A DNA stretch of 64,000 nucleotides. Source: an uncultured Anaerolineae bacterium. GTDB lineage: Bacteria > Chloroflexota > Anaerolineae > Fen-1058. Made by a program: the position numbers and the translations under genes. Positions 1 to 64,000 of the stretch are shown here, piece after piece (the first letter of the stretch is position 1; every line of letters begins with the position of its first letter). The notes under the pieces were generated by a model. It was not told where the DNA came from and made no database searches. It was given only the letters and a program-made list of their open reading frames with translations. The DNA lies in the NCBI GenBank assembly GCA_964550855.1, contig CAZKBQ010000018.1, positions 3,841 through 67,840 of the forward strand. Reading direction: 5' to 3'.

Positions 1-3000
1 CAGGGTCAGCGAACTGGAGCGCGGCGAATACAGCTGCGCGTACCATGCGCCCAGCGAGTAGCACTCAGCCGCGCGGTTGAGATACTGCTTGGCCTCCTCA
101 TCGTGAGCCACCAGATGCTGACGATGTTCACGCTGCTCGTCGCCCGGATGTTCCTCGCCGATTTCTTTGGTGCGCTTCATGAATTGTTCCAGCGCCAGAT
201 AGCCGCGCAGGCCGTACATCTTGCTGAGCTGAGCAAAGATCAGCAGATTGTCACGTTCCGCCGGCCTGGGGGCATAACCTTCGGGCAAATTGTCTTTATC
301 GATGGGGCGGATCAAATAGGGTCGTTTGGTTTCGATGCCATCCTGTTCGATTTCTTCTTCTATTTCCCTCAGGACTGTTTCAGCCTCTTGATATTTACCA
401 GCATAGAAGTGCGTCAGCCCGATGTTGACGCGCGCATCCATTTCCAGCCGTTTCAGTCTGAGTTGTTTGGCTTCATTGGCGGCTTCCGTCAGATAGTACA
501 AGGCGTCGCGGTAACGGGTCGGCCAGCGCGGCGAGCGACCTTCACCACTGGCCGCGCGAATGCGATCGCGGTGCAGGCAACCCAGCTCGATGCGGGCTTC
601 GATACGGCGGGCTGGCTCGTTCAGGTCGATGCGGCCCGGTTCGGGATGATCGGGGTTGAGGGGCAGGAACAAGCCGTGCGCCTCGGTGAGCAGTTCTTCG
701 GCCACGCTATAGAGCTGCTCGGCTTCGGTCACCGAGGCTTCCTGGTAACGGCTGCGATTGGCCAGGCGGCGCAGAGCTTCGCCCAGTTGGAGCAGTGCCA
801 GCCCCAACCCGCGCGGTTCTTCGGCACGGCGGAAGTAGGCCACGGCCAGCGCCGCTTCTTTCCAGGCATCTTCCGGTTCATTGCGGTCATTGAAGATCAG
901 CGCCAGGGTATTGTGACTGTAGGCAATGGCGACCTCTTCGCCCAGCTGCTTGCGGATCTCCAACCCGTCCCGGCAGACGCGCACCGCGCGCATGCGCCCC
1001 ATATCCGACAGCAACCGCGACTGGTTGTTCAGCACGTTGGCCCGGAACGCCAGCATGCCGACTTCGCGGATGTAGTACAAAGCCCGGCCATAGTAGTCGA
1101 GTGCCTTGCGGAATTGACCCAGATTAACGCAGCCGTATCCCATGGCGTTGTAAATAAAGGAAATAACGCGTCGCATCAGCCGATAAGCCGGGTGGTGTGA
1201 TGCGGTCCCCTGCATACCATTGCCTGGCACACCGCAAAAACCTTTTTCATCGACACCGACCTTTGATTCTGCAGCAGGAACGACTATCTCAGATTCCGTC
1301 TTGCGGGTAAATTCAACAAGGACATCTACCGTTTGTTTCAACTCGGACACCGCTTCTTCCACATTATCGGCCATTAAGATTCGTGCATAGCTACGCCAAC
1401 AAGTCCGCTGACCACGCGCAAATGTATGATTCCAACTCCTCCAATCTTTCTTGTCTTGTTGGTTACCGAATTGCAGTGATTCAGCGGCACGATCAATGTT
1501 GTCCGCGAAGTCGATGGCGCGTTGATAGTCTTTGCGGAAGACAAAGCGCATCACCCAGCGTACAGCGTCATCGTGTTGAACAGCCCGCCGCAGCACTTGC
1601 AATAATGTCTCGCCGCGGTCAAAGACCACCTGACGAGGTTTAAAGTCAACAAAACGCAGGGCATCTTCATCATGCAGCATGCGCCAGAGCTCGGCCTGGA
1701 TGAGAATTTCATAGTCCTCGTCTTCAGCCGCAATGAATCGTCGCCGTGAAGCTAGTTCAAAGAAATCTTCGTTAAAACCCTTCTCTGGATCGAGCAGTAA
1801 GCCATAATACATGGCTTCAAGATCGAGTTCTCGAATAGCCTCTTGAATCTTATTGCGGTGTTCTCGTTCCCGGTCGCCCAGCGGCGGAAATGTCAGGCGA
1901 CGCGCCTCTGTTGGTGCGAACAGTCTCAGGCTGCGCTCATCGCTTTCCTGGTATTCGCGGCGTTGCTGTTGCAGTTTATCTCGCTGGAAAATGGCCCACT
2001 TTTGCAGTTGCGTGTACAAGGTGCGGCGGGCGGCCTGCTCATCGCGGCGATTCTGCTCGTAACGCGCGCGGTCGGCCTCCAGCCGTTCTCGAATCCGAGC
2101 CAGGCGCGTGTTCGGTTCCGGGTCCGGATACAAGGGCGACATATGCTCGGCGAACAGGCGGTAAATGTCATCCTGCAAGCCGTGCCGCACGGCGCCCGGT
2201 TGGGGCTCTGTCGTGTCCGCTTCGTCAAAGCGCCACCACGTGGGCCGTGAACGGACCAAAAACAACCCGGCCATCTGCTGCAGCTGTTCATCGATCTGAT
2301 TGACGCGCTGCGGGTTGGCCTTCCACTCCTCGGGTGACAACCCTTTCAGGTTATCCAGCACAAAGTGCAACTGCGCAGCCGAGAGACCGCGCCGCGCCCG
2401 TACCAGCGCCAGCAAGATGCGATAGCGCAGATCGGCGACATTACGGGAATCGAACAACAGGTTGATGAAGTGCTCTTCAACTTGCCATTGCGCCCACTCC
2501 AGCGCCGGGGTGGTGTTTGCGGTCGAGTCTGTGCCAACTTCATTGACGACACGCTTCCACGACCACTGCAGCTGCTCGGGCACATGCCGACCCTCGGCCA
2601 CCAATTGGGCGTACAGCGCCAGACGAACGGGCACGCCGCCTGTGTATAACCACACGACCTTGGAGCGTTCTTCATTGTCGGCCAGATATTGAATATCCTT
2701 GGCCAGCCGCGCGGCTTCCGGCTGGGGGCGTTGCGCCAATTCGGCAGCCAGCACACGGAAGTATTCGCGTGTCTCATCGGCGGTGAATGGTTCGGCCCAC
2801 ACTTCCTTGACGACGGTCCCGACTGCGGCTTCGCCATAGGCGTCCTTGACCGCCGTCTTTAGCTCGTCAAAGAAGCGCCGTCCGCCCCGGCCGCGCCCGG
2901 CGCAGATCAAAGTCGTATTGGGCAACTTTTGCGCCGCGATCTGGCGTTTGAGCCATTCCAATGTGCGCGTCTGCATGTCATCCGGGGTCAGCACGCCTTT

Positions 3001-3561
3001 GTCAAGCAGCCACTCCGAGCTGAGGATCGCCAGTTGTTCAGTGGTGTCCAGCAGCCACACCAGTCGCCGCTCCCCGGCTGTCTTCTCGTAATCAGTCAGG
3101 AATGCGCGTTCGGCGCGTTCGGCGGCTTCGCGCACCAGCCGATATTCCATGCCTTGACCGAGCTGGCGCTGATAATTCTTATAGGCGTCTTCGAAGGCAG
3201 GGAAGTGCACCTCGGCGTGATAGCTCTCGCTAAGCGCGCGCACAAAGTGGCTCTGAGCGTGCAGGTGGATGTCGATCAAATCGATCGGCTCAGTAACCGC
3301 CACCGGCCGATCGGCCCGCCGCTGCCAACGACTCTGCGGGTCGCTCAGCAGCCGATGAATCTCCTCGATCAAGCGGGTCTTGCCGTAACCGCCTTCCGGC
3401 TCGCCGCGTTCGGCCGCTTCATGCGGGCCGCGGATGAAGACTAATCGAAAGTCCGTGCCGGCCGCAAAGATCGCCTCTTGAATCTGGGCCAGCTCCGGCT
3501 CACGTCCGATCAGCTGCGAGGTCTTGTGCGCGGCGATCAAACCGGTGATGGTCTCGTCCAT
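1..3561 (-). CDS. STAND-type P-loop NTPase with long helical linker and C-terminal TPR repeats (partial; 3' end beyond window start; absent from ORF track)
   Basis: Hand translation of the minus strand from ATG 3561 (GGAGGAG SD directly upstream) stays open to position 1, giving 1187 codons. N-terminus MDETITGLIAAHKTSQLIGREPELAQIQ. Walker A-like GEPEGGYGKTRL and Walker B RLVWLLDTTE. TPR-like helices near the end (NAMGYGCVNLGQFRKALDYYGRALYY, LALLQLGEALRRLA). The + ORF 103..1200 is its antisense shadow. Confidence 0.75.
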   Translation of the reverse strand, partial: MDETITGLIAAHKTSQLIGREPELAQIQEAIFAAGTDFRLVFIRGPHEAAERGEPEGGYGKTRLIEEIHRLLSDPQSRWQRRADRPVAVTEPIDLIDIHLHAQSHFVRALSESYHAEVHFPAFEDAYKNYQRQLGQGMEYRLVREAAERAERAFLTDYEKTAGERRLVWLLDTTEQLAILSSEWLLDKGVLTPDDMQTRTLEWLKRQIAAQKLPNTTLICAGRGRGGRRFFDELKTAVKDAYGEAAVGTVVKEVWAEPFTADETREYFRVLAAELAQRPQPEAARLAKDIQYLADNEERSKVVWLYTGGVPVRLALYAQLVAEGRHVPEQLQWSWKRVVNEVGTDSTANTTPALEWAQWQVEEHFINLLFDSRNVADLRYRILLALVRARRGLSAAQLHFVLDNLKGLSPEEWKANPQRVNQIDEQLQQMAGLFLVRSRPTWWRFDEADTTEPQPGAVRHGLQDDIYRLFAEHMSPLYPDPEPNTRLARIRERLEADRARYEQNRRDEQAARRTLYTQLQKWAIFQRDKLQQQRREYQESDERSLRLFAPTEARRLTFPPLGDREREHRNKIQEAIRELDLEAMYYGLLLDPEKGFNEDFFELASRRRFIAAEDEDYEILIQAELWRMLHDEDALRFVDFKPRQVVFDRGETLLQVLRRAVQHDDAVRWVMRFVFRKDYQRAIDFADNIDRAAESLQFGNQQDKKDWRSWNHTFARGQRTCWRSYARILMADNVEEAVSELKQTVDVLVEFTRKTESEIVVPAAESKVGVDEKGFCGVPGNGMQGTASHHPAYRLMRRVISFIYNAMGYGCVNLGQFRKALDYYGRALYYIREVGMLAFRANVLNNQSRLLSDMGRMRAVRVCRDGLEIRKQLGEEVAIAYSHNTLALIFNDRNEPEDAWKEAALAVAYFRRAEEPRGLGLALLQLGEALRRLANRSRYQEASVTEAEQLYSVAEELLTEAHGLFLPLNPDHPEPGRIDLNEPARRIEARIELGCLHRDRIRAASGEGRSPRWPTRYRDALYYLTEAANEAKQLRLKRLEMDARVNIGLTHFYAGKYQEAETVLREIEEEIEQDGIETKRPYLIRPIDKDNLPEGYAPRPAERDNLLIFAQLSKMYGLRGYLALEQFMKRTKEIGEEHPGDEQREHRQHLVAHDEEAKQYLNRAAECYSLGAWYAQLYSPRSSSLTL

Positions 3562-3572
3562 GATTCTCCTCC

Positions 3573-4664
3573 TCAGGGCAGCTGCGCCCAGGCTTTCGCC
3601 ATCTCGCGCAGCCCGGGAGTGATGTAGTAGCGAGCGGTCTTTTCACGGTGCGCCACGATGCCGCGCTCAAACAGGGCCTTCAGGCGCGGATCATCAATCG
3701 GGACGACGAGGCTTTGGAACAGATCGCGCTCAGTCCAATCTGAATCAAACTGGCTCGCGAGAGCGACCAGCAGCTGGAACTGCGCATCGGATAGCAGCGA
3801 CGTCAAACCGCCGGCGGCGACAGCGACAGTGACCGCCAACAGGCACTCTTTGACAATCTCTTTGGTGATAAGCGGCTGCACGCCCAGTTGATGGTGTTGA
3901 ACCGCGCGTTTCAGCAGATGGGTATTGAGGCCGGGGTGATTCCACTGATAAGGCCTCAGTTGATCGGTCAGTTTCAGATCGGTCAACAGCTGCGCGGTGA
4001 CGTCCGGCTGCTGTGGTGCGAGCACCGACCAGTTTTCCAGTCGTTTCTGCAGCTGCTGCTCTGGCTCGTCGCCTTTCAATTCCTCCAGCATCAGGCGACG
4101 CTCGTTCCAGGCCAGGTCGTTGGATTGCAAAGCGTATTCGTCGCGACGGAAGATCACCACGCGGGTGCAGCTGCGTCGCGCGAAGACGGCCAGCAGGCCC
4201 TCCTCGATTTCCAGCCGGAGCAGATCGTCAACTTCCTCAAAGCTATCGACGATCAAGAGCGGCGTCAGGTCGGCGCAGTCCCGGCATAGGTCCGCCGCCA
4301 GCGCATCCAGCATCGAGTCAACGGGCACCGTGGCATCGTAGGCGTGCACCTTTGCGCCGCACGGATGAGCGCAGGCGGCCGTGACGGCCTTCGCCACCCA
4401 CTGTTTTCGGCCCTCGCCATCAGCGACGTCCGGTTCATCGCCGCGAATTTCGGGGGTGCGCGTCAGATTGATCCAGAAGACCAGGCGGCCGAGTTGACGC
4501 GCGTGATCGCGGAAGCGGTGGGCGAGGTAGGACTTGCCCATCCCCGGCGGCCCCAGTACGGAGAGCACCCGTTGATCCGGTTCCGGGTCGTCAATCCATG
4601 CCTGAAGTTGATCAAGAATTGCCTGCCGGCCAACAAATAACTCGGGGATAAAGGGTTCAGGCAT
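3573..4664 (-). CDS. Compact STAND/NB-ARC-like P-loop NTPase (NBD + helical + winged-helix, no sensor repeats)
   Basis: ORF track 3573..4727. I prefer ATG 4664 (MPEPFIPELFVGRQAILDQL) because GGAGGAAG lies 5 nt upstream; 4727 is a TTG. Walker A GPPGMGKS, Walker B PLLIVDSFEE. The stop is 11 nt from the next gene start. Confidence 0.75.
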   Translation of the reverse strand: MPEPFIPELFVGRQAILDQLQAWIDDPEPDQRVLSVLGPPGMGKSYLAHRFRDHARQLGRLVFWINLTRTPEIRGDEPDVADGEGRKQWVAKAVTAACAHPCGAKVHAYDATVPVDSMLDALAADLCRDCADLTPLLIVDSFEEVDDLLRLEIEEGLLAVFARRSCTRVVIFRRDEYALQSNDLAWNERRLMLEELKGDEPEQQLQKRLENWSVLAPQQPDVTAQLLTDLKLTDQLRPYQWNHPGLNTHLLKRAVQHHQLGVQPLITKEIVKECLLAVTVAVAAGGLTSLLSDAQFQLLVALASQFDSDWTERDLFQSLVVPIDDPRLKALFERGIVAHREKTARYYITPGLREMAKAWAQLP

Positions 4665-4723
4665 TCGCTTCCTCCGGGGCGGCGCGGCTGCGCCACAAGA
4701 AATGAGCCGCGCGGCCCGGTCGC

Positions 4724-6076
4724 TCAAAGCGCTTCGAATCTCGGGGGCGGCGGCGGCTCGTGCGTCCAGTCCGTCCGCATGCGGCTCCAGTCGTCAAGCG
4801 AGATAAATCGATCGAGGGGATCGCGGAGCGCATGGGCGTCAATCAGCGCATGGATCAAATGCAGGTAACGTCGCGGTGAACCATTGGCAGCTTTGGCCAG
4901 CGCCTGGTCCAGACTATCTGGCAGGTCATCGGCGGCCAGATCGTCCCATCTTACTCGTCGGGAGCCGGCGGCGCGAAAACGGGCAGCCAGCAGACGTTGA
5001 AAGTCAGCCGATTGCCACTCACCCATTATGAAACTATTCGGATAATTAGTCAACCGGTTGGCTAACTCGAGCGGCAGAAAAAACTTAAACCAGACGCGGA
5101 GTTTCTCAAAGGCCGGCAGTTCGTCGAGTAGCGGCTGCAGCAGCGCCAGCATGAAATCCGGGGAGCGGCTGGTGTTCGCATCCACGCCATCCACCATTAC
5201 CAGACATCGCTCAAAGGCCCAAGTCTCCAAGGCCGCGAAACTGTCGCTCAAGGGGTCTTCGGCCACCGCTACTTCAGTCATTTTCCGGCGGGCCTGTCGA
5301 AGCAGCGTCAACAACGCCTCAGAAGCCACAACGCGCCTGATGACGGGCCGGCGCACCATCGACCAGTGCGCGCTCAATCCGTAAACCGACGCGGGCTCCG
5401 GTTGATCCAGCACGCGCTTTATAAGATTTTGAACGGGCAGGCCGCCGATGACAAGCTGCTTGGCCAGCGCCGTAATTTGATCGTTGTCGGGCGGTGGATC
5501 GAGGGGGTTGAAGCGCTCGATGATCTGCACCGTCAGATCGATCGCCATCGCCTGCGCCAGCCGCTGCCGATGCTCGGCTGGTGTCGGCGCCTGCCGGAAA
5601 TTTTCTTCCAACACGTATGAGGCGACCAGTACCCGCTCTGCACTGCGACGGCAGTCGGCTTCCAGCGCCAGCCGTAGCATGGTCTTGCCATCGCCGGGCC
5701 GGCCAAACACGAACGCCGTCTCGGGCTGACGCAGGACGGTGCGCGGCTCATCGACATCGATGGGCAAAAGGCCGGTCAAAGGGGGAGAAACAAAAAAATC
5801 GTAGAAGTAAGGTGGACGGGCGGCAGCCATTGCATCGGCTGCATTCATCTGCTCAGCTGATCGTCGTAATTCCAATTCGGCGACTGGCGTGTCAAACACG
5901 TCCAGCCATCTGAGACCAATGGTCTCGAGATAACGATCACGCGGCGGACGCTTGTCCGCCTCCCCGCCAAGCATATCAATATGGCCTCGACGCCGCGCCG
6001 AGCGAGGCTCGGGCGGCGGTGAATTTCGCCGGCCTGGGTTCGCATGAATGATGACAGGAAGATGGCGGAAAAACAC
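4724..6076 (-). CDS. AAA+-like P-loop NTPase, paralogue of the two genes upstream (start uncertain)
   Basis: ORF track 450 aa. Walker A FGRPGDGKT, Walker B CLVMVDGVD, lid/sensor-2-like ANGSPRRYLHLIHAL. No convincing SD at 6076 (GTG) or at the internal ATG 5974. Confidence 0.7.
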   Translation of the reverse strand: MFFRHLPVIIHANPGRRNSPPPEPRSARRRGHIDMLGGEADKRPPRDRYLETIGLRWLDVFDTPVAELELRRSAEQMNAADAMAAARPPYFYDFFVSPPLTGLLPIDVDEPRTVLRQPETAFVFGRPGDGKTMLRLALEADCRRSAERVLVASYVLEENFRQAPTPAEHRQRLAQAMAIDLTVQIIERFNPLDPPPDNDQITALAKQLVIGGLPVQNLIKRVLDQPEPASVYGLSAHWSMVRRPVIRRVVASEALLTLLRQARRKMTEVAVAEDPLSDSFAALETWAFERCLVMVDGVDANTSRSPDFMLALLQPLLDELPAFEKLRVWFKFFLPLELANRLTNYPNSFIMGEWQSADFQRLLAARFRAAGSRRVRWDDLAADDLPDSLDQALAKAANGSPRRYLHLIHALIDAHALRDPLDRFISLDDWSRMRTDWTHEPPPPPRFEAL

Positions 6077-6156
6077 CCAATCGGCGATGTAATTACAGCT
6101 TACTGATAGTCTCTGGCGGATTCAAGCGGGAGGCCTTCTGAAACCTGACATGAACC

Positions 6157-7506
6157 TTACACGTCGCTCTTGCCCGCTCGAACGACATTGTCCAGCCAGT
6201 AGCCGCCCTCGCCGCGATCGCTGATCAGGTAGATCGGGTGCGAAGGGTCTGGCTCAATGGCCTGTCGCAACCGCCGCGCCAGCGTGTGCAGCAGGCTCTT
6301 GGGGTTGGTGGCCCCACCCTGCACCGCTCGCCAGCCAGGTGAGTCGATATTGACCGGATCGTGACTATGCCATATCAGCTCCAGCAGTTTCAGTGGCTGC
6401 GGATCGATCGGGATGAAGCGCGGGCCGCGCCACACCCCGCGCTCGGTAATCAGCTCCAGCGGAAAATGCCGGGCGCACAGATCTCGCCACAGCCGATCGG
6501 CCGAGTCGGCTCCCAAGGGCCAGCTTGCGGGATCATCACCGCCGCAATGAAGCAAGGTCTCGGTCAGCCACACCCACCCTTGCGGCGAAACCTCGCCATA
6601 CTCCGCCGCCAGACGTTCGCCTAGCTCCTTCAGTGCGTCGGGCGTTATCAGTTGATCGAGCCGAATTGATTGATCATTCAAGGCTACGCGCAGGCACTTC
6701 TCGGCCATTTCCCACACCCGATCGAGCTTCCAATCCAATCGGGCGAAGTTAGCCCGGCCACGTGCGCGCGTGATGAGATCGACTTCTTCAGCAGCCTCGC
6801 GGGGCACAGCCGCCATCATGGCCAGGCCGGGCTGCTGCATCAGCTCCAGCCAACTGAACAGATCACCCAGAGCCGAAAGCCGCGTTTGCGCCTCGCGGCT
6901 ATTGACATCTACTGATAGAGCGATACGCTGAAACCCCAACCGTTTGATAAGGTTCACGGCTTCGTCAATCTGACCGACCACTTCAAGCGGTTGGGTGGTA
7001 CTGGCGTAGAGCTGCTCGTAAGTCACAGCCTGTAGCGAACGCGCGACTTCGTCGGGCAGGCCGTCGGCCCAGCGATCGAACGCGCGCCGTCCCAGGTAGT
7101 CATTCATCATCCAGCGCAGCACCGTGCGCTGGCCCACCGTCAACCTCGCGATTTCGGCCGGCGTGCTGCCCAGATAGTCGCGCAGGCGCAGCGCGATGGC
7201 GGCCATGATCTGCGCCAGATGATTGCCGTCTTTGACCAGTGCGTGCGACGCGCCCGGCCAGCGCGACGGCGGGTAGCGGACCACAAACGATCGGCCTTCG
7301 GCCAGTTCGTTCGCTTCCAGCGCGGCCAGCACGACTGATTTGCCGCTGCCCGGCCCACCCAGGATCACGCGCCAGTGCGACCAGCCGGCGGCCATGCGGG
7401 CAGCGGCAGGTTCGTGATAACACTGTTCCCACCAAAGCGCAGCTTCATCGGGCGGCAGCGCGCCGGGTGAGCGAAAGGGCCAGCTGGCGTAGGTGAGGTT
7501 AGGCAT
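6157..7506 (-). CDS. AAA+-like P-loop NTPase fused to a C-terminal OmpR/PhoB-type winged-helix DNA-binding domain
   Basis: Walker A LGGPGSGKS, Walker B RIALSVDVN. The C-terminal 85 aa resemble Trans_reg_C: RGVWRGPRFIPIDPQPLKLLELIW...LARRLRQAIEPDPSHPIYLISDRGEGGYWLD. Confidence 0.75.
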   Translation of the reverse strand: MPNLTYASWPFRSPGALPPDEAALWWEQCYHEPAAARMAAGWSHWRVILGGPGSGKSVVLAALEANELAEGRSFVVRYPPSRWPGASHALVKDGNHLAQIMAAIALRLRDYLGSTPAEIARLTVGQRTVLRWMMNDYLGRRAFDRWADGLPDEVARSLQAVTYEQLYASTTQPLEVVGQIDEAVNLIKRLGFQRIALSVDVNSREAQTRLSALGDLFSWLELMQQPGLAMMAAVPREAAEEVDLITRARGRANFARLDWKLDRVWEMAEKCLRVALNDQSIRLDQLITPDALKELGERLAAEYGEVSPQGWVWLTETLLHCGGDDPASWPLGADSADRLWRDLCARHFPLELITERGVWRGPRFIPIDPQPLKLLELIWHSHDPVNIDSPGWRAVQGGATNPKSLLHTLARRLRQAIEPDPSHPIYLISDRGEGGYWLDNVVRAGKSDV

Positions 7507-7525
7507 GGGTCAATCAAGCCGACGG

Positions 7526-9064
7526 CTACGATGAAGCAGTGGCGCACACTCTCTCGACGGACGCGGCGTCAAAGATGGCGTTATTGCCACAGATATGTTC
7601 AAGCATACGCCACCGCTCCATGAAGCGGCGCGGAGTGTTGTTGTTGACCGCTAACAAATGCTGGAAAGCCTCAGGCGGATCAAATCGGCTCTCAATCTGC
7701 GCGCGAGTGGGACCGAACGCGCTCTGGTAGCGATGATTGACCATCTCGCGCAAGTAGGCGGGCGTCCACTCCAGCGCCAGCGGCGAATAAGGTGTTTCCA
7801 GATTTTCAATGACCGTCTGCGGCGCGAAGAGCAAAGTGACAAGGCCGTTATCCCGCCAGCGCTCAAAACGGGCGAATAGCTCAGAGTTGAGTCGAGTCGG
7901 ATCAGTATCGGCGCTATCGATGACCAGTCGCACGCCTTCAAAGCCCAGCCGCCGCGCCAGCGCGCTCACCACGCGCGGCCAGTTGGTCCGTATGGCAGCT
8001 TTGGAATCAGCATCCACTATATACTGCACCAACTGGCGAATGAATGCCTGGCCTGGCTCACTGCCCGGCGCAGGATCAACCTGTGCATTTCTAAGATCGT
8101 CCAGCGCAGACTGTTTATCCAAGCCCGTACACAACAGCTCGGCCAAGAGCTTATAGTCAGCAGTGGTCAAGAGCATCAATCGAGCCGGCAGGTAACGAAT
8201 CACATCCATTAACCGGCCGGCATAGCCTTCCAGAAGCCGCGCGTCATCGGGCAGCCCGGCCGCATAGAATGCGAGTTGCAAGCCGGTCACATACTTGCCC
8301 AGCGCCAACCCCAGGGCGGTGCGGCCACTGCCTTCTTCGCCGTGGACCAACTGAAAAGTCTGTGCTTGACTCAAGGTGCCAAACAAAGGATGTCCCGACC
8401 AAAAAGCAGCTCGGCGGCCCAGGGTGCTTCGCCCGAACAAGGCCGCCAGTTCAGCGGGATTGGAGGCGTCGCCGTGTTTGAAAGGCGCAAAGCGGGATGG
8501 CACTTTTAGTTGATGGATCGGCCATTTTAGAGGCTGGTCGCTCACCCAGTCTCGCGTAATGCTCTCAACCTTGACGAGCAACGCTTCATCTTTGACTTGA
8601 TACAATCTCAGATGCTTGTAAGCTTCGCGCAGTTGGCGAGATGAACAAATCTGCGGCCGCTTATACACAAACACAAAAGCCGCGGCTGCTTCAGCCGCCC
8701 AGTCTTCAGGAATTTGATCGAACAACTCGGCCAGATCAGCCCCGGCATCGGCCGTGAGGACACGATATAGCGCCTCTGCGGATTCGACGTGCTGCCACAA
8801 TTGCGGAAATGCCGCATGTTGTGCTTTCAGGGCTTGAAGTGCCTCATGGGCGCCGGCGACATCGCCTTTGTGCACCGCCCGCTTGAATTCCTCCAGCGCC
8901 TGCTGGGCCTCAGGCGGCAGGGCATTTTCTGTCGGCAGGTTGTAGATCACCTTGTTTCCTGCCACCTTATCCCCGCCAAACTTATCTCCGCCGAACTTGT
9001 CGCCGCCGACCTGATCGCCGACGATGGAGGTATTGCCGCCGGAAGTGGGATGATCCTCAGCCAT
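7526..9064 (-). CDS. AAA+-like P-loop NTPase with N-terminal GGDKF repeat and Walker A Lys-to-Arg variant; first gene of the operon
   Basis: ORF track 512 aa. N-terminus SIVGDQVGGDKFGGDKFGGDKVAGNKV. Walker A HGEEGSGRTALG (nt 8318-8341 encode GEEGSGRT). Walker B VRLVIDSAD. Lid motif NNNTPRRFMERW. A 19-nt gap separates it from the next gene. Confidence 0.75.
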   Translation of the reverse strand: MAEDHPTSGGNTSIVGDQVGGDKFGGDKFGGDKVAGNKVIYNLPTENALPPEAQQALEEFKRAVHKGDVAGAHEALQALKAQHAAFPQLWQHVESAEALYRVLTADAGADLAELFDQIPEDWAAEAAAAFVFVYKRPQICSSRQLREAYKHLRLYQVKDEALLVKVESITRDWVSDQPLKWPIHQLKVPSRFAPFKHGDASNPAELAALFGRSTLGRRAAFWSGHPLFGTLSQAQTFQLVHGEEGSGRTALGLALGKYVTGLQLAFYAAGLPDDARLLEGYAGRLMDVIRYLPARLMLLTTADYKLLAELLCTGLDKQSALDDLRNAQVDPAPGSEPGQAFIRQLVQYIVDADSKAAIRTNWPRVVSALARRLGFEGVRLVIDSADTDPTRLNSELFARFERWRDNGLVTLLFAPQTVIENLETPYSPLALEWTPAYLREMVNHRYQSAFGPTRAQIESRFDPPEAFQHLLAVNNNTPRRFMERWRMLEHICGNNAIFDAASVERVCATASS

Positions 9065-9109
9065 GACGAGCTCGCTTCGCCGGGTCTAATGAATGACGCT
9101 GATGAACGG

Positions 9110-9161
9110 TTTGAGGCCCTCAAATCAATCTGATTTTAGACGGAAGCGGGGAGAAGAGCAA
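9110..9161 (-). promoter_or_regulatory. Candidate sigma70-type promoter plus perfect palindrome in the leader of the five-NTPase operon
   Basis: On the minus strand: TTGCTC (9161-9156), N17, TAAAAT (9138-9133). Downstream is the palindrome TTTGAGG-C-CCTCAAA (9110-9124), about 46 nt before ATG 9064. Motif match only. Confidence 0.3.
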
Positions 9162-9221
9162 ACGCAGCCATGCTCGTGCGGGTATTCTCACCCTCTCCGT
9201 CCATGCTGCAGCCGGCCACCC

Positions 9222-9251
9222 TTGCCACGATCCCGGTCTTGCGACTATAAT
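9222..9251 (+). promoter_or_regulatory. Candidate sigma70-type promoter for the CPBP gene
   Basis: TTGCCA (9222-9227), N18, TATAAT (9246-9251). It lies about 185 nt upstream of the CPBP start. Motif match only. Confidence 0.3.
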
Positions 9252-9435
9252 CGCCACCAGCCAAGTCGCAGTCTGGTCCGATTCTCCGCCGATTACGCCA
9301 AGATCGACCTCACTGGCCGGGCTGCTGTTTCCGCGGCTGCCGGCCATTCCCGGTATCGATCGCCGCCCTTGGCGCCGTCGGGCCGAGCTGGAACAGTCGG
9401 GAGACTGAGCACATCTCTATCATCCGGGGGGCAGG

Positions 9436-10272
9436 TTGAAGACAATCAGGCAGCATCCCATGTGGTTCTTCTTCGGACTGGCTTATCTGCTGACGTGGAT
9501 TTTCTGGGGGACGCAGGTGGCCGAGGCGCAGGGTTGGATCAACTTTCACCTGCCGCAAAGTTTGGGCTATTGGGGACTGGCAACGGCAACGTATCTTGTG
9601 GCTTTTCTGACCGGCGGCTGGCCGGCCGTGAAGGATCTGTTGAGCCGCCTCGTGCGCTGGCGGGTGGGTGCGCAGTGGTATGTGATCGCGCTGGTATTTA
9701 CCAACATCATCGGGCTGGCCGCAGCCGCTCTGCTGGCGCTGACGGGTGGCCCCAGTCACATCGGCGAAGATTTGCCCGTCGGCCAGCTGCTGCCGTTCTT
9801 TCTGGCAAATTTCCCGCTGTTTCTGTTCACCGAGGAAACGGCCTGGCGCGGTTTCGCACTGCCGCGGCTGCAGCAGAAACACAGCGCGTTGCGGTCAAGC
9901 GTGCTGCTGGGCATCGGCTGGGGCATCTGGCATCTGCCGCTGTTCATGATTCCGGGCACTTTTCAGGCGCGCTTTCCATTCCCGGGAGCCATCGCCTCGT
10001 GGCTGGGCTTTGTCGTGTTGATCATCCCCGTGACGATCCTGGCAACGTGGCTGTTCAACCATACGCGCGGCAGCGTATTGATCGCGGCGCTGTTTCACAC
10101 CGCCACCAACGTGGGGCTGGTGTTCTGGGGCGTGTTGACGCACGAGCTGACGCTGTTTATCCTCTACGCCGTGTTGCTGTGGCTGACGGCCGCCGTCGTG
10201 GTCTGGTTGGAGAAACCTGAACGGTTGGCGCGCACGGCCGATTGGCGCGACGTGACGATCGAGACGACATGA
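9436..10272 (+). CDS. CPBP family intramembrane glutamic endopeptidase (CAAX protease/Abi-like)
   Basis: Multi-pass membrane protein with FTEETAWRGFALPRL (EExxxR) and later WGIWHLPLF and FHTATN motifs. The start is TTG 9436; an alternative ATG lies at 9460. Confidence 0.85.
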   Translation: MKTIRQHPMWFFFGLAYLLTWIFWGTQVAEAQGWINFHLPQSLGYWGLATATYLVAFLTGGWPAVKDLLSRLVRWRVGAQWYVIALVFTNIIGLAAAALLALTGGPSHIGEDLPVGQLLPFFLANFPLFLFTEETAWRGFALPRLQQKHSALRSSVLLGIGWGIWHLPLFMIPGTFQARFPFPGAIASWLGFVVLIIPVTILATWLFNHTRGSVLIAALFHTATNVGLVFWGVLTHELTLFILYAVLLWLTAAVVVWLEKPERLARTADWRDVTIETT

Positions 10273-10898
10273 CCAAACACTCCACGGCTGTGCCGGCCGC
10301 GCCGGGCGATGGCGATGATCACATCGGGCTGGAGCGCCTGATCTTCTTCAGCGACGCGGTCTTTGCCATCGCCATTACGCTGCTGGCGCTGGACATCCGC
10401 CTGCCGGCACCCGCCGCGGCATTGACCGACGATCAGCTGGCGGCGGAGCTGCTGGGCCTGGGCTCCAAATACCTGGCCTACGTGATCAGCTTCCTCGTCA
10501 TCGGCACGTTCTGGTTCGGCCATCACCGGCGGTTTCGCTACATCCGCCATTACGATCGCCGTCTGGTGTGGCTCAATCTGTTGCTGCTGATGTGCATCGC
10601 CTTCATTCCGTTTCCGACGGGCGTGCTCAGCGAATACGGCAATCGCACGGCCACTGTTTTCTATGCGGTCACCATCGCCGTGACCGGACTATTGTCCGGC
10701 GCGCTCTGGTGGTACGCCGCGTGGCACGATCGCCTGATCGATCCCACCCTTCATCCGCGCCACCGCCGCTACGAACAACTGGCGCCGCTGATCATTCCCG
10801 TGATCTTTCTGGGTTCGATTGGCCTGGCCTTCATCAACGCGCAGCTGGCGATGTATTCATGGTGCCTCACTCTGGTGGCCGCCTGGCTGATCCGGTGA
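10269..10898 (+). CDS. TMEM175/DUF1211 family membrane protein (putative K+ channel)
   Basis: Signature LERLIFFSDAVFAIAITLLALDI. ATG 10269 overlaps the CPBP stop (ATGA). The ORF track gives a longer alternative from 10242. Confidence 0.8.
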   Translation: MTKHSTAVPAAPGDGDDHIGLERLIFFSDAVFAIAITLLALDIRLPAPAAALTDDQLAAELLGLGSKYLAYVISFLVIGTFWFGHHRRFRYIRHYDRRLVWLNLLLLMCIAFIPFPTGVLSEYGNRTATVFYAVTIAVTGLLSGALWWYAAWHDRLIDPTLHPRHRRYEQLAPLIIPVIFLGSIGLAFINAQLAMYSWCLTLVAAWLIR

Positions 10899-10977
10899 GC
10901 TGAATCAAGGTCGGCAATGAAACCCTTTAGCGTTGAACGATTGATGGCGCCCGTGCTGCGCCCGAGCGGGCGGTGAA

Positions 10978-11802
10978 GTGATCATGTCAACCGTCACCTG
11001 GTTGGGCGGCCCGACATTCTTGCTGGAGATCGGCTCGTTCAAATGGCTGGCCGATCCGATGTTTGGTGAAGGCCCGGCGGCCTTCATCATGCACGATCAT
11101 CCTTCGACGGGCGCGGCAGTGGCCGAGATCGCCCGCCTCGCCCCGCTGCCGCCGGTCGATCTGCGCGGCCTCGACGGCGTGATCGTCAGTCATCTGCACA
11201 GCGATCATTTCGATCAGGTCGCAGCCGATCGTCTCGACAAATCACTCACGGTCATCGCTGCGCCCGAGCATGCCGCCCTGCTCAACGCGCGCGGTTTTCA
11301 TCACGTGCAGCCGCTCCGCTGGTGGCACATCTGGTCGTCGCGGAAAAACGCTGAAACGCTAACCTTCACCGCCGTGCCCGCGCGCCATGCCCACGCCGAT
11401 GCCTTGAACGCCGAACTCGGCCTCGTCAACGGCTATCTGATCGAGCACCAAACGGCGCACGGCAAATTGCGGATATACTGGACGGGCGACACGGTCTGGT
11501 TCGACGATCTGGCCGACATCCGGGCGCAAGCCGGGCGCGTCGATGTGCTGATCCCGCATCTGGGCGCGGTGGGTGTGGATGGGCCGTACGGCCTGATGAC
11601 GCTGGACGCCGGGGAAGCGGCGCGCGTCGTCGATCTGTTCGAGCCGGCGGCCATCGTGCCGATTCATCATCACACTTTTTCGCACTACGTCGAACCGATC
11701 GCGGTCTTGCAGGCGCGGCTGCGCGGCACGCCGCACGAACATCGGCTGCACGTCTTGCAAGAAGGCGAAATGCTGCATTTTGAACCGCCGCATTTGCGAT
11801 GA
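10978..11802 (+). CDS. MBL-fold metallo-hydrolase
   Basis: VSHLHSDHFD (HxHxDH) motif and beta-lactamase-fold-like length. The stop overlaps the next start (ATGA at 11799). Confidence 0.85.
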   Translation: MIMSTVTWLGGPTFLLEIGSFKWLADPMFGEGPAAFIMHDHPSTGAAVAEIARLAPLPPVDLRGLDGVIVSHLHSDHFDQVAADRLDKSLTVIAAPEHAALLNARGFHHVQPLRWWHIWSSRKNAETLTFTAVPARHAHADALNAELGLVNGYLIEHQTAHGKLRIYWTGDTVWFDDLADIRAQAGRVDVLIPHLGAVGVDGPYGLMTLDAGEAARVVDLFEPAAIVPIHHHTFSHYVEPIAVLQARLRGTPHEHRLHVLQEGEMLHFEPPHLR

Positions 11803-13859
11803 GTCAACCCTCGTCTCTTCAGCCTGTGCCCTTCGAGCGCCTCGCCATCCGTCTGCGGCCCGAGCTGCGCGCCGCCTCGGGCGAGGCGCTTCAGCGGGCC
11901 GTCAATGACGTGTTCGGCGTGGTGTACGCTGCGCCGCTCGCGCTGATCGGCCTGCTCTGGACGATCGCCGCCACCGACACCGCCGTGCTCGCGCGCGAGT
12001 GGCCGCGATTGCTGCTGGCGTGGGGGCTGCTGTGGGCGTTTGAACGCCTGCCGTTTTTCGTCGTCATTGAAGTCCGGCCCGGTTCGCAATCCGATTTTTC
12101 CGGTTCGCTCGACACCGTGGTCTTCTGGACGGCGTGTCTGATCTTCGGCCCCACCGCGATCTGGATCGGTGTGATCCCGATCGCGGTATATTTTGTCACA
12201 GGCTGGCGCGCTGCGACCACGGCCGATCAACGCTGGAACCGCGCCCGCAACACGTTGATCGATCTGAGCGGCACGACGCTGGCGGCGTTGATCGCGCTGG
12301 GCGTGTACGAACGATCGGGCGGCCGCTATCCGATCGATAGTTTCGCGCCCGGCGTGTTTGTCCCGGCCCTCATCGTCACGCTCGTCCATATCGTGCTCGA
12401 CCGCAGCGTGTGGCTGCCCTATCTGCTGGTAACGTACGAGCGCGGCACCCTGCAGCAGCAGGCGCTGGCGCGGCGCTTCCTGCTGCTCTCGCTGGGCCTG
12501 CCCAGCCTGGCGCAGCCATTTGCCATCATCGCGGCCGGCCTGTGGGTTGAACACGGCGCGGGCTTGTTCCTCTTTTTTATCGGCGGCCTGCTGATCGTCA
12601 GCTGGCTGACCTACCAGTTGAGTCAGGCCGTCAGCCGCAGCTGGCTGCGCTCGCGCGAACTGGAACGGCTGGAATTGCTGAGCCAGGCGCTGTTGAACGC
12701 GCCGCCCGATGCCTCGACGCTGCCCGACATCCTGCGCGAACATCTGCCCGCGCTGTTCTCGCCCAACGCCATTTCGATCGTCCTGTTTCCCGATCGCGTC
12801 CTGCTGCACCATCCGGCCGATCAACCACCGGTGGAGGCCGAGGTGTGGGCGTGGCTCCGCGCGCAGCCGCGCGTGCAGCAATTTTCCGCCAAGAGCGTAT
12901 CCCCGTGGCGCCGCGAGCCGATCGACAACAGCGTGATCCTTGCGCCGATCCTTGGCGCGGCCGAGCCGCATGCCCTGATCGGCGGGATCCATCTTGCGCA
13001 CCAGAGTTTCATCCGCGACACCCGGGCCGCCACCGCCTCGTGGTCGGCCGTGCAGGCCGTGGCCGATCAGATCGCGTCCGCGCTGCACCAGGCCGAGTTG
13101 AACGCGCGCATGCTGGCCAACCAGCGGATCGATCAGGAGTTATCCTTAGCCGCCAAGATTCAGGCCAGTTTTCTGCCGCTGGCGCTGACCGATGCGCCCG
13201 GCTGGCAGCTGGCCGCCACGCTGGAACCGGCGCGGCAGACTTCGGGCGACTATTACGATTGGGGCATGTTGTCCAACGGCCGGCTGGCCGTGGCCGTGGC
13301 TGACGTGGCCGACAAGGGCGTGGGCGCGGCGCTATACATGGCGCTGACGCGCACCATCCTGCGGACATTCGTGTTTGAATATCCCGATCAACCGGCCGAA
13401 GCATTTGGGGCCGCCAATCGCCGCATTTTTGCGGATGCGCGCACCGATCTGTTTGTGACCACGTTCTACGGCTTGATCGATCCGGCCAGCGGCGAAATGG
13501 TGTACTGCAATGCCGGGCACAATCCGCCCTACGTGCTGCGGCGCGCCGGCGGCGAACCGATCCCGTTGATGCGCACCGGCCGGCCGATGGGCATGTTTGA
13601 AGACAGCCGCTGGACCACGCACACGATCGCACTCGAACCGGGCGATCGTGTGATCCTCTACACCGACGGCGTGACCGAGGCCCAAAACGCGCACGGCGAA
13701 TTCTTCGGCGAGGCGCGTTTGCTGGCGGTGGCGCGCCGGTCCATGACCTGTTCCGTGGAGGAGATGCAGCGCGCCATCCTGGCCGACGTTCACGCCTTTG
13801 TGGGCAATGCGCCGCAGGCCGACGATATTACGCTCTTGGTGTTGGGCCGCGATGAATAG
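11799..13859 (+). CDS. Membrane-anchored PP2C/SpoIIE-family protein phosphatase
   Basis: The N-terminal ~280 aa are multi-pass hydrophobic. The C-terminus shows a SpoIIE-like pattern: AAKIQASFLP, GDYYDW, VADVADKGVGAALYMA, YCNAGHNPP, LYTDGVTEA, DDITLLVL. Confidence 0.85.
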   Translation: MSQPSSLQPVPFERLAIRLRPELRAASGEALQRAVNDVFGVVYAAPLALIGLLWTIAATDTAVLAREWPRLLLAWGLLWAFERLPFFVVIEVRPGSQSDFSGSLDTVVFWTACLIFGPTAIWIGVIPIAVYFVTGWRAATTADQRWNRARNTLIDLSGTTLAALIALGVYERSGGRYPIDSFAPGVFVPALIVTLVHIVLDRSVWLPYLLVTYERGTLQQQALARRFLLLSLGLPSLAQPFAIIAAGLWVEHGAGLFLFFIGGLLIVSWLTYQLSQAVSRSWLRSRELERLELLSQALLNAPPDASTLPDILREHLPALFSPNAISIVLFPDRVLLHHPADQPPVEAEVWAWLRAQPRVQQFSAKSVSPWRREPIDNSVILAPILGAAEPHALIGGIHLAHQSFIRDTRAATASWSAVQAVADQIASALHQAELNARMLANQRIDQELSLAAKIQASFLPLALTDAPGWQLAATLEPARQTSGDYYDWGMLSNGRLAVAVADVADKGVGAALYMALTRTILRTFVFEYPDQPAEAFGAANRRIFADARTDLFVTTFYGLIDPASGEMVYCNAGHNPPYVLRRAGGEPIPLMRTGRPMGMFEDSRWTTHTIALEPGDRVILYTDGVTEAQNAHGEFFGEARLLAVARRSMTCSVEEMQRAILADVHAFVGNAPQADDITLLVLGRDE

Positions 13860-13880
13860 ACTTTATCGGAATTACCGTAG

Positions 13881-13902
13881 CCGCCGCATCCCCATGCGGC
13901 GG
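13881..13902 (+). terminator. Stem-loop after the phosphatase gene
   Basis: CCGCCGCAT-cccc-ATGCGGCGG: a 9-bp perfect stem with a 4-nt loop, 22 nt after the stop. No T-tract follows. Confidence 0.45.
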
Positions 13903-14008
13903 GTCACGGGCCTGGGCACGCCCGTGCGGCCATTTCTGATAAGGTTCAATGAAGCCGATGCGTTGATGGTAGAATCCAACCACAGTCCGACCCGTCAAGG
14001 CTAAACGC

Positions 14009-16720
14009 GTGCCCGTTCCCCTGCTTCAAACCAAACTTTACCCGCCGCCCGACGTGAATTGGGTGCGGCGGCCCGGCCTGATTCAACGACTGGACGAGGC
14101 GTTGCGCTCAGGCGTGCGTTTGAGCCTCGTCTCCGCCCAGGCCGGCGCGGGCAAGAGCACCCTGCTCAGCAGCTGGGCGGCTGCGCAGCCCGCGGGCTGG
14201 CTGTCGCTCGATGCCGATGATAATGATCCAACGCGTTTTTGGACTTACGCGCTGACCGCGCTGCGCCGGCTGTATCCGGGCCTGGCCGCGGGCCTCTGGC
14301 AGGACCTGGCAGCTGCGTCCGCCGCTCTCTCCGCCGAAGCGCTGCGCGCGCTCCTGAGCGGCCTGCTGAACGAGATCGCCGCACTGCCGGATCGGGTGGC
14401 GTTGATCCTCGACGACTATCACACGATCAATCACGCCGACATTCATGACACCGTCGCCTTCGTGATCGACCATCTGCCGCCGACGCTGCAGATCGTCATC
14501 GCCACGCGCGCCGATCCGCCGCTGCCGCTGGGCCGCTGGCGGGTGCGCGGCCAACTGCTGGAGCTGCGCGCCGCCGATCTGCGCTTCACGCCCGACGAAG
14601 CCGCCGTCTTCCTCAACGAACGCATGGGCCTGAACCTGACCCGCGACGACGTGGTCGCGCTGGAGGCCCGCACCGAAGGCTGGATCGCCGGCCTGCAGCT
14701 GGCCGCGCTGTCCATGCAGGGCCGGCACGATACGCACGAATTCGTACAGGCGTTTACGGGCAGCCACCGCTTTGTGCTGGATTATCTGATGGAGGAGGTG
14801 TTGAACCGGCAGCCGCCCGACATTCAAACCTTCCTGCTGCACACCTCCATCCTCGACCGGCTGTGCGGGCCGCTGTGCGACGCGGTAGCCGATCGGGCCG
14901 GCAGCCAGGCCGTGCTGGATCAGTTGCAGCGCAGCAACCTGTTCCTGATCGCCTTGGACGACGATCGGTTCTGGGCGCGCTACCATCACCTGTTCGCCGA
15001 TCTGTTGCGCGCCCGTTTGCCGCAGCTGCAGCCGGACCTGGTTCCTCAGCTGCATCGCCGCGCCGCCGCCTGGCTGGAACAGCAGGGCTACGTGGTCGAG
15101 GCGATGCCCCACGCGCTGGCTGCCGGCGATCTGGAACTGGCCGCCGACCTAATCGAACGCCACATGGTCGCCTTGATGACGCGCGGCGAAATGAACACTC
15201 TCCTGCGCTGGCTCAAGCTGCTGCCCGAGACCGTCACCCGACGGCGGCCGTGGCTGCTGGCGGCGGAGGGCTGGATTTACACGTTTGCCGGCAGCGTGGA
15301 GCTGGTGGAACCGCTGGCCCGACAGGCCGAGCAGCTGCTGCGCGAGCAAACGCCGGACGACGCCGGCCCGCGCAGCATCGCCCGTGTGGCGGGCAATCTG
15401 GCCGCCATGCGCGCCTTCGTAGCGCAGATCATGGGCGACGACGAGCACGCCATCGAGCTGGCGCGGGACGCCGACCGGCTGCTGCCGCCGGACGAACACG
15501 TGGCCCGCAGCGTCATTCCGTACACCCTGGGGCGCGGCTATCGCATGCAGGGTGAGATGTTCATCAGCACAGGCTATTTTGAGACGCTGCTGCAGGTGGG
15601 CAAAAGCGCCGGCATCTGGACGATGGCCGCGGCCTACCACGAGCTGGCAATCTCTTACAAGCTGCGCGGCGAGCTCCGCCGCGCGCACACGCTCTATCTG
15701 GAAGCCCTGCAGCAGTTGGACGCGCATCATGCCCGCCGCATGGGCGCAGCCGCCAAAATTGACATCGGGTTGGGCGATCTACTGCGCGAATGGACCGAGC
15801 TCGATCGAGCGCGGCCGCTGATTGCTGAAGCAGTGGAGCGCATGCGGCCGTGGGGCAACCCACTCGATCTGGTAGTGGGCTACACGCATCTGGTACGGGT
15901 GCTGGAAAGTGCCGGTGATTTTGACGAAGCCTGGGCGGCCTGGCGCGAGGGCGACCGTGTGCGTCGAGCGTTCGCGATGATGCCGTTTCTGTCGGTCAAC
16001 CTCGACCTGTGGGGCGTGCGTCTGTGGCTGGCGACGGGTCGGTTGGTCGAGGCGCAGCAGTGGGTGGAGGCGTGGCTGAAAACGGCCGGCGGCGACTACG
16101 CCTTGCTGACGCGCGAACTCGAAGCGATTCAAGCCGCGCGGGTGCTGCTGGCGCTCGATCGATCAGCTGAAGCGATCGAGGTGTTGTCGCCCTATCGCGA
16201 CGATGCCGCGCGCCAACAGCGGCACGGCCGCCTGCTTCAAGTGCTGGTGCTGACGGCAACCGCGCAGCGCGCGCTGGGTCAGCCGGCCAGGGCGCTCACC
16301 ACGCTGGCGCGCGCCCTGACGTTGGCCGAGCCTGAAGACTACGTCCGACTGTTTGCCGATGAGGGCGAACCTGTGCGCAGGCTGCTGATCGAGGTCAGGG
16401 CGCAGCTTGATGGGCGCGCGGCGTCATCGGAAGAGCGCGCCCGGTTGCTGCCCTACATCGATCGAGTATTGGCCGCCTTCAAGACAGCCGCTCCCGCCGC
16501 GGCGGCACCGAATCAGTCGCTCATCGAGCCGCTGAGCGAGCGCGAACTGGAAGTGCTGCGCCTGCTGGCTCAGGGCCTCTCCAACGCGCAGATCGCCGAT
16601 CGGCTGGTGGTGGCCGTCGGCACGATCAAGACTCACATCCACAACATCTACGGCAAACTCGGCGCGCAGAATCGCGCCCAGGCCGTGACCCGCGCCAACG
16701 AACTGAACCTCCTGAAATAA
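14009..16720 (+). CDS. MalT-like STAND ATPase / LuxR-family transcriptional regulator
   Basis: N-terminus LLQTKLYPPP...RPGLIQRL. Walker A SAQAGAGKSTLL. LSLDADDNDPTRFW and LILDDYH motifs, TPR-like middle region. C-terminal LuxR HTH: LSERELEVLRLLAQGLSNAQIADRLVVAVGTIKTHIHNIYGKLG. GTG start. Confidence 0.9.
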   Translation: MPVPLLQTKLYPPPDVNWVRRPGLIQRLDEALRSGVRLSLVSAQAGAGKSTLLSSWAAAQPAGWLSLDADDNDPTRFWTYALTALRRLYPGLAAGLWQDLAAASAALSAEALRALLSGLLNEIAALPDRVALILDDYHTINHADIHDTVAFVIDHLPPTLQIVIATRADPPLPLGRWRVRGQLLELRAADLRFTPDEAAVFLNERMGLNLTRDDVVALEARTEGWIAGLQLAALSMQGRHDTHEFVQAFTGSHRFVLDYLMEEVLNRQPPDIQTFLLHTSILDRLCGPLCDAVADRAGSQAVLDQLQRSNLFLIALDDDRFWARYHHLFADLLRARLPQLQPDLVPQLHRRAAAWLEQQGYVVEAMPHALAAGDLELAADLIERHMVALMTRGEMNTLLRWLKLLPETVTRRRPWLLAAEGWIYTFAGSVELVEPLARQAEQLLREQTPDDAGPRSIARVAGNLAAMRAFVAQIMGDDEHAIELARDADRLLPPDEHVARSVIPYTLGRGYRMQGEMFISTGYFETLLQVGKSAGIWTMAAAYHELAISYKLRGELRRAHTLYLEALQQLDAHHARRMGAAAKIDIGLGDLLREWTELDRARPLIAEAVERMRPWGNPLDLVVGYTHLVRVLESAGDFDEAWAAWREGDRVRRAFAMMPFLSVNLDLWGVRLWLATGRLVEAQQWVEAWLKTAGGDYALLTRELEAIQAARVLLALDRSAEAIEVLSPYRDDAARQQRHGRLLQVLVLTATAQRALGQPARALTTLARALTLAEPEDYVRLFADEGEPVRRLLIEVRAQLDGRAASSEERARLLPYIDRVLAAFKTAAPAAAAPNQSLIEPLSERELEVLRLLAQGLSNAQIADRLVVAVGTIKTHIHNIYGKLGAQNRAQAVTRANELNLLK

Positions 16721-16802
16721 ACCCCGCAATCCATCGTCCGATAGATGACGGCCTCCGTGGTTTACGGCTATGCTATAGCCAACTTGAACCGGAGGCAATG
16801 TC

Positions 16803-17192
16803 ATGGCTGCTCAAACCAATTCACTGAACGTCAACACTGTGCTGGCGGCCGCGCTGGGCCTGATGGCGGCCGCGTTGGTCTTGCTCGTCCTGTCGGGCCG
16901 CACCCTGCCCCTCATCACCGACGACCGCGGCGCGCTGATCGCACTGGGCGTCATCGGCTTCGCGATGTGCACGCTGGCCGGCAGCGGCCGCGTTCCCGCC
17001 GCGATTGGCTGGGGGCATCCGATCTCGATCGCGGGCGCGCTGTTGGGCGTGGCCGCGCTGCTGGTAATAACGCTGCCGTTGATCAATGTGAAGCTGCCGG
17101 GGCTGGCCACCGACCGATCGGCCTTCATCGCCCTGGCAGTCATCATGCTGGTCAAGATCGGCCTGTCAGGTCTCAGCCGCTTCATCGCTTGA
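16803..17192 (+). CDS. Small integral membrane protein (4 predicted TM helices), function unknown
   Basis: ORF track 129 aa, hydrophobic throughout. GGAGG SD upstream of ATG 16803. Confidence 0.6.
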   Translation: MAAQTNSLNVNTVLAAALGLMAAALVLLVLSGRTLPLITDDRGALIALGVIGFAMCTLAGSGRVPAAIGWGHPISIAGALLGVAALLVITLPLINVKLPGLATDRSAFIALAVIMLVKIGLSGLSRFIA

Positions 17193-17232
17193 TTCTCAAA
17201 GTCAAACCACTCAATTTCAAGGAGTCACTCTC

Positions 17233-17616
17233 ATGCGTATCTTAGTAATCGTGCTGTTGATCGTCGCCGCGCATTTCAATCTGACCGCCAACGTGCCCGG
17301 CCCGCAGGCCCTAATCTACTGGCCGTTTGGCGCCAACACGCGGCCCAGCCTCGCACTGTTCGGCGCGTACCCCAACGCGCCCACCCAACTGCTCTCGGCC
17401 GTCGCGGGTCTCGGCTTTATCGCGGCACTGCTGGCAGTGTTCGGCTGGCTGGTGCCGGCCGGCTGGTTCGCGCCGCTGGTGATGGTCGCGTCGCTGGCAT
17501 CCATCGCGCTGTACGTGCTGTATCTCGGCCCGTTCGCGCTGATTCCGCTGGGCGTGGATGCGATCCTGTTGTGGGGCGTGCTGGCGCAGGGCTGGTCGGC
17601 AGCCACCCTGGCTTGA
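17233..17616 (+). CDS. Small integral membrane protein, function unknown
   Basis: ORF track 127 aa, hydrophobic. AAGGAG SD upstream of ATG 17233. Confidence 0.6.
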   Translation: MRILVIVLLIVAAHFNLTANVPGPQALIYWPFGANTRPSLALFGAYPNAPTQLLSAVAGLGFIAALLAVFGWLVPAGWFAPLVMVASLASIALYVLYLGPFALIPLGVDAILLWGVLAQGWSAATLA

Positions 17617-17626
17617 GGCGGCACTC

Positions 17627-17866
17627 ATGAGCGAGCAGTTTTCACCGCGATCGGCATCCGATCGCGGTGATTATTACGAAATTCGGCTGGGCGGCGAATT
17701 GGATCCGTGCTGGGCCGAGTGGTTCGATCGGTTGGAGTTGATCGCGCTGCCCGATGGGGACACGCTTTTGCGCGGCCCCATCATCGATCAGGCCGAACTG
17801 CACGGCGTGCTGATGAAGATTCGCGACCTGGGCCTCAAGCTGCTGGCCGTCAATCGCGTGACATGA
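17627..17866 (+). CDS. Small conserved-looking soluble protein (79 aa), function unknown
   Basis: ATG 17627 inside ORF 17558..17866. Sequence MSEQFSPR...YYEIRLGGELDPCWAEWFDRLELIALPDGDTLLRGPIIDQAELHGVLMKIRDLGLKLLAVNRV, a globular-looking composition. The family name is not recalled with certainty. Confidence 0.55.
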   Translation: MSEQFSPRSASDRGDYYEIRLGGELDPCWAEWFDRLELIALPDGDTLLRGPIIDQAELHGVLMKIRDLGLKLLAVNRVT

Positions 17867-17882
17867 CCAATCGGGCGCGGAA

Positions 17883-18719
17883 TTATCCGCCCGCCGCGTC
17901 CGACTGATCCAGCGCTTCGTCGGCCAGGCGCCGCCCGGCCGCGATGAGGTCAGCCGCGCGGGCAAAGTTCCACAGGCCGGGATCATCGTCGAGATACAGG
18001 TGCAGCACGCGCAGCCGCACGCCGGGTTCGCGCCGCACCGCTTCGATTTCCAGCCGCACCTGCCGATCGATCAGCAGCGAGATGGCCTGGCCGCCGATCG
18101 ACAACATGTTCCTCGGCGCCGATCCGTCGGCCGTGGGGCGCGGCCCAATGCGCAGCGCGTAGAGGTCGGTGGCGCCGCGCGCTACGGCCACTTGCAGCGG
18201 CAGGTGCGAGATCACACCGCCGTCCAGATAGGGCACGCCGTCCACCGTCCACGGCGGATAGTACGGCGGCATGGCTGTGCTGCTCATCAGCCCGTCCAGC
18301 AGTCGGTCGGCCGGATCATCGCCGAAAACGCGCAGCGCACCGTCGGTCAAGCGGGCGGCCACCGTATATAGACGCGGCCCGCGCAAATCGCCAAATGTGC
18401 CGTCGGCAAACGGCCAACGACGCAAGAACCGGCGCAGCGGCTCGCTGGACAGCAGGCTGTCCTTGCCGCTGATCAACCTGAAACCCGCGCGCAGCGCCGG
18501 CACGTGCGGAAAGTTGGCCGCGGCTTCCTCGCGCCAGATGCGCGCCAGTTCGCGCACGCCGTCCAGGGTGGGATGCGCCGCCACCCAGGCGGCGTTCAAC
18601 GCGCCCGCCGACACGCCCACCAGTATGTCCGGGATCAGGCCGCGCTCAAACAGCGCCTCCAGCGCGCCCACTTGCTGCGCGCCATAGTTGGCGCCGCCGC
18701 TCAATACGAATGCTCGCAT
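17883..18719 (-). CDS. Patatin-like phospholipase
   Basis: FVLSGGANYGAQQVGAL (oxyanion G-rich loop), GVSAGALNAAW (GxSxG), and a later DGGV motif. Confidence 0.9.
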   Translation of the reverse strand: MRAFVLSGGANYGAQQVGALEALFERGLIPDILVGVSAGALNAAWVAAHPTLDGVRELARIWREEAAANFPHVPALRAGFRLISGKDSLLSSEPLRRFLRRWPFADGTFGDLRGPRLYTVAARLTDGALRVFGDDPADRLLDGLMSSTAMPPYYPPWTVDGVPYLDGGVISHLPLQVAVARGATDLYALRIGPRPTADGSAPRNMLSIGGQAISLLIDRQVRLEIEAVRREPGVRLRVLHLYLDDDPGLWNFARAADLIAAGRRLADEALDQSDAAGG

Positions 18720-18879
18720 AACCGATCACCTCACGTTTGTCCCGACAAGTATAAATCATAAGATGGAAATGCGCCCGATCAATCCGTCATGGATCGGCGG
18801 CTCAACCCGATTGGCTCGTTTTGCCTCAACGGCCGGTCAGCCGGAGTGCGCGTCATTGATTGGCCGACCGACTTCTCCG

Positions 18880-18893
18880 GCGAATGAATTCGC
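18880..18893. repeat. Copy of the CGAATGAATTCG-core palindrome
   Basis: GCGAAT-GA-ATTCGC lies within CCGGCGAATGAATTCGCG. The same core is found at 41402-41427 and 41474-41493. Confidence 0.6.
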
Positions 18894-19040
18894 GTCTGGT
18901 GGGCGTGTCGCCGATCGTCGGCCTGCGCCGACGAGTTCTGGCACATTTCGTCCACGCCGGTGGACGGTCGGCCAACAGCTCGCCAAGTGCGATTGCAATC
19001 GCCAGCATGCTTTGGCGCGCACTCGGTCGGCCCGAGCCTG

Positions 19041-19069
19041 TTGCGCCGGATTTCACTTGATGCTATAGT
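19041..19069 (+). promoter_or_regulatory. Candidate extended -10 sigma70-type promoter for the histidine kinase operon
   Basis: TTGCGC (19041-19046), N17, TGcTATAGT (-10 at 19064-19069). It lies about 110 nt upstream of ATG 19180. Motif match only. Confidence 0.35.
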
Positions 19070-19179
19070 TGCGGCAGCCAGGACAGCGCACCGCTGTCAT
19101 CCTCGTCCCTCATCAAACCGTTCTAAACGAGCAATTGTGATACGTCGCCAGCCGCTTGAAGGCCGACGGAAAGGACGTC

Positions 19180-22100
19180 ATGATCAATCGATCAAGTCGT
19201 GTGGCAGATCGCCTTGAAGCATGGGCGCGCGCGCCGCGGGGCCAGGCGATCATTATCGCCGCTGCCGTCGCGCTGATCCTCTGGCCGGCGGGCAGCCTGA
19301 TCATTGGCGCGTATCGTGCTCAGCTGCTGGCCGGCGGCTCGACGGCGATCTTCGAGGTGGCTGGCCTGATCGGGTTGGTGCTGCTGGCCGGCCTGATCTA
19401 CTACGCCGTCAGCCGCCGCTCGCTGCTGAACGGGGCGCGTCAACGCGAAGCTGATCTGCTGGCTCGTGAAGCGCGCAGCCAGGCGCTGCTCAACGCCATC
19501 CCCGATCTGATGTTTCGGCTGACGCGCGACGGCACCTTTCTGGACTATCACGCCGAGCAGACCGATATGGTGATCCCGGCGAATGACGTTATCGGCGCGA
19601 ATCTGCGCCAGCTGCCCATGCCGCCGGCCGTCATCCAGCGCATGCTGGACAAGATCAACGCAGCGCTGGACACCAACCGCATCGAGGTGATGGAATACAC
19701 GCTGCCGACGGTGGGCGGTGACAAGGATTTTGAAGCCCGCATGGTGGCCTGTGCGCCCGACGAAGTGGTGGCCATCGTCCGCAATATCACCGAGCGCAAT
19801 CGCGCCGAGCGAGCGCTGCATCGCTGGGCGCACATCTTTGAGCACGCGGAGTGGGGCGTGGCCATCGGCAGCGCCGACGGCCGCACGCTGGAACTGATGA
19901 ATCCCGCCTATGCGCGCATGCACGGTTACACCGTCGACGAATTGTCTCAGATGCCCATCGCCAGCGTCTTCGCCCCCGGCACCGCCGACGAGCTCAGCCT
20001 GTTGATTCAGGCCGCGAATGAGACCGGCCACGCCGTCATCGAATCCCGACACATCCGCAAAGACGGCACGATCTTTCCCGTGGTGGTCGATCTGACCGCG
20101 GTCAAAGACGACGCCGGCCAGGTGTTGTATCGCGTCGCCAACGTGCAGGACATCAGCGAACGCAAGCAGGCCGAGGCGCAGCTGCGCGCTTCGGAGGCCG
20201 AACTGCGGGCGCTGTTTGCGGCCATGCCCGATGTGATCCTGGTGTTGGATGCGCGGGGGCGCTACCTGCGCATCGCGCCGACCAATCCGTCATTTTCGCA
20301 GCGGCCGCCCGACAACCTGATCGGCCAGTCGCTGCACGATGTCTTCCCGCCTGCCAAAGCCGCCGAATTCATGAGTATGATTCAGGCTGCCCTGCGCACG
20401 CAGCAGCCGGTGCAGGCCGATTACAACCTGGCCGTTGACGGCGAGACAGTGTGGTACACGGCCACCATCTCACCGCTGCCCGACGACACGGTGCTGCTGG
20501 TGGCGCGCGACATCACAGAACGCAAACACTCAGAAGAAACGCTGCGCGAGCGTGAAGAGCAGTATCGCAGCATCTTTGAAGCCAGCCTGGACGGGCTGTT
20601 CATCAACAGCCTCGACGGTTACGTCGTCGATGTGAACCCGGCCGGCGCGAGCATGCACGGCTACACCGTGGATGAATGTCGCGGGCTGCGCTCGGCCCAG
20701 CTGGTGCCGCCCGATCGGTTGGCCGGCCTCGAAGAATTCCTCGACCGTGTGCGCCGCGGCGAACAATTCCGCGCGCAGGGGTTTGACCTGCGACGGGATG
20801 GCGCACAGTTTCCGGTGGAGATCGTCGGTACGCAGTTCATCTATCGGGGGCGGCCGCACGCGCTGGCCATTGTGCGCGACATCACCGAGCGCGTGCAGGC
20901 CGAGCAGACGCTGCGCGAGCGCGATCTGCAATATCAAAGCGTCTTCGAGTCCAGCATCGACGGCCTGGCCATCAACAACCTGAACGGCGAGCTGGTTGAA
21001 TTCAATCCGGCCATGGCTTACATGCACGGCTACACCGTCGACGAGTTTCGCCACATCCAGCCGCCGCAGTTCATTCACCCCGACTCGCAGCCGATGTTTG
21101 CCGAATACATGGCGATGGTGAAGGCCGGTCGAGAACTTCGCGGCCGGGCCATGGACGTACGCAAAGACGGCTCGATCCTCCACGTCGAAGTCATCGGCAC
21201 GCCGTTCACGCTGCGCGGCGAACCGCACGCCTTTGCCATCGTGCGCGACATCAGTGCGCAGGTGGCCGCCGAGAAGGCGCTGCGCGATCGGGAGGAGCAA
21301 TACCGCAGTGTCTTTCAAGCCGTCAGTGACGGGCTGTTCGTCGACACCATCGATGGGAAAATGGTGGACTTTAATCCGGCGGTGGCGTACATGCACGGTT
21401 ACACCGTGGAAGAGTTCAGCCAGATCCCGACGATTCAGATCATCCATCCCGACTCGCTGCCGCTGTTTGCGGAATTCGTTGAGACGGTGAAGGCCGGCCG
21501 CGAATATCGCTGCCGCGCCATCGACGTGCGCAAAGACGGTTCGCTGTTTCCGGTGGAAGTGACCGGCATCCCCATCACCTATCGCAGCGAACCGCACATG
21601 CTGGCCGTGCTGCACGACATCACCGAGCAGGTGCAGGCCGAGCAGCTGCTGGAGCAGCGCGTGGCCGAGCGCACGCGCGAACTGTCGGCTTTGCTGGACG
21701 TGTCGCGCAATGTGGCCTCCACGCTGGAGATCGAGCCGCTGCTGGGCCTGATCCTGGATGCGCTGAAGGTGTTTGTGGATTACACCGGCGCCCGCATTTA
21801 TACGCGCGAGGGGACCCACCTGCGCGTGCGCGCGGCGCGGGGCCAGAATCGCACGGATCGCACCATCGGCGGTGACTTCCCCCTCAGCGGCCGCCTCTCC
21901 GAGGAAGTCTTCATCCAACGGCGCGTGCTGGTCATCCCCGATCTCACCTCGCCTGACGATCCCTGGGCCGTCGCGTTTCGAACCGAAGGTCCGACCGACA
22001 TCGCCGACATCGTCACGCGTGTCCAATCGTGGATGGGCGTGCCCCTCATCGCCAAGGATCGCGTCATCGGCAGCCTGGCGCTGGAACATGCCCGGGCCGG

Positions 22101-22827
22101 CTTCTACGACGCGCATCACGCGGAGATCGTGCTGGCGCTGGCGAATCAGGTGGCCGTGGCGCTGGAAAATGCGCGCCTGTTCACGGAGGCGCAGGGCAAA
22201 GCGGTGCTGGAAGAGCGTCAGCGGCTGGCGCGCGATCTGCACGATTCGGTCACGCAATCGTTGTACAGCCTGACGCTGCTGGCCGAAGCAGGCCGCCGCC
22301 TGATCGATTCTGATGTGCCGCAGGCCGCGCGTTACCTCGGCGACATGGGCGAGATCGCGCAACAGTCGTTGAAGGAGATGCGGCTGCTGGTCTATCAACT
22401 GCGGCCACTGGCGCTGGCGCACGAAGGGCTGATCGGCGCGCTGCAGGCCCGGCTCGATTCCGTGGAAAAACGCGCGGGAGTTGAAGCACGCTTCCTGATC
22501 GAGGGCAGTCTGGGCAACCTGCCGGCCGTGCTGGAAGAAGGCCTGTTCCGCGTGGCACAGGAGGCGCTGAACAACGCCTTGAAACATGCCGCGGCCCGAT
22601 CGGTGGTGGTGCGCTTGCGCGGCGACGATGACTGTGTCACACTTGAGGTGATCGACGACGGGCGCGGCTCAACGCGGCTGACCGACGACGCGAAGACGGG
22701 CGGCCTGGGCCTGACCAGCATGCGCGAGCGCGTGGCGCAGCTGCGCGGCACACTCCAGATCGAATCAACGCCGGGCCGGGGCACGCGGGTGGTCGTCGAA
22801 GTGCCGCGCAGTAACCCGAACGCGTAA
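19180..22827 (+). CDS. Multi-PAS/GAF sensor histidine kinase, NarL-type (HisKA_3 + HATPase_c)
   Basis: Two N-terminal TM helices and at least five PAS-like repeats (recurring MHGYTVDE..., DITERK/V motifs). GAF-like region, H-box ERQRLARDLHDSVTQSLYSL, and ATPase region EALNNALKHA...DDGRG...GGLGLTSMRERV. ATG 19180 has a GAAAGGA SD; the ORF track start 19156 is a TTG. Confidence 0.9.
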   Translation: MINRSSRVADRLEAWARAPRGQAIIIAAAVALILWPAGSLIIGAYRAQLLAGGSTAIFEVAGLIGLVLLAGLIYYAVSRRSLLNGARQREADLLAREARSQALLNAIPDLMFRLTRDGTFLDYHAEQTDMVIPANDVIGANLRQLPMPPAVIQRMLDKINAALDTNRIEVMEYTLPTVGGDKDFEARMVACAPDEVVAIVRNITERNRAERALHRWAHIFEHAEWGVAIGSADGRTLELMNPAYARMHGYTVDELSQMPIASVFAPGTADELSLLIQAANETGHAVIESRHIRKDGTIFPVVVDLTAVKDDAGQVLYRVANVQDISERKQAEAQLRASEAELRALFAAMPDVILVLDARGRYLRIAPTNPSFSQRPPDNLIGQSLHDVFPPAKAAEFMSMIQAALRTQQPVQADYNLAVDGETVWYTATISPLPDDTVLLVARDITERKHSEETLREREEQYRSIFEASLDGLFINSLDGYVVDVNPAGASMHGYTVDECRGLRSAQLVPPDRLAGLEEFLDRVRRGEQFRAQGFDLRRDGAQFPVEIVGTQFIYRGRPHALAIVRDITERVQAEQTLRERDLQYQSVFESSIDGLAINNLNGELVEFNPAMAYMHGYTVDEFRHIQPPQFIHPDSQPMFAEYMAMVKAGRELRGRAMDVRKDGSILHVEVIGTPFTLRGEPHAFAIVRDISAQVAAEKALRDREEQYRSVFQAVSDGLFVDTIDGKMVDFNPAVAYMHGYTVEEFSQIPTIQIIHPDSLPLFAEFVETVKAGREYRCRAIDVRKDGSLFPVEVTGIPITYRSEPHMLAVLHDITEQVQAEQLLEQRVAERTRELSALLDVSRNVASTLEIEPLLGLILDALKVFVDYTGARIYTREGTHLRVRAARGQNRTDRTIGGDFPLSGRLSEEVFIQRRVLVIPDLTSPDDPWAVAFRTEGPTDIADIVTRVQSWMGVPLIAKDRVIGSLALEHARAGFYDAHHAEIVLALANQVAVALENARLFTEAQGKAVLEERQRLARDLHDSVTQSLYSLTLLAEAGRRLIDSDVPQAARYLGDMGEIAQQSLKEMRLLVYQLRPLALAHEGLIGALQARLDSVEKRAGVEARFLIEGSLGNLPAVLEEGLFRVAQEALNNALKHAAARSVVVRLRGDDDCVTLEVIDDGRGSTRLTDDAKTGGLGLTSMRERVAQLRGTLQIESTPGRGTRVVVEVPRSNPNA

Positions 22828-22859
22828 ACTGCAGGCAGAGTTAATCACCGGAGGAATTT

Positions 22860-23513
22860 ATGGCCGACCCTATTCGCATTCTCATCGCCGACGATCACGC
22901 TGTAGTGCGGCACGGGCTGCGCGCGCTTATTACCACCGAGCCCGATATGGAACTGGTGGGCGAGGCCACCGACGGCGTGGAAGCGGTGGACCTGGCGCTG
23001 AAGCTGAAGCCCGATGTGATCCTGATGGACATGGCGATGCCGCGCAAGACGGGACTGGAAGCCATCCTCGACATCATGCGCACCGACCCACAGGCGCGCA
23101 TTCTGGTGTTGACCAGCTTTGCCGAAGACGAGCAGGTCTTTCCGGCCATCAAAGCGGGCGCCGCCGGCTATCTGCTCAAGGACACTGCCCCGCGTGAACT
23201 GCTGCAGGCCATCCGCGATGTGCAGAACGGGCTGGTGTCACTGCACCCCACCATCGCGCGCAAGCTGGTGGGCGAGTTGAAACGCCCGGCCGATCTGCCG
23301 CCCGCCGCCGATCCGCTGACCGAGCGTGAAGTGCAGGTGCTGGCGCTGGTGGCGCGCGGCCTGTCCAACCAAGAGATCGCCGATCAACTCTTCATCGGCG
23401 AGCGCACCGTGCGCACACACATCAGCAACATTCTGGGCAAGCTGCACCTGGCCAACCGCACACAGGCCGCGCTGTACGCGCAGCGCGAAGGGTTGGCGCA
23501 TCTGGAGATGTAA
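22860..23513 (+). CDS. NarL/FixJ-family response regulator (REC + LuxR HTH)
   Basis: IRILIADDHAVVRHGL, DVILMDMAMP (acceptor Asp), ILVLTS, KAGAAGYLLKD. HTH: LTEREVQVLALVARGLSNQEIADQLFIGERTVRTHISNILGKL. Confidence 0.95.
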   Translation: MADPIRILIADDHAVVRHGLRALITTEPDMELVGEATDGVEAVDLALKLKPDVILMDMAMPRKTGLEAILDIMRTDPQARILVLTSFAEDEQVFPAIKAGAAGYLLKDTAPRELLQAIRDVQNGLVSLHPTIARKLVGELKRPADLPPAADPLTEREVQVLALVARGLSNQEIADQLFIGERTVRTHISNILGKLHLANRTQAALYAQREGLAHLEM

Positions 23514-23547
23514 TTCACCGCGCGCCCGGCGCATTCCGGCTCGTCTC

Positions 23548-23586
23548 CCGCCCGATCGGCCTGCCGCGCGATCGGGCGGTTTTGTG
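23548..23586 (+). terminator. Rho-independent terminator after the response regulator gene
   Basis: CCGCCCGATCG (23548-23558), 10-nt loop, CGATCGGGCGG (23569-23579), followed by TTTTGTG. Confidence 0.75.
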
Positions 23587-23600
23587 CCGGATTTCACCTC

Positions 23601-23723
23601 GGCCGATTGACGTAGTCGTATCGGCGGTTTGACGTACCGCGCGGTTTGCTGCAAGTATCCTCTTTCTCCGCGTGAATTTCCCTCGCCCCGACGATGTGAG
23701 CGCACCCCGGACACGGTAAGATG
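23601..23723 (+). promoter_or_regulatory. Copy 5 of the conserved 123-124-nt promoter/leader cassette (upstream of the pseudo-receiver/ECF sigma operon)
   Basis: GGCCGATTGACGTAG..GGTTTGACGTACC..TATCCTCTTTCTCCGCG..AATTTCCC..CGATGTG-N17-GTAAGATG. It aligns block-for-block with the four minus-strand copies at 52.6-57.2 kb. It ends 35 nt before ATG 23758. Confidence 0.6.
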
Positions 23724-23757
23724 ATCGATGAGACAAGACCGAAAGCCCTGATCGATC

Positions 23758-24165
23758 ATGATTCCGACTGCCCTGGCCATCATCGCCGCACCACCCGATT
23801 TCTTGCGTTACAGTCTGCAAGCGCTGCTGGCGCGGCTGCCGCAGATTGACGAGGTGCGCGGGGCAGCCGACATCCGATCGATCCTGGCGGCCTCGCCGGA
23901 CACGAGACTGCGGCTGGTGGTGGTGGATGCGGGCCTGCTGCGCGGCGAAGCCGGCCCCGTGCTGGCACAAATCAAAGCGACGGCCCCGCACGCCCGCCTG
24001 GTCGTGCTGGTCGATCGCATTGATCAACAACAGGCCCTGCAGGCCACCGTGGCCGATCGGGTGTTGTTGAAGGGCTATCCGGCCGCCGCCTTATTTGCCA
24101 GCCTGGAACAACTGTTGGTTCAAACGGATCGAAATGATGAACAGCTGCCTGCCGACGTGGAGTGA
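23758..24165 (+). CDS. Stand-alone receiver-like (pseudo-receiver) protein
   Basis: It aligns by eye with the REC domain of the neighbouring RR. It keeps VVVDAGL (acceptor position). It lacks the N-terminal acidic pair (AIIAAPPDF instead of ADDH) and the conserved Lys region (ATVADRVLLKG). Confidence 0.6.
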   Translation: MIPTALAIIAAPPDFLRYSLQALLARLPQIDEVRGAADIRSILAASPDTRLRLVVVDAGLLRGEAGPVLAQIKATAPHARLVVLVDRIDQQQALQATVADRVLLKGYPAAALFASLEQLLVQTDRNDEQLPADVE

Positions 24166-24180
24166 AAAGCGAGGTAGTCT

Positions 24181-24825
24181 ATGACATACATCACCAGCGA
24201 GTCCTGGTACGCTGCGCCTCACGCGCTCCAGCCGCCGGCCAGTGAAGAGACTTACATTCAAGCCGCGCAGCGCGGCGACCTGGAGGCGTTTAACGCGCTG
24301 GTGCTGATGCATCAGGCGCGCGCTTACAACCTGGCCTACCGCCTGCTGGGCGATGAGGCCGCCGCAGCCGATGCCACGCAAGAGGCCTTCATCCGCGCCT
24401 ATCAGCACATCCGCGCTTTTCAGCGCGGCGCGTTCTTCACGTGGCTGTATCGCATCGTCGCCAACGTCTGCTACGACCTGCTGCGTTACCAGAAACGGCG
24501 GCCCGCTCTGCCCTTTACGCAGCTGTCCGGTGAGGCCGGCGGCGTATCGGACCACGACGCGCCGGACTTTGACGCGCCCGCGCCCGAAGACGATGGCCCG
24601 GAAACGATAATCCAGCGCCGCGAGCTGGCCGCCCTGCTCCAACAGCACATCAACACGCTGCCGATCGAACAACGCCTGGCGCTGGTGCTCAGCGACGTGC
24701 AGGGTCTGAGCTACCAGGAAATCGCCGAAGTGACCCGCAGCAATCTGGGCACGGTCAAATCGCGGCTAAGCCGCGCACGGACGCGGCTGCGCCGCAGCCT
24801 GAGCGCGGCACAGCTGGCGCTGTAA
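24181..24825 (+). CDS. ECF-type RNA polymerase sigma-70 family factor
   Basis: Region 2: AFNALVLMHQARAYNLAYRLLGDEAAAADATQEAFIRAY...WLYRIVANVCYDLLR. Region 4: LPIEQRLALVLSDVQGLSYQEIAEVTRSNLGTVKSRLSRAR. Confidence 0.9.
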   Translation: MTYITSESWYAAPHALQPPASEETYIQAAQRGDLEAFNALVLMHQARAYNLAYRLLGDEAAAADATQEAFIRAYQHIRAFQRGAFFTWLYRIVANVCYDLLRYQKRRPALPFTQLSGEAGGVSDHDAPDFDAPAPEDDGPETIIQRRELAALLQQHINTLPIEQRLALVLSDVQGLSYQEIAEVTRSNLGTVKSRLSRARTRLRRSLSAAQLAL

Positions 24826-24834
24826 GCGACCCTC

Positions 24835-25527
24835 TCATTCCCCGCCGCGCAGCCGATAACCGACGCCCGGCTCGGTGACGATGTACCGTGGCCGGGCCGG
24901 GTCAACTTCGATCTTGCGGCGCAAGTTGCTGATGTTCACGCGCAGCATGTGCAGCTCGTCGTCATAGCCCGGCCCCCACGCCTGCCGCAGCAGTTGATGA
25001 TGCGTCAACACCTTGCCCGCATTGACGACGAACAACCGCAGCAGATCGTACTCCGTCGGGGTCAGCTGCACCTCCTGGCCGGCCACGCTCACCAGCCGCC
25101 GCGCCAGATCGACGACCAGATCGCCCATCACAAACACCGGCTCATCGGCCGGGCGCGCCGCGTGCCGGACCGCCGTCCGAATGCGCGCCAGCAGTTCGCC
25201 CACGCCAAACGGCTTGGTCAAATAATCATCGGCGCCGGCATCAAGAGCCGCAATCTTGTCGGTCTCATGCTCGCGCACCGACAGCACAATAACGGGCACC
25301 GTCGTCCACTCCCGCAGCCGCCGCGTCACCTCAACGCCGTCGATATCGGGCAGACCCAGATCAAGAATGATCAGATCGGGCCGATTGGCGATCACGGCAT
25401 CCAGCGCGGCCTGGCCGTTTGCCGCCTCGAAGATGAGATAGTGATGGGCCGACAACGCCGCGCGCAAGAAACGGCGGATCGGCGCTTCGTCGTCGACGAT
25501 CAGGACGCGCAGCTCGCCTTCACTCAT
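24835..25527 (-). CDS. kdpE: KDP operon response regulator KdpE (OmpR family)
   Basis: ATG 25527 (MSEGELRVLIVDDEAPIRRFL) overlaps the kdpD stop by 8 nt. Motifs DLIILDLGLPD and C-terminal wHTH LRRKIEVDPARPRYIVTEPGVGYRL. The longer ORF-track start 25779 lies inside kdpD. Confidence 0.9.
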   Translation of the reverse strand: MSEGELRVLIVDDEAPIRRFLRAALSAHHYLIFEAANGQAALDAVIANRPDLIILDLGLPDIDGVEVTRRLREWTTVPVIVLSVREHETDKIAALDAGADDYLTKPFGVGELLARIRTAVRHAARPADEPVFVMGDLVVDLARRLVSVAGQEVQLTPTEYDLLRLFVVNAGKVLTHHQLLRQAWGPGYDDELHMLRVNISNLRRKIEVDPARPRYIVTEPGVGYRLRGGE

Positions 25528-28222
25528 GATTGACCTCGCGGCGTTGCGCCAGCGGCAACCCGATGGTGACGATGGTGCCGCCGCCCGATCGGTTTTCCGC
25601 GCCGATGAAGCCGCCGTGCGCTTCCACAATGCCTTTGCAGATCGACAGGCCCAGCCCCGTGCCGCCCACATTGTCGGGATTCTGCACGCGATAGAACTTG
25701 TCAAACACCCGCGCCAGATCGTCGTGCGGAATACCCACACCCCGATCGGCCACCGCGATCTCGGCGAACGCCCCCGCATACGATACGCTGATCTCGATGG
25801 GCGCAGCCGGCGGTGAGTACTTGAGCGCGTTATCGAGCACGTTCACCAGCACCTGCACGATCAACACGAAGTCCATCGGGATCAACGGCAGATCGGGCGC
25901 GATGTTCAGCGTTATCGTCCGATCGGCGGCGCGCTCGCCCAGCCGTTCCAACGCGGAACCGATCACATCCTGAATATCACACGGTTCCTCTTGAAGGCGC
26001 AGCGCGCCCGCCTCCAGCCGCGTCATGTCCAACAGATTGCCCACCAACCGATTGAGCCGTTCCGCCTCACCGCGCGCCGTATCGATCAAACTGCGCCGCG
26101 CCGTTTCGTCCAGCGCGCCATCCTCGTGCAGACTGCTCAGCGCGCCCGTGATGGACACCAGCGGCGTGCGCAGATCGTGCGAGATGGAATTGAGCAGCGC
26201 GGTCTGCAGCTTCTCGGTGGCCTGCAGCACCTGCGTCTGGCGCGTCTGCTCGGCCAGCTGGGCGCGTTCGATCGCCACGGCGGCCTGGCTGGCATACACC
26301 TCCATCTGGCGGCGCTGATCGGGCGTCAGGTGTTTGGTCGAATCGTGCGGCATGACGCCCAGCACGCCGATGACGCCGTGCGCGGTTTTCAGCGGCAGAT
26401 AGCGCACCTTCGCGGCGGGCAGCGTATCCGTATCGCGACCGGCCGGCTGGCCGTGCTGATACGCCCACGCCGCCACGGCCAGCTCGCTGTCGTCCAGTTG
26501 AATATCGGGACTATGGCCGCTGACCGTCAAATGCTGATTCTCCGGCAGCAGCACCACGACCTCGCGGCTGAAGTTTTCGCCCAGCTGCATGACGATCTGG
26601 TCGATGATTTCTTCCAGGCTGGCGGCGGCAGCCAGCGCGCTGCTGAACGCGTACAGCGTGGCGGTCTGCGCCTCGCGCTCGCGCGCCGCCTCGGCCTGCT
26701 CGCGCGAGCGCACGGCCAGCGTGCTGATCACCAGGCTGACGATGAACAGGCCCAGAAACGTCAGCAGATATTCGGTGTCATAGACCGTGAGCGTCAGCTG
26801 CGGCGGCACAAAAAAGTAGTCAAAGGCAACCACACTTAAAAAGGCCACCATCAACGACGGGCCGCGCCCCAGATACAGGGCGGCAATGACCACACTGGCC
26901 AGATAGATCATCACCAGGTTGGTGGGAGCCGTGACAAACGAACGCGCCAGAGCGCTGAGGACCGTCGTCGCCCCCACCAGCAGCAGACCCTGAAAATAGC
27001 GCCACAGCGGTCGGTGCGGCCGCCAGCTGCTGCTCTCCGGCAGGTGTGGCTGAGCGGTCGGCTCGTTGCTGATCACATACACATCGATGCCGCCGCTCAG
27101 CCGCAGCAACTGATCGACGATCGAGCCGCGCAGCAACTCGATCCAGCGTGGTTGCGGCGACTGGCCCACGATCAACTTGGTGATGTTGTGCCGGTGAGCA
27201 TAGTCCAACACGACCTCAGGCACCGACGGGCCGGGCAGACTACGCGTGCGCGCGCCCAATTCTTCGGCCAGCCGCAGAGTGCGTGCCAGCTGATCGCGCT
27301 CGTCGCTGGACAGGCGGGAATAGCCGGGCGTTTCGACGTTGAGCGCAAACCATTCGGCGCCCAGCTGATCGGCCATGCGGCGCGCGGCGCGCACCAACCG
27401 CTCGCTCAACGGACTGGCGCTTACGCATACCAGCAGGCGCTCGTTGGCCGGCCACGGGCCGGGAATCGATCGGGTGCGCATGTAGTCGCGCATCTGATCA
27501 TCGACGCGCTTGGCGGTGCGCCGCAGGGCCAGTTCGCGCAGGGCCGTCAGATTGCCCTTGCGGAAGAATTCCTCGATGGCGCGCACGGCCTGCTGCGGCA
27601 GATAGACCTTACCTTCGCGCAGCCGCTGCAAAAGTTCGTCGGGCGGCAGATCGATCAGTTCGATCTCGCCCGCTTCGTCGATGACTTTGTCGGGCAGTGT
27701 CTCGCGCACAATCACGCCGGTGATCTGCGCCACTACATCGTTGATGCTTTCCAGATGCTGAATGTTGAGCGTGGTGTACACGTCGATGCCGGCCGCCAGG
27801 AGTTCTTCCACATCCTGATAACGTTTGGGATGACGCGAGCCGGGCGCATTGGTGTGCGCCAGTTCATCCACCAGCGCCAGCTGCGGCCGGCGGGCCAGCA
27901 CCGCGTCCAGGTTCATCTCCGGCAGGGCGATGCCGCGATACTCGACTTGCCGCAGGGGAATGATCTCCAGTCCGGCGAGCAGCGCCTCGGTGTCAACACG
28001 GCCATGCGTTTCGACGCAGGCCACGACCACATCGACGCCGGCGGCCCGGCGGACGCGGGCCGCTTCGAGCATGGCGTAGGTCTTGCCCACGCCGGCCGCG
28101 TAGCCGAGGAAGATCTTCAACTGGCCGCGCGCCGTGCGACGTTCCTCGGCCTGAACGCGGGCCAGCAGCTCATCGGGATTGGGGCGATGCTCGATCATGG
28201 CATCAGGGCCGGGGCGAAGCAT
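25520..28222 (-). CDS. kdpD: Sensor histidine kinase KdpD (full length: KdpD-N/Usp, DUF4118 membrane domain, GAF, HisKA, HATPase)
   Basis: LKIFLGYAAGVGKTYAML (KdpD N-terminal P-loop), membrane block with FDYFFVPP, H-box LLNSISHDLRTPL, and DRGVGIP...GTGLGLSICKGIVEAHGG. An alternative start is ATG 28198. Confidence 0.95.
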   Translation of the reverse strand: MLRPGPDAMIEHRPNPDELLARVQAEERRTARGQLKIFLGYAAGVGKTYAMLEAARVRRAAGVDVVVACVETHGRVDTEALLAGLEIIPLRQVEYRGIALPEMNLDAVLARRPQLALVDELAHTNAPGSRHPKRYQDVEELLAAGIDVYTTLNIQHLESINDVVAQITGVIVRETLPDKVIDEAGEIELIDLPPDELLQRLREGKVYLPQQAVRAIEEFFRKGNLTALRELALRRTAKRVDDQMRDYMRTRSIPGPWPANERLLVCVSASPLSERLVRAARRMADQLGAEWFALNVETPGYSRLSSDERDQLARTLRLAEELGARTRSLPGPSVPEVVLDYAHRHNITKLIVGQSPQPRWIELLRGSIVDQLLRLSGGIDVYVISNEPTAQPHLPESSSWRPHRPLWRYFQGLLLVGATTVLSALARSFVTAPTNLVMIYLASVVIAALYLGRGPSLMVAFLSVVAFDYFFVPPQLTLTVYDTEYLLTFLGLFIVSLVISTLAVRSREQAEAAREREAQTATLYAFSSALAAAASLEEIIDQIVMQLGENFSREVVVLLPENQHLTVSGHSPDIQLDDSELAVAAWAYQHGQPAGRDTDTLPAAKVRYLPLKTAHGVIGVLGVMPHDSTKHLTPDQRRQMEVYASQAAVAIERAQLAEQTRQTQVLQATEKLQTALLNSISHDLRTPLVSITGALSSLHEDGALDETARRSLIDTARGEAERLNRLVGNLLDMTRLEAGALRLQEEPCDIQDVIGSALERLGERAADRTITLNIAPDLPLIPMDFVLIVQVLVNVLDNALKYSPPAAPIEISVSYAGAFAEIAVADRGVGIPHDDLARVFDKFYRVQNPDNVGGTGLGLSICKGIVEAHGGFIGAENRSGGGTIVTIGLPLAQRREVNHE

Positions 28223-28321
28223 TCGAAACAGGTTTGATTGAGCCGCTGGACGCGACCCGGCTGATGATCAACCTGGCTGTGTGGTGTGAATGCCTGCCCC
28301 CGTGGTTATTCTAGCATTTAT

Positions 28322-29116
28322 TCACGCCGCGGGCGTCAGCAGCCGTTCCAGCGCGTAGGCGGTCTGCGCGGCGAAGTTCTGAATCAGGCGATTGTCGGCC
28401 GGCGGCAGAGGCGAGTGGCCGCGCCAGATATTGATCTCGCCGATGAGGCTGCGCGCCGACAAAAGCGGCACGATCAGATCGGGCCGGCCTGCTTCCGATC
28501 GGGCAGCCGGCAGCGTCACGATCACGCCCGCCGGCTGATCGGCTGCCTGCACGTTGACGCGGACCAGGCGGGCCTGGTAAAGCTGCTGCAGATGCCGGGC
28601 CAGCACTTTGGCCGCCGCCTCAGCCGTGCGCGCCATCGCCAGGCCCGCGCTGAGTTCGTACATATACAGCGCCTCGCGCTCGCGCTGCCGCGCCAGTGCC
28701 AACCCATATTGAATGCGGCCGATGACGATCAACGCCACTGCCAGAAAGATGATCAGCAGCAGCCAGCTTTCCAGCCGTCCGACGATGAAGGTGAAGAACG
28801 GCGGGATGAAGAAGAAGTTGAAGCAGAAAAACGCGATGACGGCCGCGCACGCGCCCGGCCCCGGTCCCCAGCGAGTGGTGGCCCAGCTGATCGGCACGAG
28901 ATAGACCAGCGCGATGACGCCTTCGCCCAGCGTGTCGCGGCCGATGGCAAACATGATCGCCGTGGTGGCGAGCACGCTCAAGGCGGCCCCGACGCATTCG
29001 GCGAACATCTCAATCGTAAACGTCAGTTTTGGAATCCGCACGTTGCGCCTCTTGATGCCATACAGAATCGGAACGGTTTGGTCGTCAGGCCCGCAGGCTC
29101 GCTTCGCGTCGGGCAT
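28322..29116 (-). CDS. Stand-alone KdpD-like membrane (DUF4118-type) + GAF-like domain protein without kinase or N-terminal KdpD domains
   Basis: It parallels KdpD residues ~400-650: LVYLVPISWATTRWGPGPG, FNFFFIPPFFTF (compare FDYFFVPPQLTL in KdpD), then a YMYELSAGLA... GAF-like segment. It sits between kdpC and kdpD. The start is uncertain (29116, or ATG 29008). Confidence 0.7.
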   Translation of the reverse strand: MPDAKRACGPDDQTVPILYGIKRRNVRIPKLTFTIEMFAECVGAALSVLATTAIMFAIGRDTLGEGVIALVYLVPISWATTRWGPGPGACAAVIAFFCFNFFFIPPFFTFIVGRLESWLLLIIFLAVALIVIGRIQYGLALARQREREALYMYELSAGLAMARTAEAAAKVLARHLQQLYQARLVRVNVQAADQPAGVIVTLPAARSEAGRPDLIVPLLSARSLIGEINIWRGHSPLPPADNRLIQNFAAQTAYALERLLTPAA

Positions 29117-29216
29117 TCACGTGATCGATCGGCGCGCCCGGCTGATGGGGGCAGTTGGCTGCCCGCCTAAAGCGCGCGGGCTTGACGCGATCAATTCGCA
29201 GCCTAAAGCACAGCGG

Positions 29217-29795
29217 TTAGCGCGCCGTCAGTGCATCCAGCGCCAGATTCAGCTTAAGCACGTTGACGCGCGGCTCGCCCAGCATGCCCAGGGTTCGGCC
29301 GGATGTGTTCTGATCGATCAGTGTCTGCACCACCGCGGGATCAAGCCCGCGGGCGCGCGCCACCCGATCGAGCTGGTAAGCGGCCGCGGCCGGGCTGATA
29401 TCCGGATCGAGCCCGCTGGCCGAGGCTGTGACCAGATCGACCGGGATCGGTTGAACGTGCGTTGGATCAGCCTGCTTGAGCGCCTGGATGCGAGCTTGAA
29501 CAGCTTGCAGCAGTGCCGGATTGAGCGGGCCAAGATTGGAGCCGCCGGACGAGGCCGCGTTGTACGCCAGCGGCGCGGTGGCCGAGAGCCTTCCCCAGAA
29601 ATACTTAGGATCGTCGAACGCCTGGCCGATCAACGCCGAGCCGACGACTTGCCCGCCCTTCACGATTAGACTGCCATTGGCCTGCTGCGGAAAAGCCACT
29701 TGGGCCAGGGCCGTCACCAGCACCGGATAGACGATGCCCGTGAGCAGCGTCAACAACAACAGAGAAACTAATGCGGGTCGAAGTTGAGACGACAT
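29217..29795 (-). CDS. kdpC: K+-transporting ATPase subunit C
   Basis: [44 protein letters not shown]..., [20 protein letters not shown]: typical KdpC motifs. Confidence 0.95.
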
Positions 29796-29852
29796 GTAAG
29801 CCTTTCCTTAAAAAGGCTGAACTTTTCATACTTCAGTCTTCAGCCTTGATCG

Positions 29853-31931
29853 TCAAACCAGATGCAGCGCGACCAGGATCATATCGATGAGCTTGATGCC
29901 GACGAACGGCGCGACAAGTCCGCCCAGTCCGTAAATCAACAGGTGATCGCGCAGCACCTGCGCCGCGCCGACGGGGCGATACCGTACGCCGCGCAGCGCC
30001 AGCGGGATCAAGGCCACGATGATCAGCGCGTTGAAGATCACGGCGGACAAAATGGCGCTCTGCGGCGTCGCCAGCCCCATGATGTTCAACTTACCCAACA
30101 CTGGATACGTCGTGGCAAAGGCCGCCGGGATGATGGCGAAATACTTCGCCATGTCGTTGGCGATGCTGAACGTCGTCAGCGCGCCGCGCGTCATCAACAG
30201 CTGTTTGCCGATCTCCACGACCTCGATCAACTTGGTGGGGTTGGAATCCAGATCGACCATGTTGCCCGCTTCCTTGGCGGCCTGCGTGCCCGTGTTCATT
30301 GCCACGGCCACGTCGGCCTGCGCCAGCGCAGGCGCGTCGTTGGTGCCGTCGCCCGTCATCGCCACCAGACGGCCGCCGGTCTGATACTCGCGAATCAATT
30401 TGAGCTTCGCTTCGGGCGTGGCCTGCGCCAGAAAATCATCCACGCCGGCCTCGGCCGCAATGGCCGTCGCCGTCAGCGGATTGTCGCCCGTAATCATCAC
30501 GGTCTTGATGCCCATCTGGCGCAGGTGCGCGAAGCGTTCTTTGATGCCGCCCTTCACGATGTCCTTCAGTTGAATCACGCCCAGCACCCTGGCGCCATCA
30601 GCCACGACCAGCGGCGTGCCCCCTTCCTTTGCAATGCATTCGACGCTGTGTCGCACCGTCGCCGGAAAACTTCCGCCCTGCTGCGTCACATAGGCTTCGA
30701 TCGCATCCGCCGCGCCTTTGCGGATCTGCCGCCCGTCGAGGTTGACGCCACTCATGCGTGTCTGCGCGGTGAACGGCACGAAGGTCGCGCTCAAACCGTG
30801 AATATCGCGCTCACGCAAGCGATATTGCTCTTTTGCCAGCACGACGATGCTGCGGCCTTCGGGGGTCTCATCCGACAGCGACGCGAGCTGGGCCGCATCG
30901 GCCAGCGCGTCCGGCGATGTGCCGTCGGCGGGGATGAAGGCTGTTGCTTGCCGGTTGCCCAGCGTGATGGTGCCGGTCTTGTCGAGCAGCAAGACATCGA
31001 CATCGCCCGCTGCTTCGACTGCGCGCCCCGACATCGCGATCACGTTGGCCTGGATCATGCGATCCATCCCCGCAATCCCGATCGCGCTCAGCAGCCCGCC
31101 GATCGTTGTCGGGATCAGACACACGAGCAGCGCGACCAACACCGTTACCGTGACCGGCGTACCCTGACCGGCGGCCCGCACGCTGTAAATGGAAAACGGC
31201 AGCAGCGTCACCGTCGCCAGCAGAAAGATGATCGTCAGCGCTGCCAGCAAGATGTTCAGCGCGATCTCGTTGGGCGTCTTCTGCCGCTGCGCGCCTTCGA
31301 CCAGGCCGATCATGCGATCGAGGAACGTCTCGCCGGGGTTGGCCGTGATGCGCACGATCAGCCAATCGGAGAGCACGCGCGTGCCGCCCGTCACCGCCGA
31401 TCGATCGCCGCCGCTTTCGCGGATGACGGGCGCGCTTTCGCCCGTGATCGCGCTTTCATCAACCGAGGCGGCCCCCTCGATCACTTCGCCGTCGCCGGGG
31501 ATGAAGTCGCCTGCCTCGACGAGCACCACATCGCCCTTGCGCAGCGTGCCCGCCGACACTGCAGTGTAGCTCGCGCCGTATTGCGGCTCGGCCAATTTCC
31601 TGGCGCTGATGTCGCGCCGCGCCTTGCGCAGCGTATCGGCCTGGGCTTTGCCGCGCCCCTCGGCCATCGCTTCCGCGAAGTTGGCGAACAACACGGTGAA
31701 CCACAACCACAGCGAAACGGCCAGGATAAAACCGGCCGGCGCTTCACCCTGGCCGAACAACGCCTGAATGAACAAGCCCGTGGTCAAGACGCTGCCGACC
31801 AGCACGATGAACATCACCGGATTGCGCAGCTGCACGCGCGGACTGAGTTTCTTGAAAGAGGCCACGATCGCCCGGCGCACGATGGGGCCGTCGAACAGCG
31901 GTCGGGCTTTGGCATGAGTATGAACCGTCAT
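29853..31931 (-). CDS. kdpB: K+-transporting P-type ATPase subunit B
   Basis: 692 aa. Motifs [10 protein letters not shown] (phosphorylation site), [31 protein letters not shown]. Confidence 0.97.
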
Positions 31932-32023
31932 GATGTTTCCCCTAATTCCTGGACGGTCATGCCCGAATGCTATTGTCGGGCATCCAGTCTGGCGATTGGC
32001 AGATCACGTTGATCGCGTTCTGG

Positions 32024-32048
32024 ATTCCCGCCAGAAGCACGCGGGAAT
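32024..32048. repeat. REP-like palindrome inside the unusually long kdpA-kdpB spacer
   Basis: ATTCCCGC-cagaagcac-GCGGGAAT (8-bp arms) within TGGATTCCCGCCAGAAGCACGCGGGAATGACG. This resembles the widespread GGGAATGAC / RGND-type intergenic palindromes. Confidence 0.55.
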
Positions 32049-32089
32049 GACGTTGCCCTGCGATATCGTAACTCAACCTGGATACCACT

Positions 32090-33832
32090 CTAATGCGCCA
32101 TCATCAACTGTTCCACAATCGGCCCCAGCGCCAGCGCCGGGATGAACGTCAGGGCGCCGACGAGCACCACCACGCCGATCAGCATCACGATGAACAGGGG
32201 CGTGTGGGTGGGCAATGTGCCCGGCCCGGCCGGCACAATCTTCTTGGCGGCCAGCGAACCCGCAATCGCCAGCGTCGGAATCGCCAGCCAGTAGCGGGCC
32301 AGCAGCATCGCCAGGCCGCCGACGAGGTTGTAAAACGGCGTGTTCGCGCCCAGCCCCGCAAAGGCGCTGCCATTGTTGTTGCCCATCGACGAGAAGGCAT
32401 ACAGCACTTCGCTGAAGCCGTGCGCGCCGGGGTTGTGAATCGCCACCCGGCCCGCGTCTGTCGTCACCGCCAGCGCCGTAAAGCCGAGCACAATGATGGG
32501 CGGAATCAAAATGATCAACGACGCCATCTTCATCTCGTAAGCTTCGATCTTCTTGCCCAGATATTCGGGCGTGCGGCCGACCATCAGCCCGGCCACAAAC
32601 ACGGCGATGATGGCAAACACCAACATCCCGTACAGGCCGGAGCCGACGCCGCCAAAGACCACTTCGCCCAACTGCATCAGCCACATGGCGGCGAGTCCGC
32701 CCAACGGCGTGTACGAGTCGTGCATCGAGTTGACCGATCCATTTGACGCGGCCGTCGTCGCCGTGGCCCACAGCGCCGAGTTGGCGATGCCGAAGCGCAC
32801 TTCCTTGCCTTCCATGTTGCCGCCCGGCTGCCGATCACTCGCGGCCTGATCGACGCCCAGCGTGGTGAAAGCGGGATTGCCGTTGTATTCGGCGCTCACC
32901 GACAGCGCCAGCAGCGCCACAAAGATGGCCGTCATCGCCGCCAGCACCGCCCAACCCTGCCGCGTGTCCTTCACCATCTTGCCGAAGGTGTAGCACAGCG
33001 CTGCCGGAATCAGTAGAATTGATAACATCTCAAGGAAGTTCGAAATTGGCGTCGGATTTTCAAACGGATGCGAAGAATTGGTGTTGAAGAAGCCGCCGCC
33101 GTTGGTGCCCAGTTGTTTGATGGCGATCTGCGAAGCCGCCGGGCCCATCGGCAACAGCTGCGTCGTCACGACCGCGCCGTCGGCGCCGCGGGCGGCCTGC
33201 AGCAGCGATACCGGTTGATAAGCGCTGAAGTTTTGAATGACGCCTTGCGACACTAGGGCGATTGCCAGGACACACGACAGCGGCAGCAGAATATACAAGG
33301 TGGTGCGGATCAGATCGACCCAGAAGTTGCCAATCGTCTGCGCAGATTTGCGGCGCAGCCCCCGGATCAAGGCGACCAGCACTGCCATGCCCGTGGCCGC
33401 CGAAACGAAGTTCTGCACCGTCAAACCCAGCATCTGCGTGAGGTAACTCAGGGTGGTTTCGCCGCCATAGTTCTGCCAGTTGGTGTTGCTGGTGAAACTC
33501 ACGGCGGTGTTGAAGGCCAGATCGGGCGAGACCGGCCCCAGCCCCTGCGGATTCAACGGCAGCGCCTGCTGAACGCGCTGCAAGACGTACACGCCGATCA
33601 GGCCGAGCAGGTTGAAGATCAGTAGCGCCACGGCATACGTTTGCCAGTTCATCTCCACCTGGGGGCGGATGCCGGCGGCCCGATAGATCAGTCGCTCGAT
33701 CGGGCCGAAGACGCGATCCAGCAGCGTGGGCTCGCCCTCGTACACCCGCGCCATGTATGATCCGAGCGGCTTGACCAGCGCCAGCAGCACGATCAGATAC
33801 AGCATGATTTGCAGCAAGCCGTTGCCCGTCAT
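32090..33832 (-). CDS. kdpA: K+-transporting ATPase subunit A
   Basis: 580 aa polytopic protein. [31 protein letters not shown]..., [18 protein letters not shown] motifs. Confidence 0.97.
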
Positions 33833-33921
33833 CAGAACTTCTCCGGTTTAAGCAGCGCGGCAAACAAATAGGCCAGCAGACCCAGCGCGATCAGCCCGCC
33901 GATCAGATAGAGCACAGTCAT
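33832..33921 (-). CDS. kdpF: K+-transporting ATPase subunit F
   Basis: 29 aa, [42 protein letters not shown] before ATG 33921. The stop overlaps the kdpA ATG by 1 nt. Confidence 0.8.
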
Positions 33922-33929
33922 ATTTCCTC

Positions 33930-34010
33930 CTAAAGCCTTTCGCACAGCCTGACCAGGGCGTAAGACAGGCCAAAGAATGCCACGCCAATCAACAGATAGA
34001 CGAGATCCAT
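33930..34010 (-). CDS. Possible second small hydrophobic peptide (26 aa) upstream of kdpF
   Basis: CAGGAGAAAACG SD, then ATG 34010: MDLVYLLIGVAFFGLSYALVRLCERL, with stop TAG at 33932-33930, 8 nt before the kdpF ATG. There is no support beyond the ORF, the SD and the hydrophobicity. Confidence 0.35.
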   Translation of the reverse strand: MDLVYLLIGVAFFGLSYALVRLCERL

Positions 34011-34173
34011 CGTTTTCTCCTGAAAGGTCTGAAGGTGATCTTAGCCGGAACGGCGTCAAGCCGGTGACAAGGCTGAGGCGGGCGAGGTCAAGAAAACATC
34101 AAGGTGGGTATAATTCAGCGTGCCTGCCCGGCCCCCTCGCCGGGACACTCGACAGCCAGGGAGATCCCATCTC

Positions 34174-36225
34174 ATGAAGAACGCTTACGAAATCGCCGAG
34201 CCGGATTTTGATCTGAGCCCGCACACCGGCATGACGCGCCGGCACTACATCGATCTTGCCAAATATCTGCTGACTCGCGCGTTTACCCACGTCCCGTCGC
34301 CGGACACCCCGTTGTCATTTCCCGTCGTGCCGGGCAAGACCTATCCGCAGCCGAATGATCCGCCGTGGCGACATCGGTCGCTGGAATTCGAGGCGCTGGA
34401 ACGGACGCTGACGCTGGCCGGCCCGCTGATGCACGTGGAACCTGAAGCCAGCATCAACGGCTTCAACCTGCGTGAGTATTACTGCCGCCACCTGTACAAC
34501 GCCCTCACGCCCGGCCACGCCAACTCGCTGCCCTTGCCGGAAGATTTGCCCGACGCGACGTATCAGTTTACGTGCGAGTTTGGCGGGCTGTTCAAGACGC
34601 TGCTGCTGCTACCGGATGTCCTGTGGCCGCACTTCACGCCGCAGCAGAAAGACGAGATGGCGGTTACGATCTCGAAGTGGGCCCACCACCGCACCACGCA
34701 GAACAACTGGCGCATCTTCAACATCGTCACGCTGTCGTTCTTGAAGAAGCACGGCTACGCCATCGACGACGACCTGTTGAAGAGTCATCTCCTGTGGGTG
34801 GCCTCATATCATTCGGGGGACGGCTGGTACCTGGAGCAGACGTACAACTATTACACCATCAGCCTCTTCGTCGTGTACGGCACGATCTGGAACCGGACGT
34901 TCGGCGACGAACACTATCCCGACATCGCCGCCGCCATCGAAAAATCCGCGCAGGAACTGATGAAGACCTACACCCGCTTCTTTGCCCGCGACGGCTACAT
35001 CAACATGTGGGCGCGCAGCATCTGTTATCGCACGTGGATTTCGGGCGGCTTCCCCATCTCGTTCATGCTGAAAAGCGCACCCCCGATCGATCCCGGCTGG
35101 GCCCGACGGCTGTGCTCCGGCTCGCTGCTGCAGTTTGTCACACGCGAGGAATTTTACGAGAACGACATCCCCAGTCTGGGCTTCTACGGACACCGCGAAT
35201 TTGTGCTGCAAAACTACAGCTGTCCGGCCAGTCCGTTTCTGATGTTCCTGCCGTTCGTGTGTCTGGCCCTGCCCGCCGATTCGCCTTTCTGGACGGCGCG
35301 CGAAAACGATGGCCTGTGGGAAACGCTCGGCGCTCGCTCCGAGCGGGTGATCCTCGACAAGCCGGGGCTGACGCTGGTCAATCACGGCACGACCGGCACA
35401 TCAGAGATCGTCCCCGGCAAGACCTACTACGCTGATCAAAACTATTCCAAGCTGGCATTCAATACGCATTTCCCGTGGGAAGATCACGATCCGCGCGGCG
35501 GCACGGCGATGGAGTACAGTTTTCGCAGCCTCGATCCGCGCGACCTGCGCGGCGACGACATCAACTTCTATCTCACCGGTCACGCGCTGCGCAACGATGC
35601 CGATCGGCATGCCTATACCACTTCGCAGAGCATGCTCTACAACGGCGTGCGCGGCGACGTGCTGTACCGGCAGGCCATCATGCGCCAGCCGCCCAACAAC
35701 GGCGTCGGCTACATCATCGATCTGGCTGAGATCACCATTCCCGGCGGCGTCATCCGCGTCGATCGATCCCGCCTGGCCTTTGAGCACGAACTGACGCTGG
35801 GGCACTTCGGCCTGCCGCACCTCGGCGGTCAACCGGCCAGCGTACGTCGCTTTGAAGATGACACGCGAAAAGCGCTCACCGCTGCCATTCCCGGCCGGCA
35901 AGTGGCGCTGATCGCCTATCGCGGCTGGGACGGCATCGACAGCCGTGTGCATGTCGGCTGCAACGCCGAAGCAGATGAAAGCACCATACTGTACGCTCAC
36001 AAGAAACGCACGACGAAGAATCCGGCCATGGAGTTGATGATCGTCGTCATGCGGCACAAGACCGATGACGCGCCCTGGAGCGAAGAGGAGTTGTCGCCCA
36101 TCAAGGCGATCGAGCTCAGGGACATCACGCCGAGCTATTCACCGTTGGGGGCCACGATTACGCTGTGGAACGATCAGACGTACGTGATCGATTTCGTGGA
36201 CATCGACGGCGAGCGGGCGTGTTGA
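34174..36225 (+). CDS. DUF2264-like protein (family assignment tentative)
   Basis: ATG 34174 (MKNAYEIAEPDFDLSPHTGMTRRHYIDLAKYLL) with an AGGGAG SD; the ORF track starts at 34120. 683 aa, soluble. The N-terminal pattern resembles DUF2264 as I remember it. Confidence 0.65.
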   Translation: MKNAYEIAEPDFDLSPHTGMTRRHYIDLAKYLLTRAFTHVPSPDTPLSFPVVPGKTYPQPNDPPWRHRSLEFEALERTLTLAGPLMHVEPEASINGFNLREYYCRHLYNALTPGHANSLPLPEDLPDATYQFTCEFGGLFKTLLLLPDVLWPHFTPQQKDEMAVTISKWAHHRTTQNNWRIFNIVTLSFLKKHGYAIDDDLLKSHLLWVASYHSGDGWYLEQTYNYYTISLFVVYGTIWNRTFGDEHYPDIAAAIEKSAQELMKTYTRFFARDGYINMWARSICYRTWISGGFPISFMLKSAPPIDPGWARRLCSGSLLQFVTREEFYENDIPSLGFYGHREFVLQNYSCPASPFLMFLPFVCLALPADSPFWTARENDGLWETLGARSERVILDKPGLTLVNHGTTGTSEIVPGKTYYADQNYSKLAFNTHFPWEDHDPRGGTAMEYSFRSLDPRDLRGDDINFYLTGHALRNDADRHAYTTSQSMLYNGVRGDVLYRQAIMRQPPNNGVGYIIDLAEITIPGGVIRVDRSRLAFEHELTLGHFGLPHLGGQPASVRRFEDDTRKALTAAIPGRQVALIAYRGWDGIDSRVHVGCNAEADESTILYAHKKRTTKNPAMELMIVVMRHKTDDAPWSEEELSPIKAIELRDITPSYSPLGATITLWNDQTYVIDFVDIDGERAC

Positions 36226-36237
36226 ATCGGGCCGCGC
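36172..36237 (+). repeat. Left copy of an imperfect ~66-nt direct repeat (3' end of the DUF2264-like gene)
   Basis: It contains GGACATCGACGGCGAGCGGGC (36198-36218), identical to 43659-43679. The flanks are similar. It encodes ...VIDFVDIDGERAC-stop. Confidence 0.8.
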
Positions 36238-36409
36238 TACGAGCTTCACGCCCGCCACCGCTTCTTCCAGCCGCTGCTGCGTGAGCGAGCGCACGACGCG
36301 CCAGCGTGGCGCTACCCCCGCCAATGGCTTGCACACTCTCGATGGTCTGATCGACCACGCGGCGGCGCAGGACTTCTTTCACCACTTCGAGTTCGGGCAG
36401 TTCGGGCAT
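36238..36409 (-). pseudogene. Truncated and frameshifted remnant of a formamidopyrimidine-DNA glycosylase (Fpg/Nei) N-terminus
   Basis: ATG 36409 gives MPELPELEVVKEVLRRRVVDQTIESV, an Fpg-type N-terminus with catalytic Pro2/Glu3. Plausible sequence then continues in another frame (RWRVVRSLTQQRLEEAVAGVKLV). The reading frame runs into the convergent gene end at 36225, so at most ~60 of ~270 codons remain. Confidence 0.45.
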
Positions 36410-36435
36410 GCGGGGAGTATACACCATCATGAAAC

Positions 36436-36496
36436 AGAAACCGGGTTTCTCTGTGCCCGACTGCGTAACCGGTCGAGATGGAGAAACCCGGTTTCT
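36436..36496 (-). terminator. Long inverted repeat after the A2M-like gene
   Basis: AGAAACCGGGTTTCTC (36436-36451) and its exact reverse complement GAGAAACCCGGTTTCT (36481-36496). This is a 16-bp stem with a 29-nt loop, and each arm is itself palindromic. It lies 14 nt downstream of the stop at 36510. Confidence 0.6.
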
Positions 36497-36509
36497 ACGA
36501 GTTTGCCTT

Positions 36510-39500
36510 CTACTCCGTCACGATCAACACCAGCGGCGGCACTTCACCCGCGTGATCAGGATTGTAGTAGTCATACGCCGCGCTGGCCGGCGTCTGCACG
36601 CTGAGCGGATACTTGGCCTTCAGGCGATAACTGAAGTCCAACGCTTCTGTACCGCTCAAGTTCGTGACGTAGACGATGACCTGCCGCCCGGTGAGTTCAT
36701 ACCGTTCGATGCGGGCACCCGCATAATCGGCCGGTAGATCGCGGTAGTGCGCCACCAGCCGATCGAGGTCTTCGCTCTGCACGGCGAAGCCCGGCGGCAC
36801 ACCCAGATCGATCAGCGCGGAATCGACGCGTGCGTTCGGATCGTTCAGGCGCACATCGACGTTCACCGTCACATTGTCGTTCATCTGCAACTGCGTGCGA
36901 TCGTACTTCACACCGATCGACATCGCCTCGCCTCGATCGCTGCCGCGCGACACGGCACTCCACGGCAGATAGTAGTTGGCGGCGATCTGGTACATCAAAT
37001 TGCCTTCGCCCTGCGCCGCGATCTCGATCGTGTGATCGCTTCCCGGCGTGAGGTCGTTGAACGTCACGGCCTGCACCACGTCGAAGTTTTCCGGCGTCAC
37101 CTTCACGCTGCGCGCGGCGCTGCCGTCGAGTTTGATCGCGATCGCGGCGTTGACGTTCTCGCTGCCGACGCGCAGGCTTTGCAGCAGCGCCTTCAGCGCG
37201 AGGATCGTCGTCTGCGTGGTGTACCACGTGCCGGACGCATCCTTCGCTTTGATCAACGCCGTCAGGCCGCCGTTCGCCACGTCGGGCTGCGACTCGGCGC
37301 GCAGCAGGGCCAGCGTCACCAGCGCTGTCGTCTCGATGCTGCCCGTCTCGCCCTGACTGCCCATGAACGTGGCGATGTTGCTGGGCCACGTCACGGCGTT
37401 GTCCTTCTTCACGCTCATTTCAGCCAGACGATTCAACACTTCTTGTGTATCCGCACTCAACGTGAATGGCTTATCAGGGCCACTGGCCGATCGATCAGCC
37501 GCAACGAGCGCGTTCGCCACCAGCGCGACGACATACGCATCGTCGGCTTCACCGAGATGTTCGCGCACGTAAGCCAGGCCACGCTGCGCCCGTGGGTCGT
37601 TGCCGAAACCCGCATCCATCAAACTCCACACGATGTAAGCCGTCACGGGCAGACGATTGTTCTTCAGATTACTCCACGAACTTTCATGCACGAGGCCGCG
37701 ATCGTTTTCCCACGAACCGTCCGACTGCTGCTGGCTCAACAACCATTCGGCGGCGCGCTGGATCAACGCCGGATCGACATCGTGCACGCGGCGCATGTCG
37801 CTGAACTCTTGCAAGCCGTAGGCCGTCAACATCCGATCGGCTGGTGCACGCCCGAAGAGTGAGAAGCCGCCGCCGGGCACTTCAAACGTGGTCAAGCGTT
37901 GATAGCCCAGGTTGATGTATTCCTCGGCCTTCAGCTGCACTTCGGGCGAAGCCTGCTTGGTCTGCTGCAGATAATCGAGCACCAACGCATTCGGATAAGC
38001 CGACGACGATGTTTGCTCGAAGCAGCCGTTGGGCATGCGCAGGATGCTGTCCAGTCCTTCCACCACCTGGCTCACGATGCCGGGATAAATCTTGACGGTG
38101 ATCGCCTGCGTGCCCGGAATCGCTTGCGCGGGGATGCTGACCGTGCGCTGGATCGTGGCGTTGCTCTCCAACCGATCGGACTGCGCCGCCGACTGCGCTT
38201 TGCCGTTGGGCAGCACGCGCACCATCTTCTGGATCGCATCCGACAACTGTGAGCCATACGCGGTGACTTTGAACGGCTGCAGGCCGAACAATTTGGCGCG
38301 CACGCGGAAGTACACCACGCTCACGTCGTTGCCCGCAATCTCGATCGCTTTGCTCGGCTCGTCGAGCAGCTCGTACCAATCGGCTTGAGCGAGTTCCAAC
38401 CGCACCGTCTGCTTGTCGGGCAGATAGTTAAACACGCCGATCGGCACGGCGATCTCATCGCCCACCGTCAAGGCCACCGGCAGATCGAGATCGACGAAGA
38501 AATCCTGGAAGACGCGCAGGCCGCTCGTCGTGCTACCGATGCGCCCGTCACGCGTGGAAGCGAGCGCCGTCACGCGCCACGTGGTGATGCTGTCCGCAAT
38601 CGGCACATCGACCTTGAGCTGGCCGTTTTGATCCGTCACCGCATTGGGCAGCCACAACATCGTTTCCGGGAAGTATTGACGCAGGCGCGGTTCTTCCGCG
38701 GCCGAACCTTGCTTCGCACTGGCCTGTCGTTCCATCGCTTGCTGTGGCGCAGCAGTAGGCTGCGCCGCCGGCGCCATCATCAGCGGCGAAGGCGTTGTCG
38801 CTGCGGCGCAGCCCGACGAAACAATCAGCGCGAACACCAACCCCAACAGCAGCACTTGCGTGCCACAGCCGCCGGTGATCTCGCTGAACAGCAGCATGAA
38901 ATACATCACGACCATCAGGGCCAGACCGATCAACGCAAGTAGTTCAAAATCGAAACTGAAGCTGAACGATCGAGCCTGCACGAAGCCGATGAGGATCAAC
39001 AGACCCACGTTAGCCGCCATCAACCCGATGGCGCGGCGGAAGGCTTTGTCTTTGCGCTTGGCCGCTAACGAGATCATGACGAGGAATCCGATGACCAGCG
39101 TCGCGCCGAGGCCAATGAGAATCAGCCAGTACAGTTCGTACATTCGCGAGCCGCTCATCATGAACAAGCCGATGATCAGGAAGATCACCAGCAGGAAACT
39201 GAAGCCCAGCCGCTTGCGGCGATGCAGCGACACGCCGCCGTACCACACCACCGCGCCCGATATGATGACGGACAAAACGCTCAGCAAGTTGCTCAGGCCG
39301 CCGAAGTACGCGCCCTGCCGCATGCGCAAATCGCGGCTCACTTCATCGTGCGTGTTTGAATTCAGGCTTAAATTAGCCGGTGCAGAGACGGCTTGCGCCA
39401 GTGCAGCGCGCGCCGCCACATCCTGCGCGTTCCGCAACGCGATTTCTTTGGCAGGCTCGGCCATCGAGCGCGTCAAACTGAAGCCGTGCAGATCGTATTT

Positions 39501-41318
39501 GGGTTGGAGGAGTTCCTGTTCCAGCAAGAAGTACAATCGCGCAAAACCGGGATCCTGCTCGGCCAGCGCAAAGACCGATTCGTCGACGATGGCGAGACCC
39601 AACGCGGCTTGCGTGCCTGCACCCTGTTGATCTTTAACGGCAATATCGAGCTGCGCCTGATCGCCGGGGCGGTATACATCCTTATCGGGATTCAGCGCCA
39701 CGCCGAGTTCAGTCGCATCGTCGACGAGGATCAAGCGCGTGTCACGCACGATCTGCCCGTCGCGCGTGATGCGATAAGCGTGAACTTCCAGCGTGCCGTC
39801 GAGATCGGGCGTCAGATCGATCGCCACTTGCGCGCGGCCTTCCGTAAACGGCACGGCGCGCGTGCTGGCCGTCTGCCCGTTGCGCACGAGGTCGAGATAG
39901 AACGTGCCCTGCTCGCCGGTGCTGAACACCGTCACGCTCATCGTCTCCCCCACGCGATAGATCGGTTTATCCGTGCGCAGCAAGATGCTGTCGCTCGTAG
40001 GCCGAGTGTCAAAGGAAAAGTCGCTAGCGGCTCGTGCCCCATTAGCGGCCTGAGCTTCAATGCGCACGGATTGCGGTGTTTTCTTCGGCGTGACGCGCAC
40101 CTCACCCAAGCCATATGCATCGGTGTGAACTTGCTGCGCTGGACCAGCGCCAGCGGCGTACACGGTAAGATCAGTTGCCAACGGCGTGCCGTCGGGCGCA
40201 CTGGTCAACACGTAGATCACATTCTCGAAACCCCACTGCAATTTGCCGCCTTCGGGAATGGCGCGAATAACGATGGGGCTGGCCGTGACGGGCAGCGAGA
40301 GATTCGTCACTTCGGTGTGCTGCGCCTGATCGATCACGCTGGCTTGCACGTAGAAGCGGCCCTGCCCGTTTTCGAGATCGCTGCCCGCGATGTACTTGGG
40401 CAGATCGAACGAGAATTCAAAATTGCCATCGGCGGTCGTTTCGCCAGTGAGCGTGATCACGCTGGTGCGTTCCACATCAAACGTGTAACCTTCGATCTTC
40501 ACTTGACCCTGACTGACAGGCTTGCCGAAGAAGTAATTGGCCCTCAGCGTGCCGCGCACCGTCTCGCCGGGCTGGTAATACGTCCGATCGGTCTTCAGAT
40601 CGATCGCGAACTTGGGCAGCACGTAATACTTCACTTCCACAGTCTTCTCGGACAATGTGTCACCCAATTGCGCCGTGATCTTGTACAGGCCGGTGTTCAC
40701 TTCGTTGGCGAGTTGGAAATCCGTGGAGGCCACGCCGAAGTCCGACGCGGTCAACGTCTGGCGAAAGACGCGATTGCCCTTGCCGTCGGCGATGCTGATC
40801 TCGATCGGCTGTTGGGCCGCCGCCGAATGATCGGCTGTGCTGAGCGCCAGCGCGCGCAGATGGATCGTCTGGCCGGGTTGATAGATCGGCTTGTCGGTGG
40901 TCAGCAGGATGCGATAATCGCGCTTGATCACGATCGGCGGTTTCGTTTGATGCGTGCCGCGATCGGATCGCGTTTCGACAATCAACTGTTGATTGGGTGC
41001 GGCGTCTTTCGGCACAATGAAAGAAACGTTGAGATTGCCATCCCGATCGGTTCTGCCCGAAAACACCGGCACGGCCTCTTGATCAGGCGCCTGCAGCGAG
41101 ACCGTCACAGCGGCATCCGGCAGCGGTTGTGAAGAGTTGTGATCGCGCACGAGGACGCGAAAGGCGGCGGGCGCGCCGGGGGCAAATCGGCTTTCGCCGA
41201 CGACGAGGGTATCGGGCGGCGCGGCAGCGGTGGGCAAAGCTTCAAAATACAACGTGACGAGGGCGAGCAGGATTGCCGCAGCGATCAGCAATCCCTTGAA
41301 CATCTTCGAGCGGGACAT
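36510..41318 (-). CDS. Alpha-2-macroglobulin family thioester protein with an internal six-helix membrane block
   Basis: ATG 41318 (MSRSKMFKGLLIAAAILLALV, AGGAGG SD); the ORF track starts at 41450. N-terminal MG-type beta domains, an A2M motif PRLRQYFPETMLWLP...DSITTWRV (nt 38661-38690 encode PRLRQYFPET), and an intact thioester motif GCFEQ (CFEQ at nt 38013-38024). Six hydrophobic helices are encoded at ~38808-39308. Confidence 0.9.
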   Translation of the reverse strand: MSRSKMFKGLLIAAAILLALVTLYFEALPTAAAPPDTLVVGESRFAPGAPAAFRVLVRDHNSSQPLPDAAVTVSLQAPDQEAVPVFSGRTDRDGNLNVSFIVPKDAAPNQQLIVETRSDRGTHQTKPPIVIKRDYRILLTTDKPIYQPGQTIHLRALALSTADHSAAAQQPIEISIADGKGNRVFRQTLTASDFGVASTDFQLANEVNTGLYKITAQLGDTLSEKTVEVKYYVLPKFAIDLKTDRTYYQPGETVRGTLRANYFFGKPVSQGQVKIEGYTFDVERTSVITLTGETTADGNFEFSFDLPKYIAGSDLENGQGRFYVQASVIDQAQHTEVTNLSLPVTASPIVIRAIPEGGKLQWGFENVIYVLTSAPDGTPLATDLTVYAAGAGPAQQVHTDAYGLGEVRVTPKKTPQSVRIEAQAANGARAASDFSFDTRPTSDSILLRTDKPIYRVGETMSVTVFSTGEQGTFYLDLVRNGQTASTRAVPFTEGRAQVAIDLTPDLDGTLEVHAYRITRDGQIVRDTRLILVDDATELGVALNPDKDVYRPGDQAQLDIAVKDQQGAGTQAALGLAIVDESVFALAEQDPGFARLYFLLEQELLQPKYDLHGFSLTRSMAEPAKEIALRNAQDVAARAALAQAVSAPANLSLNSNTHDEVSRDLRMRQGAYFGGLSNLLSVLSVIISGAVVWYGGVSLHRRKRLGFSFLLVIFLIIGLFMMSGSRMYELYWLILIGLGATLVIGFLVMISLAAKRKDKAFRRAIGLMAANVGLLILIGFVQARSFSFSFDFELLALIGLALMVVMYFMLLFSEITGGCGTQVLLLGLVFALIVSSGCAAATTPSPLMMAPAAQPTAAPQQAMERQASAKQGSAAEEPRLRQYFPETMLWLPNAVTDQNGQLKVDVPIADSITTWRVTALASTRDGRIGSTTSGLRVFQDFFVDLDLPVALTVGDEIAVPIGVFNYLPDKQTVRLELAQADWYELLDEPSKAIEIAGNDVSVVYFRVRAKLFGLQPFKVTAYGSQLSDAIQKMVRVLPNGKAQSAAQSDRLESNATIQRTVSIPAQAIPGTQAITVKIYPGIVSQVVEGLDSILRMPNGCFEQTSSSAYPNALVLDYLQQTKQASPEVQLKAEEYINLGYQRLTTFEVPGGGFSLFGRAPADRMLTAYGLQEFSDMRRVHDVDPALIQRAAEWLLSQQQSDGSWENDRGLVHESSWSNLKNNRLPVTAYIVWSLMDAGFGNDPRAQRGLAYVREHLGEADDAYVVALVANALVAADRSASGPDKPFTLSADTQEVLNRLAEMSVKKDNAVTWPSNIATFMGSQGETGSIETTALVTLALLRAESQPDVANGGLTALIKAKDASGTWYTTQTTILALKALLQSLRVGSENVNAAIAIKLDGSAARSVKVTPENFDVVQAVTFNDLTPGSDHTIEIAAQGEGNLMYQIAANYYLPWSAVSRGSDRGEAMSIGVKYDRTQLQMNDNVTVNVDVRLNDPNARVDSALIDLGVPPGFAVQSEDLDRLVAHYRDLPADYAGARIERYELTGRQVIVYVTNLSGTEALDFSYRLKAKYPLSVQTPASAAYDYYNPDHAGEVPPLVLIVTE

Positions 41319-41401
41319 GGCGCTTCCTCCTTGTTCAATGTGCGGGCGATCTGCTTTTACGACGCAGGCCGCTTGAGCAAGGTTCCGCAAAGCCACGTAA
41401 C

Positions 41402-41493
41402 CCGCCATCGAATGAATTCGATGGCGGATAAGAGAAATGTGTTGAAACACATTTTAAGGTGTTTTCGCTATCAGCGGCGAATGAATTCGCCGC
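41402..41493. repeat. Cluster of three perfect palindromes, each with a GA centre, in the divergent intergenic region
   Basis: CCGCCATCGAAT-GA-ATTCGATGGCGG (41402-41427), AAATGTGTT-GA-AACACATTT (41435-41454) and GCGGCGAAT-GA-ATTCGCCGC (41474-41493). The first and third share the core CGAATGAATTCG, also present at 18881-18892. Confidence 0.7.
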
Positions 41494-41838
41494 GCCGGTC
41501 GGGCGCGCCCGGCCCGACATCGACCGTCACCCTCGCCCACGCGGTCACGGTGACGACCGTCAACCCGCAATTGATCAGCCACACCGCCGTCATCGCCAGA
41601 GAATCGATCGGGCTGTTGGAGCGCCGCGCAACGATCATCGTCAACGGGCACACAGCCTGCGGGCCGTCGATCAGGAAATGATCGGCGGCATAGCGATAAA
41701 GTGCAGCCCGTTAGTCCCGGTTTTGTCTATGTTCAATGACAACCCCGTATCAATCCACCGAGTGGCCCTAATGTGCCATTGTCCAGCCGTCATGACGATG
41801 GCACAGTAGGGGACAGCCTGAAGTTGGCGGAGGCCAAG

Positions 41839-43644
41839 ATGCGCATCAAATATCTACTCATACTTTTTGTCGGGCCGCTCATTGGCCTGATGGTTGCCTC
41901 GACGCTCCACCCCGCCGGCGCTACTCCGCAAGCTGCGCGCCCGCGCCGCGTAAATATCCCTTACTTTTCCGGCGCAGTGAACGAAAGCCAGTCGGCCATC
42001 TTCTGGTTCGGCGTGAACGAATGGTATCAACACATTCCCGGCCGCAACTACGTGGATGTGCGTATCGCCTATTCGCCGGCGGGCCTGTATTGGCGGGCGA
42101 CGGGCATCGATTACTACCTGTGGTACAAGGCAAACGCGACGCCGGGCGACGATCTCACGCGCTACGATGCGCTGGCGCTCTACATCGATACCGGACACGA
42201 TCGTGCCGCTTCACCCCAGCCCGATGATTACTTCTTCCTTGTCGGCCTGCACGGCGATACCGGGCCTGATACGCCGCAGTACCGGCGGCAGGCGCGCGGC
42301 ACCGGTTCCGGTTGGAACACAAGTTGGACTGGAACGTGGTCCGATTATTCCGGCTGGCAGTGGAGCGATAACGGGCCAAACGACAACAGCGGCAACATCG
42401 ATTATGGCTGGGTCATGGGCGGCACGATCCCGTGGTCGACGTTTGGCCTATCGGGTCCGCCGGCTAATGGCACGGTCTGGGGCTTCGGCGTACTGCAATA
42501 CGATCAAGATCAATCCATCGGCGCGCCGCTGCAAGAGACCTGGCCCGAGACATTCAGCCCCAATCAACCCAACACCTGGGGCGAATTGCATTTTGGCCCG
42601 GCGAGTTACACGCCGCAGCCGGCTGTGCCGCGCGGCAGCACCCTGATCCGTGCGGCCACCCCGCTCGATAACACGGTGGAAGATGCGTGGATGGGCGGTG
42701 GCGGCTGGTGCCAGGCCGGGCACGAAGGACACAGCGAAGACAATCACGGCAACGACGAGCAGCTGTTTGTCGGCTCCGAGATTCAGCCCACGCATTTTCC
42801 CTGCTACAATAAATCGTACCTGCGCTTCTCATTGGCGAGCGTGCCCGCGAACAAAGTCATCATCTCCGCCACGCTCACGCTGCACCACTGGGGCAACGCC
42901 AATCCCGACATGCACACCGATTCCTACGTGTGGCTCTTCAGCGTGACCGATCCGTGGAATGAGCTGACCATTCACTGGAATAATGCACCGCTGGCTCAGG
43001 AGAATTTCTCCATGCAGCGCATTCCGCAAGTGTCGGTCTTTCCGGGCTGGCCGGGCATCCCCTACACCTGGGAGGCGACGCAAGCCGTCGCCGAAGCGTA
43101 TGCCAGCGGGCAGCCGGTGAGCTTCGCGATCTACGATTCGACCACCGGCCAGGACTCGAGCAAATACTTCACCGCCTCCGAATCCGGCCTCTACGACGAT
43201 CCCTCGTACTGGAATTGGAATATCGCGAGCCGCCCTCGCCTTGATATTGTGTGGGGTGACGCCGTAGCGACCTTGAACAAGCGCGCCGCGCCAACCAGCG
43301 TGGCGCAGGCCGATCGGATCACCTATACCCTCAGCCTGCTCGGCGCCGGGCAAACGCTGGCGCTCACCGATACATTGCCTGCGGCGTTGAGTCATCCCTC
43401 GACGCTGACGGCGACGTTCGGAACGCCGCAATACAACACCGCGACGCGACAACTCACCTGGAGCGCCGCGCCCGCCGTCGGCCAGCCTGTAACGATCACG
43501 TATGCCGTAACCGCCACCGCACACGGCCCGCTGGCGATCGGCAACACGGCGACGCTCAGCATTCCCGGCAGTCCACCGAGCACCGCCACAGCCTGGGTCA
43601 TCGTGGACGGCCATGCAATGTGGCTGCCGTTGATCAGATGGTAA
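41839..43644 (+). CDS. Secreted multidomain protein (CBM9/DOMON-like N-terminal region, DNRLRE-like middle, DUF11-like C-terminal repeat; assignments tentative)
   Basis: ATG 41839 (MRIKYLLILFVGPLIGLMVASTL, signal-like) with a GGCGGAGG SD. Middle region NKSYLRFSLASVPANKVIISATLTLHHWG. C-terminus ITYTLSLLGAGQTLALTDTLP...VTITYAVTA. Confidence 0.7.
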   Translation: MRIKYLLILFVGPLIGLMVASTLHPAGATPQAARPRRVNIPYFSGAVNESQSAIFWFGVNEWYQHIPGRNYVDVRIAYSPAGLYWRATGIDYYLWYKANATPGDDLTRYDALALYIDTGHDRAASPQPDDYFFLVGLHGDTGPDTPQYRRQARGTGSGWNTSWTGTWSDYSGWQWSDNGPNDNSGNIDYGWVMGGTIPWSTFGLSGPPANGTVWGFGVLQYDQDQSIGAPLQETWPETFSPNQPNTWGELHFGPASYTPQPAVPRGSTLIRAATPLDNTVEDAWMGGGGWCQAGHEGHSEDNHGNDEQLFVGSEIQPTHFPCYNKSYLRFSLASVPANKVIISATLTLHHWGNANPDMHTDSYVWLFSVTDPWNELTIHWNNAPLAQENFSMQRIPQVSVFPGWPGIPYTWEATQAVAEAYASGQPVSFAIYDSTTGQDSSKYFTASESGLYDDPSYWNWNIASRPRLDIVWGDAVATLNKRAAPTSVAQADRITYTLSLLGAGQTLALTDTLPAALSHPSTLTATFGTPQYNTATRQLTWSAAPAVGQPVTITYAVTATAHGPLAIGNTATLSIPGSPPSTATAWVIVDGHAMWLPLIRW

Positions 43645-43698
43645 GCGGTGATTGGCGCGGACATCGACGGCGAGCGGGCATGCTGACTTGGGCCGCGC
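43632..43698 (+). repeat. Right copy of the imperfect direct repeat: orphan relic of a DUF2264-like gene 3' end
   Basis: Its core 43659-43679 is identical to 36198-36218. In frame it still reads AVIGADIDGERAC-stop. Relative to the left copy it has synonymous differences (gcg/gca, tgt/tgc) and a one-codon gap. Confidence 0.8.
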
Positions 43699-43713
43699 AC
43701 ATCGCAATCAAAC

Positions 43714-43746
43714 GGGAAGAGGGCCGCGCATCGCAGCCCTCTTCTC
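43714..43746. terminator. Stem-loop between convergent genes; member of a small hairpin family
   Basis: GAAGAGGGC (43716-43724), loop CGCGCATCGCA, GCCCTCTTC (43736-43744). The stem top and loop are nearly identical to the hairpin at 52761-52797. Confidence 0.55.
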
Positions 43747-43770
43747 AATGACCAGCTTCAGCCTTTGCGC

Positions 43771-44232
43771 CTACGCTGCCGGCTGTTTCCGCACGTACTC
43801 CCCCAGATTCTGCAACTCCTGCCGGTAGATGCGACGCATCACGGGCGGATTGAAGATTCGCTCCAGCCAGCCCGTCGGGCCGGGGCTGAGCGCCGCGTCG
43901 GTGGCGATGGTCACCCGCGAGCGACTGCCGCCGTCGAGCGGATCGATCGTGAAAGTGGTGCGCACACCCGCCGCCTCATCCACTTCCTTCAGCACGCGGC
44001 CCGGCTCCGGCTCGCTGATGGTCTGGCGATACCCAAACGCCTTGCCCATCACTTCCATCTTCACCCGCACGATCGTGCCGGCGCCCCGCCCGCCTTCTTC
44101 CACCACCACGTCCTTGAAGTACGACTTCGGCAGGATGGCGGGATGGCTCACGCGATAATCCGCCAGGATCGCGTAAATCTTATCGGGGCGCGCCTCGATC
44201 ACTTCGGACACTTCAACGTGTATCTGGCTCAT
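43771..44232 (-). CDS. SRPBCC (START/polyketide cyclase-like) family protein
   Basis: ATG 44232 (MSQIHVEVSEVIEARPDKIYAILADYRVSHPAILP) with an AAGGAG SD. 153 aa. Its pattern is typical of SRPBCC ligand-binding proteins. Confidence 0.8.
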   Translation of the reverse strand: MSQIHVEVSEVIEARPDKIYAILADYRVSHPAILPKSYFKDVVVEEGGRGAGTIVRVKMEVMGKAFGYRQTISEPEPGRVLKEVDEAAGVRTTFTIDPLDGGSRSRVTIATDAALSPGPTGWLERIFNPPVMRRIYRQELQNLGEYVRKQPAA

Positions 44233-44266
44233 CTCGAATCTCCTTCTTTCTCGCCGCATTGTCGAA

Positions 44267-44314
44267 CCCTCTCCTGAGCGAGAGGCCATTTCCCCGATTC
44301 AGCTCAGGAGAGGG
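44267..44314 (-). terminator. Strong stem-loop after the RHS/teneurin-like gene
   Basis: CCCTCTCCTGAGC (44267-44279) and GCTCAGGAGAGGG (44302-44314). This is a 13-bp perfect stem with a 22-nt loop, 25 nt after the stop at 44339. Confidence 0.65.
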
Positions 44315-44338
44315 ACTTGCTTTGCTTCGATCAGCTGC

Positions 44339-47300
44339 CTACCACTTGCCCTGCGTGCAGACCTTGCCGTACAGCTTGGCCTGCGCCGAGACTTTGCCGT
44401 TGCGCAGCAGCCACTCCGGCCCGCCACTGATGGTGGGCTGCAATCCTCCCTTGCTGGGATCAAACGTGATCGGCCCGAGTTCGCCCATGGGTGTGGCAAC
44501 CAAGCCGCAGTCGTCGAACTTGATGTTCAAGCCCACGCCGCCGACGCCGCCAAACACCGCCTTGCCTTCCACGCCGATCTCGGAACCGGGCGGCTCCAGT
44601 CCGCCGTTGTCCACGCCCACGTTCACGCCCACGCCAAAACCCACCTCGCCGCAGAATGATGCACCCTCGGACGTGATGCAGGTCTGCACGCCGCCGCCGA
44701 TGCCAGCGTAAGCCGAGACGCCGATGCAGAACAGCCCCAGCGGGTCGCGCAGATTGATCGGGTCATTGCCAACATACACGTACAGGTTGGCCTGCTGCCC
44801 GCCGAAGAAGATCGGATCGCGCGCCGTCCAGCGGCCCGCTGCCGGATCGTAATCGCGGAAGCCGAAGCGCACTAGGCCGGTGGCCGCATCGCTCAGGCCG
44901 CCCGCAAAACCGATCGGCAGATCGAAGCCCGGCGCGCTGTCGTTGACGACGTTGCCGAAGCTGTCATACTCGATCGCTTTCACCACCTGCCCGGCCGCAT
45001 CGGCCACTACGCGCGGCGAACCCACTTGATCGGTGGCGATGGTATAGCGCGCCCCGTTGCGATCCATCGCAAAGATCAGCCCATTGTCGTCATAGTAAAA
45101 CACGCTGAGCTGACCGCCCGGGCTGCGCACCGCCGATAGCTGGAACGGATTGTTCGGATTGCCATACAGATACTGCGTCGTCCCGTTCACATCCGATCGG
45201 CCCACGCGGCGATTGAGCGCATCGTACGCATACGTGATCGTCTGCGCGCCCACCGTCGCGCTGATCAGCTCGCCGCGCGCGCTGTAGCGGAACGTATCGC
45301 TGCCGCGCTGCCGCAGGTAGCCGTCCACGTCGAATTGATAACTCACGCCGCCCAACGCCGTCAAGCGATCTTGCGTGTCATACGTCGCCGTGATGATCGG
45401 CCCGGCGTTGAGCTGCTTCGACAACCGGTTGCCGTTGAGGTCATAGGTGTATGCCTCGCTGACCGCGCCGTCGCGCGCCACCTGTATCAGCCGTCCATCG
45501 GCGTCATACGTGTACGTGAAAACGTGCGTGCTGCCCGCCGTCTCGGTCTTGCTTGAGATGCGGCCGACGTTATCGTAGCTCAGCTGCATCTGATAGACCG
45601 GCTGACCCGCCGCCGTGTGCGTGCGGCTGATCACGCGCGCCAGTGTGTCATAGGCCAGCGTCGTCGTCAGCACGTTGTCGCGCAGCAGGCTGGCCGTGCG
45701 GCCGGGGCCGTTGCGCGTGATGGTGTACGGGCCATAGCTCGTCAACAGGCCATCGGCGTCGTAGCCCAGCGTCAGCGTGACGTTATCCAACTGCCAGCCC
45801 GTCAGCAGGAAGCGATTGTTGTACGTGTAGGTGAACACACCCTGCGCCGCGCCCGACCACGCCGCGCCCGTGACGAAGCTGCCCTGATAGCTCAGTCCGA
45901 TCGACTGCGCGGGGCCGCTGGTCGGGGTGCGCGTCAACGTCGTCGCCCGATCGGTTGGATCGGCATAGCCGAATTGAATGGCCGCTTCGGGATAAGTGTA
46001 ACCACTAACACGCCCGCTGCTGTCGTAGCTGCGCGTCACCGCGCGGCCGCCCGGCAGCGTGGCGCCCGCCAGTGAGTGATCCGCGTTGTGCGCGAACAGA
46101 TATGCGGCGTTGCCCGGCGGCGTGTAGCCGGCAGCCTGATTGAGCGCGTCGTAGCCCAGCAGATGCGTTGAGCCATCGGGCATGACGATGTGCGTGCGGT
46201 TGCCGCTGCCGTCGTAGTCAAAGCCCAGCGTGCGGCTGCTGGGCAGCGTCACGGTGATCAAGCGCCCGACGTTGTCGTAAGCGTAAACGATCTGATCACC
46301 GGAAGCCGCCGTGCGCGCGCTCAACTGCTGCGCGGTGTCATACGCATAGCTCCAGCGTTGATTGCCCTGCGCCGATTGGCTGAGCTGGCCCGACGCGTTG
46401 TACGTGTAGGTGATGGGTGCCTGTCCCGGCGCCAGCGTCGTGCTGACGACGCGCCCCCACAGGTCGAGCTGCGCCACGCTGCGTTGACCGGCGGGCGTCG
46501 TCGTGGTGATCAGGCGATTGGCCGTCGTGAACGTGATGACTGTCGTCGCGCCGTTCTTGCCCAGCCGATCGACCACGCGCTGCACGCTGAACGGATCATC
46601 GGGGATGCCCAGTATCACCGCGCGCGAGTAAGTCTGCGTCGCCGTGATGCCGCCCGGCAGCGTCAGCGTCACCGTCTGCGGCAGCGAAGCCAGCATCCCC
46701 CAGCGCGGATCGGGCATCTCGATGCGCTCGATGGTGGACCCATCCGCGAACAGCGTCAACTGTGAACCGTCGGGCCGCAGATATGATTCGGTGCGCGCGC
46801 CGCTTGGTTCGGTCCGCGCGCGCAGCACCGTGCCGTTGCCCGCGTCGCGCACTTCGTACGTGGTGGTGCGGCTCAACGGCGATTGCACGTCCACCCGGTA
46901 GCCGTCGGCCAATTTCGTGCGCGTGAGCGTCGTCACGCCCTGCGCCGCGTTTTCGTCGCGGATCAGATAGCCGTCGGCGTCGTAGGTAAACTTCGATACG
47001 CCGCCGCGCGGATCGATCAGCTGCGTCAGCAGACCGGTCGAAGTGGTGGTCAACGTGATCGCCTGCCCGCTGTCGTAAGACACCGAGGAGAGATAGCCGT
47101 TGGCGTCGAGCGCCAGGTGCGTGGTCTGGCCGCCGGGCGCAACGATGCCGATCGGGTGGCCGTTGCCGTCGCGCTGGATCGTCGTCGTATTGCTGAAGGC
47201 ATCGGCGATCGTGATCAATCGTCCGCTCGCGTCGTAACCAAATTGCAGCTGCAGCGTGCCCGTGATCGGATCGACGGTGCGCAGATGCCGCCCGGTGAGG

Positions 47301-50218
47301 TCGAAGACGTAAGCTTCCGAGCCGTCTTCGGCGGGCACGACGATTTCAGCGGGATTCAGGCCCGTGACTTTGGGCGGCGCGGCGCGGCGGATGCGGAAGT
47401 TGCCCGTATCGGCGATGTACACACTGCCATCGGGCGCCACGGCCACGCTGTTGGGCAGCGTCAACGAGGTGCGCCGGCCCGGCAACCCGTCGCCGTTGTA
47501 ACCGTTCATGCCCGCCACGCCGATACCCGCCAGGGTCGCGATGTCACCGTCGGTGCCCACCACGCGGATGCGTGAGTTGACCTGATCGGTGATGTACAAC
47601 CGTCCCAGCCTATCCACTGCCAGGCCCATGGGGCGGCTGAGCTGTGCCACCGTGGCGGGGCCGCCGTCGCCGCTGAAGCCACTGGTGCCGTTGCCCGCCA
47701 CCGTGTTGATGATGCCGTCCGGCCCGATGCGGCGCACGGTGTTCATGAAGAAGTCGGAGAAGTAGAGGCTGCCGTCCGGCCCGACGGCAATGCCGTGCGC
47801 TGCATTGATGCGCGCCTGACTGGCCGGCAGCCCATCGTCGTTGCTGAAACCGGCTTGCATCCCCGTCCCCGCGATGGTCGTGATCAGGCCGTCGGGGCTG
47901 ACGCGCCGGACGCGGAACTGGCTTTCCTGCGCGATGTACAAGCTGCCGTCCGGTCCCACCGCGATGGCCGCGGGCGACCAGAGATTGGCCGAGGTCGCTG
48001 GAATGTTGTCGCCGTTGTAAGCCGTGGCGCCTGTGCCCGCCACGGTGGTGATGATGCCGTTGGCATCGATGCGGCGAATGCGGTGATTGCCGGTATCGGC
48101 GATGTACAGACTGCCATCCGGCCCCACTGCCACATCGCGCGGCAGGTTCAACTGCGCGCCCAACGCCGGGCGATTGTCGCCGTTGTAGCCGCCAAGCCCG
48201 GTGCCGGTCACGCGCGTGATGATGCCCGTCGTCGAGATTTGCCGCACCCAGCTGGCCGACCGATCAACCACGTACCAGCTGCCGTCCGGAGCAAAGTCCA
48301 CCGCGTATGGCGCGCCGAGCGCGGCCTGGGTGGCCGTAATGCCCTCACCGGTGAAGCCGGACACGCCCGTGCCGGCCACCGTGTTGACCACAGCGCCCGC
48401 CGCATCGATGGCGCGCTGCTCGCCGGTGCCCATGTACAGCACGTCGCGATTGATGTCGTACTTGTGATACGGGCTGAGGCTCCAGCCGCCCAGACCGAAT
48501 TGCTGCGCGTTCAGGTTATACAACGTCACCCGGAATTCCTGCCGGATTTCCACTTCCTGCCGCGCGCGCACGGCCGTGAGCGCGTCGCCGAACAGGGCAA
48601 AGGCCACATTGTTCTGTGCGGGGGTGCGATAGACCGCTTGATACACGTACTTAAGCACCACGGTGGCGACTTGCGTGCCCTGCACCACGTTGCCGTTCAC
48701 GTCTTTGCCATCCCAGACAAAGGTGTAGCTCTGTCCGCTGGTGGCCGGGAACGATTTCTCGATCTTGCGCCCGGCGATCAGGATATCCACATCGATGCGC
48801 TTCACCTCGGGCGGCAACGTCACACCCTCACTCAAAGGGATCACAATCGTCCGATCGACCACACGCCCCGGCACGCGATCGCTGGTGTAGTGGAGTTGAA
48901 AGGGTGTACCCGGCACAGGCAGCACTTCGCCCAGCACCTGATTCTGACACGCGATGATCGAGCCACGTCGGATACATGGGCGTGGGGTGGTTTCGGCGCG
49001 CGGCATCGACTGCCGGGGCGCAACCGCGCCCTCGGGCGGGCCGAACGGCCAGTTGCAGTCCCACGCGCTGAAGTGCGGAATGGGCACGCGCCACAGCGTC
49101 TGCCCGGCCTGATAGAGCGTCGCCAGGTTTTGTCGCTCGGCCAACGTGATGGTGAGGTCCATCGTCGAAGTGACGACATCGCCGTTGTCGATCACACCGT
49201 CGCCGTCGGTGTCAAGATTCGCCGCGCCGCCGGTGATGCTGACGATCTTCACCACCCGACCGTTCTCCGAGCCGATCCAGGCCGCCTTGTTCCGATCGTA
49301 ATAGCCGGTGGGCACGGCCATACCGGTGTCAAAACCCAGGAAGTTTTCACTGTAATGAATGAGCGGCTGACTGAAGCGCACTTCCGTGGCGCCGGCGGCC
49401 AGCGCTTCGTCCACGCTGTATTCCAGCGCATACGTGTAACCGCTGGCGGGCGGCAATTCGGCGGGCATGGCCTGCGGGCCGTTGGGCCCCACGGTGTACT
49501 CGGTGGCGCGCACGTTCAACGTCGTCAACGTCTGCGTCACGCCGCCGGGCAGCACCAGCTCGGCCTGCGTGCCGGCCGGAAAGAAGATGCGCGCCTGCCG
49601 CGTGCCGTCGTCGTCGGTCATCACGCTGCCCTGCGCCACCTGCATGCCGCCCGCGTTCAGATCGATGGTCGTGACGTTCGCATCCAGCGTCAGCAATGCC
49701 ACTTCGGGCAGCAGCGCGTAATCGCGCATCGCCGGCGTGATCTGGCGCTGCGCGGGCAAATAACCAACCTTCTCGTAATTCACGGTCAGCAGTGTGCCGC
49801 CGTTGACGAGCAATTCAAACAACCCGTCGGCATCGGTCAGTGCCGCGCCATATTCGGGATGCTGCTTGATGCTGACCGTCACGCCAGGCAAAGCTGCGCC
49901 ATTGTGCGTACAGACCTTGCCGCGCAGCACGGCCGCTGTCTGCGGATCAATCATGGCGGTTGCCACCTGCAGCCAATCGGGTTGTGGCAGCCCCAACGGA
50001 TTGCCGTCCGGCGCGGCGAGCGTCGCGCCGCTGCGCCGCATGAGTGGCAGGAACAGCTTGAACAAATTCGTCTCGGCCGCGGTGCAGATCGCGGCTGCGG
50101 ACACAGCCGGCCTTGACGGCAGCGCATCGGTGCTCAGCCACGGCGCAAACAGCGTCGTGACGATGAGGATGAGTGACAGCCCGAGCGAGAATGAGCGTGA
50201 ATGGTGAGTCGAGTGCAT
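44339..50218 (-). CDS. Teneurin-like secreted protein: carboxypeptidase-regulatory-like domain, NHL beta-propeller, YD/RHS repeat shell, RHS core with DPLGL motif, 130-aa Gly/Cys-rich C-terminal domain
   Basis: 1959 aa with a signal-like N-terminus. LRGKVCTHNGAALPGVTVSI...TDADGLFEL. Six NHL-like blades (for example GDGGPATVAQLSRPMGLAVDRLGRLYITDQVNSRIRVV). Many YD repeats (YTYDADGRLI, YAYDNVGRLITV, YAYDALNRRV). Core GFRDYDPAAGRWTARDPIFFGGQQANLYVYVGNDPINLRDPLGL. Confidence 0.92.
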   Translation of the reverse strand: MHSTHHSRSFSLGLSLILIVTTLFAPWLSTDALPSRPAVSAAAICTAAETNLFKLFLPLMRRSGATLAAPDGNPLGLPQPDWLQVATAMIDPQTAAVLRGKVCTHNGAALPGVTVSIKQHPEYGAALTDADGLFELLVNGGTLLTVNYEKVGYLPAQRQITPAMRDYALLPEVALLTLDANVTTIDLNAGGMQVAQGSVMTDDDGTRQARIFFPAGTQAELVLPGGVTQTLTTLNVRATEYTVGPNGPQAMPAELPPASGYTYALEYSVDEALAAGATEVRFSQPLIHYSENFLGFDTGMAVPTGYYDRNKAAWIGSENGRVVKIVSITGGAANLDTDGDGVIDNGDVVTSTMDLTITLAERQNLATLYQAGQTLWRVPIPHFSAWDCNWPFGPPEGAVAPRQSMPRAETTPRPCIRRGSIIACQNQVLGEVLPVPGTPFQLHYTSDRVPGRVVDRTIVIPLSEGVTLPPEVKRIDVDILIAGRKIEKSFPATSGQSYTFVWDGKDVNGNVVQGTQVATVVLKYVYQAVYRTPAQNNVAFALFGDALTAVRARQEVEIRQEFRVTLYNLNAQQFGLGGWSLSPYHKYDINRDVLYMGTGEQRAIDAAGAVVNTVAGTGVSGFTGEGITATQAALGAPYAVDFAPDGSWYVVDRSASWVRQISTTGIITRVTGTGLGGYNGDNRPALGAQLNLPRDVAVGPDGSLYIADTGNHRIRRIDANGIITTVAGTGATAYNGDNIPATSANLWSPAAIAVGPDGSLYIAQESQFRVRRVSPDGLITTIAGTGMQAGFSNDDGLPASQARINAAHGIAVGPDGSLYFSDFFMNTVRRIGPDGIINTVAGNGTSGFSGDGGPATVAQLSRPMGLAVDRLGRLYITDQVNSRIRVVGTDGDIATLAGIGVAGMNGYNGDGLPGRRTSLTLPNSVAVAPDGSVYIADTGNFRIRRAAPPKVTGLNPAEIVVPAEDGSEAYVFDLTGRHLRTVDPITGTLQLQFGYDASGRLITIADAFSNTTTIQRDGNGHPIGIVAPGGQTTHLALDANGYLSSVSYDSGQAITLTTTSTGLLTQLIDPRGGVSKFTYDADGYLIRDENAAQGVTTLTRTKLADGYRVDVQSPLSRTTTYEVRDAGNGTVLRARTEPSGARTESYLRPDGSQLTLFADGSTIERIEMPDPRWGMLASLPQTVTLTLPGGITATQTYSRAVILGIPDDPFSVQRVVDRLGKNGATTVITFTTANRLITTTTPAGQRSVAQLDLWGRVVSTTLAPGQAPITYTYNASGQLSQSAQGNQRWSYAYDTAQQLSARTAASGDQIVYAYDNVGRLITVTLPSSRTLGFDYDGSGNRTHIVMPDGSTHLLGYDALNQAAGYTPPGNAAYLFAHNADHSLAGATLPGGRAVTRSYDSSGRVSGYTYPEAAIQFGYADPTDRATTLTRTPTSGPAQSIGLSYQGSFVTGAAWSGAAQGVFTYTYNNRFLLTGWQLDNVTLTLGYDADGLLTSYGPYTITRNGPGRTASLLRDNVLTTTLAYDTLARVISRTHTAAGQPVYQMQLSYDNVGRISSKTETAGSTHVFTYTYDADGRLIQVARDGAVSEAYTYDLNGNRLSKQLNAGPIITATYDTQDRLTALGGVSYQFDVDGYLRQRGSDTFRYSARGELISATVGAQTITYAYDALNRRVGRSDVNGTTQYLYGNPNNPFQLSAVRSPGGQLSVFYYDDNGLIFAMDRNGARYTIATDQVGSPRVVADAAGQVVKAIEYDSFGNVVNDSAPGFDLPIGFAGGLSDAATGLVRFGFRDYDPAAGRWTARDPIFFGGQQANLYVYVGNDPINLRDPLGLFCIGVSAYAGIGGGVQTCITSEGASFCGEVGFGVGVNVGVDNGGLEPPGSEIGVEGKAVFGGVGGVGLNIKFDDCGLVATPMGELGPITFDPSKGGLQPTISGGPEWLLRNGKVSAQAKLYGKVCTQGKW

Positions 50219-50293
50219 TAGGTAGTCTCCTCAAGATCAAGCTGGCGACCCACCGCCCGGTCGGGCAGCGGGTCGGGAACAGACCGCGATCGA

Positions 50294-51685
50294 TTAGTTG
50301 TTGGCGGCGCCGTCAACGCCCAGATCGTAACTGTGGCTGAAGCGATTATCGGGATCGTACAGCGACTTGAGCGCCTGCAAGCGACGATACGCTTCCGGCG
50401 CGAAGCCCTCGCGCGAATGCGCCACCGCTTCTTCACCTTCCAGAAAGTTCAAATACACGCCGCCGGTCAGATGAGGCTGCAGCGCGTCTTTGAGCTGCGC
50501 CGCGCGTTGTCGAAAACCGGCTTCCATCTCAGGTGTGGCGGCCATGCCGATCAGGTACAGCACATGCGGAGCGAGGCGATGGCTATATGCATTGCTCCGT
50601 GGATCAACCCGCGCCATGGCGCCGCCGGCGTGACGCACCTCGGTTATAACGAGGGGCGATGGCTCGTGTCTGGCCGCGCCGTGATCGATCAGCGTCGCCA
50701 ACGTCTCATCACTCAAGTCTTTCAGCCATGCCCCGGTGGTTGCGCCCGGCATCGGATCGACCGGATCGTTGCTGACTTTGGCGATGTCGGAGAAAGGCCG
50801 CGCCGCGAAGTCGTCGATGAGCGGCGCCTGCCAGTCGCGCCAGAACTTCAGCAGAGCTTCGCCCTGCTCGATCGGCCCGCAGTACGCCCCACGGATCTGC
50901 GCGATGGTCTGGCCGCGCAGTGCTTCGGGGAAGAACGGCAGCGGCGGATAGTTCATGATCACGATGGCGGAGGTGAGTTCATCGGGCGCGTCCGCGATCC
51001 ACTCGCGATAACGGGCGAACACTTCGGGCGCGCGATCGATCGGGTAATAGAGATTGCCGCCATAAAACTCGGTCACGGGATACAGGCGCACTTCCATGCC
51101 GGCGACGACGCCCAGGCCGCCCCCGCCGCCGCGCAGCGCCCAGAACAAATCGGTGTTCTGCGCCGCGCTGGCTTCCACCATTTCGCCGTCAGCGGTGACC
51201 ACTTCAAAACAGTTGACGCTGTCGATGGACAGACCGTATTTGCGCGCCAGCCAGCCCATGCCGCCGCCCAGCGTGTAACCGATCGCGCCGACGTCGGGCG
51301 CCGAGCCGAGCAGCGGGGCCAGCCCCACGGCCTGCGCCTGCGCCAGCACCTTGCCCCATTTCGCGCCCGCGCTGATCCAGGCTGTGCGCGCTTCGGCATT
51401 CACGCGCACGTCGGTCATGCGGGATGTGAGAATGAGCAGGCTGTCATTAGCCGGTCGGATGACGCCGTGGCCGGTGGCCTGCACGGCCACTTTCAGATCG
51501 GCTTCGCGCGCGTAACGCACGGCAGCGGCGATGTCGGCGGCGCTCTGCGCAGCGACGATCACCGCCGGGTGTTGATCGACTGCCAGGTTCCATGCGGCGC
51601 GCAGTTCGTCGTAATGCGCTTCGCCCGGCGCGGCCACCGTGCCCTGCACGCGGGCCGCCAGTTGAGAGGTTACAGTAGTTGTCAT
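50294..51685 (-). CDS. FAD-binding oxidoreductase (PCMH-type FAD domain with BBE-like C-terminus)
   Basis: ATGHGV, GAIGYTLGGGMGWLARKYGLSIDSV, ENTDLFWALRGGGGGLGVV. C-terminus YLNFLEGEE...RLQALKSLYDPDNRF. Confidence 0.9.
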   Translation of the reverse strand: MTTTVTSQLAARVQGTVAAPGEAHYDELRAAWNLAVDQHPAVIVAAQSAADIAAAVRYAREADLKVAVQATGHGVIRPANDSLLILTSRMTDVRVNAEARTAWISAGAKWGKVLAQAQAVGLAPLLGSAPDVGAIGYTLGGGMGWLARKYGLSIDSVNCFEVVTADGEMVEASAAQNTDLFWALRGGGGGLGVVAGMEVRLYPVTEFYGGNLYYPIDRAPEVFARYREWIADAPDELTSAIVIMNYPPLPFFPEALRGQTIAQIRGAYCGPIEQGEALLKFWRDWQAPLIDDFAARPFSDIAKVSNDPVDPMPGATTGAWLKDLSDETLATLIDHGAARHEPSPLVITEVRHAGGAMARVDPRSNAYSHRLAPHVLYLIGMAATPEMEAGFRQRAAQLKDALQPHLTGGVYLNFLEGEEAVAHSREGFAPEAYRRLQALKSLYDPDNRFSHSYDLGVDGAANN

Positions 51686-51715
51686 GAGTCTCCTTTGATG
51701 AATGGGTGATGTGAA

Positions 51716-52147
51716 TCAGGCTTTGACGACGCGGCACGGCTCGGCGACCATGAAGAAGCCGAGTTCGCCGCCTTTAATCGTGCCCTCGATCGTGATCGTC
51801 TGCCCGATCGAGATACCGTCCGCGTCGGCGGCGTTGGTGAGATAGCACTGCAGACCGGGCTCGTTTTCAGACTCGCGCAGCAGCAGAGCCTTGACGTCAA
51901 ACACATCATTGATGTTGGTGACCTTGCCGCTCATAATCAGAGTTTGGCCTTTGTACTGCGCGTCAGCGGCGGCCTGATCGGCTTCATATGCCTTGATGAT
52001 GTCCGCCGTCGGGACAACAGGGACCGGGGTCGCGGGCGCGGCGACCGTGGCAGTTGGATCGGCGGCGGGCGTGGGCGAGACCGCGCATCCGGCCAGGCTG
52101 ATCGCCAACGCCGCGATCGACCACAGATGGATCAGACGTCGAATCAT
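51716..52147 (-). CDS. Lipoprotein with OB-fold (tRNA_anti-like) domain
   Basis: ATG 52147 (MIRRLIHLWSIAALAISLAGCAV, lipobox LAGC) with an AAGGAG SD. The domain pattern ADIIKAYEADQAAADAQYKGQTLIMSGKV...GQTITIEGTIKG resembles PF12869-type OB folds. Confidence 0.6.
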   Translation of the reverse strand: MIRRLIHLWSIAALAISLAGCAVSPTPAADPTATVAAPATPVPVVPTADIIKAYEADQAAADAQYKGQTLIMSGKVTNINDVFDVKALLLRESENEPGLQCYLTNAADADGISIGQTITIEGTIKGGELGFFMVAEPCRVVKA

Positions 52148-52179
52148 GATGAACACTCCTTCTTGAGTTAAGTCAGGTG

Positions 52180-52530
52180 CTAGCACGGCGACCAGTAGAT
52201 GTGATCGCCGTCGAGGATCAGTCGGGGCGCAGACAATCGATCGGGGTGGAACCGCCACGTCATGACCGGTTCGAGGTTGCGCGGCGTCGTCAAGGCCGAT
52301 CGATCGGTTTCAAAATCCAGTTGAAGGTTGAGGCGATCAGACTGAATGCCGACCGCGGTATAGACACGGGTGACGTATGAGACGCCGTCGATCAACCGGT
52401 GCACATCGCGCACCTCGAGCAGTCCCGACCATTCGTCGGTGGATGACGGCGCCTTGATCGCGTACTCAAAGACCCGCGCGGTTGAGTCGTCAAGGATGAC
52501 GCGCTTTTCAAAACTGCCAGTGATGGTCAT
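52180..52530 (-). CDS. Hypothetical protein (116 aa)
   Basis: ATG 52530 (MTITGSFEKRVILDD...) preceded by a GGGGGG/GGAGCGGGG purine run. It lies 32 nt upstream of the OB-fold gene. No family recognised. Confidence 0.5.
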   Translation of the reverse strand: MTITGSFEKRVILDDSTARVFEYAIKAPSSTDEWSGLLEVRDVHRLIDGVSYVTRVYTAVGIQSDRLNLQLDFETDRSALTTPRNLEPVMTWRFHPDRLSAPRLILDGDHIYWSPC

Positions 52531-52601
52531 GCTGTTCCCCCCGCTCCGTCCGGCATCCCGCCGGGACGGTAACACCCGTGTTTCGCTCGAGACTACGGTC
52601 A

Positions 52602-52725
52602 CATCTTATAACAGCGGAGGTTGAAACACATCGGCGGGTTGCGAGAAATTGCGCTCGGAGGAAGAGGAGATTTACGAGTGGTGGTGTGGTGAGTCAGTCA
52701 GCCGCAGTGACTACGTCAAATGGCC
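52602..52725 (-). promoter_or_regulatory. Copy 1 of the conserved 124-nt promoter/leader cassette
   Basis: Sense (minus) strand: GGCCATTTGACGTAG..CTGACTCACC..TAAATCTCCTCTTCCTCCGAGCG.AATTTCTCG..CGATGTG-N17-ATAAGATG. It ends 72 nt upstream of ATG 52530. Confidence 0.6.
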
Positions 52726-52760
52726 GAGGGCACGAGGGGCAGCTCACTTTTACGGGTCAT

Positions 52761-52797
52761 ACCAAGAGAGGGCCGCTCATCGCAGCCCTCTCTTGGT
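52761..52797 (-). terminator. Stem-loop after the Nbr1_FW lipoprotein gene; homologous to the hairpin at 43714-43746
   Basis: ACCAAGAGAGGGC (52761-52773), loop CGCTCATCGCA, GCCCTCTCTTGGT (52785-52797): a 13-bp perfect stem. Confidence 0.65.
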
Positions 52798-52832
52798 CTT
52801 TGCAACCTGGCTTTCTGGCGCAAACGGCTTCG

Positions 52833-54503
52833 CTACGGCGTCACGTAAATCTGCACGTACAGCGGCGTCTCACCCTGTGGGCCAACACCGCGCAAGCCGC
52901 CCTCGTTCACCATGAACATCCACTCGCTGCGCTGCCAGCCAAATCCGCTTGGCGCGACCATGTCGATGGACAGATCGATCACGCCGCCGGGTTGTACATC
53001 CGGCATATCGATCAGAACCGGCGCGCCAAAGGGATTGTTGTTGACGTTCGTGATCGAGTGTACGCGCGCATTCGCCCCCCACGCGCAGGTGCCATCGTTG
53101 CGCAGCCGCCACGTCTTGCGGAACGCCTGACCGGGTTGCATCGGGGTGTTATCGGGAATTGTCACATCGCCCAGGAACGTCGCGCGATAGGTGCACGGTG
53201 CATTGTTCGGCACCACGATCTGCACGTACAACGGCGCTTGTCCGGTGGGGCCGACGCCGAATAGTTCACCGGTATCGGCCTTGAATTTCCATTCGGCGCG
53301 ATACGTGCCCGGCAGGCCCGGCGACACCAGCGGCACCAATAACTCGAACGATTGTCCCGGTTGCGCGTAAGGCACCTCCACGCGCGTCTGAAGATTCATC
53401 GACGTGCCGCCGATAAAGATCAACGAACGCATGGCCGTGCCCGGCCCCCACGCGCAGGTGCTGTCATTGCGCACACTCCAGATCTTGTTGAACGGCGCAT
53501 TCGGCGCGATGGGGCTGTTGTCAGGCACCGACATATCGCCCAGGAACGTCGCGCGATACACGCACGCCGGTTCCGGGACACCCTGCTGCACTTGAATCTG
53601 CGCGTACAAGGGCGTCTGATAATTTGGCCCCACGCCAAACAGCGGCCCCTGCGCCACCATCAGCATCCATTCGCTGCGATACGTGCCCGGCATTTGCGGC
53701 GCGATCAGATTCACCGACACATCCACCACGCCGCCCGGCGGCGTGTACGTGGGCAGCGGCACGACGCTCGGCGCGCCCATGGGCGAACCGTTGAAGAACG
53801 CCAGCGAATGCACCATCTGGCCCGGTCCCCACGCGCAGTTACCGTCGTTGCGCAAGCGCCACGTCTTCACCATCACTGTGCCCGGCGCCGTGATCGTATT
53901 ATCGGGAAACGACACATCGCCCAGAAACGCCGCGCGATAGATGCACGCCGTCGAGGTGGTCGCCGGCGGGGTAGCGGTCGCGACCGCCGCGGTCGGCGTC
54001 GGCGGAACCGGCGCTGAAGTGGCAGTCGCAACCGCTACAGTCGGAGCCGCCGTAGCCGGGGCCGCCAAAGTCGGCGTGGCCGGGCCTTGAAGCGTGAATG
54101 ACTCGCGCACGCCGTTGACCACGACCGTGTACGTGCCCGCCGGCAGATCGGTGAAGGTCAGCGGGATCACTTTGTCGAACGGCGTGGTTACTTGCTGGCA
54201 ACCCCGATCGGTGGGGCTGATCGAAAAGATCGCGATCTGATATTCAGTCGGTTCATACCGCTGCTGAACATTGTCGCTTAACTGCGCGCAGGCTTCGGTC
54301 AAGTGGCCGTGGGCGATGACCGTAATCTGCCGCGGCGACGATTCCACGACCTGAATCTCGATCCGATCGATCTGCGCTTCGCGCAGCGCGAGCGCGTCGG
54401 TTGCGCCCGGCGTGGGTATGTTTTCGGCTTGAGCAGCCTGGCAGGCGGCCAGCAGCCCGATCGAGACCACCATCAACATCAAGCACATCATTCGCTTAAA
54501 CAT
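52833..54503 (-). CDS. Lipoprotein with three tandem Nbr1_FW-like domains
   Basis: ATG 54503 (MFKRMMCLMLMVVSIGLLAACQ, lipobox) with a GGAGGAAG SD. Three ~120-127-aa repeats, each with C(I/V/T)YRA(A/T)FLGD..PDN...W.(L/V)RN(D)..CAWG...SEW/AEW...GVGP...PLY.QI. Confidence 0.8.
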   Translation of the reverse strand: MFKRMMCLMLMVVSIGLLAACQAAQAENIPTPGATDALALREAQIDRIEIQVVESSPRQITVIAHGHLTEACAQLSDNVQQRYEPTEYQIAIFSISPTDRGCQQVTTPFDKVIPLTFTDLPAGTYTVVVNGVRESFTLQGPATPTLAAPATAAPTVAVATATSAPVPPTPTAAVATATPPATTSTACIYRAAFLGDVSFPDNTITAPGTVMVKTWRLRNDGNCAWGPGQMVHSLAFFNGSPMGAPSVVPLPTYTPPGGVVDVSVNLIAPQMPGTYRSEWMLMVAQGPLFGVGPNYQTPLYAQIQVQQGVPEPACVYRATFLGDMSVPDNSPIAPNAPFNKIWSVRNDSTCAWGPGTAMRSLIFIGGTSMNLQTRVEVPYAQPGQSFELLVPLVSPGLPGTYRAEWKFKADTGELFGVGPTGQAPLYVQIVVPNNAPCTYRATFLGDVTIPDNTPMQPGQAFRKTWRLRNDGTCAWGANARVHSITNVNNNPFGAPVLIDMPDVQPGGVIDLSIDMVAPSGFGWQRSEWMFMVNEGGLRGVGPQGETPLYVQIYVTP

Positions 54504-54663
54504 GCTGAATCTTCCTCCGTTTGAGTCGTGCATTTACCAAACGCATCGACCGCGTGTTTCGTTCCTGAAAAAGCGTTAGAGGCGAGTTACAAACAGGTTA
54601 CGCCGATCGCCGTGACATCCCGTCCGGCGGATTGAATCCGAGTGCGGCTCAGTGTGACGGCTT

Positions 54664-54787
54664 CATCTTATGATGTCGCTGCGGAAAACACATCCGTCAG
54701 GCGGGAGAACTTGCCGCGGAGAAAGAGGAGATTTGCGGCGGCACGAGCGGTGAGTCAAAATGCCAAACGGTCTACGTCAAACAGCCG
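54664..54787 (-). promoter_or_regulatory. Copy 2 of the conserved 124-nt promoter/leader cassette
   Basis: Sense strand: CGGCTGTTTGACGTAG..TTTGACTCACC..CAAATCTCCTCTTTCTCCGCGGC.AAGTTCTCCC..CGGATGTG-N17-ATAAGATG. It ends 160 nt upstream of ATG 54503. Confidence 0.6.
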
Positions 54788-54840
54788 AAACACGGTACAT
54801 CCGTGCTGGTGCGACGGGCACCGCCCTGATCGCCAATCAA

Positions 54841-54877
54841 GTGCCGGTCAGGGGAGAGATCGTCCCCTGACCGGCAC
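54841..54877 (-). terminator. Strong stem-loop after the small membrane protein gene
   Basis: GTGCCGGTCAGGGGA-gagatcg-TCCCCTGACCGGCAC: a 15-bp perfect stem, about 83 nt downstream of the stop at 54960. Confidence 0.7.
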
Positions 54878-54959
54878 TCGAATCAAAACTGCTGACATTT
54901 CAACAAGGCGCACGCGGGGCGCAGACGAGCGATCGGGTTGGAATGACCACTCCTTTTAC

Positions 54960-55316
54960 TCATCGACTTCTCAGCCGATTGGTAATCTCCATGACGCCAA
55001 AGGTCAGTAATGACAGACCGAGCAACATCCACAGGATGCCGCCTACCAGGAGTGCCATGCGTGGGACGTAAGGGTTATCAGGTCCAAACGCTTCGCCCCA
55101 CCCGCCAATCGCAAAAACCACGCCCAACAGGCACAGGAGGACGACGGCAACTGTTCCCCACCAACGGCGGCGGGTGGCCAGCAACGCGCACGCGATCAAG
55201 ACGACCCACGGCGCCAACGGAGTCGAGAGCGCCGTTCCTGAAACGAGGTCGGACAGCGTCACCGTTGAGTCCGCCACCTCGCCCAAGACGAATTGAGACG
55301 GCCACTGAAAGATCAA
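54960..55316 (-). CDS. Small membrane protein (about 3 TM helices); true start probably downstream of 55316
   Basis: The ORF-track start is a TTG that abuts the conserved cassette. Hydrophobic segments APWVVLIACALLA, TVAVVLLCLLGVVFAIGGW, MALLVGGILWMLLGLSLLTF. No clear SD identified. Confidence 0.45.
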   Translation of the reverse strand: MIFQWPSQFVLGEVADSTVTLSDLVSGTALSTPLAPWVVLIACALLATRRRWWGTVAVVLLCLLGVVFAIGGWGEAFGPDNPYVPRMALLVGGILWMLLGLSLLTFGVMEITNRLRSR

Positions 55317-55440
55317 GCACAGCTACCCGTACGCCCGTGAGCACATCGGCGCACAGGGAGAATTTACGCTCGGAGAAAGAGGAGATGTGCAACGGCAGAG
55401 AGGGTGAGTCGAAGCGACGAATGTTCTACGTCAAATGGCC
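55317..55440 (-). promoter_or_regulatory. Copy 3 of the conserved 124-nt cassette (distal blocks conserved, -10-like block degenerate)
   Basis: Sense strand: GGCCATTTGACGTAG..TTCGACTCACC..CACATCTCCTCTTTCTCCGAGCG.AAATTCTCCC..CGATGTG-N17-AGCTGTGC. Confidence 0.5.
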
Positions 55441-55917
55441 GATGTCCCGGCGAGCGACCGCGCGGAGACCCGCCGGCAGAGGCAGCTCAGATCACAGCAC
55501 GCTCGTTACAATCGGTAAGCGCGCCCCGGCCAGAAAGGCATCGACGACGGCGATGAGATCGCCCTCGACGGCTTCGCCCAGGACATGCGGCAACTGGTTC
55601 AAAATCGCGTCACGATCTTGCCCGTGCGCGTCAACCGTGTGGCAATGACTTTGATCCGGGCAACATCGGCTGTTAGCTCGGCTTTTGAAACCGGTGGGGG
55701 ATTGTGCCCTTCCAGATAGTGGGTCACGTCGTAGCTCAATACCCGATCGAGCAGCGCGGGATACAGCGCCGTCGTCAGGCGGCGCGATGCAGGCCTTGCG
55801 GTTTGAACGGCCCTTGATCATTACGCTGCACGCTCAGCATTTTGGCGATCACCATGGAATGCTGGAGGTGATCCGTCAACAGCGGCCGTCTGAGCGGGAA
55901 TCATGAACCACGGAGAG

Positions 55918-55970
55918 CACGGAGGACACGAAGACAGGCTCAAAACTCCGTGTGCTCTGTGTCCTCCGTG
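55918..55970 (-). terminator. 12-bp perfect inverted repeat after the cytochrome c gene (part of a CACGGAG/GGAGGACAC word-rich element 55908-55971)
   Basis: CACGGAGGACAC (55918-55929) pairs with GTGTCCTCCGTG (55959-55970) across a 29-nt loop. The loop holds a second possible pairing, AGAGCAC/GTGCTCT. Confidence 0.5.
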
Positions 55971-56025
55971 GCATATCCTTTACCGGGTTCTTGCGACAAC
56001 TTCGACTGGCATCCCGCCAGATCGA

Positions 56026-57009
56026 TCATTGCGGTTGCTGCGCCACCGTGAACGGCCGGCTGGCGATGTAGGCATATACAGCGGCGAGTTCCTCGTCGTC
56101 CATGCGGCCAAAGTTCGGCCACGGCATCAACTTGTCGTTCAACTTGTGTCCATCCGGATCGACACCGGTGCGCAGCGTGGCGATGAATTGCTCTTTCGTC
56201 CAGCCCTTGACCACGCTCAGGTTCGGGCCGACCGGCGCCAATTGGCTTGGGTCGCCGCCCGTCAGATTGGCGCCGTGGCACAGCACGCAGTCCTGATAGC
56301 TCAAGATATACTGACCGAACTCGACGGTGGGGCCTTTGGCGGGCATGTTAATCGCCGTCGTGATCGGCGGCTCGCCTTCCGGGATCATGCCCGCGCCGAT
56401 AAGGATGAGCGCCAGGGCATTCGGCTGATCGAGCGGCGTCTGCGTTTCGTTCGCCACCGCCGGCTGGCTGCGCAGGTAGGCAATCACCGCATGGATGTCT
56501 TCATCGCTCAGATGACGGCCGCGCGCGCCCGACATGGCGAATAGCGTCTGTCCGTTTTTATCAACGCCGTTGCGAATCGCGCGGAAGATCTCGCCATCCG
56601 ACCAGTCCTTCAGCGGCCCGCCGGGCGTCAAATTCGCCGTGACAAAGGTGCCCAGCGGCATGGGAAAGTCCTTGCCCAAATCGACGCCGCCCGTCAGCGG
56701 CAGTTCGTTCGTGGCCGAGTGACAACTGGCACAGAACGAATTGGCGATGTGCTGGCCGCGCGCGATCTGCTCCGGCGAGCCGGCCACGCTCAATGTGGGC
56801 ACGGGCGCGCTGCGCGGCGCAATGAACTTCACGAGACCGATCAGCATGAAGACGCCGACCAGCGCGACGACCAGCGTGAGCAGGCTGCTCACAAGGCCGC
56901 CGGCCACTTTCACAACGATTCGCTTTGACCGCCAGGCGCGAACGGCCAGGACACCCAGCCCCACCGCGACCGCGACCACGACCAACCACATGAGTATATT
57001 GACCAACAT
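56026..57009 (-). CDS. Membrane-anchored dihaem c-type cytochrome
   Basis: ATG 57009 (MLVNILMWLVVVAVAVGLG) with an AGGGGGAG SD. Two TM helices, then two CxxCH motifs (CASCHS, CVLCHG). Confidence 0.85.
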   Translation of the reverse strand: MLVNILMWLVVVAVAVGLGVLAVRAWRSKRIVVKVAGGLVSSLLTLVVALVGVFMLIGLVKFIAPRSAPVPTLSVAGSPEQIARGQHIANSFCASCHSATNELPLTGGVDLGKDFPMPLGTFVTANLTPGGPLKDWSDGEIFRAIRNGVDKNGQTLFAMSGARGRHLSDEDIHAVIAYLRSQPAVANETQTPLDQPNALALILIGAGMIPEGEPPITTAINMPAKGPTVEFGQYILSYQDCVLCHGANLTGGDPSQLAPVGPNLSVVKGWTKEQFIATLRTGVDPDGHKLNDKLMPWPNFGRMDDEELAAVYAYIASRPFTVAQQPQ

Positions 57010-57041
57010 GCTGCTCCCCCTTTGATGTGCGGTTATGGCAG

Positions 57042-57164
57042 CATCATATAACTTCGGGGGCCGAAGCACATCCGTCGGTTGGGAGAAATCCCGCTCGGAG
57101 AAAGAGGAGAATTACGGCGGCGGCGGCCGTGCGTCAAACCGCCGAGGCGCTATGTCAAACGGCC
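57042..57164 (-). promoter_or_regulatory. Copy 4 of the conserved 123-nt promoter/leader cassette
   Basis: Sense strand: GGCCGTTTGACATAG..GGTTTGACGCACGG..TAATTCTCCTCTTTCTCCGAGCG..ATTTCTCCC..CGGATGTG-N17-ATATGATG. It ends 33 nt upstream of ATG 57009. Confidence 0.6.
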
Positions 57165-57337
57165 GATAAAGCATCCTCTTCACCGGCAGGTGCGCGGCTG
57201 ATCAATCAAGGCGAGCAGTCGGTGTGCTATAATCATCAGCAAGCGGAGCTCCCCTTCAAACCTGTTTTCCGATCAGACAACAATTGAATAGCCGACTCAA
57301 TCCTGCCGTCTGCCTGGGACTGAGACAGGTGAATGCC

Positions 57338-60076
57338 ATGGGCAAATTGCCGATCGGCACCGTCACTTTTCTGTTCACCGACATCGCGGGCAGCACCACA
57401 CTGGCCCGCCAGTATCCTGCGGCCTGGCCGGCCTGGCTGGCACGTCATCACGCTATTTTGCGCGAAGCGATTGAAGCCCATCACGGCCACGTCTTTCAGA
57501 TCATCGGCGACGCCTTTTGCGCCGCCTTCCATACGGCCAGTGACGCGCTCAATGCTGCCCTTGACGCGCAGCGCAGCTTGCAGCGCGAAGCATGGAATCC
57601 TGCTCCGATCAAAGTGCGTATGGGGCTGCATACGGGTATAGCGCAAGCCGGCATTAGCGAGGAGCGCGCCGACGGCTACTCAGGTTATTCAACTCTGGCG
57701 CGGACACAGCGCATCATGTCGGTGGCTTACGGCGGGCAAGTCCTGCTGTCCAATGCCACGGCGGAATTGGTGCGCGATGATCTTCCGGCTGAAGTTGCGC
57801 TTCGCGACATGCGCGAGCATCGCTTGAAGGGGCTGGAACAACCTGTACATCTGTGGCAAGTTGTTGCGCCGGGGTTAGCGGTGGAGTTTCCGCCACTCAA
57901 ATCACTCACCACCGTCCCTAATAACCTTCCGTTACAACTGACTTCATTTGTCGGGCGCGAGAAAGAACTCGCCGACCTCAAGGACTTGCTTAACACAGCA
58001 CGTCTGGTTACGTTGACCGGCTCAGGCGGCACGGGAAAAACGCGGCTCGCACTGGAAGTCGGCGCAGAAGAATTGGCGACTTTTGCCAATGGCGTCTGGT
58101 TGATCGAACTGGCGCCACAGACTGATCCGGCGCAGATCATCCCCGCGTTGGCGCAGGTCTTTGGCCTGCAGGAACTGCCGTTCAATCCATTGGCGAACCT
58201 CGTGCTGGATTATCTACGCGATAAGAAGATTTTGCTCCTGCTCGATAATTGCGAACATCTCATCGAAGCCTGCGCGCGTCTGGCGAATGATCTGTTACAT
58301 CACTGTGCGGGACTCAAGATTCTGGCCAGCAGCCGCGAGGCGTTGGGCATCGCAGGTGAAGTGGCCTATCGCACCCCCTCACTGGCGGATTCGGAGTCGA
58401 CGCAACTCTTTGTTGATCGCGCCCGTGCCGCGAATTCCAACTTCAAATTGTCGGACGCGAACGCCTCGGCCATTACTCAAATCTGCCACCGGCTCGATGG
58501 GATTCCGCTGGCGATCGAGTTGGCCGCTGCGCGCGTCAAACTGCTTTCCCCCGAACAGATCGCGGCGCGGCTCAACGATCGCTTCCGGCTGCTCGTGGGC
58601 GGTAGTCGCACCGCACTGCCGCGCCAGCAAACCCTGCGCGCGTTGATCGATTGGAGTTACGACCTGCTCTCGGACGAAGAGAAGCGCCTGCTGCAATTCG
58701 CGTCGGTCTTTGTCGGCGGCTGGACGTTGGACGCGCTTGAATTCGTCGCGGATGAACCGAACACACTGAATTTGCTGGAGCAGCTCGTCAACAAGTCGCT
58801 GGTCGTCACGGAAGAACACGAAGGCGCGATGCGGTATTTCCTGTTGGAGACGATTCGCCAATATGCGCGGGAAAAGCTCTTCGAAGCGAAGCAGGCGGCG
58901 GCAGCGCGTGACCGGCACTTCATCCACTATAAGAACTTAACGAACGGCTTATGGGATGTCTCTTACTTCGCAAGAGAAGCGGAAACGCAAAGGTTGAAAT
59001 CCCTACAGGTGGAATTGGAAAATCTGCGTGCCGCATTTGAATGGAGCTGGCAGAACCATGCGCAAGTCGCCTTGGAACTCGCCGCAGACATAGGGATGAG
59101 CATGAGCATGTTGGGAGGTCAGATAGAAGGAATTACCATGCTCAAAACGGCCATGGAGAAGTTTCGCGCCTTGCCGCCTGTGGAAGGCGAGGCGAACCGC
59201 CTGCGAAAAGAGATTTACGCTCATGCCTGTTTTAGCCTGGGTACACTCCTTCAGGGTACGAATGAAATCATGTATGCGCGCAGTAGCTTGCAGGAAGCCA
59301 TCGCCATTGCCCGTGAACTCGGCGATAAACATCTGTTGGGATTGTGCCTGGAAATGTACGCAAACGGTTCCGCCATGATCAAAGCCGATGACACCGTTAC
59401 CGCCGCGCAGGAGGGGCTTGAAATTTTTAGCGAGCTCAACGACAGCAGCGGGATGGAGATGGCTTATGGCAATCTGGCGCGCTGGGCAGCGATACATGGC
59501 GATTTCCAGGAGAGTGAGAAATATGTGGCATTGGCTCAGGCGAGCATGAAAAGTGGAACCATATCTATTCAATCTGCTTTTCTCAATATGGGTCTGGGCA
59601 TAGGCGCGCGGTCTCAGGGTCGCCTTGATGTTGCCCAGCGTCACTTTGAAGAGGGGCTCAGGATATTCAAGCACATTGGTCACAAAGGCATGATCGCGGC
59701 AATGACTTCCGAGATCGCGCACACGCAACGCGCCATGGGCAATTACACCAAAGCCAAGCAAACCTATCGCGAGACCATCAAGGTTTTTCAGGATTACGGC
59801 AATCGTCCATCTGTGGCACATCAATTGGAATGTTTTGCGATGATCGCCATTGTGGAGGAAGAGCCGCAGCGCGCCGCGAAATTATTCGGCGCGGCGGAGG
59901 CCATCCGTGTGGTGACGGGGCATAAGCCAACAGATGAAGAGCAAGCGGAAGAATCGCAATTCATCAGTCGACTGCGCTCCATGCTCCCCGATGCGGAATT
60001 CACCGCGCTCTGGGCCGAAGGCAAATCCATGACGATGGAGCAGGCGATCCAGTTGGCACTTGAACAAGAATCCTGA
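57338..60076 (+). CDS. Class III adenylate/guanylate cyclase fused to a STAND (NB-ARC-like) ATPase and TPR repeats
   Basis: ATG 57338 (MGKLPIGTVTFLFTDIAGSTTLA). Cyclase motifs IIGDAFCAAF and VRMGLHTG. Walker A LTGSGGTGKTRLAL, Walker B ILLLLDNCEH, C-terminal TPR-like helices. An extended -10-like TGcTATAAT lies at 57225-57233. Confidence 0.9.
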   Translation: MGKLPIGTVTFLFTDIAGSTTLARQYPAAWPAWLARHHAILREAIEAHHGHVFQIIGDAFCAAFHTASDALNAALDAQRSLQREAWNPAPIKVRMGLHTGIAQAGISEERADGYSGYSTLARTQRIMSVAYGGQVLLSNATAELVRDDLPAEVALRDMREHRLKGLEQPVHLWQVVAPGLAVEFPPLKSLTTVPNNLPLQLTSFVGREKELADLKDLLNTARLVTLTGSGGTGKTRLALEVGAEELATFANGVWLIELAPQTDPAQIIPALAQVFGLQELPFNPLANLVLDYLRDKKILLLLDNCEHLIEACARLANDLLHHCAGLKILASSREALGIAGEVAYRTPSLADSESTQLFVDRARAANSNFKLSDANASAITQICHRLDGIPLAIELAAARVKLLSPEQIAARLNDRFRLLVGGSRTALPRQQTLRALIDWSYDLLSDEEKRLLQFASVFVGGWTLDALEFVADEPNTLNLLEQLVNKSLVVTEEHEGAMRYFLLETIRQYAREKLFEAKQAAAARDRHFIHYKNLTNGLWDVSYFAREAETQRLKSLQVELENLRAAFEWSWQNHAQVALELAADIGMSMSMLGGQIEGITMLKTAMEKFRALPPVEGEANRLRKEIYAHACFSLGTLLQGTNEIMYARSSLQEAIAIARELGDKHLLGLCLEMYANGSAMIKADDTVTAAQEGLEIFSELNDSSGMEMAYGNLARWAAIHGDFQESEKYVALAQASMKSGTISIQSAFLNMGLGIGARSQGRLDVAQRHFEEGLRIFKHIGHKGMIAAMTSEIAHTQRAMGNYTKAKQTYRETIKVFQDYGNRPSVAHQLECFAMIAIVEEEPQRAAKLFGAAEAIRVVTGHKPTDEEQAEESQFISRLRSMLPDAEFTALWAEGKSMTMEQAIQLALEQES

Positions 60077-60092
60077 ATCGTAAAGGAGACAC

Positions 60093-60587
60093 ATGAACTG
60101 GTATCCTGTCATCAAGTATCTGCACATTATTGCCGTAGCCATCACCATTGGCGGGATGTTTGCGCGGCAGTTGGTGCGCGGCTTTGCCAAACGCAGTGAC
60201 GACATCAAAACGGTCGCCTCGTTGACACCGGTGGCCCTTCGCATCGATCGCACGATGGTCATTCCCTGGAGCAACCTGATTCTAGTGCTAGGGATCATAC
60301 TGGCTCTCATGCAGCAGTGGCCCATCTTTGGCTTTTTGCAGGGCGCCGCGCAAAACTGGCTGCTGGTGTCCAACATCCTGTTGATCATCATGCTGGCGCT
60401 GATCCCGACGATATTCATTCCCCACAACAAGAAGGTGGCAGCGCTGCTGCAGACAGCGCTGACGGAAGGGCGCATCACGCCCGAGTTGAGCGCCGCGCTC
60501 AACGACCAGAGGAACCGAATCGCGCATCACGCCGAGGAGATCATCGTCCTCGCCATTGCGGCGTTGATGGTGCTCAAGCCGATCTAG
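60093..60587 (+). CDS. Integral membrane protein (DUF2269-like, tentative)
   Basis: 164 aa, four hydrophobic helices, N-terminus MNWYPVIKYLHIIAVAITIGGMF. AAGGAG SD. Confidence 0.55.
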   Translation: MNWYPVIKYLHIIAVAITIGGMFARQLVRGFAKRSDDIKTVASLTPVALRIDRTMVIPWSNLILVLGIILALMQQWPIFGFLQGAAQNWLLVSNILLIIMLALIPTIFIPHNKKVAALLQTALTEGRITPELSAALNDQRNRIAHHAEEIIVLAIAALMVLKPI

Positions 60588-60588
60588 C

Positions 60589-60943
60589 ATGGCAATCATC
60601 CTCGAAACCCAACGACTTGTCCTCCGGCATCCCGTCATGGCGGACCTCAACGATCTGTATGCGTTATATCGTGATCCTGAAATTCGCCGGTATTTTCCCG
60701 ATGGCGTCTTGAGCGTCGAGGAAACTCAAGAGGAATTGGAATGGTACCTGCATGGGCATCCTGACAATCCCGCTCTAGGGCTCTGGGCGACAATCGCGCT
60801 TAATTTGCTTGATTGATCCCGACAATCGCGCCTCCCAGCGCGTCGCCGACAGAATCGGCATGACACTCGAAAAGAAAGTGGACGGAATTACCGGGGACAG
60901 TTTTCCCACGCTAATCTATGCGATTAACAAGCGTAACGCCTGA
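60589..60943 (+). pseudogene. GNAT (RimJ/RimL-like) N-acetyltransferase with internal deletion and frameshift
   Basis: Frame 1 (60589-60816) gives a typical N-terminus MAIILETQRLVLRHPVMADLNDLYALYRDPEIRRYFPDG...GLWATI, then a stop. Frame +1 (open from 60779 to TGA 60941-60943) gives a typical C-terminus LIDPDNRASQRVADRIGMTLEKK. The acetyl-CoA-binding core between them (about 60-80 codons) is missing. Confidence 0.6.
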
Positions 60944-61057
60944 TGCATGACGATCGACTACAAGACTGCACGACTACAATTGCACCGCACCAAACCGCGT
61001 GCAGTTGCAGTGCAGGTGTCTCACGATTGCACTATCTCACTATCGCGCTAACACCCT

Positions 61058-64000
61058 ATGCAGCGTCTCGCGGCCTTCCTCCAGATCCGATCGGGTGAAG
61101 CGCGGCTCGCCGGCTTTGTCGCCGCTTTGTTCGCCTTGATCGAAGGGGGGCGCGGCCTGGGCGGCAATACGGCCGATGCCCTGTTCTACACGCGCTTCGG
61201 CGTCGAGTATCTGCCGTATATGTTTATGCTGTTGGGCGCGGCGAATTTTATGGTCTCGCTCACCTATGCTGCCAGCCTCGGCAGGTTCGATCAGCGCCGC
61301 TTCTTCGTATTAATCTTGATCGTCCTCGCCGGTGTGATCTTGATTGAACGCGCTGCCATCGCGCTCGATGTAGCCGCCCTTTATCCAGTGTTGTGGATTT
61401 CGATCAACATCAGCGCGTCGATTGTCGGCCTGCTGGCGTGGAACATCGCCGGGGCCGTGTGCGATGCGCGGCAGGCCAAGCGCCTCTTTTCGATCTTCGT
61501 CAGCGCGGGCATTTTGGGCAGCGTCATCGGCAACTTTATCACGGGGCCGTTGGCCCAGATCGTCGGCACGCAAAATCTATTGATCTTGTATGCCGTCGTG
61601 CTGCTCGCGTGCGCCTGGTTCGCGCGATCGATCATTCGGCGTTTCTTCAAACCGATTGTCAAGCGCGGCGAGACCACGAGTTTCGTCGCCGAAATCCGCG
61701 CCGGATTTGATTACGTACGCGCTTCAGCGATGTTCAAACTCATGGCCGCCGGCTCGGTGCTCTTCTCCATTTTGTATTTTTCCATTTCGTTTCCGTTCAG
61801 CACCGCCGTCTCGGCCGGTTTTTCCACCGACGCCGACGTGGCCGGTTTTCTCGGCGTATTCTCAGGCATCGCCACAGCCATCACGTTCTTCGTCTCGCTC
61901 TTCGCAGCCAGCCGCTTATATGCGCGCATCGGCGTCGTCAACGCGGTGCTGCTGCTGCCCATCGCTTATCTCATCGGCTTTGTGCTCTTTGCGCTCAACT
62001 TCTCACTCGTTAACGCCGCACTGGCGCGACTGCTGCAATTAGTTGTCCTTGGCGGCATCGCCGGCACGGCCTACAGCACCTTCTTCAATGTTGTGCCAGC
62101 AGAGAAACGCGGGCAAGTCCGCTCATTTGACTCGGGCGTGCCGGAGCAAATCGGCGTAGCTTTGTCGGGCGTACTGCTCATTTTGGGCCAGCGCGTATTG
62201 ACGACGACGCAGATTTTCATCATGGGTATGCTTGGCTCGATCGTCTGTGGCATCCTGGTGTGGCGCTTGCGCCACAGTTATGGCCAGGCTTTGCTGGGGG
62301 CGCTGCGCGCCGGGCGCGTTGACGTGTTTGCCGCCGACGATCGGGTCTTTGCCGGCGTGCCAGGCGATGCGAACGCGATCCGCACGATCACCGCCGCATT
62401 GCATGACCCGAAACCCTCCCTGCGTCGAATTGCCGTCGAACTGTTAGCACGACTGCGGGTGCGCTCGGCAGCGTCAACCCTCATGCCGCTGCTGAATGAC
62501 CCCGATCGAGATGTGCGTCTGACCGCGATTCGTGCGCTGGGCGCGCTCAAGAGCCGTGAAGCCGCCAACGCCGTCATCGCCTTGCTCGACGACGTTGACG
62601 CCGAAATTCGCGCAACGGCGCTGCACATCCTGCCTGATCTGCTCGCGCCGATCACACACTCCGTCATCGAAATCATTGATGCCCGGCTCGCGGATGACAA
62701 TCTCGATGTGCAGCTGCAGGCTGCCATTGTGCTCCTGAAGGCCAGGCAGCCTGATCGGGCCTGGCCTGCGCTCGCTCGGTTGTTGCGCGATCCACAGGCG
62801 GCCGCGCGCGCCCGCACCCTCGAAGCGCTGGGCAACGCGGGGGTTGAGTTTGATCCGGCGCCTCTAGTGCAGGCCCGGCGCGATCCAGATCCAATCGTCC
62901 GGCGAGCCGCCTGCCGGGCTCTCGGGCAAACTCGATCGATTTTGGCCGTTGAGCTACTGGTCGAAGGGTTGAGCGATATTGATGGTACCGTGCGTGCCGC
63001 CGCGGCGGGAGCGTTACAAAGTTTTGGAGCCGCCGCTGCGCCGTTCGTACTGCCCGTTTTGAATCATGCCAATGCTCAAACCCGCGAGGCCGCCCTGGCC
63101 GCGCTTACATACGATCCGTCCGCCATCCAGCCGTTGTACGTTTTCATGCAACATGAGATCGAGCAACTACGCTCGTTGCGAGCATTGGGCTCAGCCATAC
63201 CCGATCAAGACCGGGCCACCCGCTTTCTGCGCGAGATGCTGGCTGATCGGGCTGGCGCCTGCGAACAACGGCTGATTACGGCCCTCGGGTTGATAGGTGA
63301 TCGCGGCGCCATGCAGCAAGTGGGCCACGGCTTGCGTTCGCGCTCATCTGCTTCACGTGCCGCGGCCATCGAGGCCCTGGAAACGCTGGGCGATAAGCGG
63401 CTGGTCAAACACATCCTGCCGCTGCTTGAGGATGCGCCGACCAGTGAGCGGTTGTCGATGGAGACGGCGTTGCGCCAATGTCTCGCTTCGCCTGAGGTGT
63501 GGCTGCGCGCACTGGCGGTGCGCGTCATCGCCGAGGTACGTGCCCTCGAGTTGATCCCTGAACTGCGCGCGCTGCGCGCTGACGCCAACGTGGTCGTGAG
63601 CGCTGCCGCGGATGAGGCGCTGCACCAGCTGGAGGAGATAGCGATGGAAACCTTGCAGACGATGTCGGTGATAGAGCGTGTGCTGCTGCTGCACGACGTG
63701 CCGCTGTTTGCTGCGCTGACCCCCGACGATCTGGCCCAGGTGGCGAATATCGCCCGCGAACAATGGCACAGTAACGGTTCGCTCATTTGCCGCGAAGGTG
63801 AACTGGGCCGGGAAATGTATGTTCTGGCGCAGGGGCAGGTGCGCGTTACCCGGCAGACCCCTGACGGCGAAAAATACCTGGCGACGCGCTACGTCGGCGA
63901 CTTCCTGGGTGAGATGTCGATTGTGCTGGCCGGCCCGCGCACGTCAACCGTGCGGGCTGAAGGCGATGTCCGGACGCTGGTGATCAGCGATGAGGCCTTC
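61058..64000 (+). CDS. Transporter-like (MFS / ATP:ADP-antiporter-like) membrane domain fused to HEAT repeats and a cyclic-nucleotide-binding domain (partial; 3' end beyond window; absent from ORF track)
   Basis: Hand translation from ATG 61058 stays open for 981 codons to position 64000. About 11-12 TM helices (MQRLAAFLQIRSGEARL...FYTRFGVEYLPYMFML...QAKRLFSIFVSAGILGS). HEAT/PBS-lyase-type repeats (DPDRDVRLTAIRALGAL, DVDAEIRATALHIL, DPDPIVRRAACRALG, DGTVRAAAAGAL). cNMP-binding region LLLHDVPLFAALTPDDLAQVA...GELGREMYVLAQGQVRV...GDFLGEMSIVLAGPRTSTVRA. Confidence 0.8.
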   Translation, partial: MQRLAAFLQIRSGEARLAGFVAALFALIEGGRGLGGNTADALFYTRFGVEYLPYMFMLLGAANFMVSLTYAASLGRFDQRRFFVLILIVLAGVILIERAAIALDVAALYPVLWISINISASIVGLLAWNIAGAVCDARQAKRLFSIFVSAGILGSVIGNFITGPLAQIVGTQNLLILYAVVLLACAWFARSIIRRFFKPIVKRGETTSFVAEIRAGFDYVRASAMFKLMAAGSVLFSILYFSISFPFSTAVSAGFSTDADVAGFLGVFSGIATAITFFVSLFAASRLYARIGVVNAVLLLPIAYLIGFVLFALNFSLVNAALARLLQLVVLGGIAGTAYSTFFNVVPAEKRGQVRSFDSGVPEQIGVALSGVLLILGQRVLTTTQIFIMGMLGSIVCGILVWRLRHSYGQALLGALRAGRVDVFAADDRVFAGVPGDANAIRTITAALHDPKPSLRRIAVELLARLRVRSAASTLMPLLNDPDRDVRLTAIRALGALKSREAANAVIALLDDVDAEIRATALHILPDLLAPITHSVIEIIDARLADDNLDVQLQAAIVLLKARQPDRAWPALARLLRDPQAAARARTLEALGNAGVEFDPAPLVQARRDPDPIVRRAACRALGQTRSILAVELLVEGLSDIDGTVRAAAAGALQSFGAAAAPFVLPVLNHANAQTREAALAALTYDPSAIQPLYVFMQHEIEQLRSLRALGSAIPDQDRATRFLREMLADRAGACEQRLITALGLIGDRGAMQQVGHGLRSRSSASRAAAIEALETLGDKRLVKHILPLLEDAPTSERLSMETALRQCLASPEVWLRALAVRVIAEVRALELIPELRALRADANVVVSAAADEALHQLEEIAMETLQTMSVIERVLLLHDVPLFAALTPDDLAQVANIAREQWHSNGSLICREGELGREMYVLAQGQVRVTRQTPDGEKYLATRYVGDFLGEMSIVLAGPRTSTVRAEGDVRTLVISDEAF

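Follow-up and report, generated by a model that had tools for sequence, protein, structure and literature searches.

An OmpR-type winged helix, a P-loop NTPase switch and a TPR sensor are the parts that regulators of the AfsR/large SARP (SARP-LAL) and MalT types have in common with the gene cassette described here, part of which occupies one end of a 64-kb stretch of DNA (the whole of the sequence analysed, hereafter the window). Direct repeats of 11 bp are typical of SARP/OmpR sites, and in the cassette, as in AfsR/SARP-LAL systems, direct repeats spaced at 11 bp adjoin the target promoter, which here is only predicted. In the cassette, however, these parts lie on separate polypeptides accompanied by three extra NTPases, neither a BTAD domain nor a LuxR HTH is present, and the winged helix is C-terminal to an initiator-like AAA+ domain, whereas in SARP-LAL proteins it is N-terminal to BTAD and NB-ARC domains. 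The last repeat of a SARP site also lies ~8 bp from the -10 element, while the cassette repeats are well upstream of any candidate -10. An earlier reading of this DNA (the original prediction) had considered a SARP/MalT-like regulator distributed over five polypeptides; its winged-helix element in gene 2 was found, but a split SARP is excluded by the lack of BTAD and the C-terminal position of the winged helix.

Peptide-processing modules in the VMAP/FtsH ternary conflict systems (Kaur et al. 2020; PMC7159879) and the FxSxx-COOH (Fxs) system (Haft's FxsB/FxsT families) likewise pair, in the genome, a radical SAM/SPASM enzyme with an AP-ATPase/STAND protein whose C-terminus carries TPRs. They are found in multicellular or filamentous bacteria, and some members carry EAD domains, described as effector-recruiting adaptors (PMC7159879). 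The cassette differs in lacking vWA, MoxR, FtsH, a HEXXH metallopeptidase and an FxSxx precursor, having instead three Sll1717/DS-41-like AAA+ paralogues and a winged helix, and its enzyme scores 51.8 bits against the FxsB cut-off of 370. DS-41 ('AAA2'; DefensePredictor, PMC13092281) is an E. coli AAA ATPase validated as a single-gene system against phage. Genes 1-3 are remotely homologous to it and to the NCBIfam Sll1717 P-loop ATPase family, with scores far under the cut-offs: gene 3 matches NF053860 DS41_1 with E=8.6e-14 and 51 bits (cut-off 370) over positions 36-361 of the 448-position model, and the Sll1717 score is 27.5 (cut-off 75). DS-41 works alone, whereas the cassette holds three paralogues that have diverged, with decayed sites in two, within a larger assembly of genes.

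With Avs (AVAST) and bacterial NLR-like proteins the cassette shares an NB-ARC-like NBD-HD-WHD fold (gene 4) and a large TPR-bearing STAND protein (gene 5), but it has no fused N-terminal effector, the radical SAM/SPASM enzyme that partners the NTPases is a protein of its own, and a PADLOC run returned nothing, Avs models included. That enzyme has the CX3CX2C motif and seven-Cys SPASM domain of the PapB (ranthipeptide), SCIFF, nif11-type and QhpD maturases. PapB substrates carry C-x3-D/E-like Cys motifs, and the conserved Cys motifs of the cassette enzyme often take this form; they are located, however, on the enzyme's own N-terminus in one to three copies, and neither a separate precursor gene nor a recognisable RRE was detected. 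As an analogy of function only, ORC/Cdc6 and the RFC clamp loader also comprise several paralogous AAA+ subunits that are encoded together and whose losses of Walker A, Walker B and sensor-2 residues complement one another, one subunit bearing a winged-helix DNA-binding domain. The cassette fold is nearest to the TnsC/ORC/Cdc6/RFC group, although the similarity is low and nothing indicates ring formation or DNA loading.

The five NTPase genes of the window

Positions 1-9064 contain five co-directional minus-strand ORFs, each encoding a P-loop NTPase (Table 1). Checking ORFs and translations recovered all five genes as originally predicted, along with every Walker A and Walker B string quoted for their products and the placement of the gene 1 motif GEEGSGRT at nucleotides 8318-8341. 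The predicted spacings of 19, 59 and 11 nt were also correct; that between genes 2 and 3, thought to be about 80 nt, is 182 nt, and gene 3, taken to encode 450 aa, encodes 416, its start being the ATG at 5974 according to gene callers on identical contigs and all homologues. Pfam, PADLOC and NCBIfam bore out the absence of any nuclease, protease, TIR, SIR2, kinase or pore domain from the five proteins, none of which carries an EAD domain either. Other STAND/TPR proteins are encoded elsewhere in the window (14009-16720 and 57284-60076). A CPBP protease gene (bacteriocin-processing type) is divergent from gene 1 in the window and its closest relatives; it is not conserved beyond them.

Table 1. 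Coordinates of the features discussed
Feature	Position	Strand	Description or basis
Gene 1	7526..9064	-	512 aa, degenerate AAA+ paralogue with variable N-terminal module; ORF, translation, paralogy
Gene 1 Walker A	8318..8341	-	GEEGSGRT, Arg replacing the invariant Lys
Gene 2	6157..7506	-	449 aa, AAA+ ATPase with C-terminal OmpR/PhoB-type winged helix
Gene 2 winged-helix DNA-binding domain	6187..6459	-	about aa 350-440; PDB profile search
Direct repeats	6140..6161	-	two 11-bp units, TGTAAGGTTCA and TGTCAGGTTTC; predicted site of the gene 2 winged helix
Gene 2-gene 3 spacer	5975..6156	-	182 nt
Gene 3	4724..5974	-	416 aa, canonical AAA+ ATPase; GKT, hhhhDGVD, FRAAGSRR and GSPRR motifs
Gene 4	3573..4664	-	363 aa, minimal STAND (NB-ARC-like) NTPase: NBD, helical domain, winged helix
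Gene 5	1..3561	-	AAA_16/STAND-type NTPase, then long helical region and TPR repeats

Profile-profile comparison aligned genes 1-3 over ~250 columns with an hhalign probability of 97-99%, in agreement with the proposal that they are paralogues whose N-termini are unrelated to one another; all three are AAA+ ATPases. Motif decay was observed in two of them, gene 3 alone retaining the full catalytic set. Gene 2 has an intact Walker A GKS, a single Asp in Walker B and no sensor-2 Arg. The AF2 model of gene 3 (pLDDT 86.7) retrieved only generic AAA+ structures with Foldseek (TnsC, ORC/Cdc6, RFC; TM ~0.37).

The N-terminal module of gene 1 in the window consists of GGDK(F/V) repeats (aa 15-40), in place of which some orthologues carry two TM segments and an ectodomain. 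Of 23 gene 1 orthologues, 18 have another residue in place of the Walker A Lys (R14, L2, H1, Q1; K retained in 5), while genes 2-5 almost always keep it, and the second Walker B acid is not conserved. Judged from these aligned residues, the change to Arg, Leu, His or Gln is family-wide rather than peculiar to the window. Some orthologues have an added C-terminal EAD7 (48.9 bits in L007, cut-off 32), and gene 1 is missing from L015 and L016/17, where EAD7 is found at the C-terminus of gene 4. Gene 1 is the cassette's optional, adaptor-like subunit.

Gene 4 had been described as a bare NBD-helical-winged-helix module, and its AF2 model (pLDDT 86.2) supports this: Foldseek ranked Cdc6 first, followed by CED-4, NRC1, RPP1, Apaf-1 and ZAR1, with E values of 1e-8 to 1e-6 for matches that include CED-4, the NRC1 NB-ARC, Apaf-1 and ZAR1. 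In Pfam it scores 33.4 for AAA_16 (cut-off 32.6), with nSTAND1, NACHT and NPHP3_N just under threshold; all three match homologues. Gene 5 is cut by the window edge, which leaves the first 1187 of ~1256 aa inside; its closest relatives (L099/L100 and L003) are 1255-1256 aa in full. Nucleotide identity of L099/L100 to the window is 97% over genes 3-5 and 88-91% over genes 1-2, and that of L003 is 89%. The protein has the NTPase motifs LIGREPEL...GGYGKT...LLDTTE, and the predicted TPR repeats (about aa 780-1190) are supported by PDB profile matches to the kinesin light chain TPR (E=4e-6) and the AfsR TPR and by TPR_12 in 4/5 orthologues.

Gene 2 and the adjoining repeat array

Comparison of the gene 2 orthologue profile with the PDB identified VicR (2hwv, E=1.8e-6), YycF, WalR, RegX3 and RpaA, and a distant homologue (P0031) matches Pfam Trans_reg_C (E=5.7e-14) at the equivalent position. 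Together with the adjacent repeat array, these matches uphold the suggestion that gene 2 supplies an OmpR-type winged helix, whose recognition-helix region, LHTLARRLRQAIEPDP, is highly conserved.

Two 11-bp repeats follow, the first of them overlapping the stop codon of gene 2. TGTMAGGTT occurs twice in the 64-kb window, both times within this array, against an expectation of 0.23, and the 21-nt repeat pattern is unique (0 expected), with one per locus, always after gene 2. The cis-element is an established feature of the family: TGTCAG-like direct repeats at 11-bp spacing, in two to four in-phase units, directly follow the gene 2 stop in ~26 loci, and a repeat score of at least 10/12 was reached in 15/22 metagenomic loci compared with P=0.0098 per random 275-nt segment. 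Divergent systems have TGTGAG repeats instead, such that the motif co-varies. The array is conserved whereas the remainder of the spacer is not; the spacer is also long in relatives (~140-420 nt) and includes a hairpin in which close relatives show some compensatory changes, and a simple promoter scan of it found no consensus sigma-70 site. We infer, from adjacency and conservation only and without binding data, that the repeats are likely a gene 2 binding site preceding an internal promoter, and the spacer probably holds this activator-dependent promoter and a 5' leader for genes 3, 4 and 5 and the radical SAM gene.

A conserved cassette with a radical SAM/SPASM enzyme

The full cassette consists of gene 1 (optional), gene 2, the 11-bp repeat array and spacer, genes 3, 4 and 5, and a radical SAM/SPASM enzyme gene, and most of its occurrences are in Chloroflexota (Anaerolineae and relatives). 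All relatives whose sequence extends far enough preserve the order g(1)-2-3-4-5, with the enzyme next, usually with overlapping stop and start codons. This order recurs in L003, L004-6, L007, L008, L009, L010, L011, L014, L099/100 and many metagenomic loci. Dozens of independent contigs share it although their proteins are only 22-41% identical, which places the clustering far beyond chance and answers the earlier question of whether order is conserved across genomes. Among 28 loci whose sequence reaches at least 9.5 kb beyond the enzyme gene on its upstream side, genes 1-5 are present in 12 and genes 2-5 in five, and an inverted layout keeps the cluster, with the enzyme followed by genes 5, 4, 3 and 2 on the opposite strand (L076, L078, L092). 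Genes 3 and 4 are fused in 13 representative proteins and in L043. The number five is not invariant, gene 1 being absent in some clades and gene 4 duplicated in others.

The cassette is mostly surrounded by housekeeping genes (pheT, ribF, F420 genes, homoserine dehydrogenase) rather than placed in defence islands, and is absent from viral contigs and plasmids; L015 adjoins a vWA/MoxR/CHAT-iSTAND system with an EAD7 protein. No curated library (Pfam, NCBIfam, PADLOC) and no paper in the literature searched covers the arrangement, so its original assessment as not a described system stands.

One of the original readings placed the effector outside the window, and this is supported by a 490-aa radical SAM/SPASM gene that follows gene 5 in relatives, its start overlapped by the last codons of gene 5 (by 4-8 nt in L003, L015, L016 and L099). 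The two genes are linked, and adjacent in the gene listing, in 39/43 metagenomic loci whose sequence extends 4 kb or more upstream of that enzyme's gene. The missing effector is apparently this peptide-crosslinking enzyme, encoded just left of position 1; the enzyme was seen in relatives and is not itself in the window. It has 1-3 D-C-A-C motifs at its N-terminus, and its best NCBIfam matches are peptide maturases (nif11-type 5.5e-37, PapB 1.3e-31, QhpD, SCIFF), with anaerobic sulfatase maturase also among the matches and all scores under the family cut-offs. Its neighbours include no conserved gene for a separate precursor peptide, no recognisable RRE was detected, and no conserved transporter or immunity gene accompanies it; downstream, a gene for a membrane protein (a small one with two TM segments and a coiled coil, or Band_7) is often present, and it too is placed just left of position 1. 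Between systems the NTPases diverge much faster (22-41% identity) than the enzyme (52-65%).

A proposed two-tier switch and the competing readings

We lean towards the reading that the five genes make up the NTPase-based control section of the cassette, a two-tier switch over a peptide/protein-crosslinking enzyme. In the first tier, gene 2 would bind the in-phase TGTCAG-type repeats beginning at its own stop codon, probably within a nucleotide-dependent hetero-oligomer in which gene 3 would supply the active ATPase and gene 1 a sensor/adaptor subunit devoid of catalysis, and this binding would control the internal promoter for genes 3-5 and the enzyme. Transcriptional control is indicated by the conserved cis-repeats; DNA binding and hetero-oligomers are inferred, with no experiment or expression data. 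In the second tier, gene 3 would partner the small STAND gene 4, as suggested by their Rosetta-stone fusions in some genomes, the STAND-TPR gene 5 would be translationally coupled to the enzyme, and the three NTPases would gate it. The enzyme, whose chemistry is likewise inferred, is predicted to crosslink Cys-containing motifs (D-C-A-C / C-x3-D) in a peptide or protein, which may be its own N-terminal tail, and the output would probably be a modified peptide or protein that acts at the membrane as a toxin or a signal. EAD7-coupled partners would be recruited in some lineages. Features that link the cassette to conflict systems are the EAD7 fusions of genes 1 and 4, the neighbouring system of L015, the remote DS-41 homology of gene 3 and the faster divergence of the NTPases.

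That the locus is an ordinary RiPP cluster, its enzyme maturing a secreted peptide (an antibiotic or quorum signal) and its NTPases acting as split SARP/LAL-kind pathway regulators with no immune or cell-death role, remains possible but in our view doubtful. RiPP maturases are the enzyme's best matches, the OmpR-type winged helix, NTPase and TPRs (the last matching AfsR) are AfsR/SARP-LAL parts, the repeat spacing is that generally known for SARP/OmpR sites, the surroundings are housekeeping genes with phages and plasmids lacking the cassette, and a CPBP protease gene is nearby. Yet that neighbour is kept in the closest relatives only, precursor, transporter and immunity genes are not conserved with the enzyme, BTAD is missing, and four to six NTPases per tailoring enzyme would be unprecedented among pathway regulators; the EAD7 adaptor fusions and DS-41 homology, moreover, point to conflict-type systems. 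If the enzyme instead modified a cellular protein (cf. anSME, QhpD), with the AAA+/STAND proteins as chaperone-like assembly factors and a product associated with the membrane coiled-coil/Band_7 protein, the matches to QhpD and anaerobic sulfatase maturase, the enzyme's high conservation across the phylum, the recurrent membrane protein gene and the missing precursor would all be in keeping. We consider this unlikely, as STAND-TPR and winged-helix-AAA+ architectures are those of switches and regulators rather than known chaperones, the repeats indicate transcriptional control, no candidate substrate enzyme is conserved near the cassette, and the EAD7 fusions would be left unexplained.

An Avs/NLR-like defence in which the NTPases are themselves sensors and effectors (acting, for instance, by depleting ATP or as toxic oligomers) would make the radical SAM gene an unrelated passenger, but no other gene of the cassette is as well conserved or as tightly linked: it overlaps gene 5 and stays clustered even when inverted. 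With no match to PADLOC Avs models either, this reading is highly improbable despite the NB-ARC-like fold of gene 4, the TPR sensor of gene 5 and the remote DS-41 homology. Chance juxtaposition of unrelated P-loop genes, conceivable given the abundance of STAND/TPR proteins elsewhere in the window, is refuted by synteny and carries practically no weight: order is conserved in dozens of low-identity loci with fusions, overlapping stop/start codons and a conserved cis-element.

Returning to the two-tier switch, we have apparently identified a so far undescribed, conserved gene cassette of Chloroflexota that is probably a conflict or signalling system, the conflict role being inferred and a defence role not shown. 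Strong conservation of the enzyme and its wide occurrence within a single phylum are as compatible with a physiological or developmental role as with one in conflict.

The five P-loop NTPase genes

ORF and translation checks recovered the five co-directional minus-strand P-loop NTPase genes (g1 to g5) that the original prediction had placed at 1-9064, together with all of its Walker A and Walker B strings, including GEEGSGRT of g1 at 8318-8341. The gap between g2 and g3, put at about 80 nt in that prediction, is in fact 182 nt because g3 starts at the ATG at 5974, as supported by gene calls on identical contigs and an alignment of 23 homologues. Searches of g1-g5 with Pfam, NCBIfam, and PADLOC bore out the absence of nuclease, protease, TIR, SIR2, kinase, and pore domains.

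Features of the window and of related loci on other contigs (L numbers); positions without a prefix are those of the window
Feature	Position	Strand	Remarks
g1	9064-7526	-	512 aa
g2	7506-6157	-	449 aa
11-bp direct repeats TGTAAGGTTCA and TGTCAGGTTTC	6161-6140	-	g2 TAA stop within first unit
g3	5974 (ATG) to stop at 4724	-	416 aa
g4	4664-3573	-	363 aa
g5	3561 to beyond position 1	-	at least 1187 aa in the window
Radical SAM/SPASM enzyme gene in relatives	L003:16171-17643, L099:10001-11473		
TM-coiled coil-TM gene after the enzyme gene	L003:18490-19218, L004:13558-14169, L010:17469-18143		
CPBP/Rce1-like intramembrane protease	9460-10272	+	divergent from g1; this neighbour is retained by the closest relatives alone (L001, L003, L099)
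TMEM175	10269-10898		after CPBP gene
Metallo-beta-lactamase-fold gene	10978-11802		after TMEM175
SpoIIE phosphatase	11799-13859		after metallo-beta-lactamase-fold gene
Complete MalT-like STAND regulator	14009-16720	+	AAA_16, TPR_MalT, LuxR/GerE HTH; separate from the cassette
Large PAS/GAF histidine kinase	19156-22827	+	
kdp potassium-transport genes	25520-33832	-	KdpD sensor kinase, KdpB P-type ATPase, KdpA
Bacterial alpha-2-macroglobulin	36510-41450	-	1646 aa; MG, bait-region, TED, receptor-binding domains
RHS/teneurin-like YD-shell protein	44339-50218	-	1959 aa; NHL repeats
Adenylate/guanylate cyclase fused to NB-ARC/AAA_22 and TPRs	57284-60076	+	another STAND signalling protein

Profile-profile comparison grouped g1, g2, and g3 as paralogues across ~250 columns (hhalign probability 97-99%), separate from g4 and g5. 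Using as criteria a Walker A motif, a Walker B motif, an arginine-finger-like motif, a sensor-2 Arg in a C-terminal helical lid, and an AAA+ fold, we assign all three to the AAA+ ATPase superfamily, with decayed motifs in g1 and g2. The complete motif set (GxxGxGKT, hhhhDGVD, FRAAGSRR, and GSPRR) is found in g3, where it is invariant in 23 sequences. The best Foldseek matches of the AlphaFold (AF2) model of g3 (pLDDT 86.7) were all AAA+ proteins (TnsC, ORC/Cdc6, RFC, and p97) with a low TM score of ~0.37; the predicted structure is thus an AAA+ fold without a close solved relative, and because these matches are merely generic g3 was left without a clade assignment. In g1, the position of the Walker A Lys, which is nearly always kept in g2-g5, is occupied across 23 orthologues by R in 14, L in two, H and Q in one each, and K in only five, and the second Walker B acid is not conserved. 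g2 retains GKS/T and has a lone Asp as its Walker B. The lid/sensor-2 motif originally ascribed to genes 1-3 alike is kept in g1 (PRR) and g3 (GSPRR), but g2 has lost the sensor-2 Arg (SPxGW).

The C-terminus of g2 is an OmpR/PhoB-type winged helix (wHTH), as revealed by matches of its orthologue profile to the DNA-binding domains of VicR, YycF, WalR, RegX3, and RpaA in the PDB (best E=1.8e-6). This profile search was needed, as the domain is nearly invisible to single-sequence Pfam analysis (1/8 members, E=0.0094); a distant g2 homologue, P0031, has a significant Pfam Trans_reg_C match at the equivalent position. The recognition-helix region is nearly invariant among g2 orthologues. As far as the predicted proteins reveal, g1 is the variable member of the set: the N-terminal part consists of a GGDK(F/V) repeat in the window and in the relative L003, and of a two-transmembrane (TM) module with an ectodomain of ~150 aa in L004, L008, L010, and L011, while g1 of L007 has an added C-terminal EAD7 domain (48.9 bits versus a cut-off of 32). 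A partner sharing the GGDK repeat was sought in the window, following the idea of amyloid-motif pairing, and the repeat was found in g1 alone.

The only curated families touched by g3 are NCBIfam DS41_1 (NF053860) and the Sll1717-family P-loop ATPases (NF047389). The E. coli anti-phage system DS-41 ('AAA2') has been validated and consists of a single gene (PMC13092281); membership in this equivalog family demands a whole-protein score of at least 370 bits. As g3 scores 51.4 bits (E=8.6e-14), g2 25.3 bits, and g1 14.1 bits, we rejected the assignment of g1-g3 to DS-41 in favour of remote homology only. Membership in the Sll1717 family was likewise rejected, since g3 (27.5 bits) and g1 (12 bits) fall below the 75 bits required over the whole protein. 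One g3 homologue, P0022, with 36% identity, is annotated as belonging to a Candidatus Methanomethyliaceae archaeon MAG; its contig is too short to show context.

Our definition of a minimal STAND protein was an NBD-helical-winged-helix module that resembles NB-ARC or NACHT domains and has hhGRxxE ahead of its P-loop, and g4 is such a module. It carries the motif FVGRQAIL, scores 33.4 against Pfam AAA_16 (gathering score 32.6), and lies just under the Pfam cut-offs for nSTAND1 (24.7), NACHT (20.8), and NPHP3_N (22.6), all three of which are found in g4 homologues. Foldseek comparison of its predicted model (pLDDT 86.2) returned Cdc6 at the top, followed by CED-4, the NRC1 NB-ARC domain, RPP1, Roq1, Apaf-1, and ZAR1 (E 1e-8 to 1e-6, TM 0.42-0.54), so that the AAA_16 match and the NB-ARC-type structural matches agree with the earlier description of g4 as a bare NBD-helical-winged-helix module. 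In g5, the layout of LIGREPEL (hhGRExE), a GGYGKT P-loop, and an LLDTTE Walker B resembles that of AAA_16-type STAND proteins, and TPRs begin at about residue 780. Across five g5 orthologues, Pfam detected AAA_16 in three (best 6e-6), NACHT in one, and TPR_12 in four (best 3.3e-11), and the g5 profile matches the TPRs of kinesin light chain and AfsR in the PDB; hhalign related g5 to g4 with a probability of only 30%. In the absence of a structure model, the identity of g5 as a STAND NTPase with TPRs is likely rather than proven.

Fusions of g3 to g4 account for 13 of the best 150 g3 profile matches (~780 aa; P0180, P0194, P0231, P0236, and nine others), and a further fusion occurs in a metagenomic locus (L043:4320-6563). 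On the evidence of these sequences, they constitute a Rosetta-stone link between the AAA+ protein predicted to be active and the small STAND protein.

The window has a G+C content of ~52-67% in 1-kb windows, and its nearest named homologues point to a Chloroflexota (Anaerolineae-like) genome as the probable source. STAND, TPR, and sensor-kinase genes are numerous in it. An ORF at 9093-10220 was discarded as the divergent neighbour of g1, being in the wrong frame and without any Pfam match; the real neighbour is the CPBP gene. A polymorphic toxin is the likely identity of the RHS/teneurin-like protein. Across the full 64 kb, neither an Rfam nor a tRNA scan returned a match.

A radical SAM/SPASM gene after g5 and the conservation of the cassette

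In all relatives retrieved with g3 whose contigs run on past g5, the gene directly after it encodes a radical SAM/SPASM protein of ~490 aa. The closest relatives, L099 and L100, have 97% nucleotide identity to the window over g3-g5 and 88-91% over g1-g2, and L003 has 89% nucleotide identity. In these three loci g5 encodes 1255-1256 aa and overlaps the following gene by 8 nt, a point that the window falls ~70 codons short of. The original suggestion that an effector lies outside the window is therefore met in the relatives by a gene directly after g5, which would be just left of position 1.

Classification of this sixth gene as a radical SAM/SPASM enzyme, which rests on L003, L099, and other relatives and not on the window itself, required a CX3CX2C motif and a C-terminal 7-Cys SPASM motif. 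Both requirements are fulfilled: NACNLDCPYC, C-x13-G-x4-C, and CxxCx5Cx3C...C reach 90% conservation or higher across 116 sequences, and the Pfam Radical_SAM domain is present. The best NCBIfam matches are to peptide maturases of the nif11-type, QhpD, PapB, and SCIFF families, for which equivalog cut-offs of 340-519 bits apply. We rejected membership in the nif11-type, PapB, SCIFF, QhpD, and FxsB families, as all scores are far under the family cut-offs (rSAM_nif11, the best, 127.6 versus 518.7 bits; PapB 110 versus 340; FxsB 51.8 versus 370).

The N-terminus of the enzyme carries one to three copies of the motif [DE]-D-C-A-C-P-D-x-x-F, which often reads C-x3-D/E; two CxC motifs are present in 94/116 full-length sequences, and some have single-Cys DCAPSD versions. 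By inference only, the changing number of copies speaks against a fixed metal site and is compatible with a repeated modification site. The tail may be a fused substrate or pseudo-substrate. No conserved small ORF that could encode a separate precursor peptide was detected between g5 and the enzyme gene or after the latter.

An early BLAST analysis of loci found no conserved flanking genes beyond the six, and recurrent downstream genes became visible only in the larger metagenomic sample. Genes of several kinds recur ~200 nt after the enzyme gene: one for a protein of 200-330 aa with an N-terminal TM segment, a coiled coil, and a C-terminal TM segment (two BLAST clusters of 8 and 6 loci, as well as L003, L004, and L010), a Band_7 gene in five loci, and a gene for a SWIM-like protein in five. 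L007 and L016/17 carry a Band_7/SPFH gene at this place. The membrane coiled-coil or Band_7 gene is a candidate seventh component. The TM-coiled coil-TM protein of L003 has a weak holin-like Pfam match (E=0.0055).

The order g1-g2-g3-g4-g5 is kept in L003, L004-6, L007, L008, L009, L010, L011, and L014 at 22-41% identity, which answers in the affirmative the question, posed originally, whether the genes co-occur in the same order across genomes. The enzyme is the most conserved gene, with 52-65% identity versus 22-41% for the NTPases, which evolve much faster. A protein database search with the enzyme gave more than 2000 matches, the best 120 of them at 55-93% identity, and the source names among the matches listed were all from Chloroflexota (Anaerolineae, Anaerolineales, Ardenticatenaceae, Promineifilaceae, and Villigracilaceae). 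A scan of genome contigs yielded only 2 loci because a narrow peptide pattern was used, while a metagenome scan with the enzyme identified 347 relatives, of which 80 loci were analyzed. As listed, g5 is present and adjoins the enzyme gene in 39/43 metagenomic loci with at least 4 kb upstream. Among the 28 with at least 9.5 kb upstream, 12 contain g1-g5, five contain g2-g5, nine contain partial sets, and two have none detectable. We consider the cassette and its link to the enzyme to be very highly probable. An exhaustive g3 profile search identified 170 representative clusters at E<=1e-30; together with the enzyme-based scans, it exposes the apparent rarity of the g3 family in a word-based search (31 matches) as an artefact of sensitivity.

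The cassette varies in composition. g1 is absent from L015 and L016/17, L008, L021, and L055 have an additional g4 placed between g1 and g2, a g1-g4-g5-enzyme form occurs in L031, L034, L038, and L067, and in L076, L078, and L092 the clustering is kept with g2-g5 on the opposite strand. A distant cousin in L012 (9571-20748) and L013 comprises a wHTH-AAA+ protein (Trans_reg_C), a KAP NTPase, Meth_synt_2, an AAA_16 NTPase, a TPR protein, and a radical SAM/SPASM protein, which suggests that NTPase-rich radical SAM cassettes form a broader class. The enzyme family was not encountered in a viral contig collection, where one unrelated radical SAM protein had 24% identity, nor in a plasmid collection, where the enzyme retrieved radical SAM matches of 28% identity only and g3 retrieved none.

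Phased repeats between g2 and g3

In the examined loci, the spacer between g2 and g3 measures about 140-420 nt, a long stretch that shows no conservation except for a set of two to four direct repeats, approximately TG(T/A)(C/A)AGGTTNN, that begin at the g2 stop codon or just after it and are spaced at exactly 11 bp. The two units in the window are its only TGTMAGGTT words in 64 kb, and no match to the 21-nt repeat pattern is expected by chance. Each locus has a single match to a degenerate two-unit pattern, invariably at this position after g2. In the larger sample the array is present in ~26 loci, often with an extra in-phase copy at unit 4 or 5, and the best pair of repeats matches at 10 or more of 12 positions in 15/22 metagenomic loci (P=0.0098 per random 275-nt window). 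The more divergent systems L072, L080, and L091 have TGTGAG repeats with the same spacing, which suggests that the repeats co-evolve with the protein.

Winged helices of the OmpR/PhoB family and of SARPs classically bind direct repeats phased at 11 bp. As the phasing is typical of such domains and the adjacent g2 encodes one with a nearly invariant recognition-helix region, we infer that g2 probably binds the repeats and that it controls an internal promoter for g3-g4-g5-enzyme. In a simple promoter and terminator scan, the spacer lacked a consensus sigma-70 promoter and g2 was not followed by a terminator; the missing consensus would fit a promoter that depends on an activator but is not proof either way. 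A GC-rich hairpin just upstream of the g3 start (5985-6030, minus strand) is conserved in L003, and in L009 a different hairpin with some compensatory pairs replaces it at the same place; a function in translation or as a leader element is possible. A possible g1 promoter (TTGCTC, 17 nt, TAAAAT; 9133-9161, minus strand), conserved in L003, is under the threshold of the scan tool, and a palindrome at 9108-9126 follows it in the g1 5' leader.

Relation to known systems and a proposed two-tier model

The arrangement had not been recognised as a described system, and we likewise found no Pfam, NCBIfam (June 2026), or PADLOC model, and no paper by search, that describes it. A split SARP/MalT-like regulator had been proposed as one reading of the five genes. 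SARP/AfsR-type regulators combine an N-terminal OmpR-type wHTH with a BTAD, followed in large SARPs by NB-ARC and TPR regions, in one polypeptide, while MalT/LAL regulators are defined by a C-terminal LuxR-type (GerE) HTH and a MalT-like TPR region. The OmpR-type wHTH in g2 and the TPRs in g5 uphold part of that proposal, but g1-g5 contain no match to BTAD, GerE, or TPR_MalT, and we rejected both assignments: although AfsR and SARP-LAL proteins share the same parts list, in the cassette the wHTH is C-terminal on an AAA+ protein, with the NTPase and TPR parts encoded by separate genes. Assignment to Avs/AVAST or another catalogued defence system would require a PADLOC model match and a STAND protein with a fused effector domain. 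PADLOC gave only insignificant matches for g1-g5 (best 0.0015, mad8) and no effector domain is present in them, so this too was rejected; with Avs-type NLRs the cassette has the fold alone in common. The VMAP/Fxs peptide-processing modules share the theme of a radical-SAM/SPASM protein with an AP-ATPase-TPR protein, but the cassette lacks their vWA, MoxR, HEXXH protease, and FxSxx peptide. The vWA-MoxR (VMAP/FtsH) ternary conflict systems have MoxR AAA+, vWA, and VMAP/FtsH core genes in their operons (Kaur et al. 2020, PMC7159879); these are absent from the cassette in every locus examined, L015 having such a system only as a separate neighbour.

Effector-associated domains (EADs) were defined as effector-recruiting adaptors of NTP-dependent conflict systems in multicellular bacteria (PMC7159879); in EAD-coupled systems, an EAD on a core component pairs with a second copy on an effector (Kaur et al. 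2020, PMC7159879). In the g1-less cassettes of L015 and L016/17, g4 carries EAD7; no EAD match was found in the window's own g1-g5. In L015 (14447-21485; a 3.5-Mb genome) the cassette lies 3 kb from a CHAT-iSTAND/MoxR-like AAA/vWA system, one member of which, an NPHP3_N-EAD7-ParA protein of 1846 aa, could be an EAD7 partner of the g4-EAD7 fusion.

We propose a two-tier model, which as a whole we hold to be somewhat better supported than not. In the first tier, g2, probably with its dead paralogue g1 and active paralogue g3, would assemble in a nucleotide-dependent manner on the phased repeats and turn on transcription of g3-g4-g5-enzyme. In the second, g3 with g4, plus the TPR-bearing g5, whose stop overlaps the start of the enzyme gene, would gate the radical SAM/SPASM enzyme, which may crosslink Cys-containing motifs of a peptide or protein, and the output would act at the membrane or via EAD7-recruited partners.

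The role that such a device would serve can be read in two ways. EAD7 fusions, homology to DS-41, fast-evolving NTPases, and variable sensor modules favour a conflict or cell-fate role, while the cassette could instead be a RiPP cluster or serve a physiological function, a reading we keep open since the enzyme is highly conserved, the cassette is limited to one phylum, and its neighbourhoods are of a housekeeping kind. Flanking genes vary by locus and are often of this sort (pheT, ribF, F420 genes, homoserine dehydrogenase), which speaks against a general location in defence islands; L015 lies beside its vWA/MoxR/CHAT-iSTAND system, and two loci are near toxin-antitoxin or IS elements. A conflict function is tentative, and we stop short of calling it probable. 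A fuller version, in which an NTP-gated immune or cell-fate system uses an AAA+ hetero-oligomer of dead, DNA-binding, and active subunits on the phased repeats to license a STAND pair that unleashes the enzyme, is speculative and in our estimation improbable as a complete account; here the substrate would be the enzyme's own D-C-A-C repeat tail or a protein partner and not a separate RiPP precursor, and the output, a peptide either self-crosslinked or cleaved off, would act at the membrane via the coiled-coil/Band_7 partner.

The radical SAM family in the cassette lacks a visible precursor gene and carries, at the N-terminus of the enzyme itself, a conserved Cys motif of variable copy number. 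Genome-mining tools, none of which was run here, may presumably file such radical SAM/SPASM genes as ordinary RiPP (e.g. ranthipeptide) clusters, and the NTPase context suggests that calls of this type may hide regulatory or conflict systems. Experimental handles are offered by the predicted g2 binding site, the g3-g4 fusions, and the pattern of motif decay. If our reading is right, the cassette is a phylum-wide uncharacterised module that joins NLR-type AAA+/STAND switches, SARP-like activation from phased repeats, and radical SAM/SPASM crosslinking, themes that are usually studied separately. It would then provide a testable case of several NTPase checkpoints stacked before a single enzymatic output, and a natural example of AAA+ paralogues splitting their labour among dead, DNA-binding, and active subunits.

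Follow-up and report, generated by a model that had tools for sequence, protein, structure and literature searches.

A conserved six-helix membrane block at the bait position of a thioester protein from Chloroflexota

Studies of A2M- and complement-type proteins treat them as soluble molecules or as molecules anchored peripherally. In human A2M, the roles of the MG2-MG3 linker, the LNK helix, and the alpha'NT plug have been established by experiment, and R732/Y734/F735-PET is the plug of a plug-in-channel trigger (PMC9352918). The stopper need not stay connected on its N-terminal side, as furin-cut C3 illustrates (PMC9352918). Complement C3, C4, and C5 contain an extra helical module, ANA, between LNK and alpha'NT, which is removed on activation, and cleavage of the precursor there yields the beta and alpha chains, which build MG6 between them (PMC9352918). 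Among bacteria, E. coli YfhM (ECAM) and the Salmonella A2M are large monomeric MG proteins with a CxEQ thioester, a TED, and a bait (PMC3328433). YfhM is attached to the cytoplasmic membrane on its outer face, where it has been proposed to guard the envelope against proteases (PMC3328433). For A2Ms of bacteria that contain transmembrane (TM) segments, and for A2Ms in Anaerolineae, we found no paper in the literature searched. The protein described here is of both kinds. It is encoded in the window, by which we mean the whole stretch of 64,000 nucleotides that was analysed, from an uncultured Anaerolineae bacterium.

The reading frame and its membrane block

The open reading frame runs without interruption over 36510..41450 on the minus strand according to the ORF list and translation, and the ATG at 41318 is the start that matches the homologues, giving a protein of 1602 aa (Table 1). 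Pfam finds MG2 (E = 3e-37), MG3 (1.8e-8), MG4 (3e-10), A2M_BRD (residues 447-585, 4.6e-20), A2M (886-976, 1.1e-22), a TED (1082-1378, TED_complement E = 3.9e-45), and A2M_recep (1500-1590), and no domain in residues 586-885. The best sequence matches in PDB are CD109 (1e-70), human A2M (3e-62), and TEP1 (6e-60), with E. coli YfhM at 3.5e-17. These chains align as two stretches flanking the insert, and the alignment picks up again at residues 873-878. With MG domains that include a split MG6/bait-region domain, a CxEQ TED, and the trigger elements, the protein is by its sequence a member of the A2M/TEP/complement superfamily. The CFEQ of the thioester is found in 120 of the 120 best homologues. 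The signal anchor at the N-terminus is without a lipobox and is followed in the family by a conserved ...YYADLP..SQHETIVLGQ segment, in which family comparison finds no obvious AXA cleavage site.

Table 1. Features of the A2M/TEP-like gene, in coordinates of the window
Feature	Residues	Nucleotides	Strand	Basis or remark
Gene for 1602-aa thioester A2M/TEP-like protein	1-1602	36510..41318	(-)	ORF list, translation, Pfam; stop codon counted in
N-terminal signal anchor GLLIAAAILLALVTLYF, preceded by MSRSKMFK	9-25	41244..41294	(-)	hydropathy peak; kept across family
MG2-MG3 linker YVLPKF, roof of alpha'NT channel	232-237	40608..40625	(-)	motif position; equals human A2M F224-V225-L226
First LNK helix, floor of alpha'NT channel	592-604	39507..39545	(-)	motif position, family conservation
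Soluble helices ahead of block: AAxAxLA helix, FSLxxNSH motif, start of long helix	626-670	39309..39443	(-)	AF2, conserved columns
Six transmembrane helices	671-837	38808..39308	(-)	hydropathy, AF2, ~95% conservation, positive-inside statistics
Lipobox-like V-S-S-G-C, outer end of TM6	833-837	38808..38822	(-)	Cys837 codon 38808-38810
Disordered Ala/Pro/Gln-rich linker, probable bait	838-876	38691..38807	(-)	pLDDT ~50; family's lowest conservation
alpha'NT plug PRLRQYFPETMLW	877-889	38652..38690	(-)	nearly invariant; matches human A2M R732/Y734/F735-PET
Thioester motif G-C-F-E-Q	1098-1102	38013..38027	(-)	within Pfam TED; Cys1099 codon TGC
C-terminal A2M receptor-binding/MG8-type domain	1500-1590	36549..36821	(-)	Pfam PF07677, E 1e-9

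The block sits after the LNK helix and before the nearly invariant PRLRQYFPETMLW. Kyte-Doolittle averaging in 19-residue windows gives a single N-terminal peak at residues 3-33 and six peaks between residues 671 and 843 (nt 39308-38790), with maxima of 1.97-2.77. AlphaFold2 (AF2), run on the insert with an alignment of 36 homologues, predicts consecutive helices at residues 656-700, 704-720, 727-755, 758-783, 789-814, and 820-841 followed by a disordered stretch, with a pLDDT of 85-91 for TM1-4 and 60-68 for TM5-6. It also places helices at insert residues 23-42 and 53-97, and the long helix runs on into TM1. A preliminary description of this DNA had proposed an N-terminal signal or anchor and six hydrophobic helices inserted at the bait or ANA position. 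Hydropathy, AF2, and the homologues agree on the six helices, the anchor is a family-conserved feature, and the insert does lie between the LNK helix and the alpha'NT R-x-Y-F-P-E-T. The flanking motifs named there, HGFS (residue 611), PRLRQYFPETMLW, DSITTWRV (residue 909), GCFEQ, and SSGC, are all present, with the correction that GCFEQ occupies the span given in Table 1, not 38013-38024.

Resemblance of the block to anything already described was sought in several ways. Against Pfam, the 36 inserts give no consistent match, and against NCBIfam the six-TM block gives none. Foldseek of the block against PDB returns a best E of ~1 with TM-scores of at most 0.27, and thus no fold match. A profile search of 1.84 billion representatives produced 302 matches, and no stand-alone TM block was found, all those inspected being A2M-type proteins or contig fragments. 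That the architecture is undescribed, as first suggested, holds for the literature searched, Pfam, NCBIfam, and PDB folds.

The loop charges of the block obey the positive-inside rule. The cytoplasmic loops of the window protein are HRRKR, AKRKDKAFRR, and SEITGGCG, and in the family K+R per loop averages 3.2 for TM1-2, 2.6 for TM3-4, and 2.25 for TM5-6, as compared with 1.4 (in 24 aa) for TM2-3 and 0.9 for TM4-5. Variants with 2, 4, or 8 helices occur in the family and an odd number never does; apparent counts of 5 or 7 were found on inspection to be threshold artefacts. Because the positive-inside pattern and the exclusively even counts of the natural variants coincide, the halves before and after the block must, on these predictions, both be extracytoplasmic, which is what the even helix count had originally been taken to mean.

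The question then is what so many helices are for. Anchoring alone cannot explain 2-8 extra helices, since an N-terminal anchor is already there. The retention of several helices despite that anchor would suit a transducer or sensor, either relaying the large conformational change that follows bait cleavage through TM1/TM6 to the cytoplasmic face, as a report of attack by a protease, or letting membrane damage or tension trigger the thioester. The continuity of TM1 with the long extracellular helix in the AF2 model would suit it as well, as would the conserved cytoplasmic loop motifs LxRxKxLGRS after TM1 and AxRRKDxxLGW after TM3, and PLAFLLRxAGF in TM5. However, there is no cytoplasmic domain for a signal to reach, the cytoplasmic loops being ~10 aa, and the helices have no conserved polar or charged residues. 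Furthermore, the helix count ranges from 2 to 8, Foldseek against PDB finds no fold like a known channel, transporter, or receptor, and the 80 loci show no conserved neighbouring gene that might serve as a partner. We regard a sensor as unlikely.

Conservation, variants, and distribution

The six-TM block is kept in ~95% of ~200 homologues. Exactly six peaks in the same place are seen in 108 of the 120 best homologues, down to ~50% identity, and in ~70 of 80 genome loci. Conservation of the six-helix block, judged from these comparisons, is far beyond chance. By profile search, ~300 clusters at 50% identity carry it, and 79 of the 80 listed species genomes have a Chloroflexota label; the family of A2Ms with a TM block is apparently restricted to Chloroflexota. 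One carrier, Longilinea arvoryzae KOME-1 (locus L028), is in culture, which makes the family open to experiment.

The preliminary description had also considered a fusion of two genes, and had named an artefact of assembly or frameshift as something to exclude. In locus L078 the two halves are indeed out of frame with each other, the break falling in the linker that follows TM6, but this is a single case, a lone frameshift. In the window and in ~200 independent assemblies the frame is uninterrupted, and the A2M/TEP chains that match the first half also match the second. The insert splits one A2M body, and relatives without the TM block (e.g., P0270 and P0252) have a charged, soluble helical segment at the insert site. 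A search with a 334-aa fragment found close relatives of P0270 labelled Gemmataceae, Pirellulales, Planctomycetes, and Armatimonadota. Hence an artefact or a recent fusion is effectively refuted as an explanation.

Gene neighbourhoods are uninformative as to a partner. In the window the neighbours are DUF2264, a CBM96/DUF11 protein, a teneurin-like YD protein, and kdp genes, and pbpC (PBP1c) is not found beside the A2M gene. Comparison of the 80 loci finds no conserved neighbour gene and no operon partner; the commonest neighbour family is present in 8 of the 80 and is housekeeping (EEP nuclease, nrdD/nrdG, others).

A separate observation concerns the thioester position. In 12 relatives (CP070811.1 is an example of the genomes concerned) the Cys position is occupied by TGA accompanied by a SECIS-like hairpin, and it is apparent from these sequences that they may carry selenocysteine there. 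Rfam gives no family match on four of the TGA loci, and no paper on selenocysteine in A2M/TEP proteins was found in the literature searched. If real, the bond would be a selenoester, which is not described for the superfamily in that literature.

The bait linker, the trigger, and Cys837

The plug-in-channel elements YVLPKF (residue 232), the LNK helix (residue 592), and LRQYFPET (residue 879) are all found here and are conserved family-wide. The MG2-MG3 linker is kept as [HYR]Y[VT]LPKF across 120 homologues, and the LNK helix has the conserved consensus PGFA[KR]LYF[LM]LEQE. Between TM6 and the plug is the linker, which in relatives ranges from 26 to 76 aa and is the most variable part of the family, with a composition of A 22%, G 11%, P 10%, E 9%, and M 8%. 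It lies directly N-terminal to the alpha'NT motif, in the same place as the baits of human A2M and CD109, and residues 838-876 are the probable bait by position and character. The initial suggestion that the bundle replaces the bait is not upheld, given that this hypervariable disordered linker persists directly before the plug.

We lean towards a thioester protease trap at the cell surface, fixed at two points, in which the even-numbered bundle keeps bait and plug at the membrane. The data show the architecture, its conservation, the topology signals, the conserved trigger elements, and the linker properties; that the protein traps proteases, that the bundle acts as a stopper, and that Cys837 is lipidated or cleaved is what we infer from them as the best explanation. 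The N-terminal signal anchor and the hairpin bundle in the bait segment would hold the trap to the outside of the cytoplasmic membrane. The chain would leave the LNK region by the long helix, enter TM1, make six crossings, and exit after TM6 into ~40 aa of disordered hypervariable linker, the real bait, and then into the LRQYFPET plug threading the MG2-MG3-LNK channel. The bundle would be the element that is unable to pass the channel, keeping the plug in place. Since the chain path goes through the membrane and into the plug, the bundle would take the role of the rest of the A2M bait loop or of the C3 ANA. A protease cutting the membrane-proximal linker would free the plug, the channel would collapse, the thioester (Cys1099-Gln1102) would be exposed, and the protease would be bound covalently at the cell surface.

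Another use for the same thioester is attachment to foreign or neighbouring surfaces, in which case the protein would be not a protease inhibitor but a complement-like tagging or adhesion factor that the bundle retains on the cell. This would be in keeping with best matches to TEP1, CD109, and C3-type proteins instead of E. coli YfhM, and with the absence of the pbpC partner typical of bacterial A2Ms. But a hypervariable, unstructured, bait-like linker is a hallmark of the inhibitor branch, and Pfam finds no ANA, C345C, or other complement-specific module. We therefore hold a tagging factor to be quite improbable.

The protease trap may have a further elaboration at the outer end of TM6. The 1602-aa protein has only three Cys, at 818, 837, and 1099, and in the window's clade (20 sequences, median identity 30%) Cys837 is among 3 invariant columns of 212, in the context h-h-[ASG][GA]-C-[AGS][PAGS]-A-A. 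As a lipobox, the window's ALIV-S-S-G-C is canonical at positions -1 and -2 and has Ser, not Leu/Val/Ile, at -3. Relatives in the clade have L-V-G-C, A-V-G-C, S-A-G-C, and A-S-G-C, and separate clades again show the canonical L-[VTA]-G-C. The motif is internal, unlike lipoprotein signals at the N-terminus, and the preceding loop SEITGGCGTQ is without Lys or Arg; some relatives have K/R before the lipobox, for example RRHR in P0218, which carries N-terminal and internal lipoboxes of matching form. For comparison, 1.06 Mb of related genomes contains 26 classical N-terminal lipoprotein signals, 25 in related loci and 1 in the window, the latter being a 566-aa N_BRCA1_IG protein at 52833-54533 on the minus strand (...SIGLLAAC/QAAQ). 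These N-terminal lipoproteins resemble the context of Cys837.

On this sequence evidence, it is plausible that in the window's clade the protein is processed internally, as a lipoprotein, into two chains. In that clade, Cys837 would probably be diacylglyceryl-modified and may be cut by signal peptidase II; two chains would then result, as with C3 beta/alpha, and the lipid anchor would become the stopper. The full scheme, which we put forward tentatively as a possible one, makes TM6 an internal type-II signal peptide: once the polytopic precursor is inserted, Lgt would lipidate Cys837, LspA would cut before it, and the thioester protein would become two chains, convergent with C3 beta/alpha, the N-chain held by seven helices and the C-chain by lipid. 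The lipid would then be an ANA-like stopper, and a single cut in the 39-aa tether would both free the plug and fire the thioester. A cut at Cys837 would be compatible with the native state because the stopper can do without its N-terminal connection (PMC9352918). Lipidation is not the general reason for the insert, since most of the family is without the Cys.

What else an invariant Cys might do there is also of interest. A disulfide partner for Cys837 within the ectodomain is not possible in a protein with just three Cys. Human A2M dimers are disulfide-linked, and Cys837 is the sole exofacial free Cys besides that of the thioester. With an ectodomain otherwise Cys-free, this lone conserved residue would be free for an interchain bond, so an unlipidated Cys837 could dimerise the protein at the membrane surface, or have another role, with TM6 an ordinary uncleaved helix. 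The off-consensus -3 position and the uncharged preceding loop would fit this, as would the finding of no precedent for an internal lipobox in the literature searched. On the other side, the pattern [ASG][GA]-C-[AGS][PA]-A-A, with the Ala/Pro/Thr-rich stretch behind it, is also that of genuine N-terminal lipoproteins in the lineage, and canonical forms arise in separate clades and, in P0218, alongside a like N-terminal lipobox. A disulfide or other lipid-free role for Cys837 seems to us doubtful.

Relation to known systems

Hundreds of related bacteria appear to share an undescribed design with the bundle in the bait, probably pinning the trigger of a trap to the membrane. This large conserved family, whose bait segment passes the membrane an even number of times, would be a natural experiment on the trigger, since here a membrane anchor would stand in for the loop or ANA domain as the stopper. 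Chloroflexota are reported to be monoderm, and the family illustrates how bacteria without an outer membrane may mount a thioester defence at their surface. The internal lipobox, if used, would extend the rules of lipoprotein biogenesis. If the whole scheme is true, this would be the first description of a polytopic protein processed at an internal lipobox, and would give an A2M-family trap a trigger coupled to the membrane.

The likenesses to YfhM are those given at the outset: size, thioester, TED, bait, and a place at the outer face of the cytoplasmic membrane. In YfhM, however, the N-terminal lipobox is the only anchor and there is no internal membrane segment, whereas here there is a signal anchor and a 6-TM bundle. 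Its gene adjoins pbpC, which is not near the window gene, and its similarity to the window protein is weak beside that of CD109 (3.5e-17 versus 1e-70). Human CD109, the best PDB match, with an alignment that restarts at the alpha'NT motif, is a membrane-attached monomeric member of the A2M family with bait and thioester; but its anchor is a C-terminal GPI, and it is eukaryotic, glycosylated, and disulfide-rich, in contrast to the three Cys of the window protein.

With complement C3, C4, and C5 the likeness lies in the extra helical module between LNK and alpha'NT, in the cutting of the precursor there, and in the plug-in-channel trigger, which is common to both (PMC9352918). The ANA domain is soluble, has four helices and disulfide bonds, and leaves the protein as an anaphylatoxin, whereas the bundle here is membrane-embedded. 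The complement cut is made by furin, while any processing here would be by signal peptidase II at the lipobox, and the window protein has no C345C domain by Pfam. Human A2M, A2ML1, and PZP have the unstructured hypervariable bait directly before ...R-x-Y-F-P-E-T-W, an MG2-MG3 linker FVLPKF for the YVLPKF here, the conserved LNK helix, the thioester, and a C-terminal domain of the receptor-binding type. Unlike the window protein, they are soluble, disulfide-linked tetramers or dimers with a continuous bait loop that makes no membrane passage. The bacterial relatives without a TM block agree in the overall protein, in the pre-insert helix FSLxANSY, in the R-Q-[WF]-F-P-E-T plug, and in GCFEQ, but at the site of the hydrophobic hairpins of the Chloroflexota proteins their segment is helical, charged, and soluble.

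Conservation and topology of the membrane block

The open reading frame 36510..41450 on the minus strand has no interruption, and homologues favor the ATG at 41318 as its start codon, giving a protein of 1602 aa with the N-terminus MSRSKMFKG. Pfam recognizes domains on both sides of aa 586-885 (listed in the table) and none within it. Hydropathy gives a single N-terminal peak and six peaks over aa 671-843 (nt 39308-38790), and together with translation it finds the six helices and flanking motifs of the preliminary description all where they had been placed. The insert matches no Pfam or NCBIfam model. Its AlphaFold2 model has a mean pLDDT of 70.8, with TM1-4 at 85-91, and no PDB neighbor better than E about 1 and TM-score 0.27. 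No description of a TM-containing bacterial A2M was found in the literature searched, and no family model or paper found covers polytopic helices inserted into the bait segment.

Homologue searching over 5.8 billion proteins gave 1180 matches at E ≤ 1e-10. The best 120 of these are 1425-1704 aa long with identity down to about 50%; all 120 contain CFEQ, and 108 have exactly six hydrophobic peaks at the same position, the counts of 5 and 7 being threshold artefacts when inspected. A one-genome-per-species scan found 152 relatives. Among the 80 of them listed, about 70 have six peaks and 79 are labeled Chloroflexota, the remaining one being unclassified; labels include Anaerolineae/Anaerolineales, Thermoflexales, Ardenticatenales, Bellilinea, Ornatilinea, Ca. 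Leptovillus, and Ca. Aquidulcis, and a cultured carrier is Longilinea arvoryzae KOME-1. A profile built from the insert by itself matched 302 proteins among 1.84 billion representatives, 95 of them at E ≤ 1e-10. Every match inspected is an A2M-type protein or a fragment of one, with no free-standing membrane-protein version of the block among them. The homologue search proposed in the preliminary description thus finds the insert conserved, and the block is a feature of a sizeable family, annotated at source merely as "YfaS / MG2 domain-containing / alpha-2-macroglobulin family". The uninterrupted frame and the same block across homologues rule out an assembly or frameshift artefact. One related locus, L078, has the gene halves in different frames (5248-7929 and 7566-10250) with the break in the linker directly past TM6; this lone case probably reflects a frameshift or an error in sequencing, not a natural split.

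Lys and Arg were counted per loop across the 108 six-helix homologues. The TM1-2, TM3-4, and TM5-6 loops, each about 10-12 residues, have 3.2, 2.6, and 2.25, versus 1.4 (24 residues) and 0.9 for TM2-3 and TM4-5, both net acidic, which is the positive-inside pattern of a block with both ends outside (N-out/C-out). At the N-terminus lies a conserved signal anchor with the n-region MSRSK..., followed by a conserved ...YYADLP..SQHETIVLGQ, and no AXA cleavage site is evident behind it. The number of inserted helices varies in natural homologues, with variants of two (locus L053 and profile matches P0218, P0244, P0261), four (P0026, P0199, P0262), and eight (P0042, P0161, P0258), yet it is even in every inspected case. 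Both flanks must therefore share one side, the outside; this is the strongest internal evidence, and with the loop charges it supports the earlier argument that an even count puts both halves outside. The variation fits whole hairpins having been gained and lost under topological constraint. In most of the family, though not in the clade of the window protein, the TM2-TM3 extracellular loop has one more conserved segment, the amphipathic WPLG...W..(S/T)PLDRL... (insert alignment A1), which the window protein lacks.

Insertion site, bait, and proposed mechanism

PDB alignments pick up again at aa 873-878 with the motif ...PRLRQYFPETMLW, corresponding to ...VRKYFPETW of human A2M and ...VRKHFPETW of CD109. 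Upstream of TM1, aligned relatives have in order the LNK helix PGFA[KR]LYFLLEQE, a 10-letter segment, a conserved AAQASLA helix, FSLxANSH, and a long helix that AlphaFold runs uninterrupted into TM1. TM6 is followed by a disordered linker with a pLDDT of about 50. It spans 26-76 aa (median 61; the window protein has 39) and is the least conserved stretch of the protein, with a composition of A 22%, G 11%, P 10%, E 9%, and M 8%. The Met content of these linkers, 7.8%, is unusually high. An A2M bait is likewise disordered and hypervariable and has the same position, so the bait does not appear to be replaced, and the hairpins are best read as inserted N-terminal of it. The preliminary description was right to place the insert at the bait-region site, between the LNK helix and the plug motif, but not in having the bait replaced, as the variable linker is retained past TM6.

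The TM-less relatives P0270 (1556 aa) and P0252 (1845 aa) keep the FSLxANSY helix, then a charged soluble helical segment and the same plug motif. Close relatives of P0270, where labeled, are Gemmataceae, Pirellulales, Planctomycetes, and Armatimonadota. Among the proteins sampled, the hydrophobic hairpins thus elaborate a helical insert in a way specific to Chloroflexota. The relatives P0275-P0394 are likewise TM-less, with a charged soluble helical segment at the insert site. The helical insert of the bacterial proteins takes the position of the ANA domain in C3. The alternative of a fusion between an MG-domain membrane protein and a lipoprotein A2M half was not borne out; in the PDB alignments both halves jointly form one A2M body, which excludes a fusion of two independent genes.

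In human A2M the trigger is loss of bait continuity, upon which the plug retracts, and complement proteins cut by furin can do without chain connectivity on the N-terminal side of ANA (Harwood et al., PMC9352918). The channel elements YVLPKF (aa 232), the LNK helix element (aa 592), and LRQYFPET (aa 879) are present and conserved, from which we infer a conserved trigger with the membrane bundle as the part unable to pass the channel. The embedded bundle would be the stopper, a protease cutting the membrane-proximal linker would free the plug, and the thioester so exposed would capture the protease at the cell surface. Several inserted helices are retained alongside the N-terminal anchor. The main rival, a signalling or sensing role of the bundle, is at odds with the absence of a cytoplasmic domain, of conserved polar residues within the membrane, and of a conserved partner gene, and with the variable helix number. 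In its mode of action the protein most likely resembles an A2M-type inhibitor.

Cys837 in a possible internal lipobox

The window protein has just three Cys: C818, which lies in the cytoplasmic TM5-6 loop, C837, and C1099 of the thioester, so a structural disulfide of C837 inside the ectodomain is impossible. A neighbor-joining tree puts the protein in a clade of about 20-24 sequences, Thermoflexales entries included, and TM6 ends in every member as h-h-[ASG][GA]-C-[AGS][PAGS]-A-A. Clade identity over aa 665-876 has a median of 30% and a minimum of 18%, and the invariant columns are 3 of 212, namely Q668, F672, and C837. This form recurs elsewhere, as L-G-G-C in L036, as L-[TA]-G-C in a basal group described below, and in P0218 (1492 aa, two helices). 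The last inserted helix of P0218 ends in an internal lipoprotein-type signal, RRHR-IFMAIFIIGATSSFMIVGC|SPTPP, besides a textbook N-terminal lipoprotein signal, ...LLSLIIFIIAIGC|TPP. Classical N-terminal signals are frequent in the window and related loci (26 in 1.06 Mb), and many then run into an Ala/Pro/Thr-rich stretch, as at Cys837. One of them, ...SIGLLAAC|QAAQ, belongs to a 566-aa window protein with three N_BRCA1_IG Ig-like domains, an indication that the organism makes lipoproteins. Counter to lipidation, the Cys is absent at this position in the large majority of the family, and in the window protein lipobox position -3 is Ser and positive charge is missing from the TM5-6 loop; the literature searched gave no earlier example of an internal lipobox. 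Lipidation of Cys837 is plausible, with a chance approaching even; cleavage there into two chains is less certain and rather doubtful. If the lipobox were processed, the lipid would take over the stopper role from the bundle, making the molecule a two-chain analogue convergent with C3.

A basal group (L043, L050, L052, L057, L058, L066, L076, L079) has a conserved G-N-P-x-x-Y-x-x-P-x-x-x-L-[TA]-G-C-[AGS] about 25 residues beyond TM6, so its lipobox-like Cys is not adjacent to the helix.

TGA at the thioester position, gene surroundings, and class

The thioester Cys codon is TGA in 12 of the 80 listed loci. The frame stays in phase past it (...LRMPFG-TGA-FEQTTS...) for about 478 aa to a normal C-terminus; elsewhere in these loci TGA is an ordinary stop. 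These proteins also have the 6-TM insert. All 12 share a hairpin starting 3 nt after the TGA, with a lower stem GARCA/UGUUC, a 6-bp upper stem, a GGY triloop about 21 nt downstream (GUC in one locus), and one covarying pair. Threading gives 10.7 of 11 pairs in TGA loci versus 5.5 of 11 in 66 Cys loci, which lack the hairpin. The exception is L063, a Cys-type locus (TGC) nested in the TGA clade, which keeps 9 of 11 and looks like a recent Sec-to-Cys conversion. Together these features speak for selenocysteine in place of the thioester Cys, with a bacterial SECIS, which would imply a selenoester instead of a thioester. An Rfam search of four TGA loci gave no family match, and no report of Sec at this position of A2M/TEP was found in the literature searched. 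Gene callers shorten TGA-type proteins to about 1140-1260 aa, and many such lengths are among the representatives. The window's own gene has TGC, without the hairpin.

Positions of features in the window, the window protein, and related loci
Feature	Position	Strand	Basis or remark
MG2, MG3, weak MG4	–	-	Pfam
A2M_BRD	aa 447-585	-	Pfam
SSGC, Cys837	nt 38810-38808	-	translation
A2M	aa 886-976	-	Pfam
Thioester domain	aa 1082-1378	-	Pfam
GCFEQ thioester motif	aa 1098	-	translation; Cys1099 = TGC
Receptor-binding-type domain	aa 1500-1590	-	Pfam
kdp potassium-uptake cluster	25520-33832	-	KdpD sensor kinase (900 aa), KdpC, KdpB, KdpA
264-aa ORF	28322-29116		within kdp region
DUF2264 protein	34120-36225	+	convergent, 3' end of A2M gene
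Secreted CBM96 + DUF11 protein	41773-43644	+	divergent, 5' end of A2M gene
1959-aa protein	44339-50218	-	teneurin-like
566-aa protein	52833-54533	-	lipoprotein signal
TGA, L043	9669-9671
TGA, L050	4753-4755
TGA, L054	6727-6729
TGA, L055	9528-9530
TGA, L061	6702-6704
TGA, L064	9558-9560
TGA, L065	4102-4104
TGA, L068	9582-9584
TGA, L069	9147-9149
TGA, L071	9576-9578
TGA, L077	4518-4520
TGA, L079	7130-7132

Neither the DUF2264 gene nor the CBM96 + DUF11 gene is conserved beside homologues. The separate 264-aa ORF consists solely of DUF4118, a membrane domain typical of KdpD, and the 1959-aa protein has a full teneurin-like Pfam set (TTR_TEN1-4, FN-plug, NHL, YD-shell, RHS repeats).

By all the defining features that sequence can address, the window protein is assigned to the A2M/TEP superfamily. 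Its PDB sequence matches are CD109, A2M, and TEP1 at 1e-70 to 6e-60 and E. coli YfhM at 3.5e-17, nearer the former. The YfhM class has an N-terminal lipobox as sole anchor and a pbpC neighbor (PMC3328433); the window protein has neither of these two defining features and is therefore placed outside the YfhM/ECAM class.
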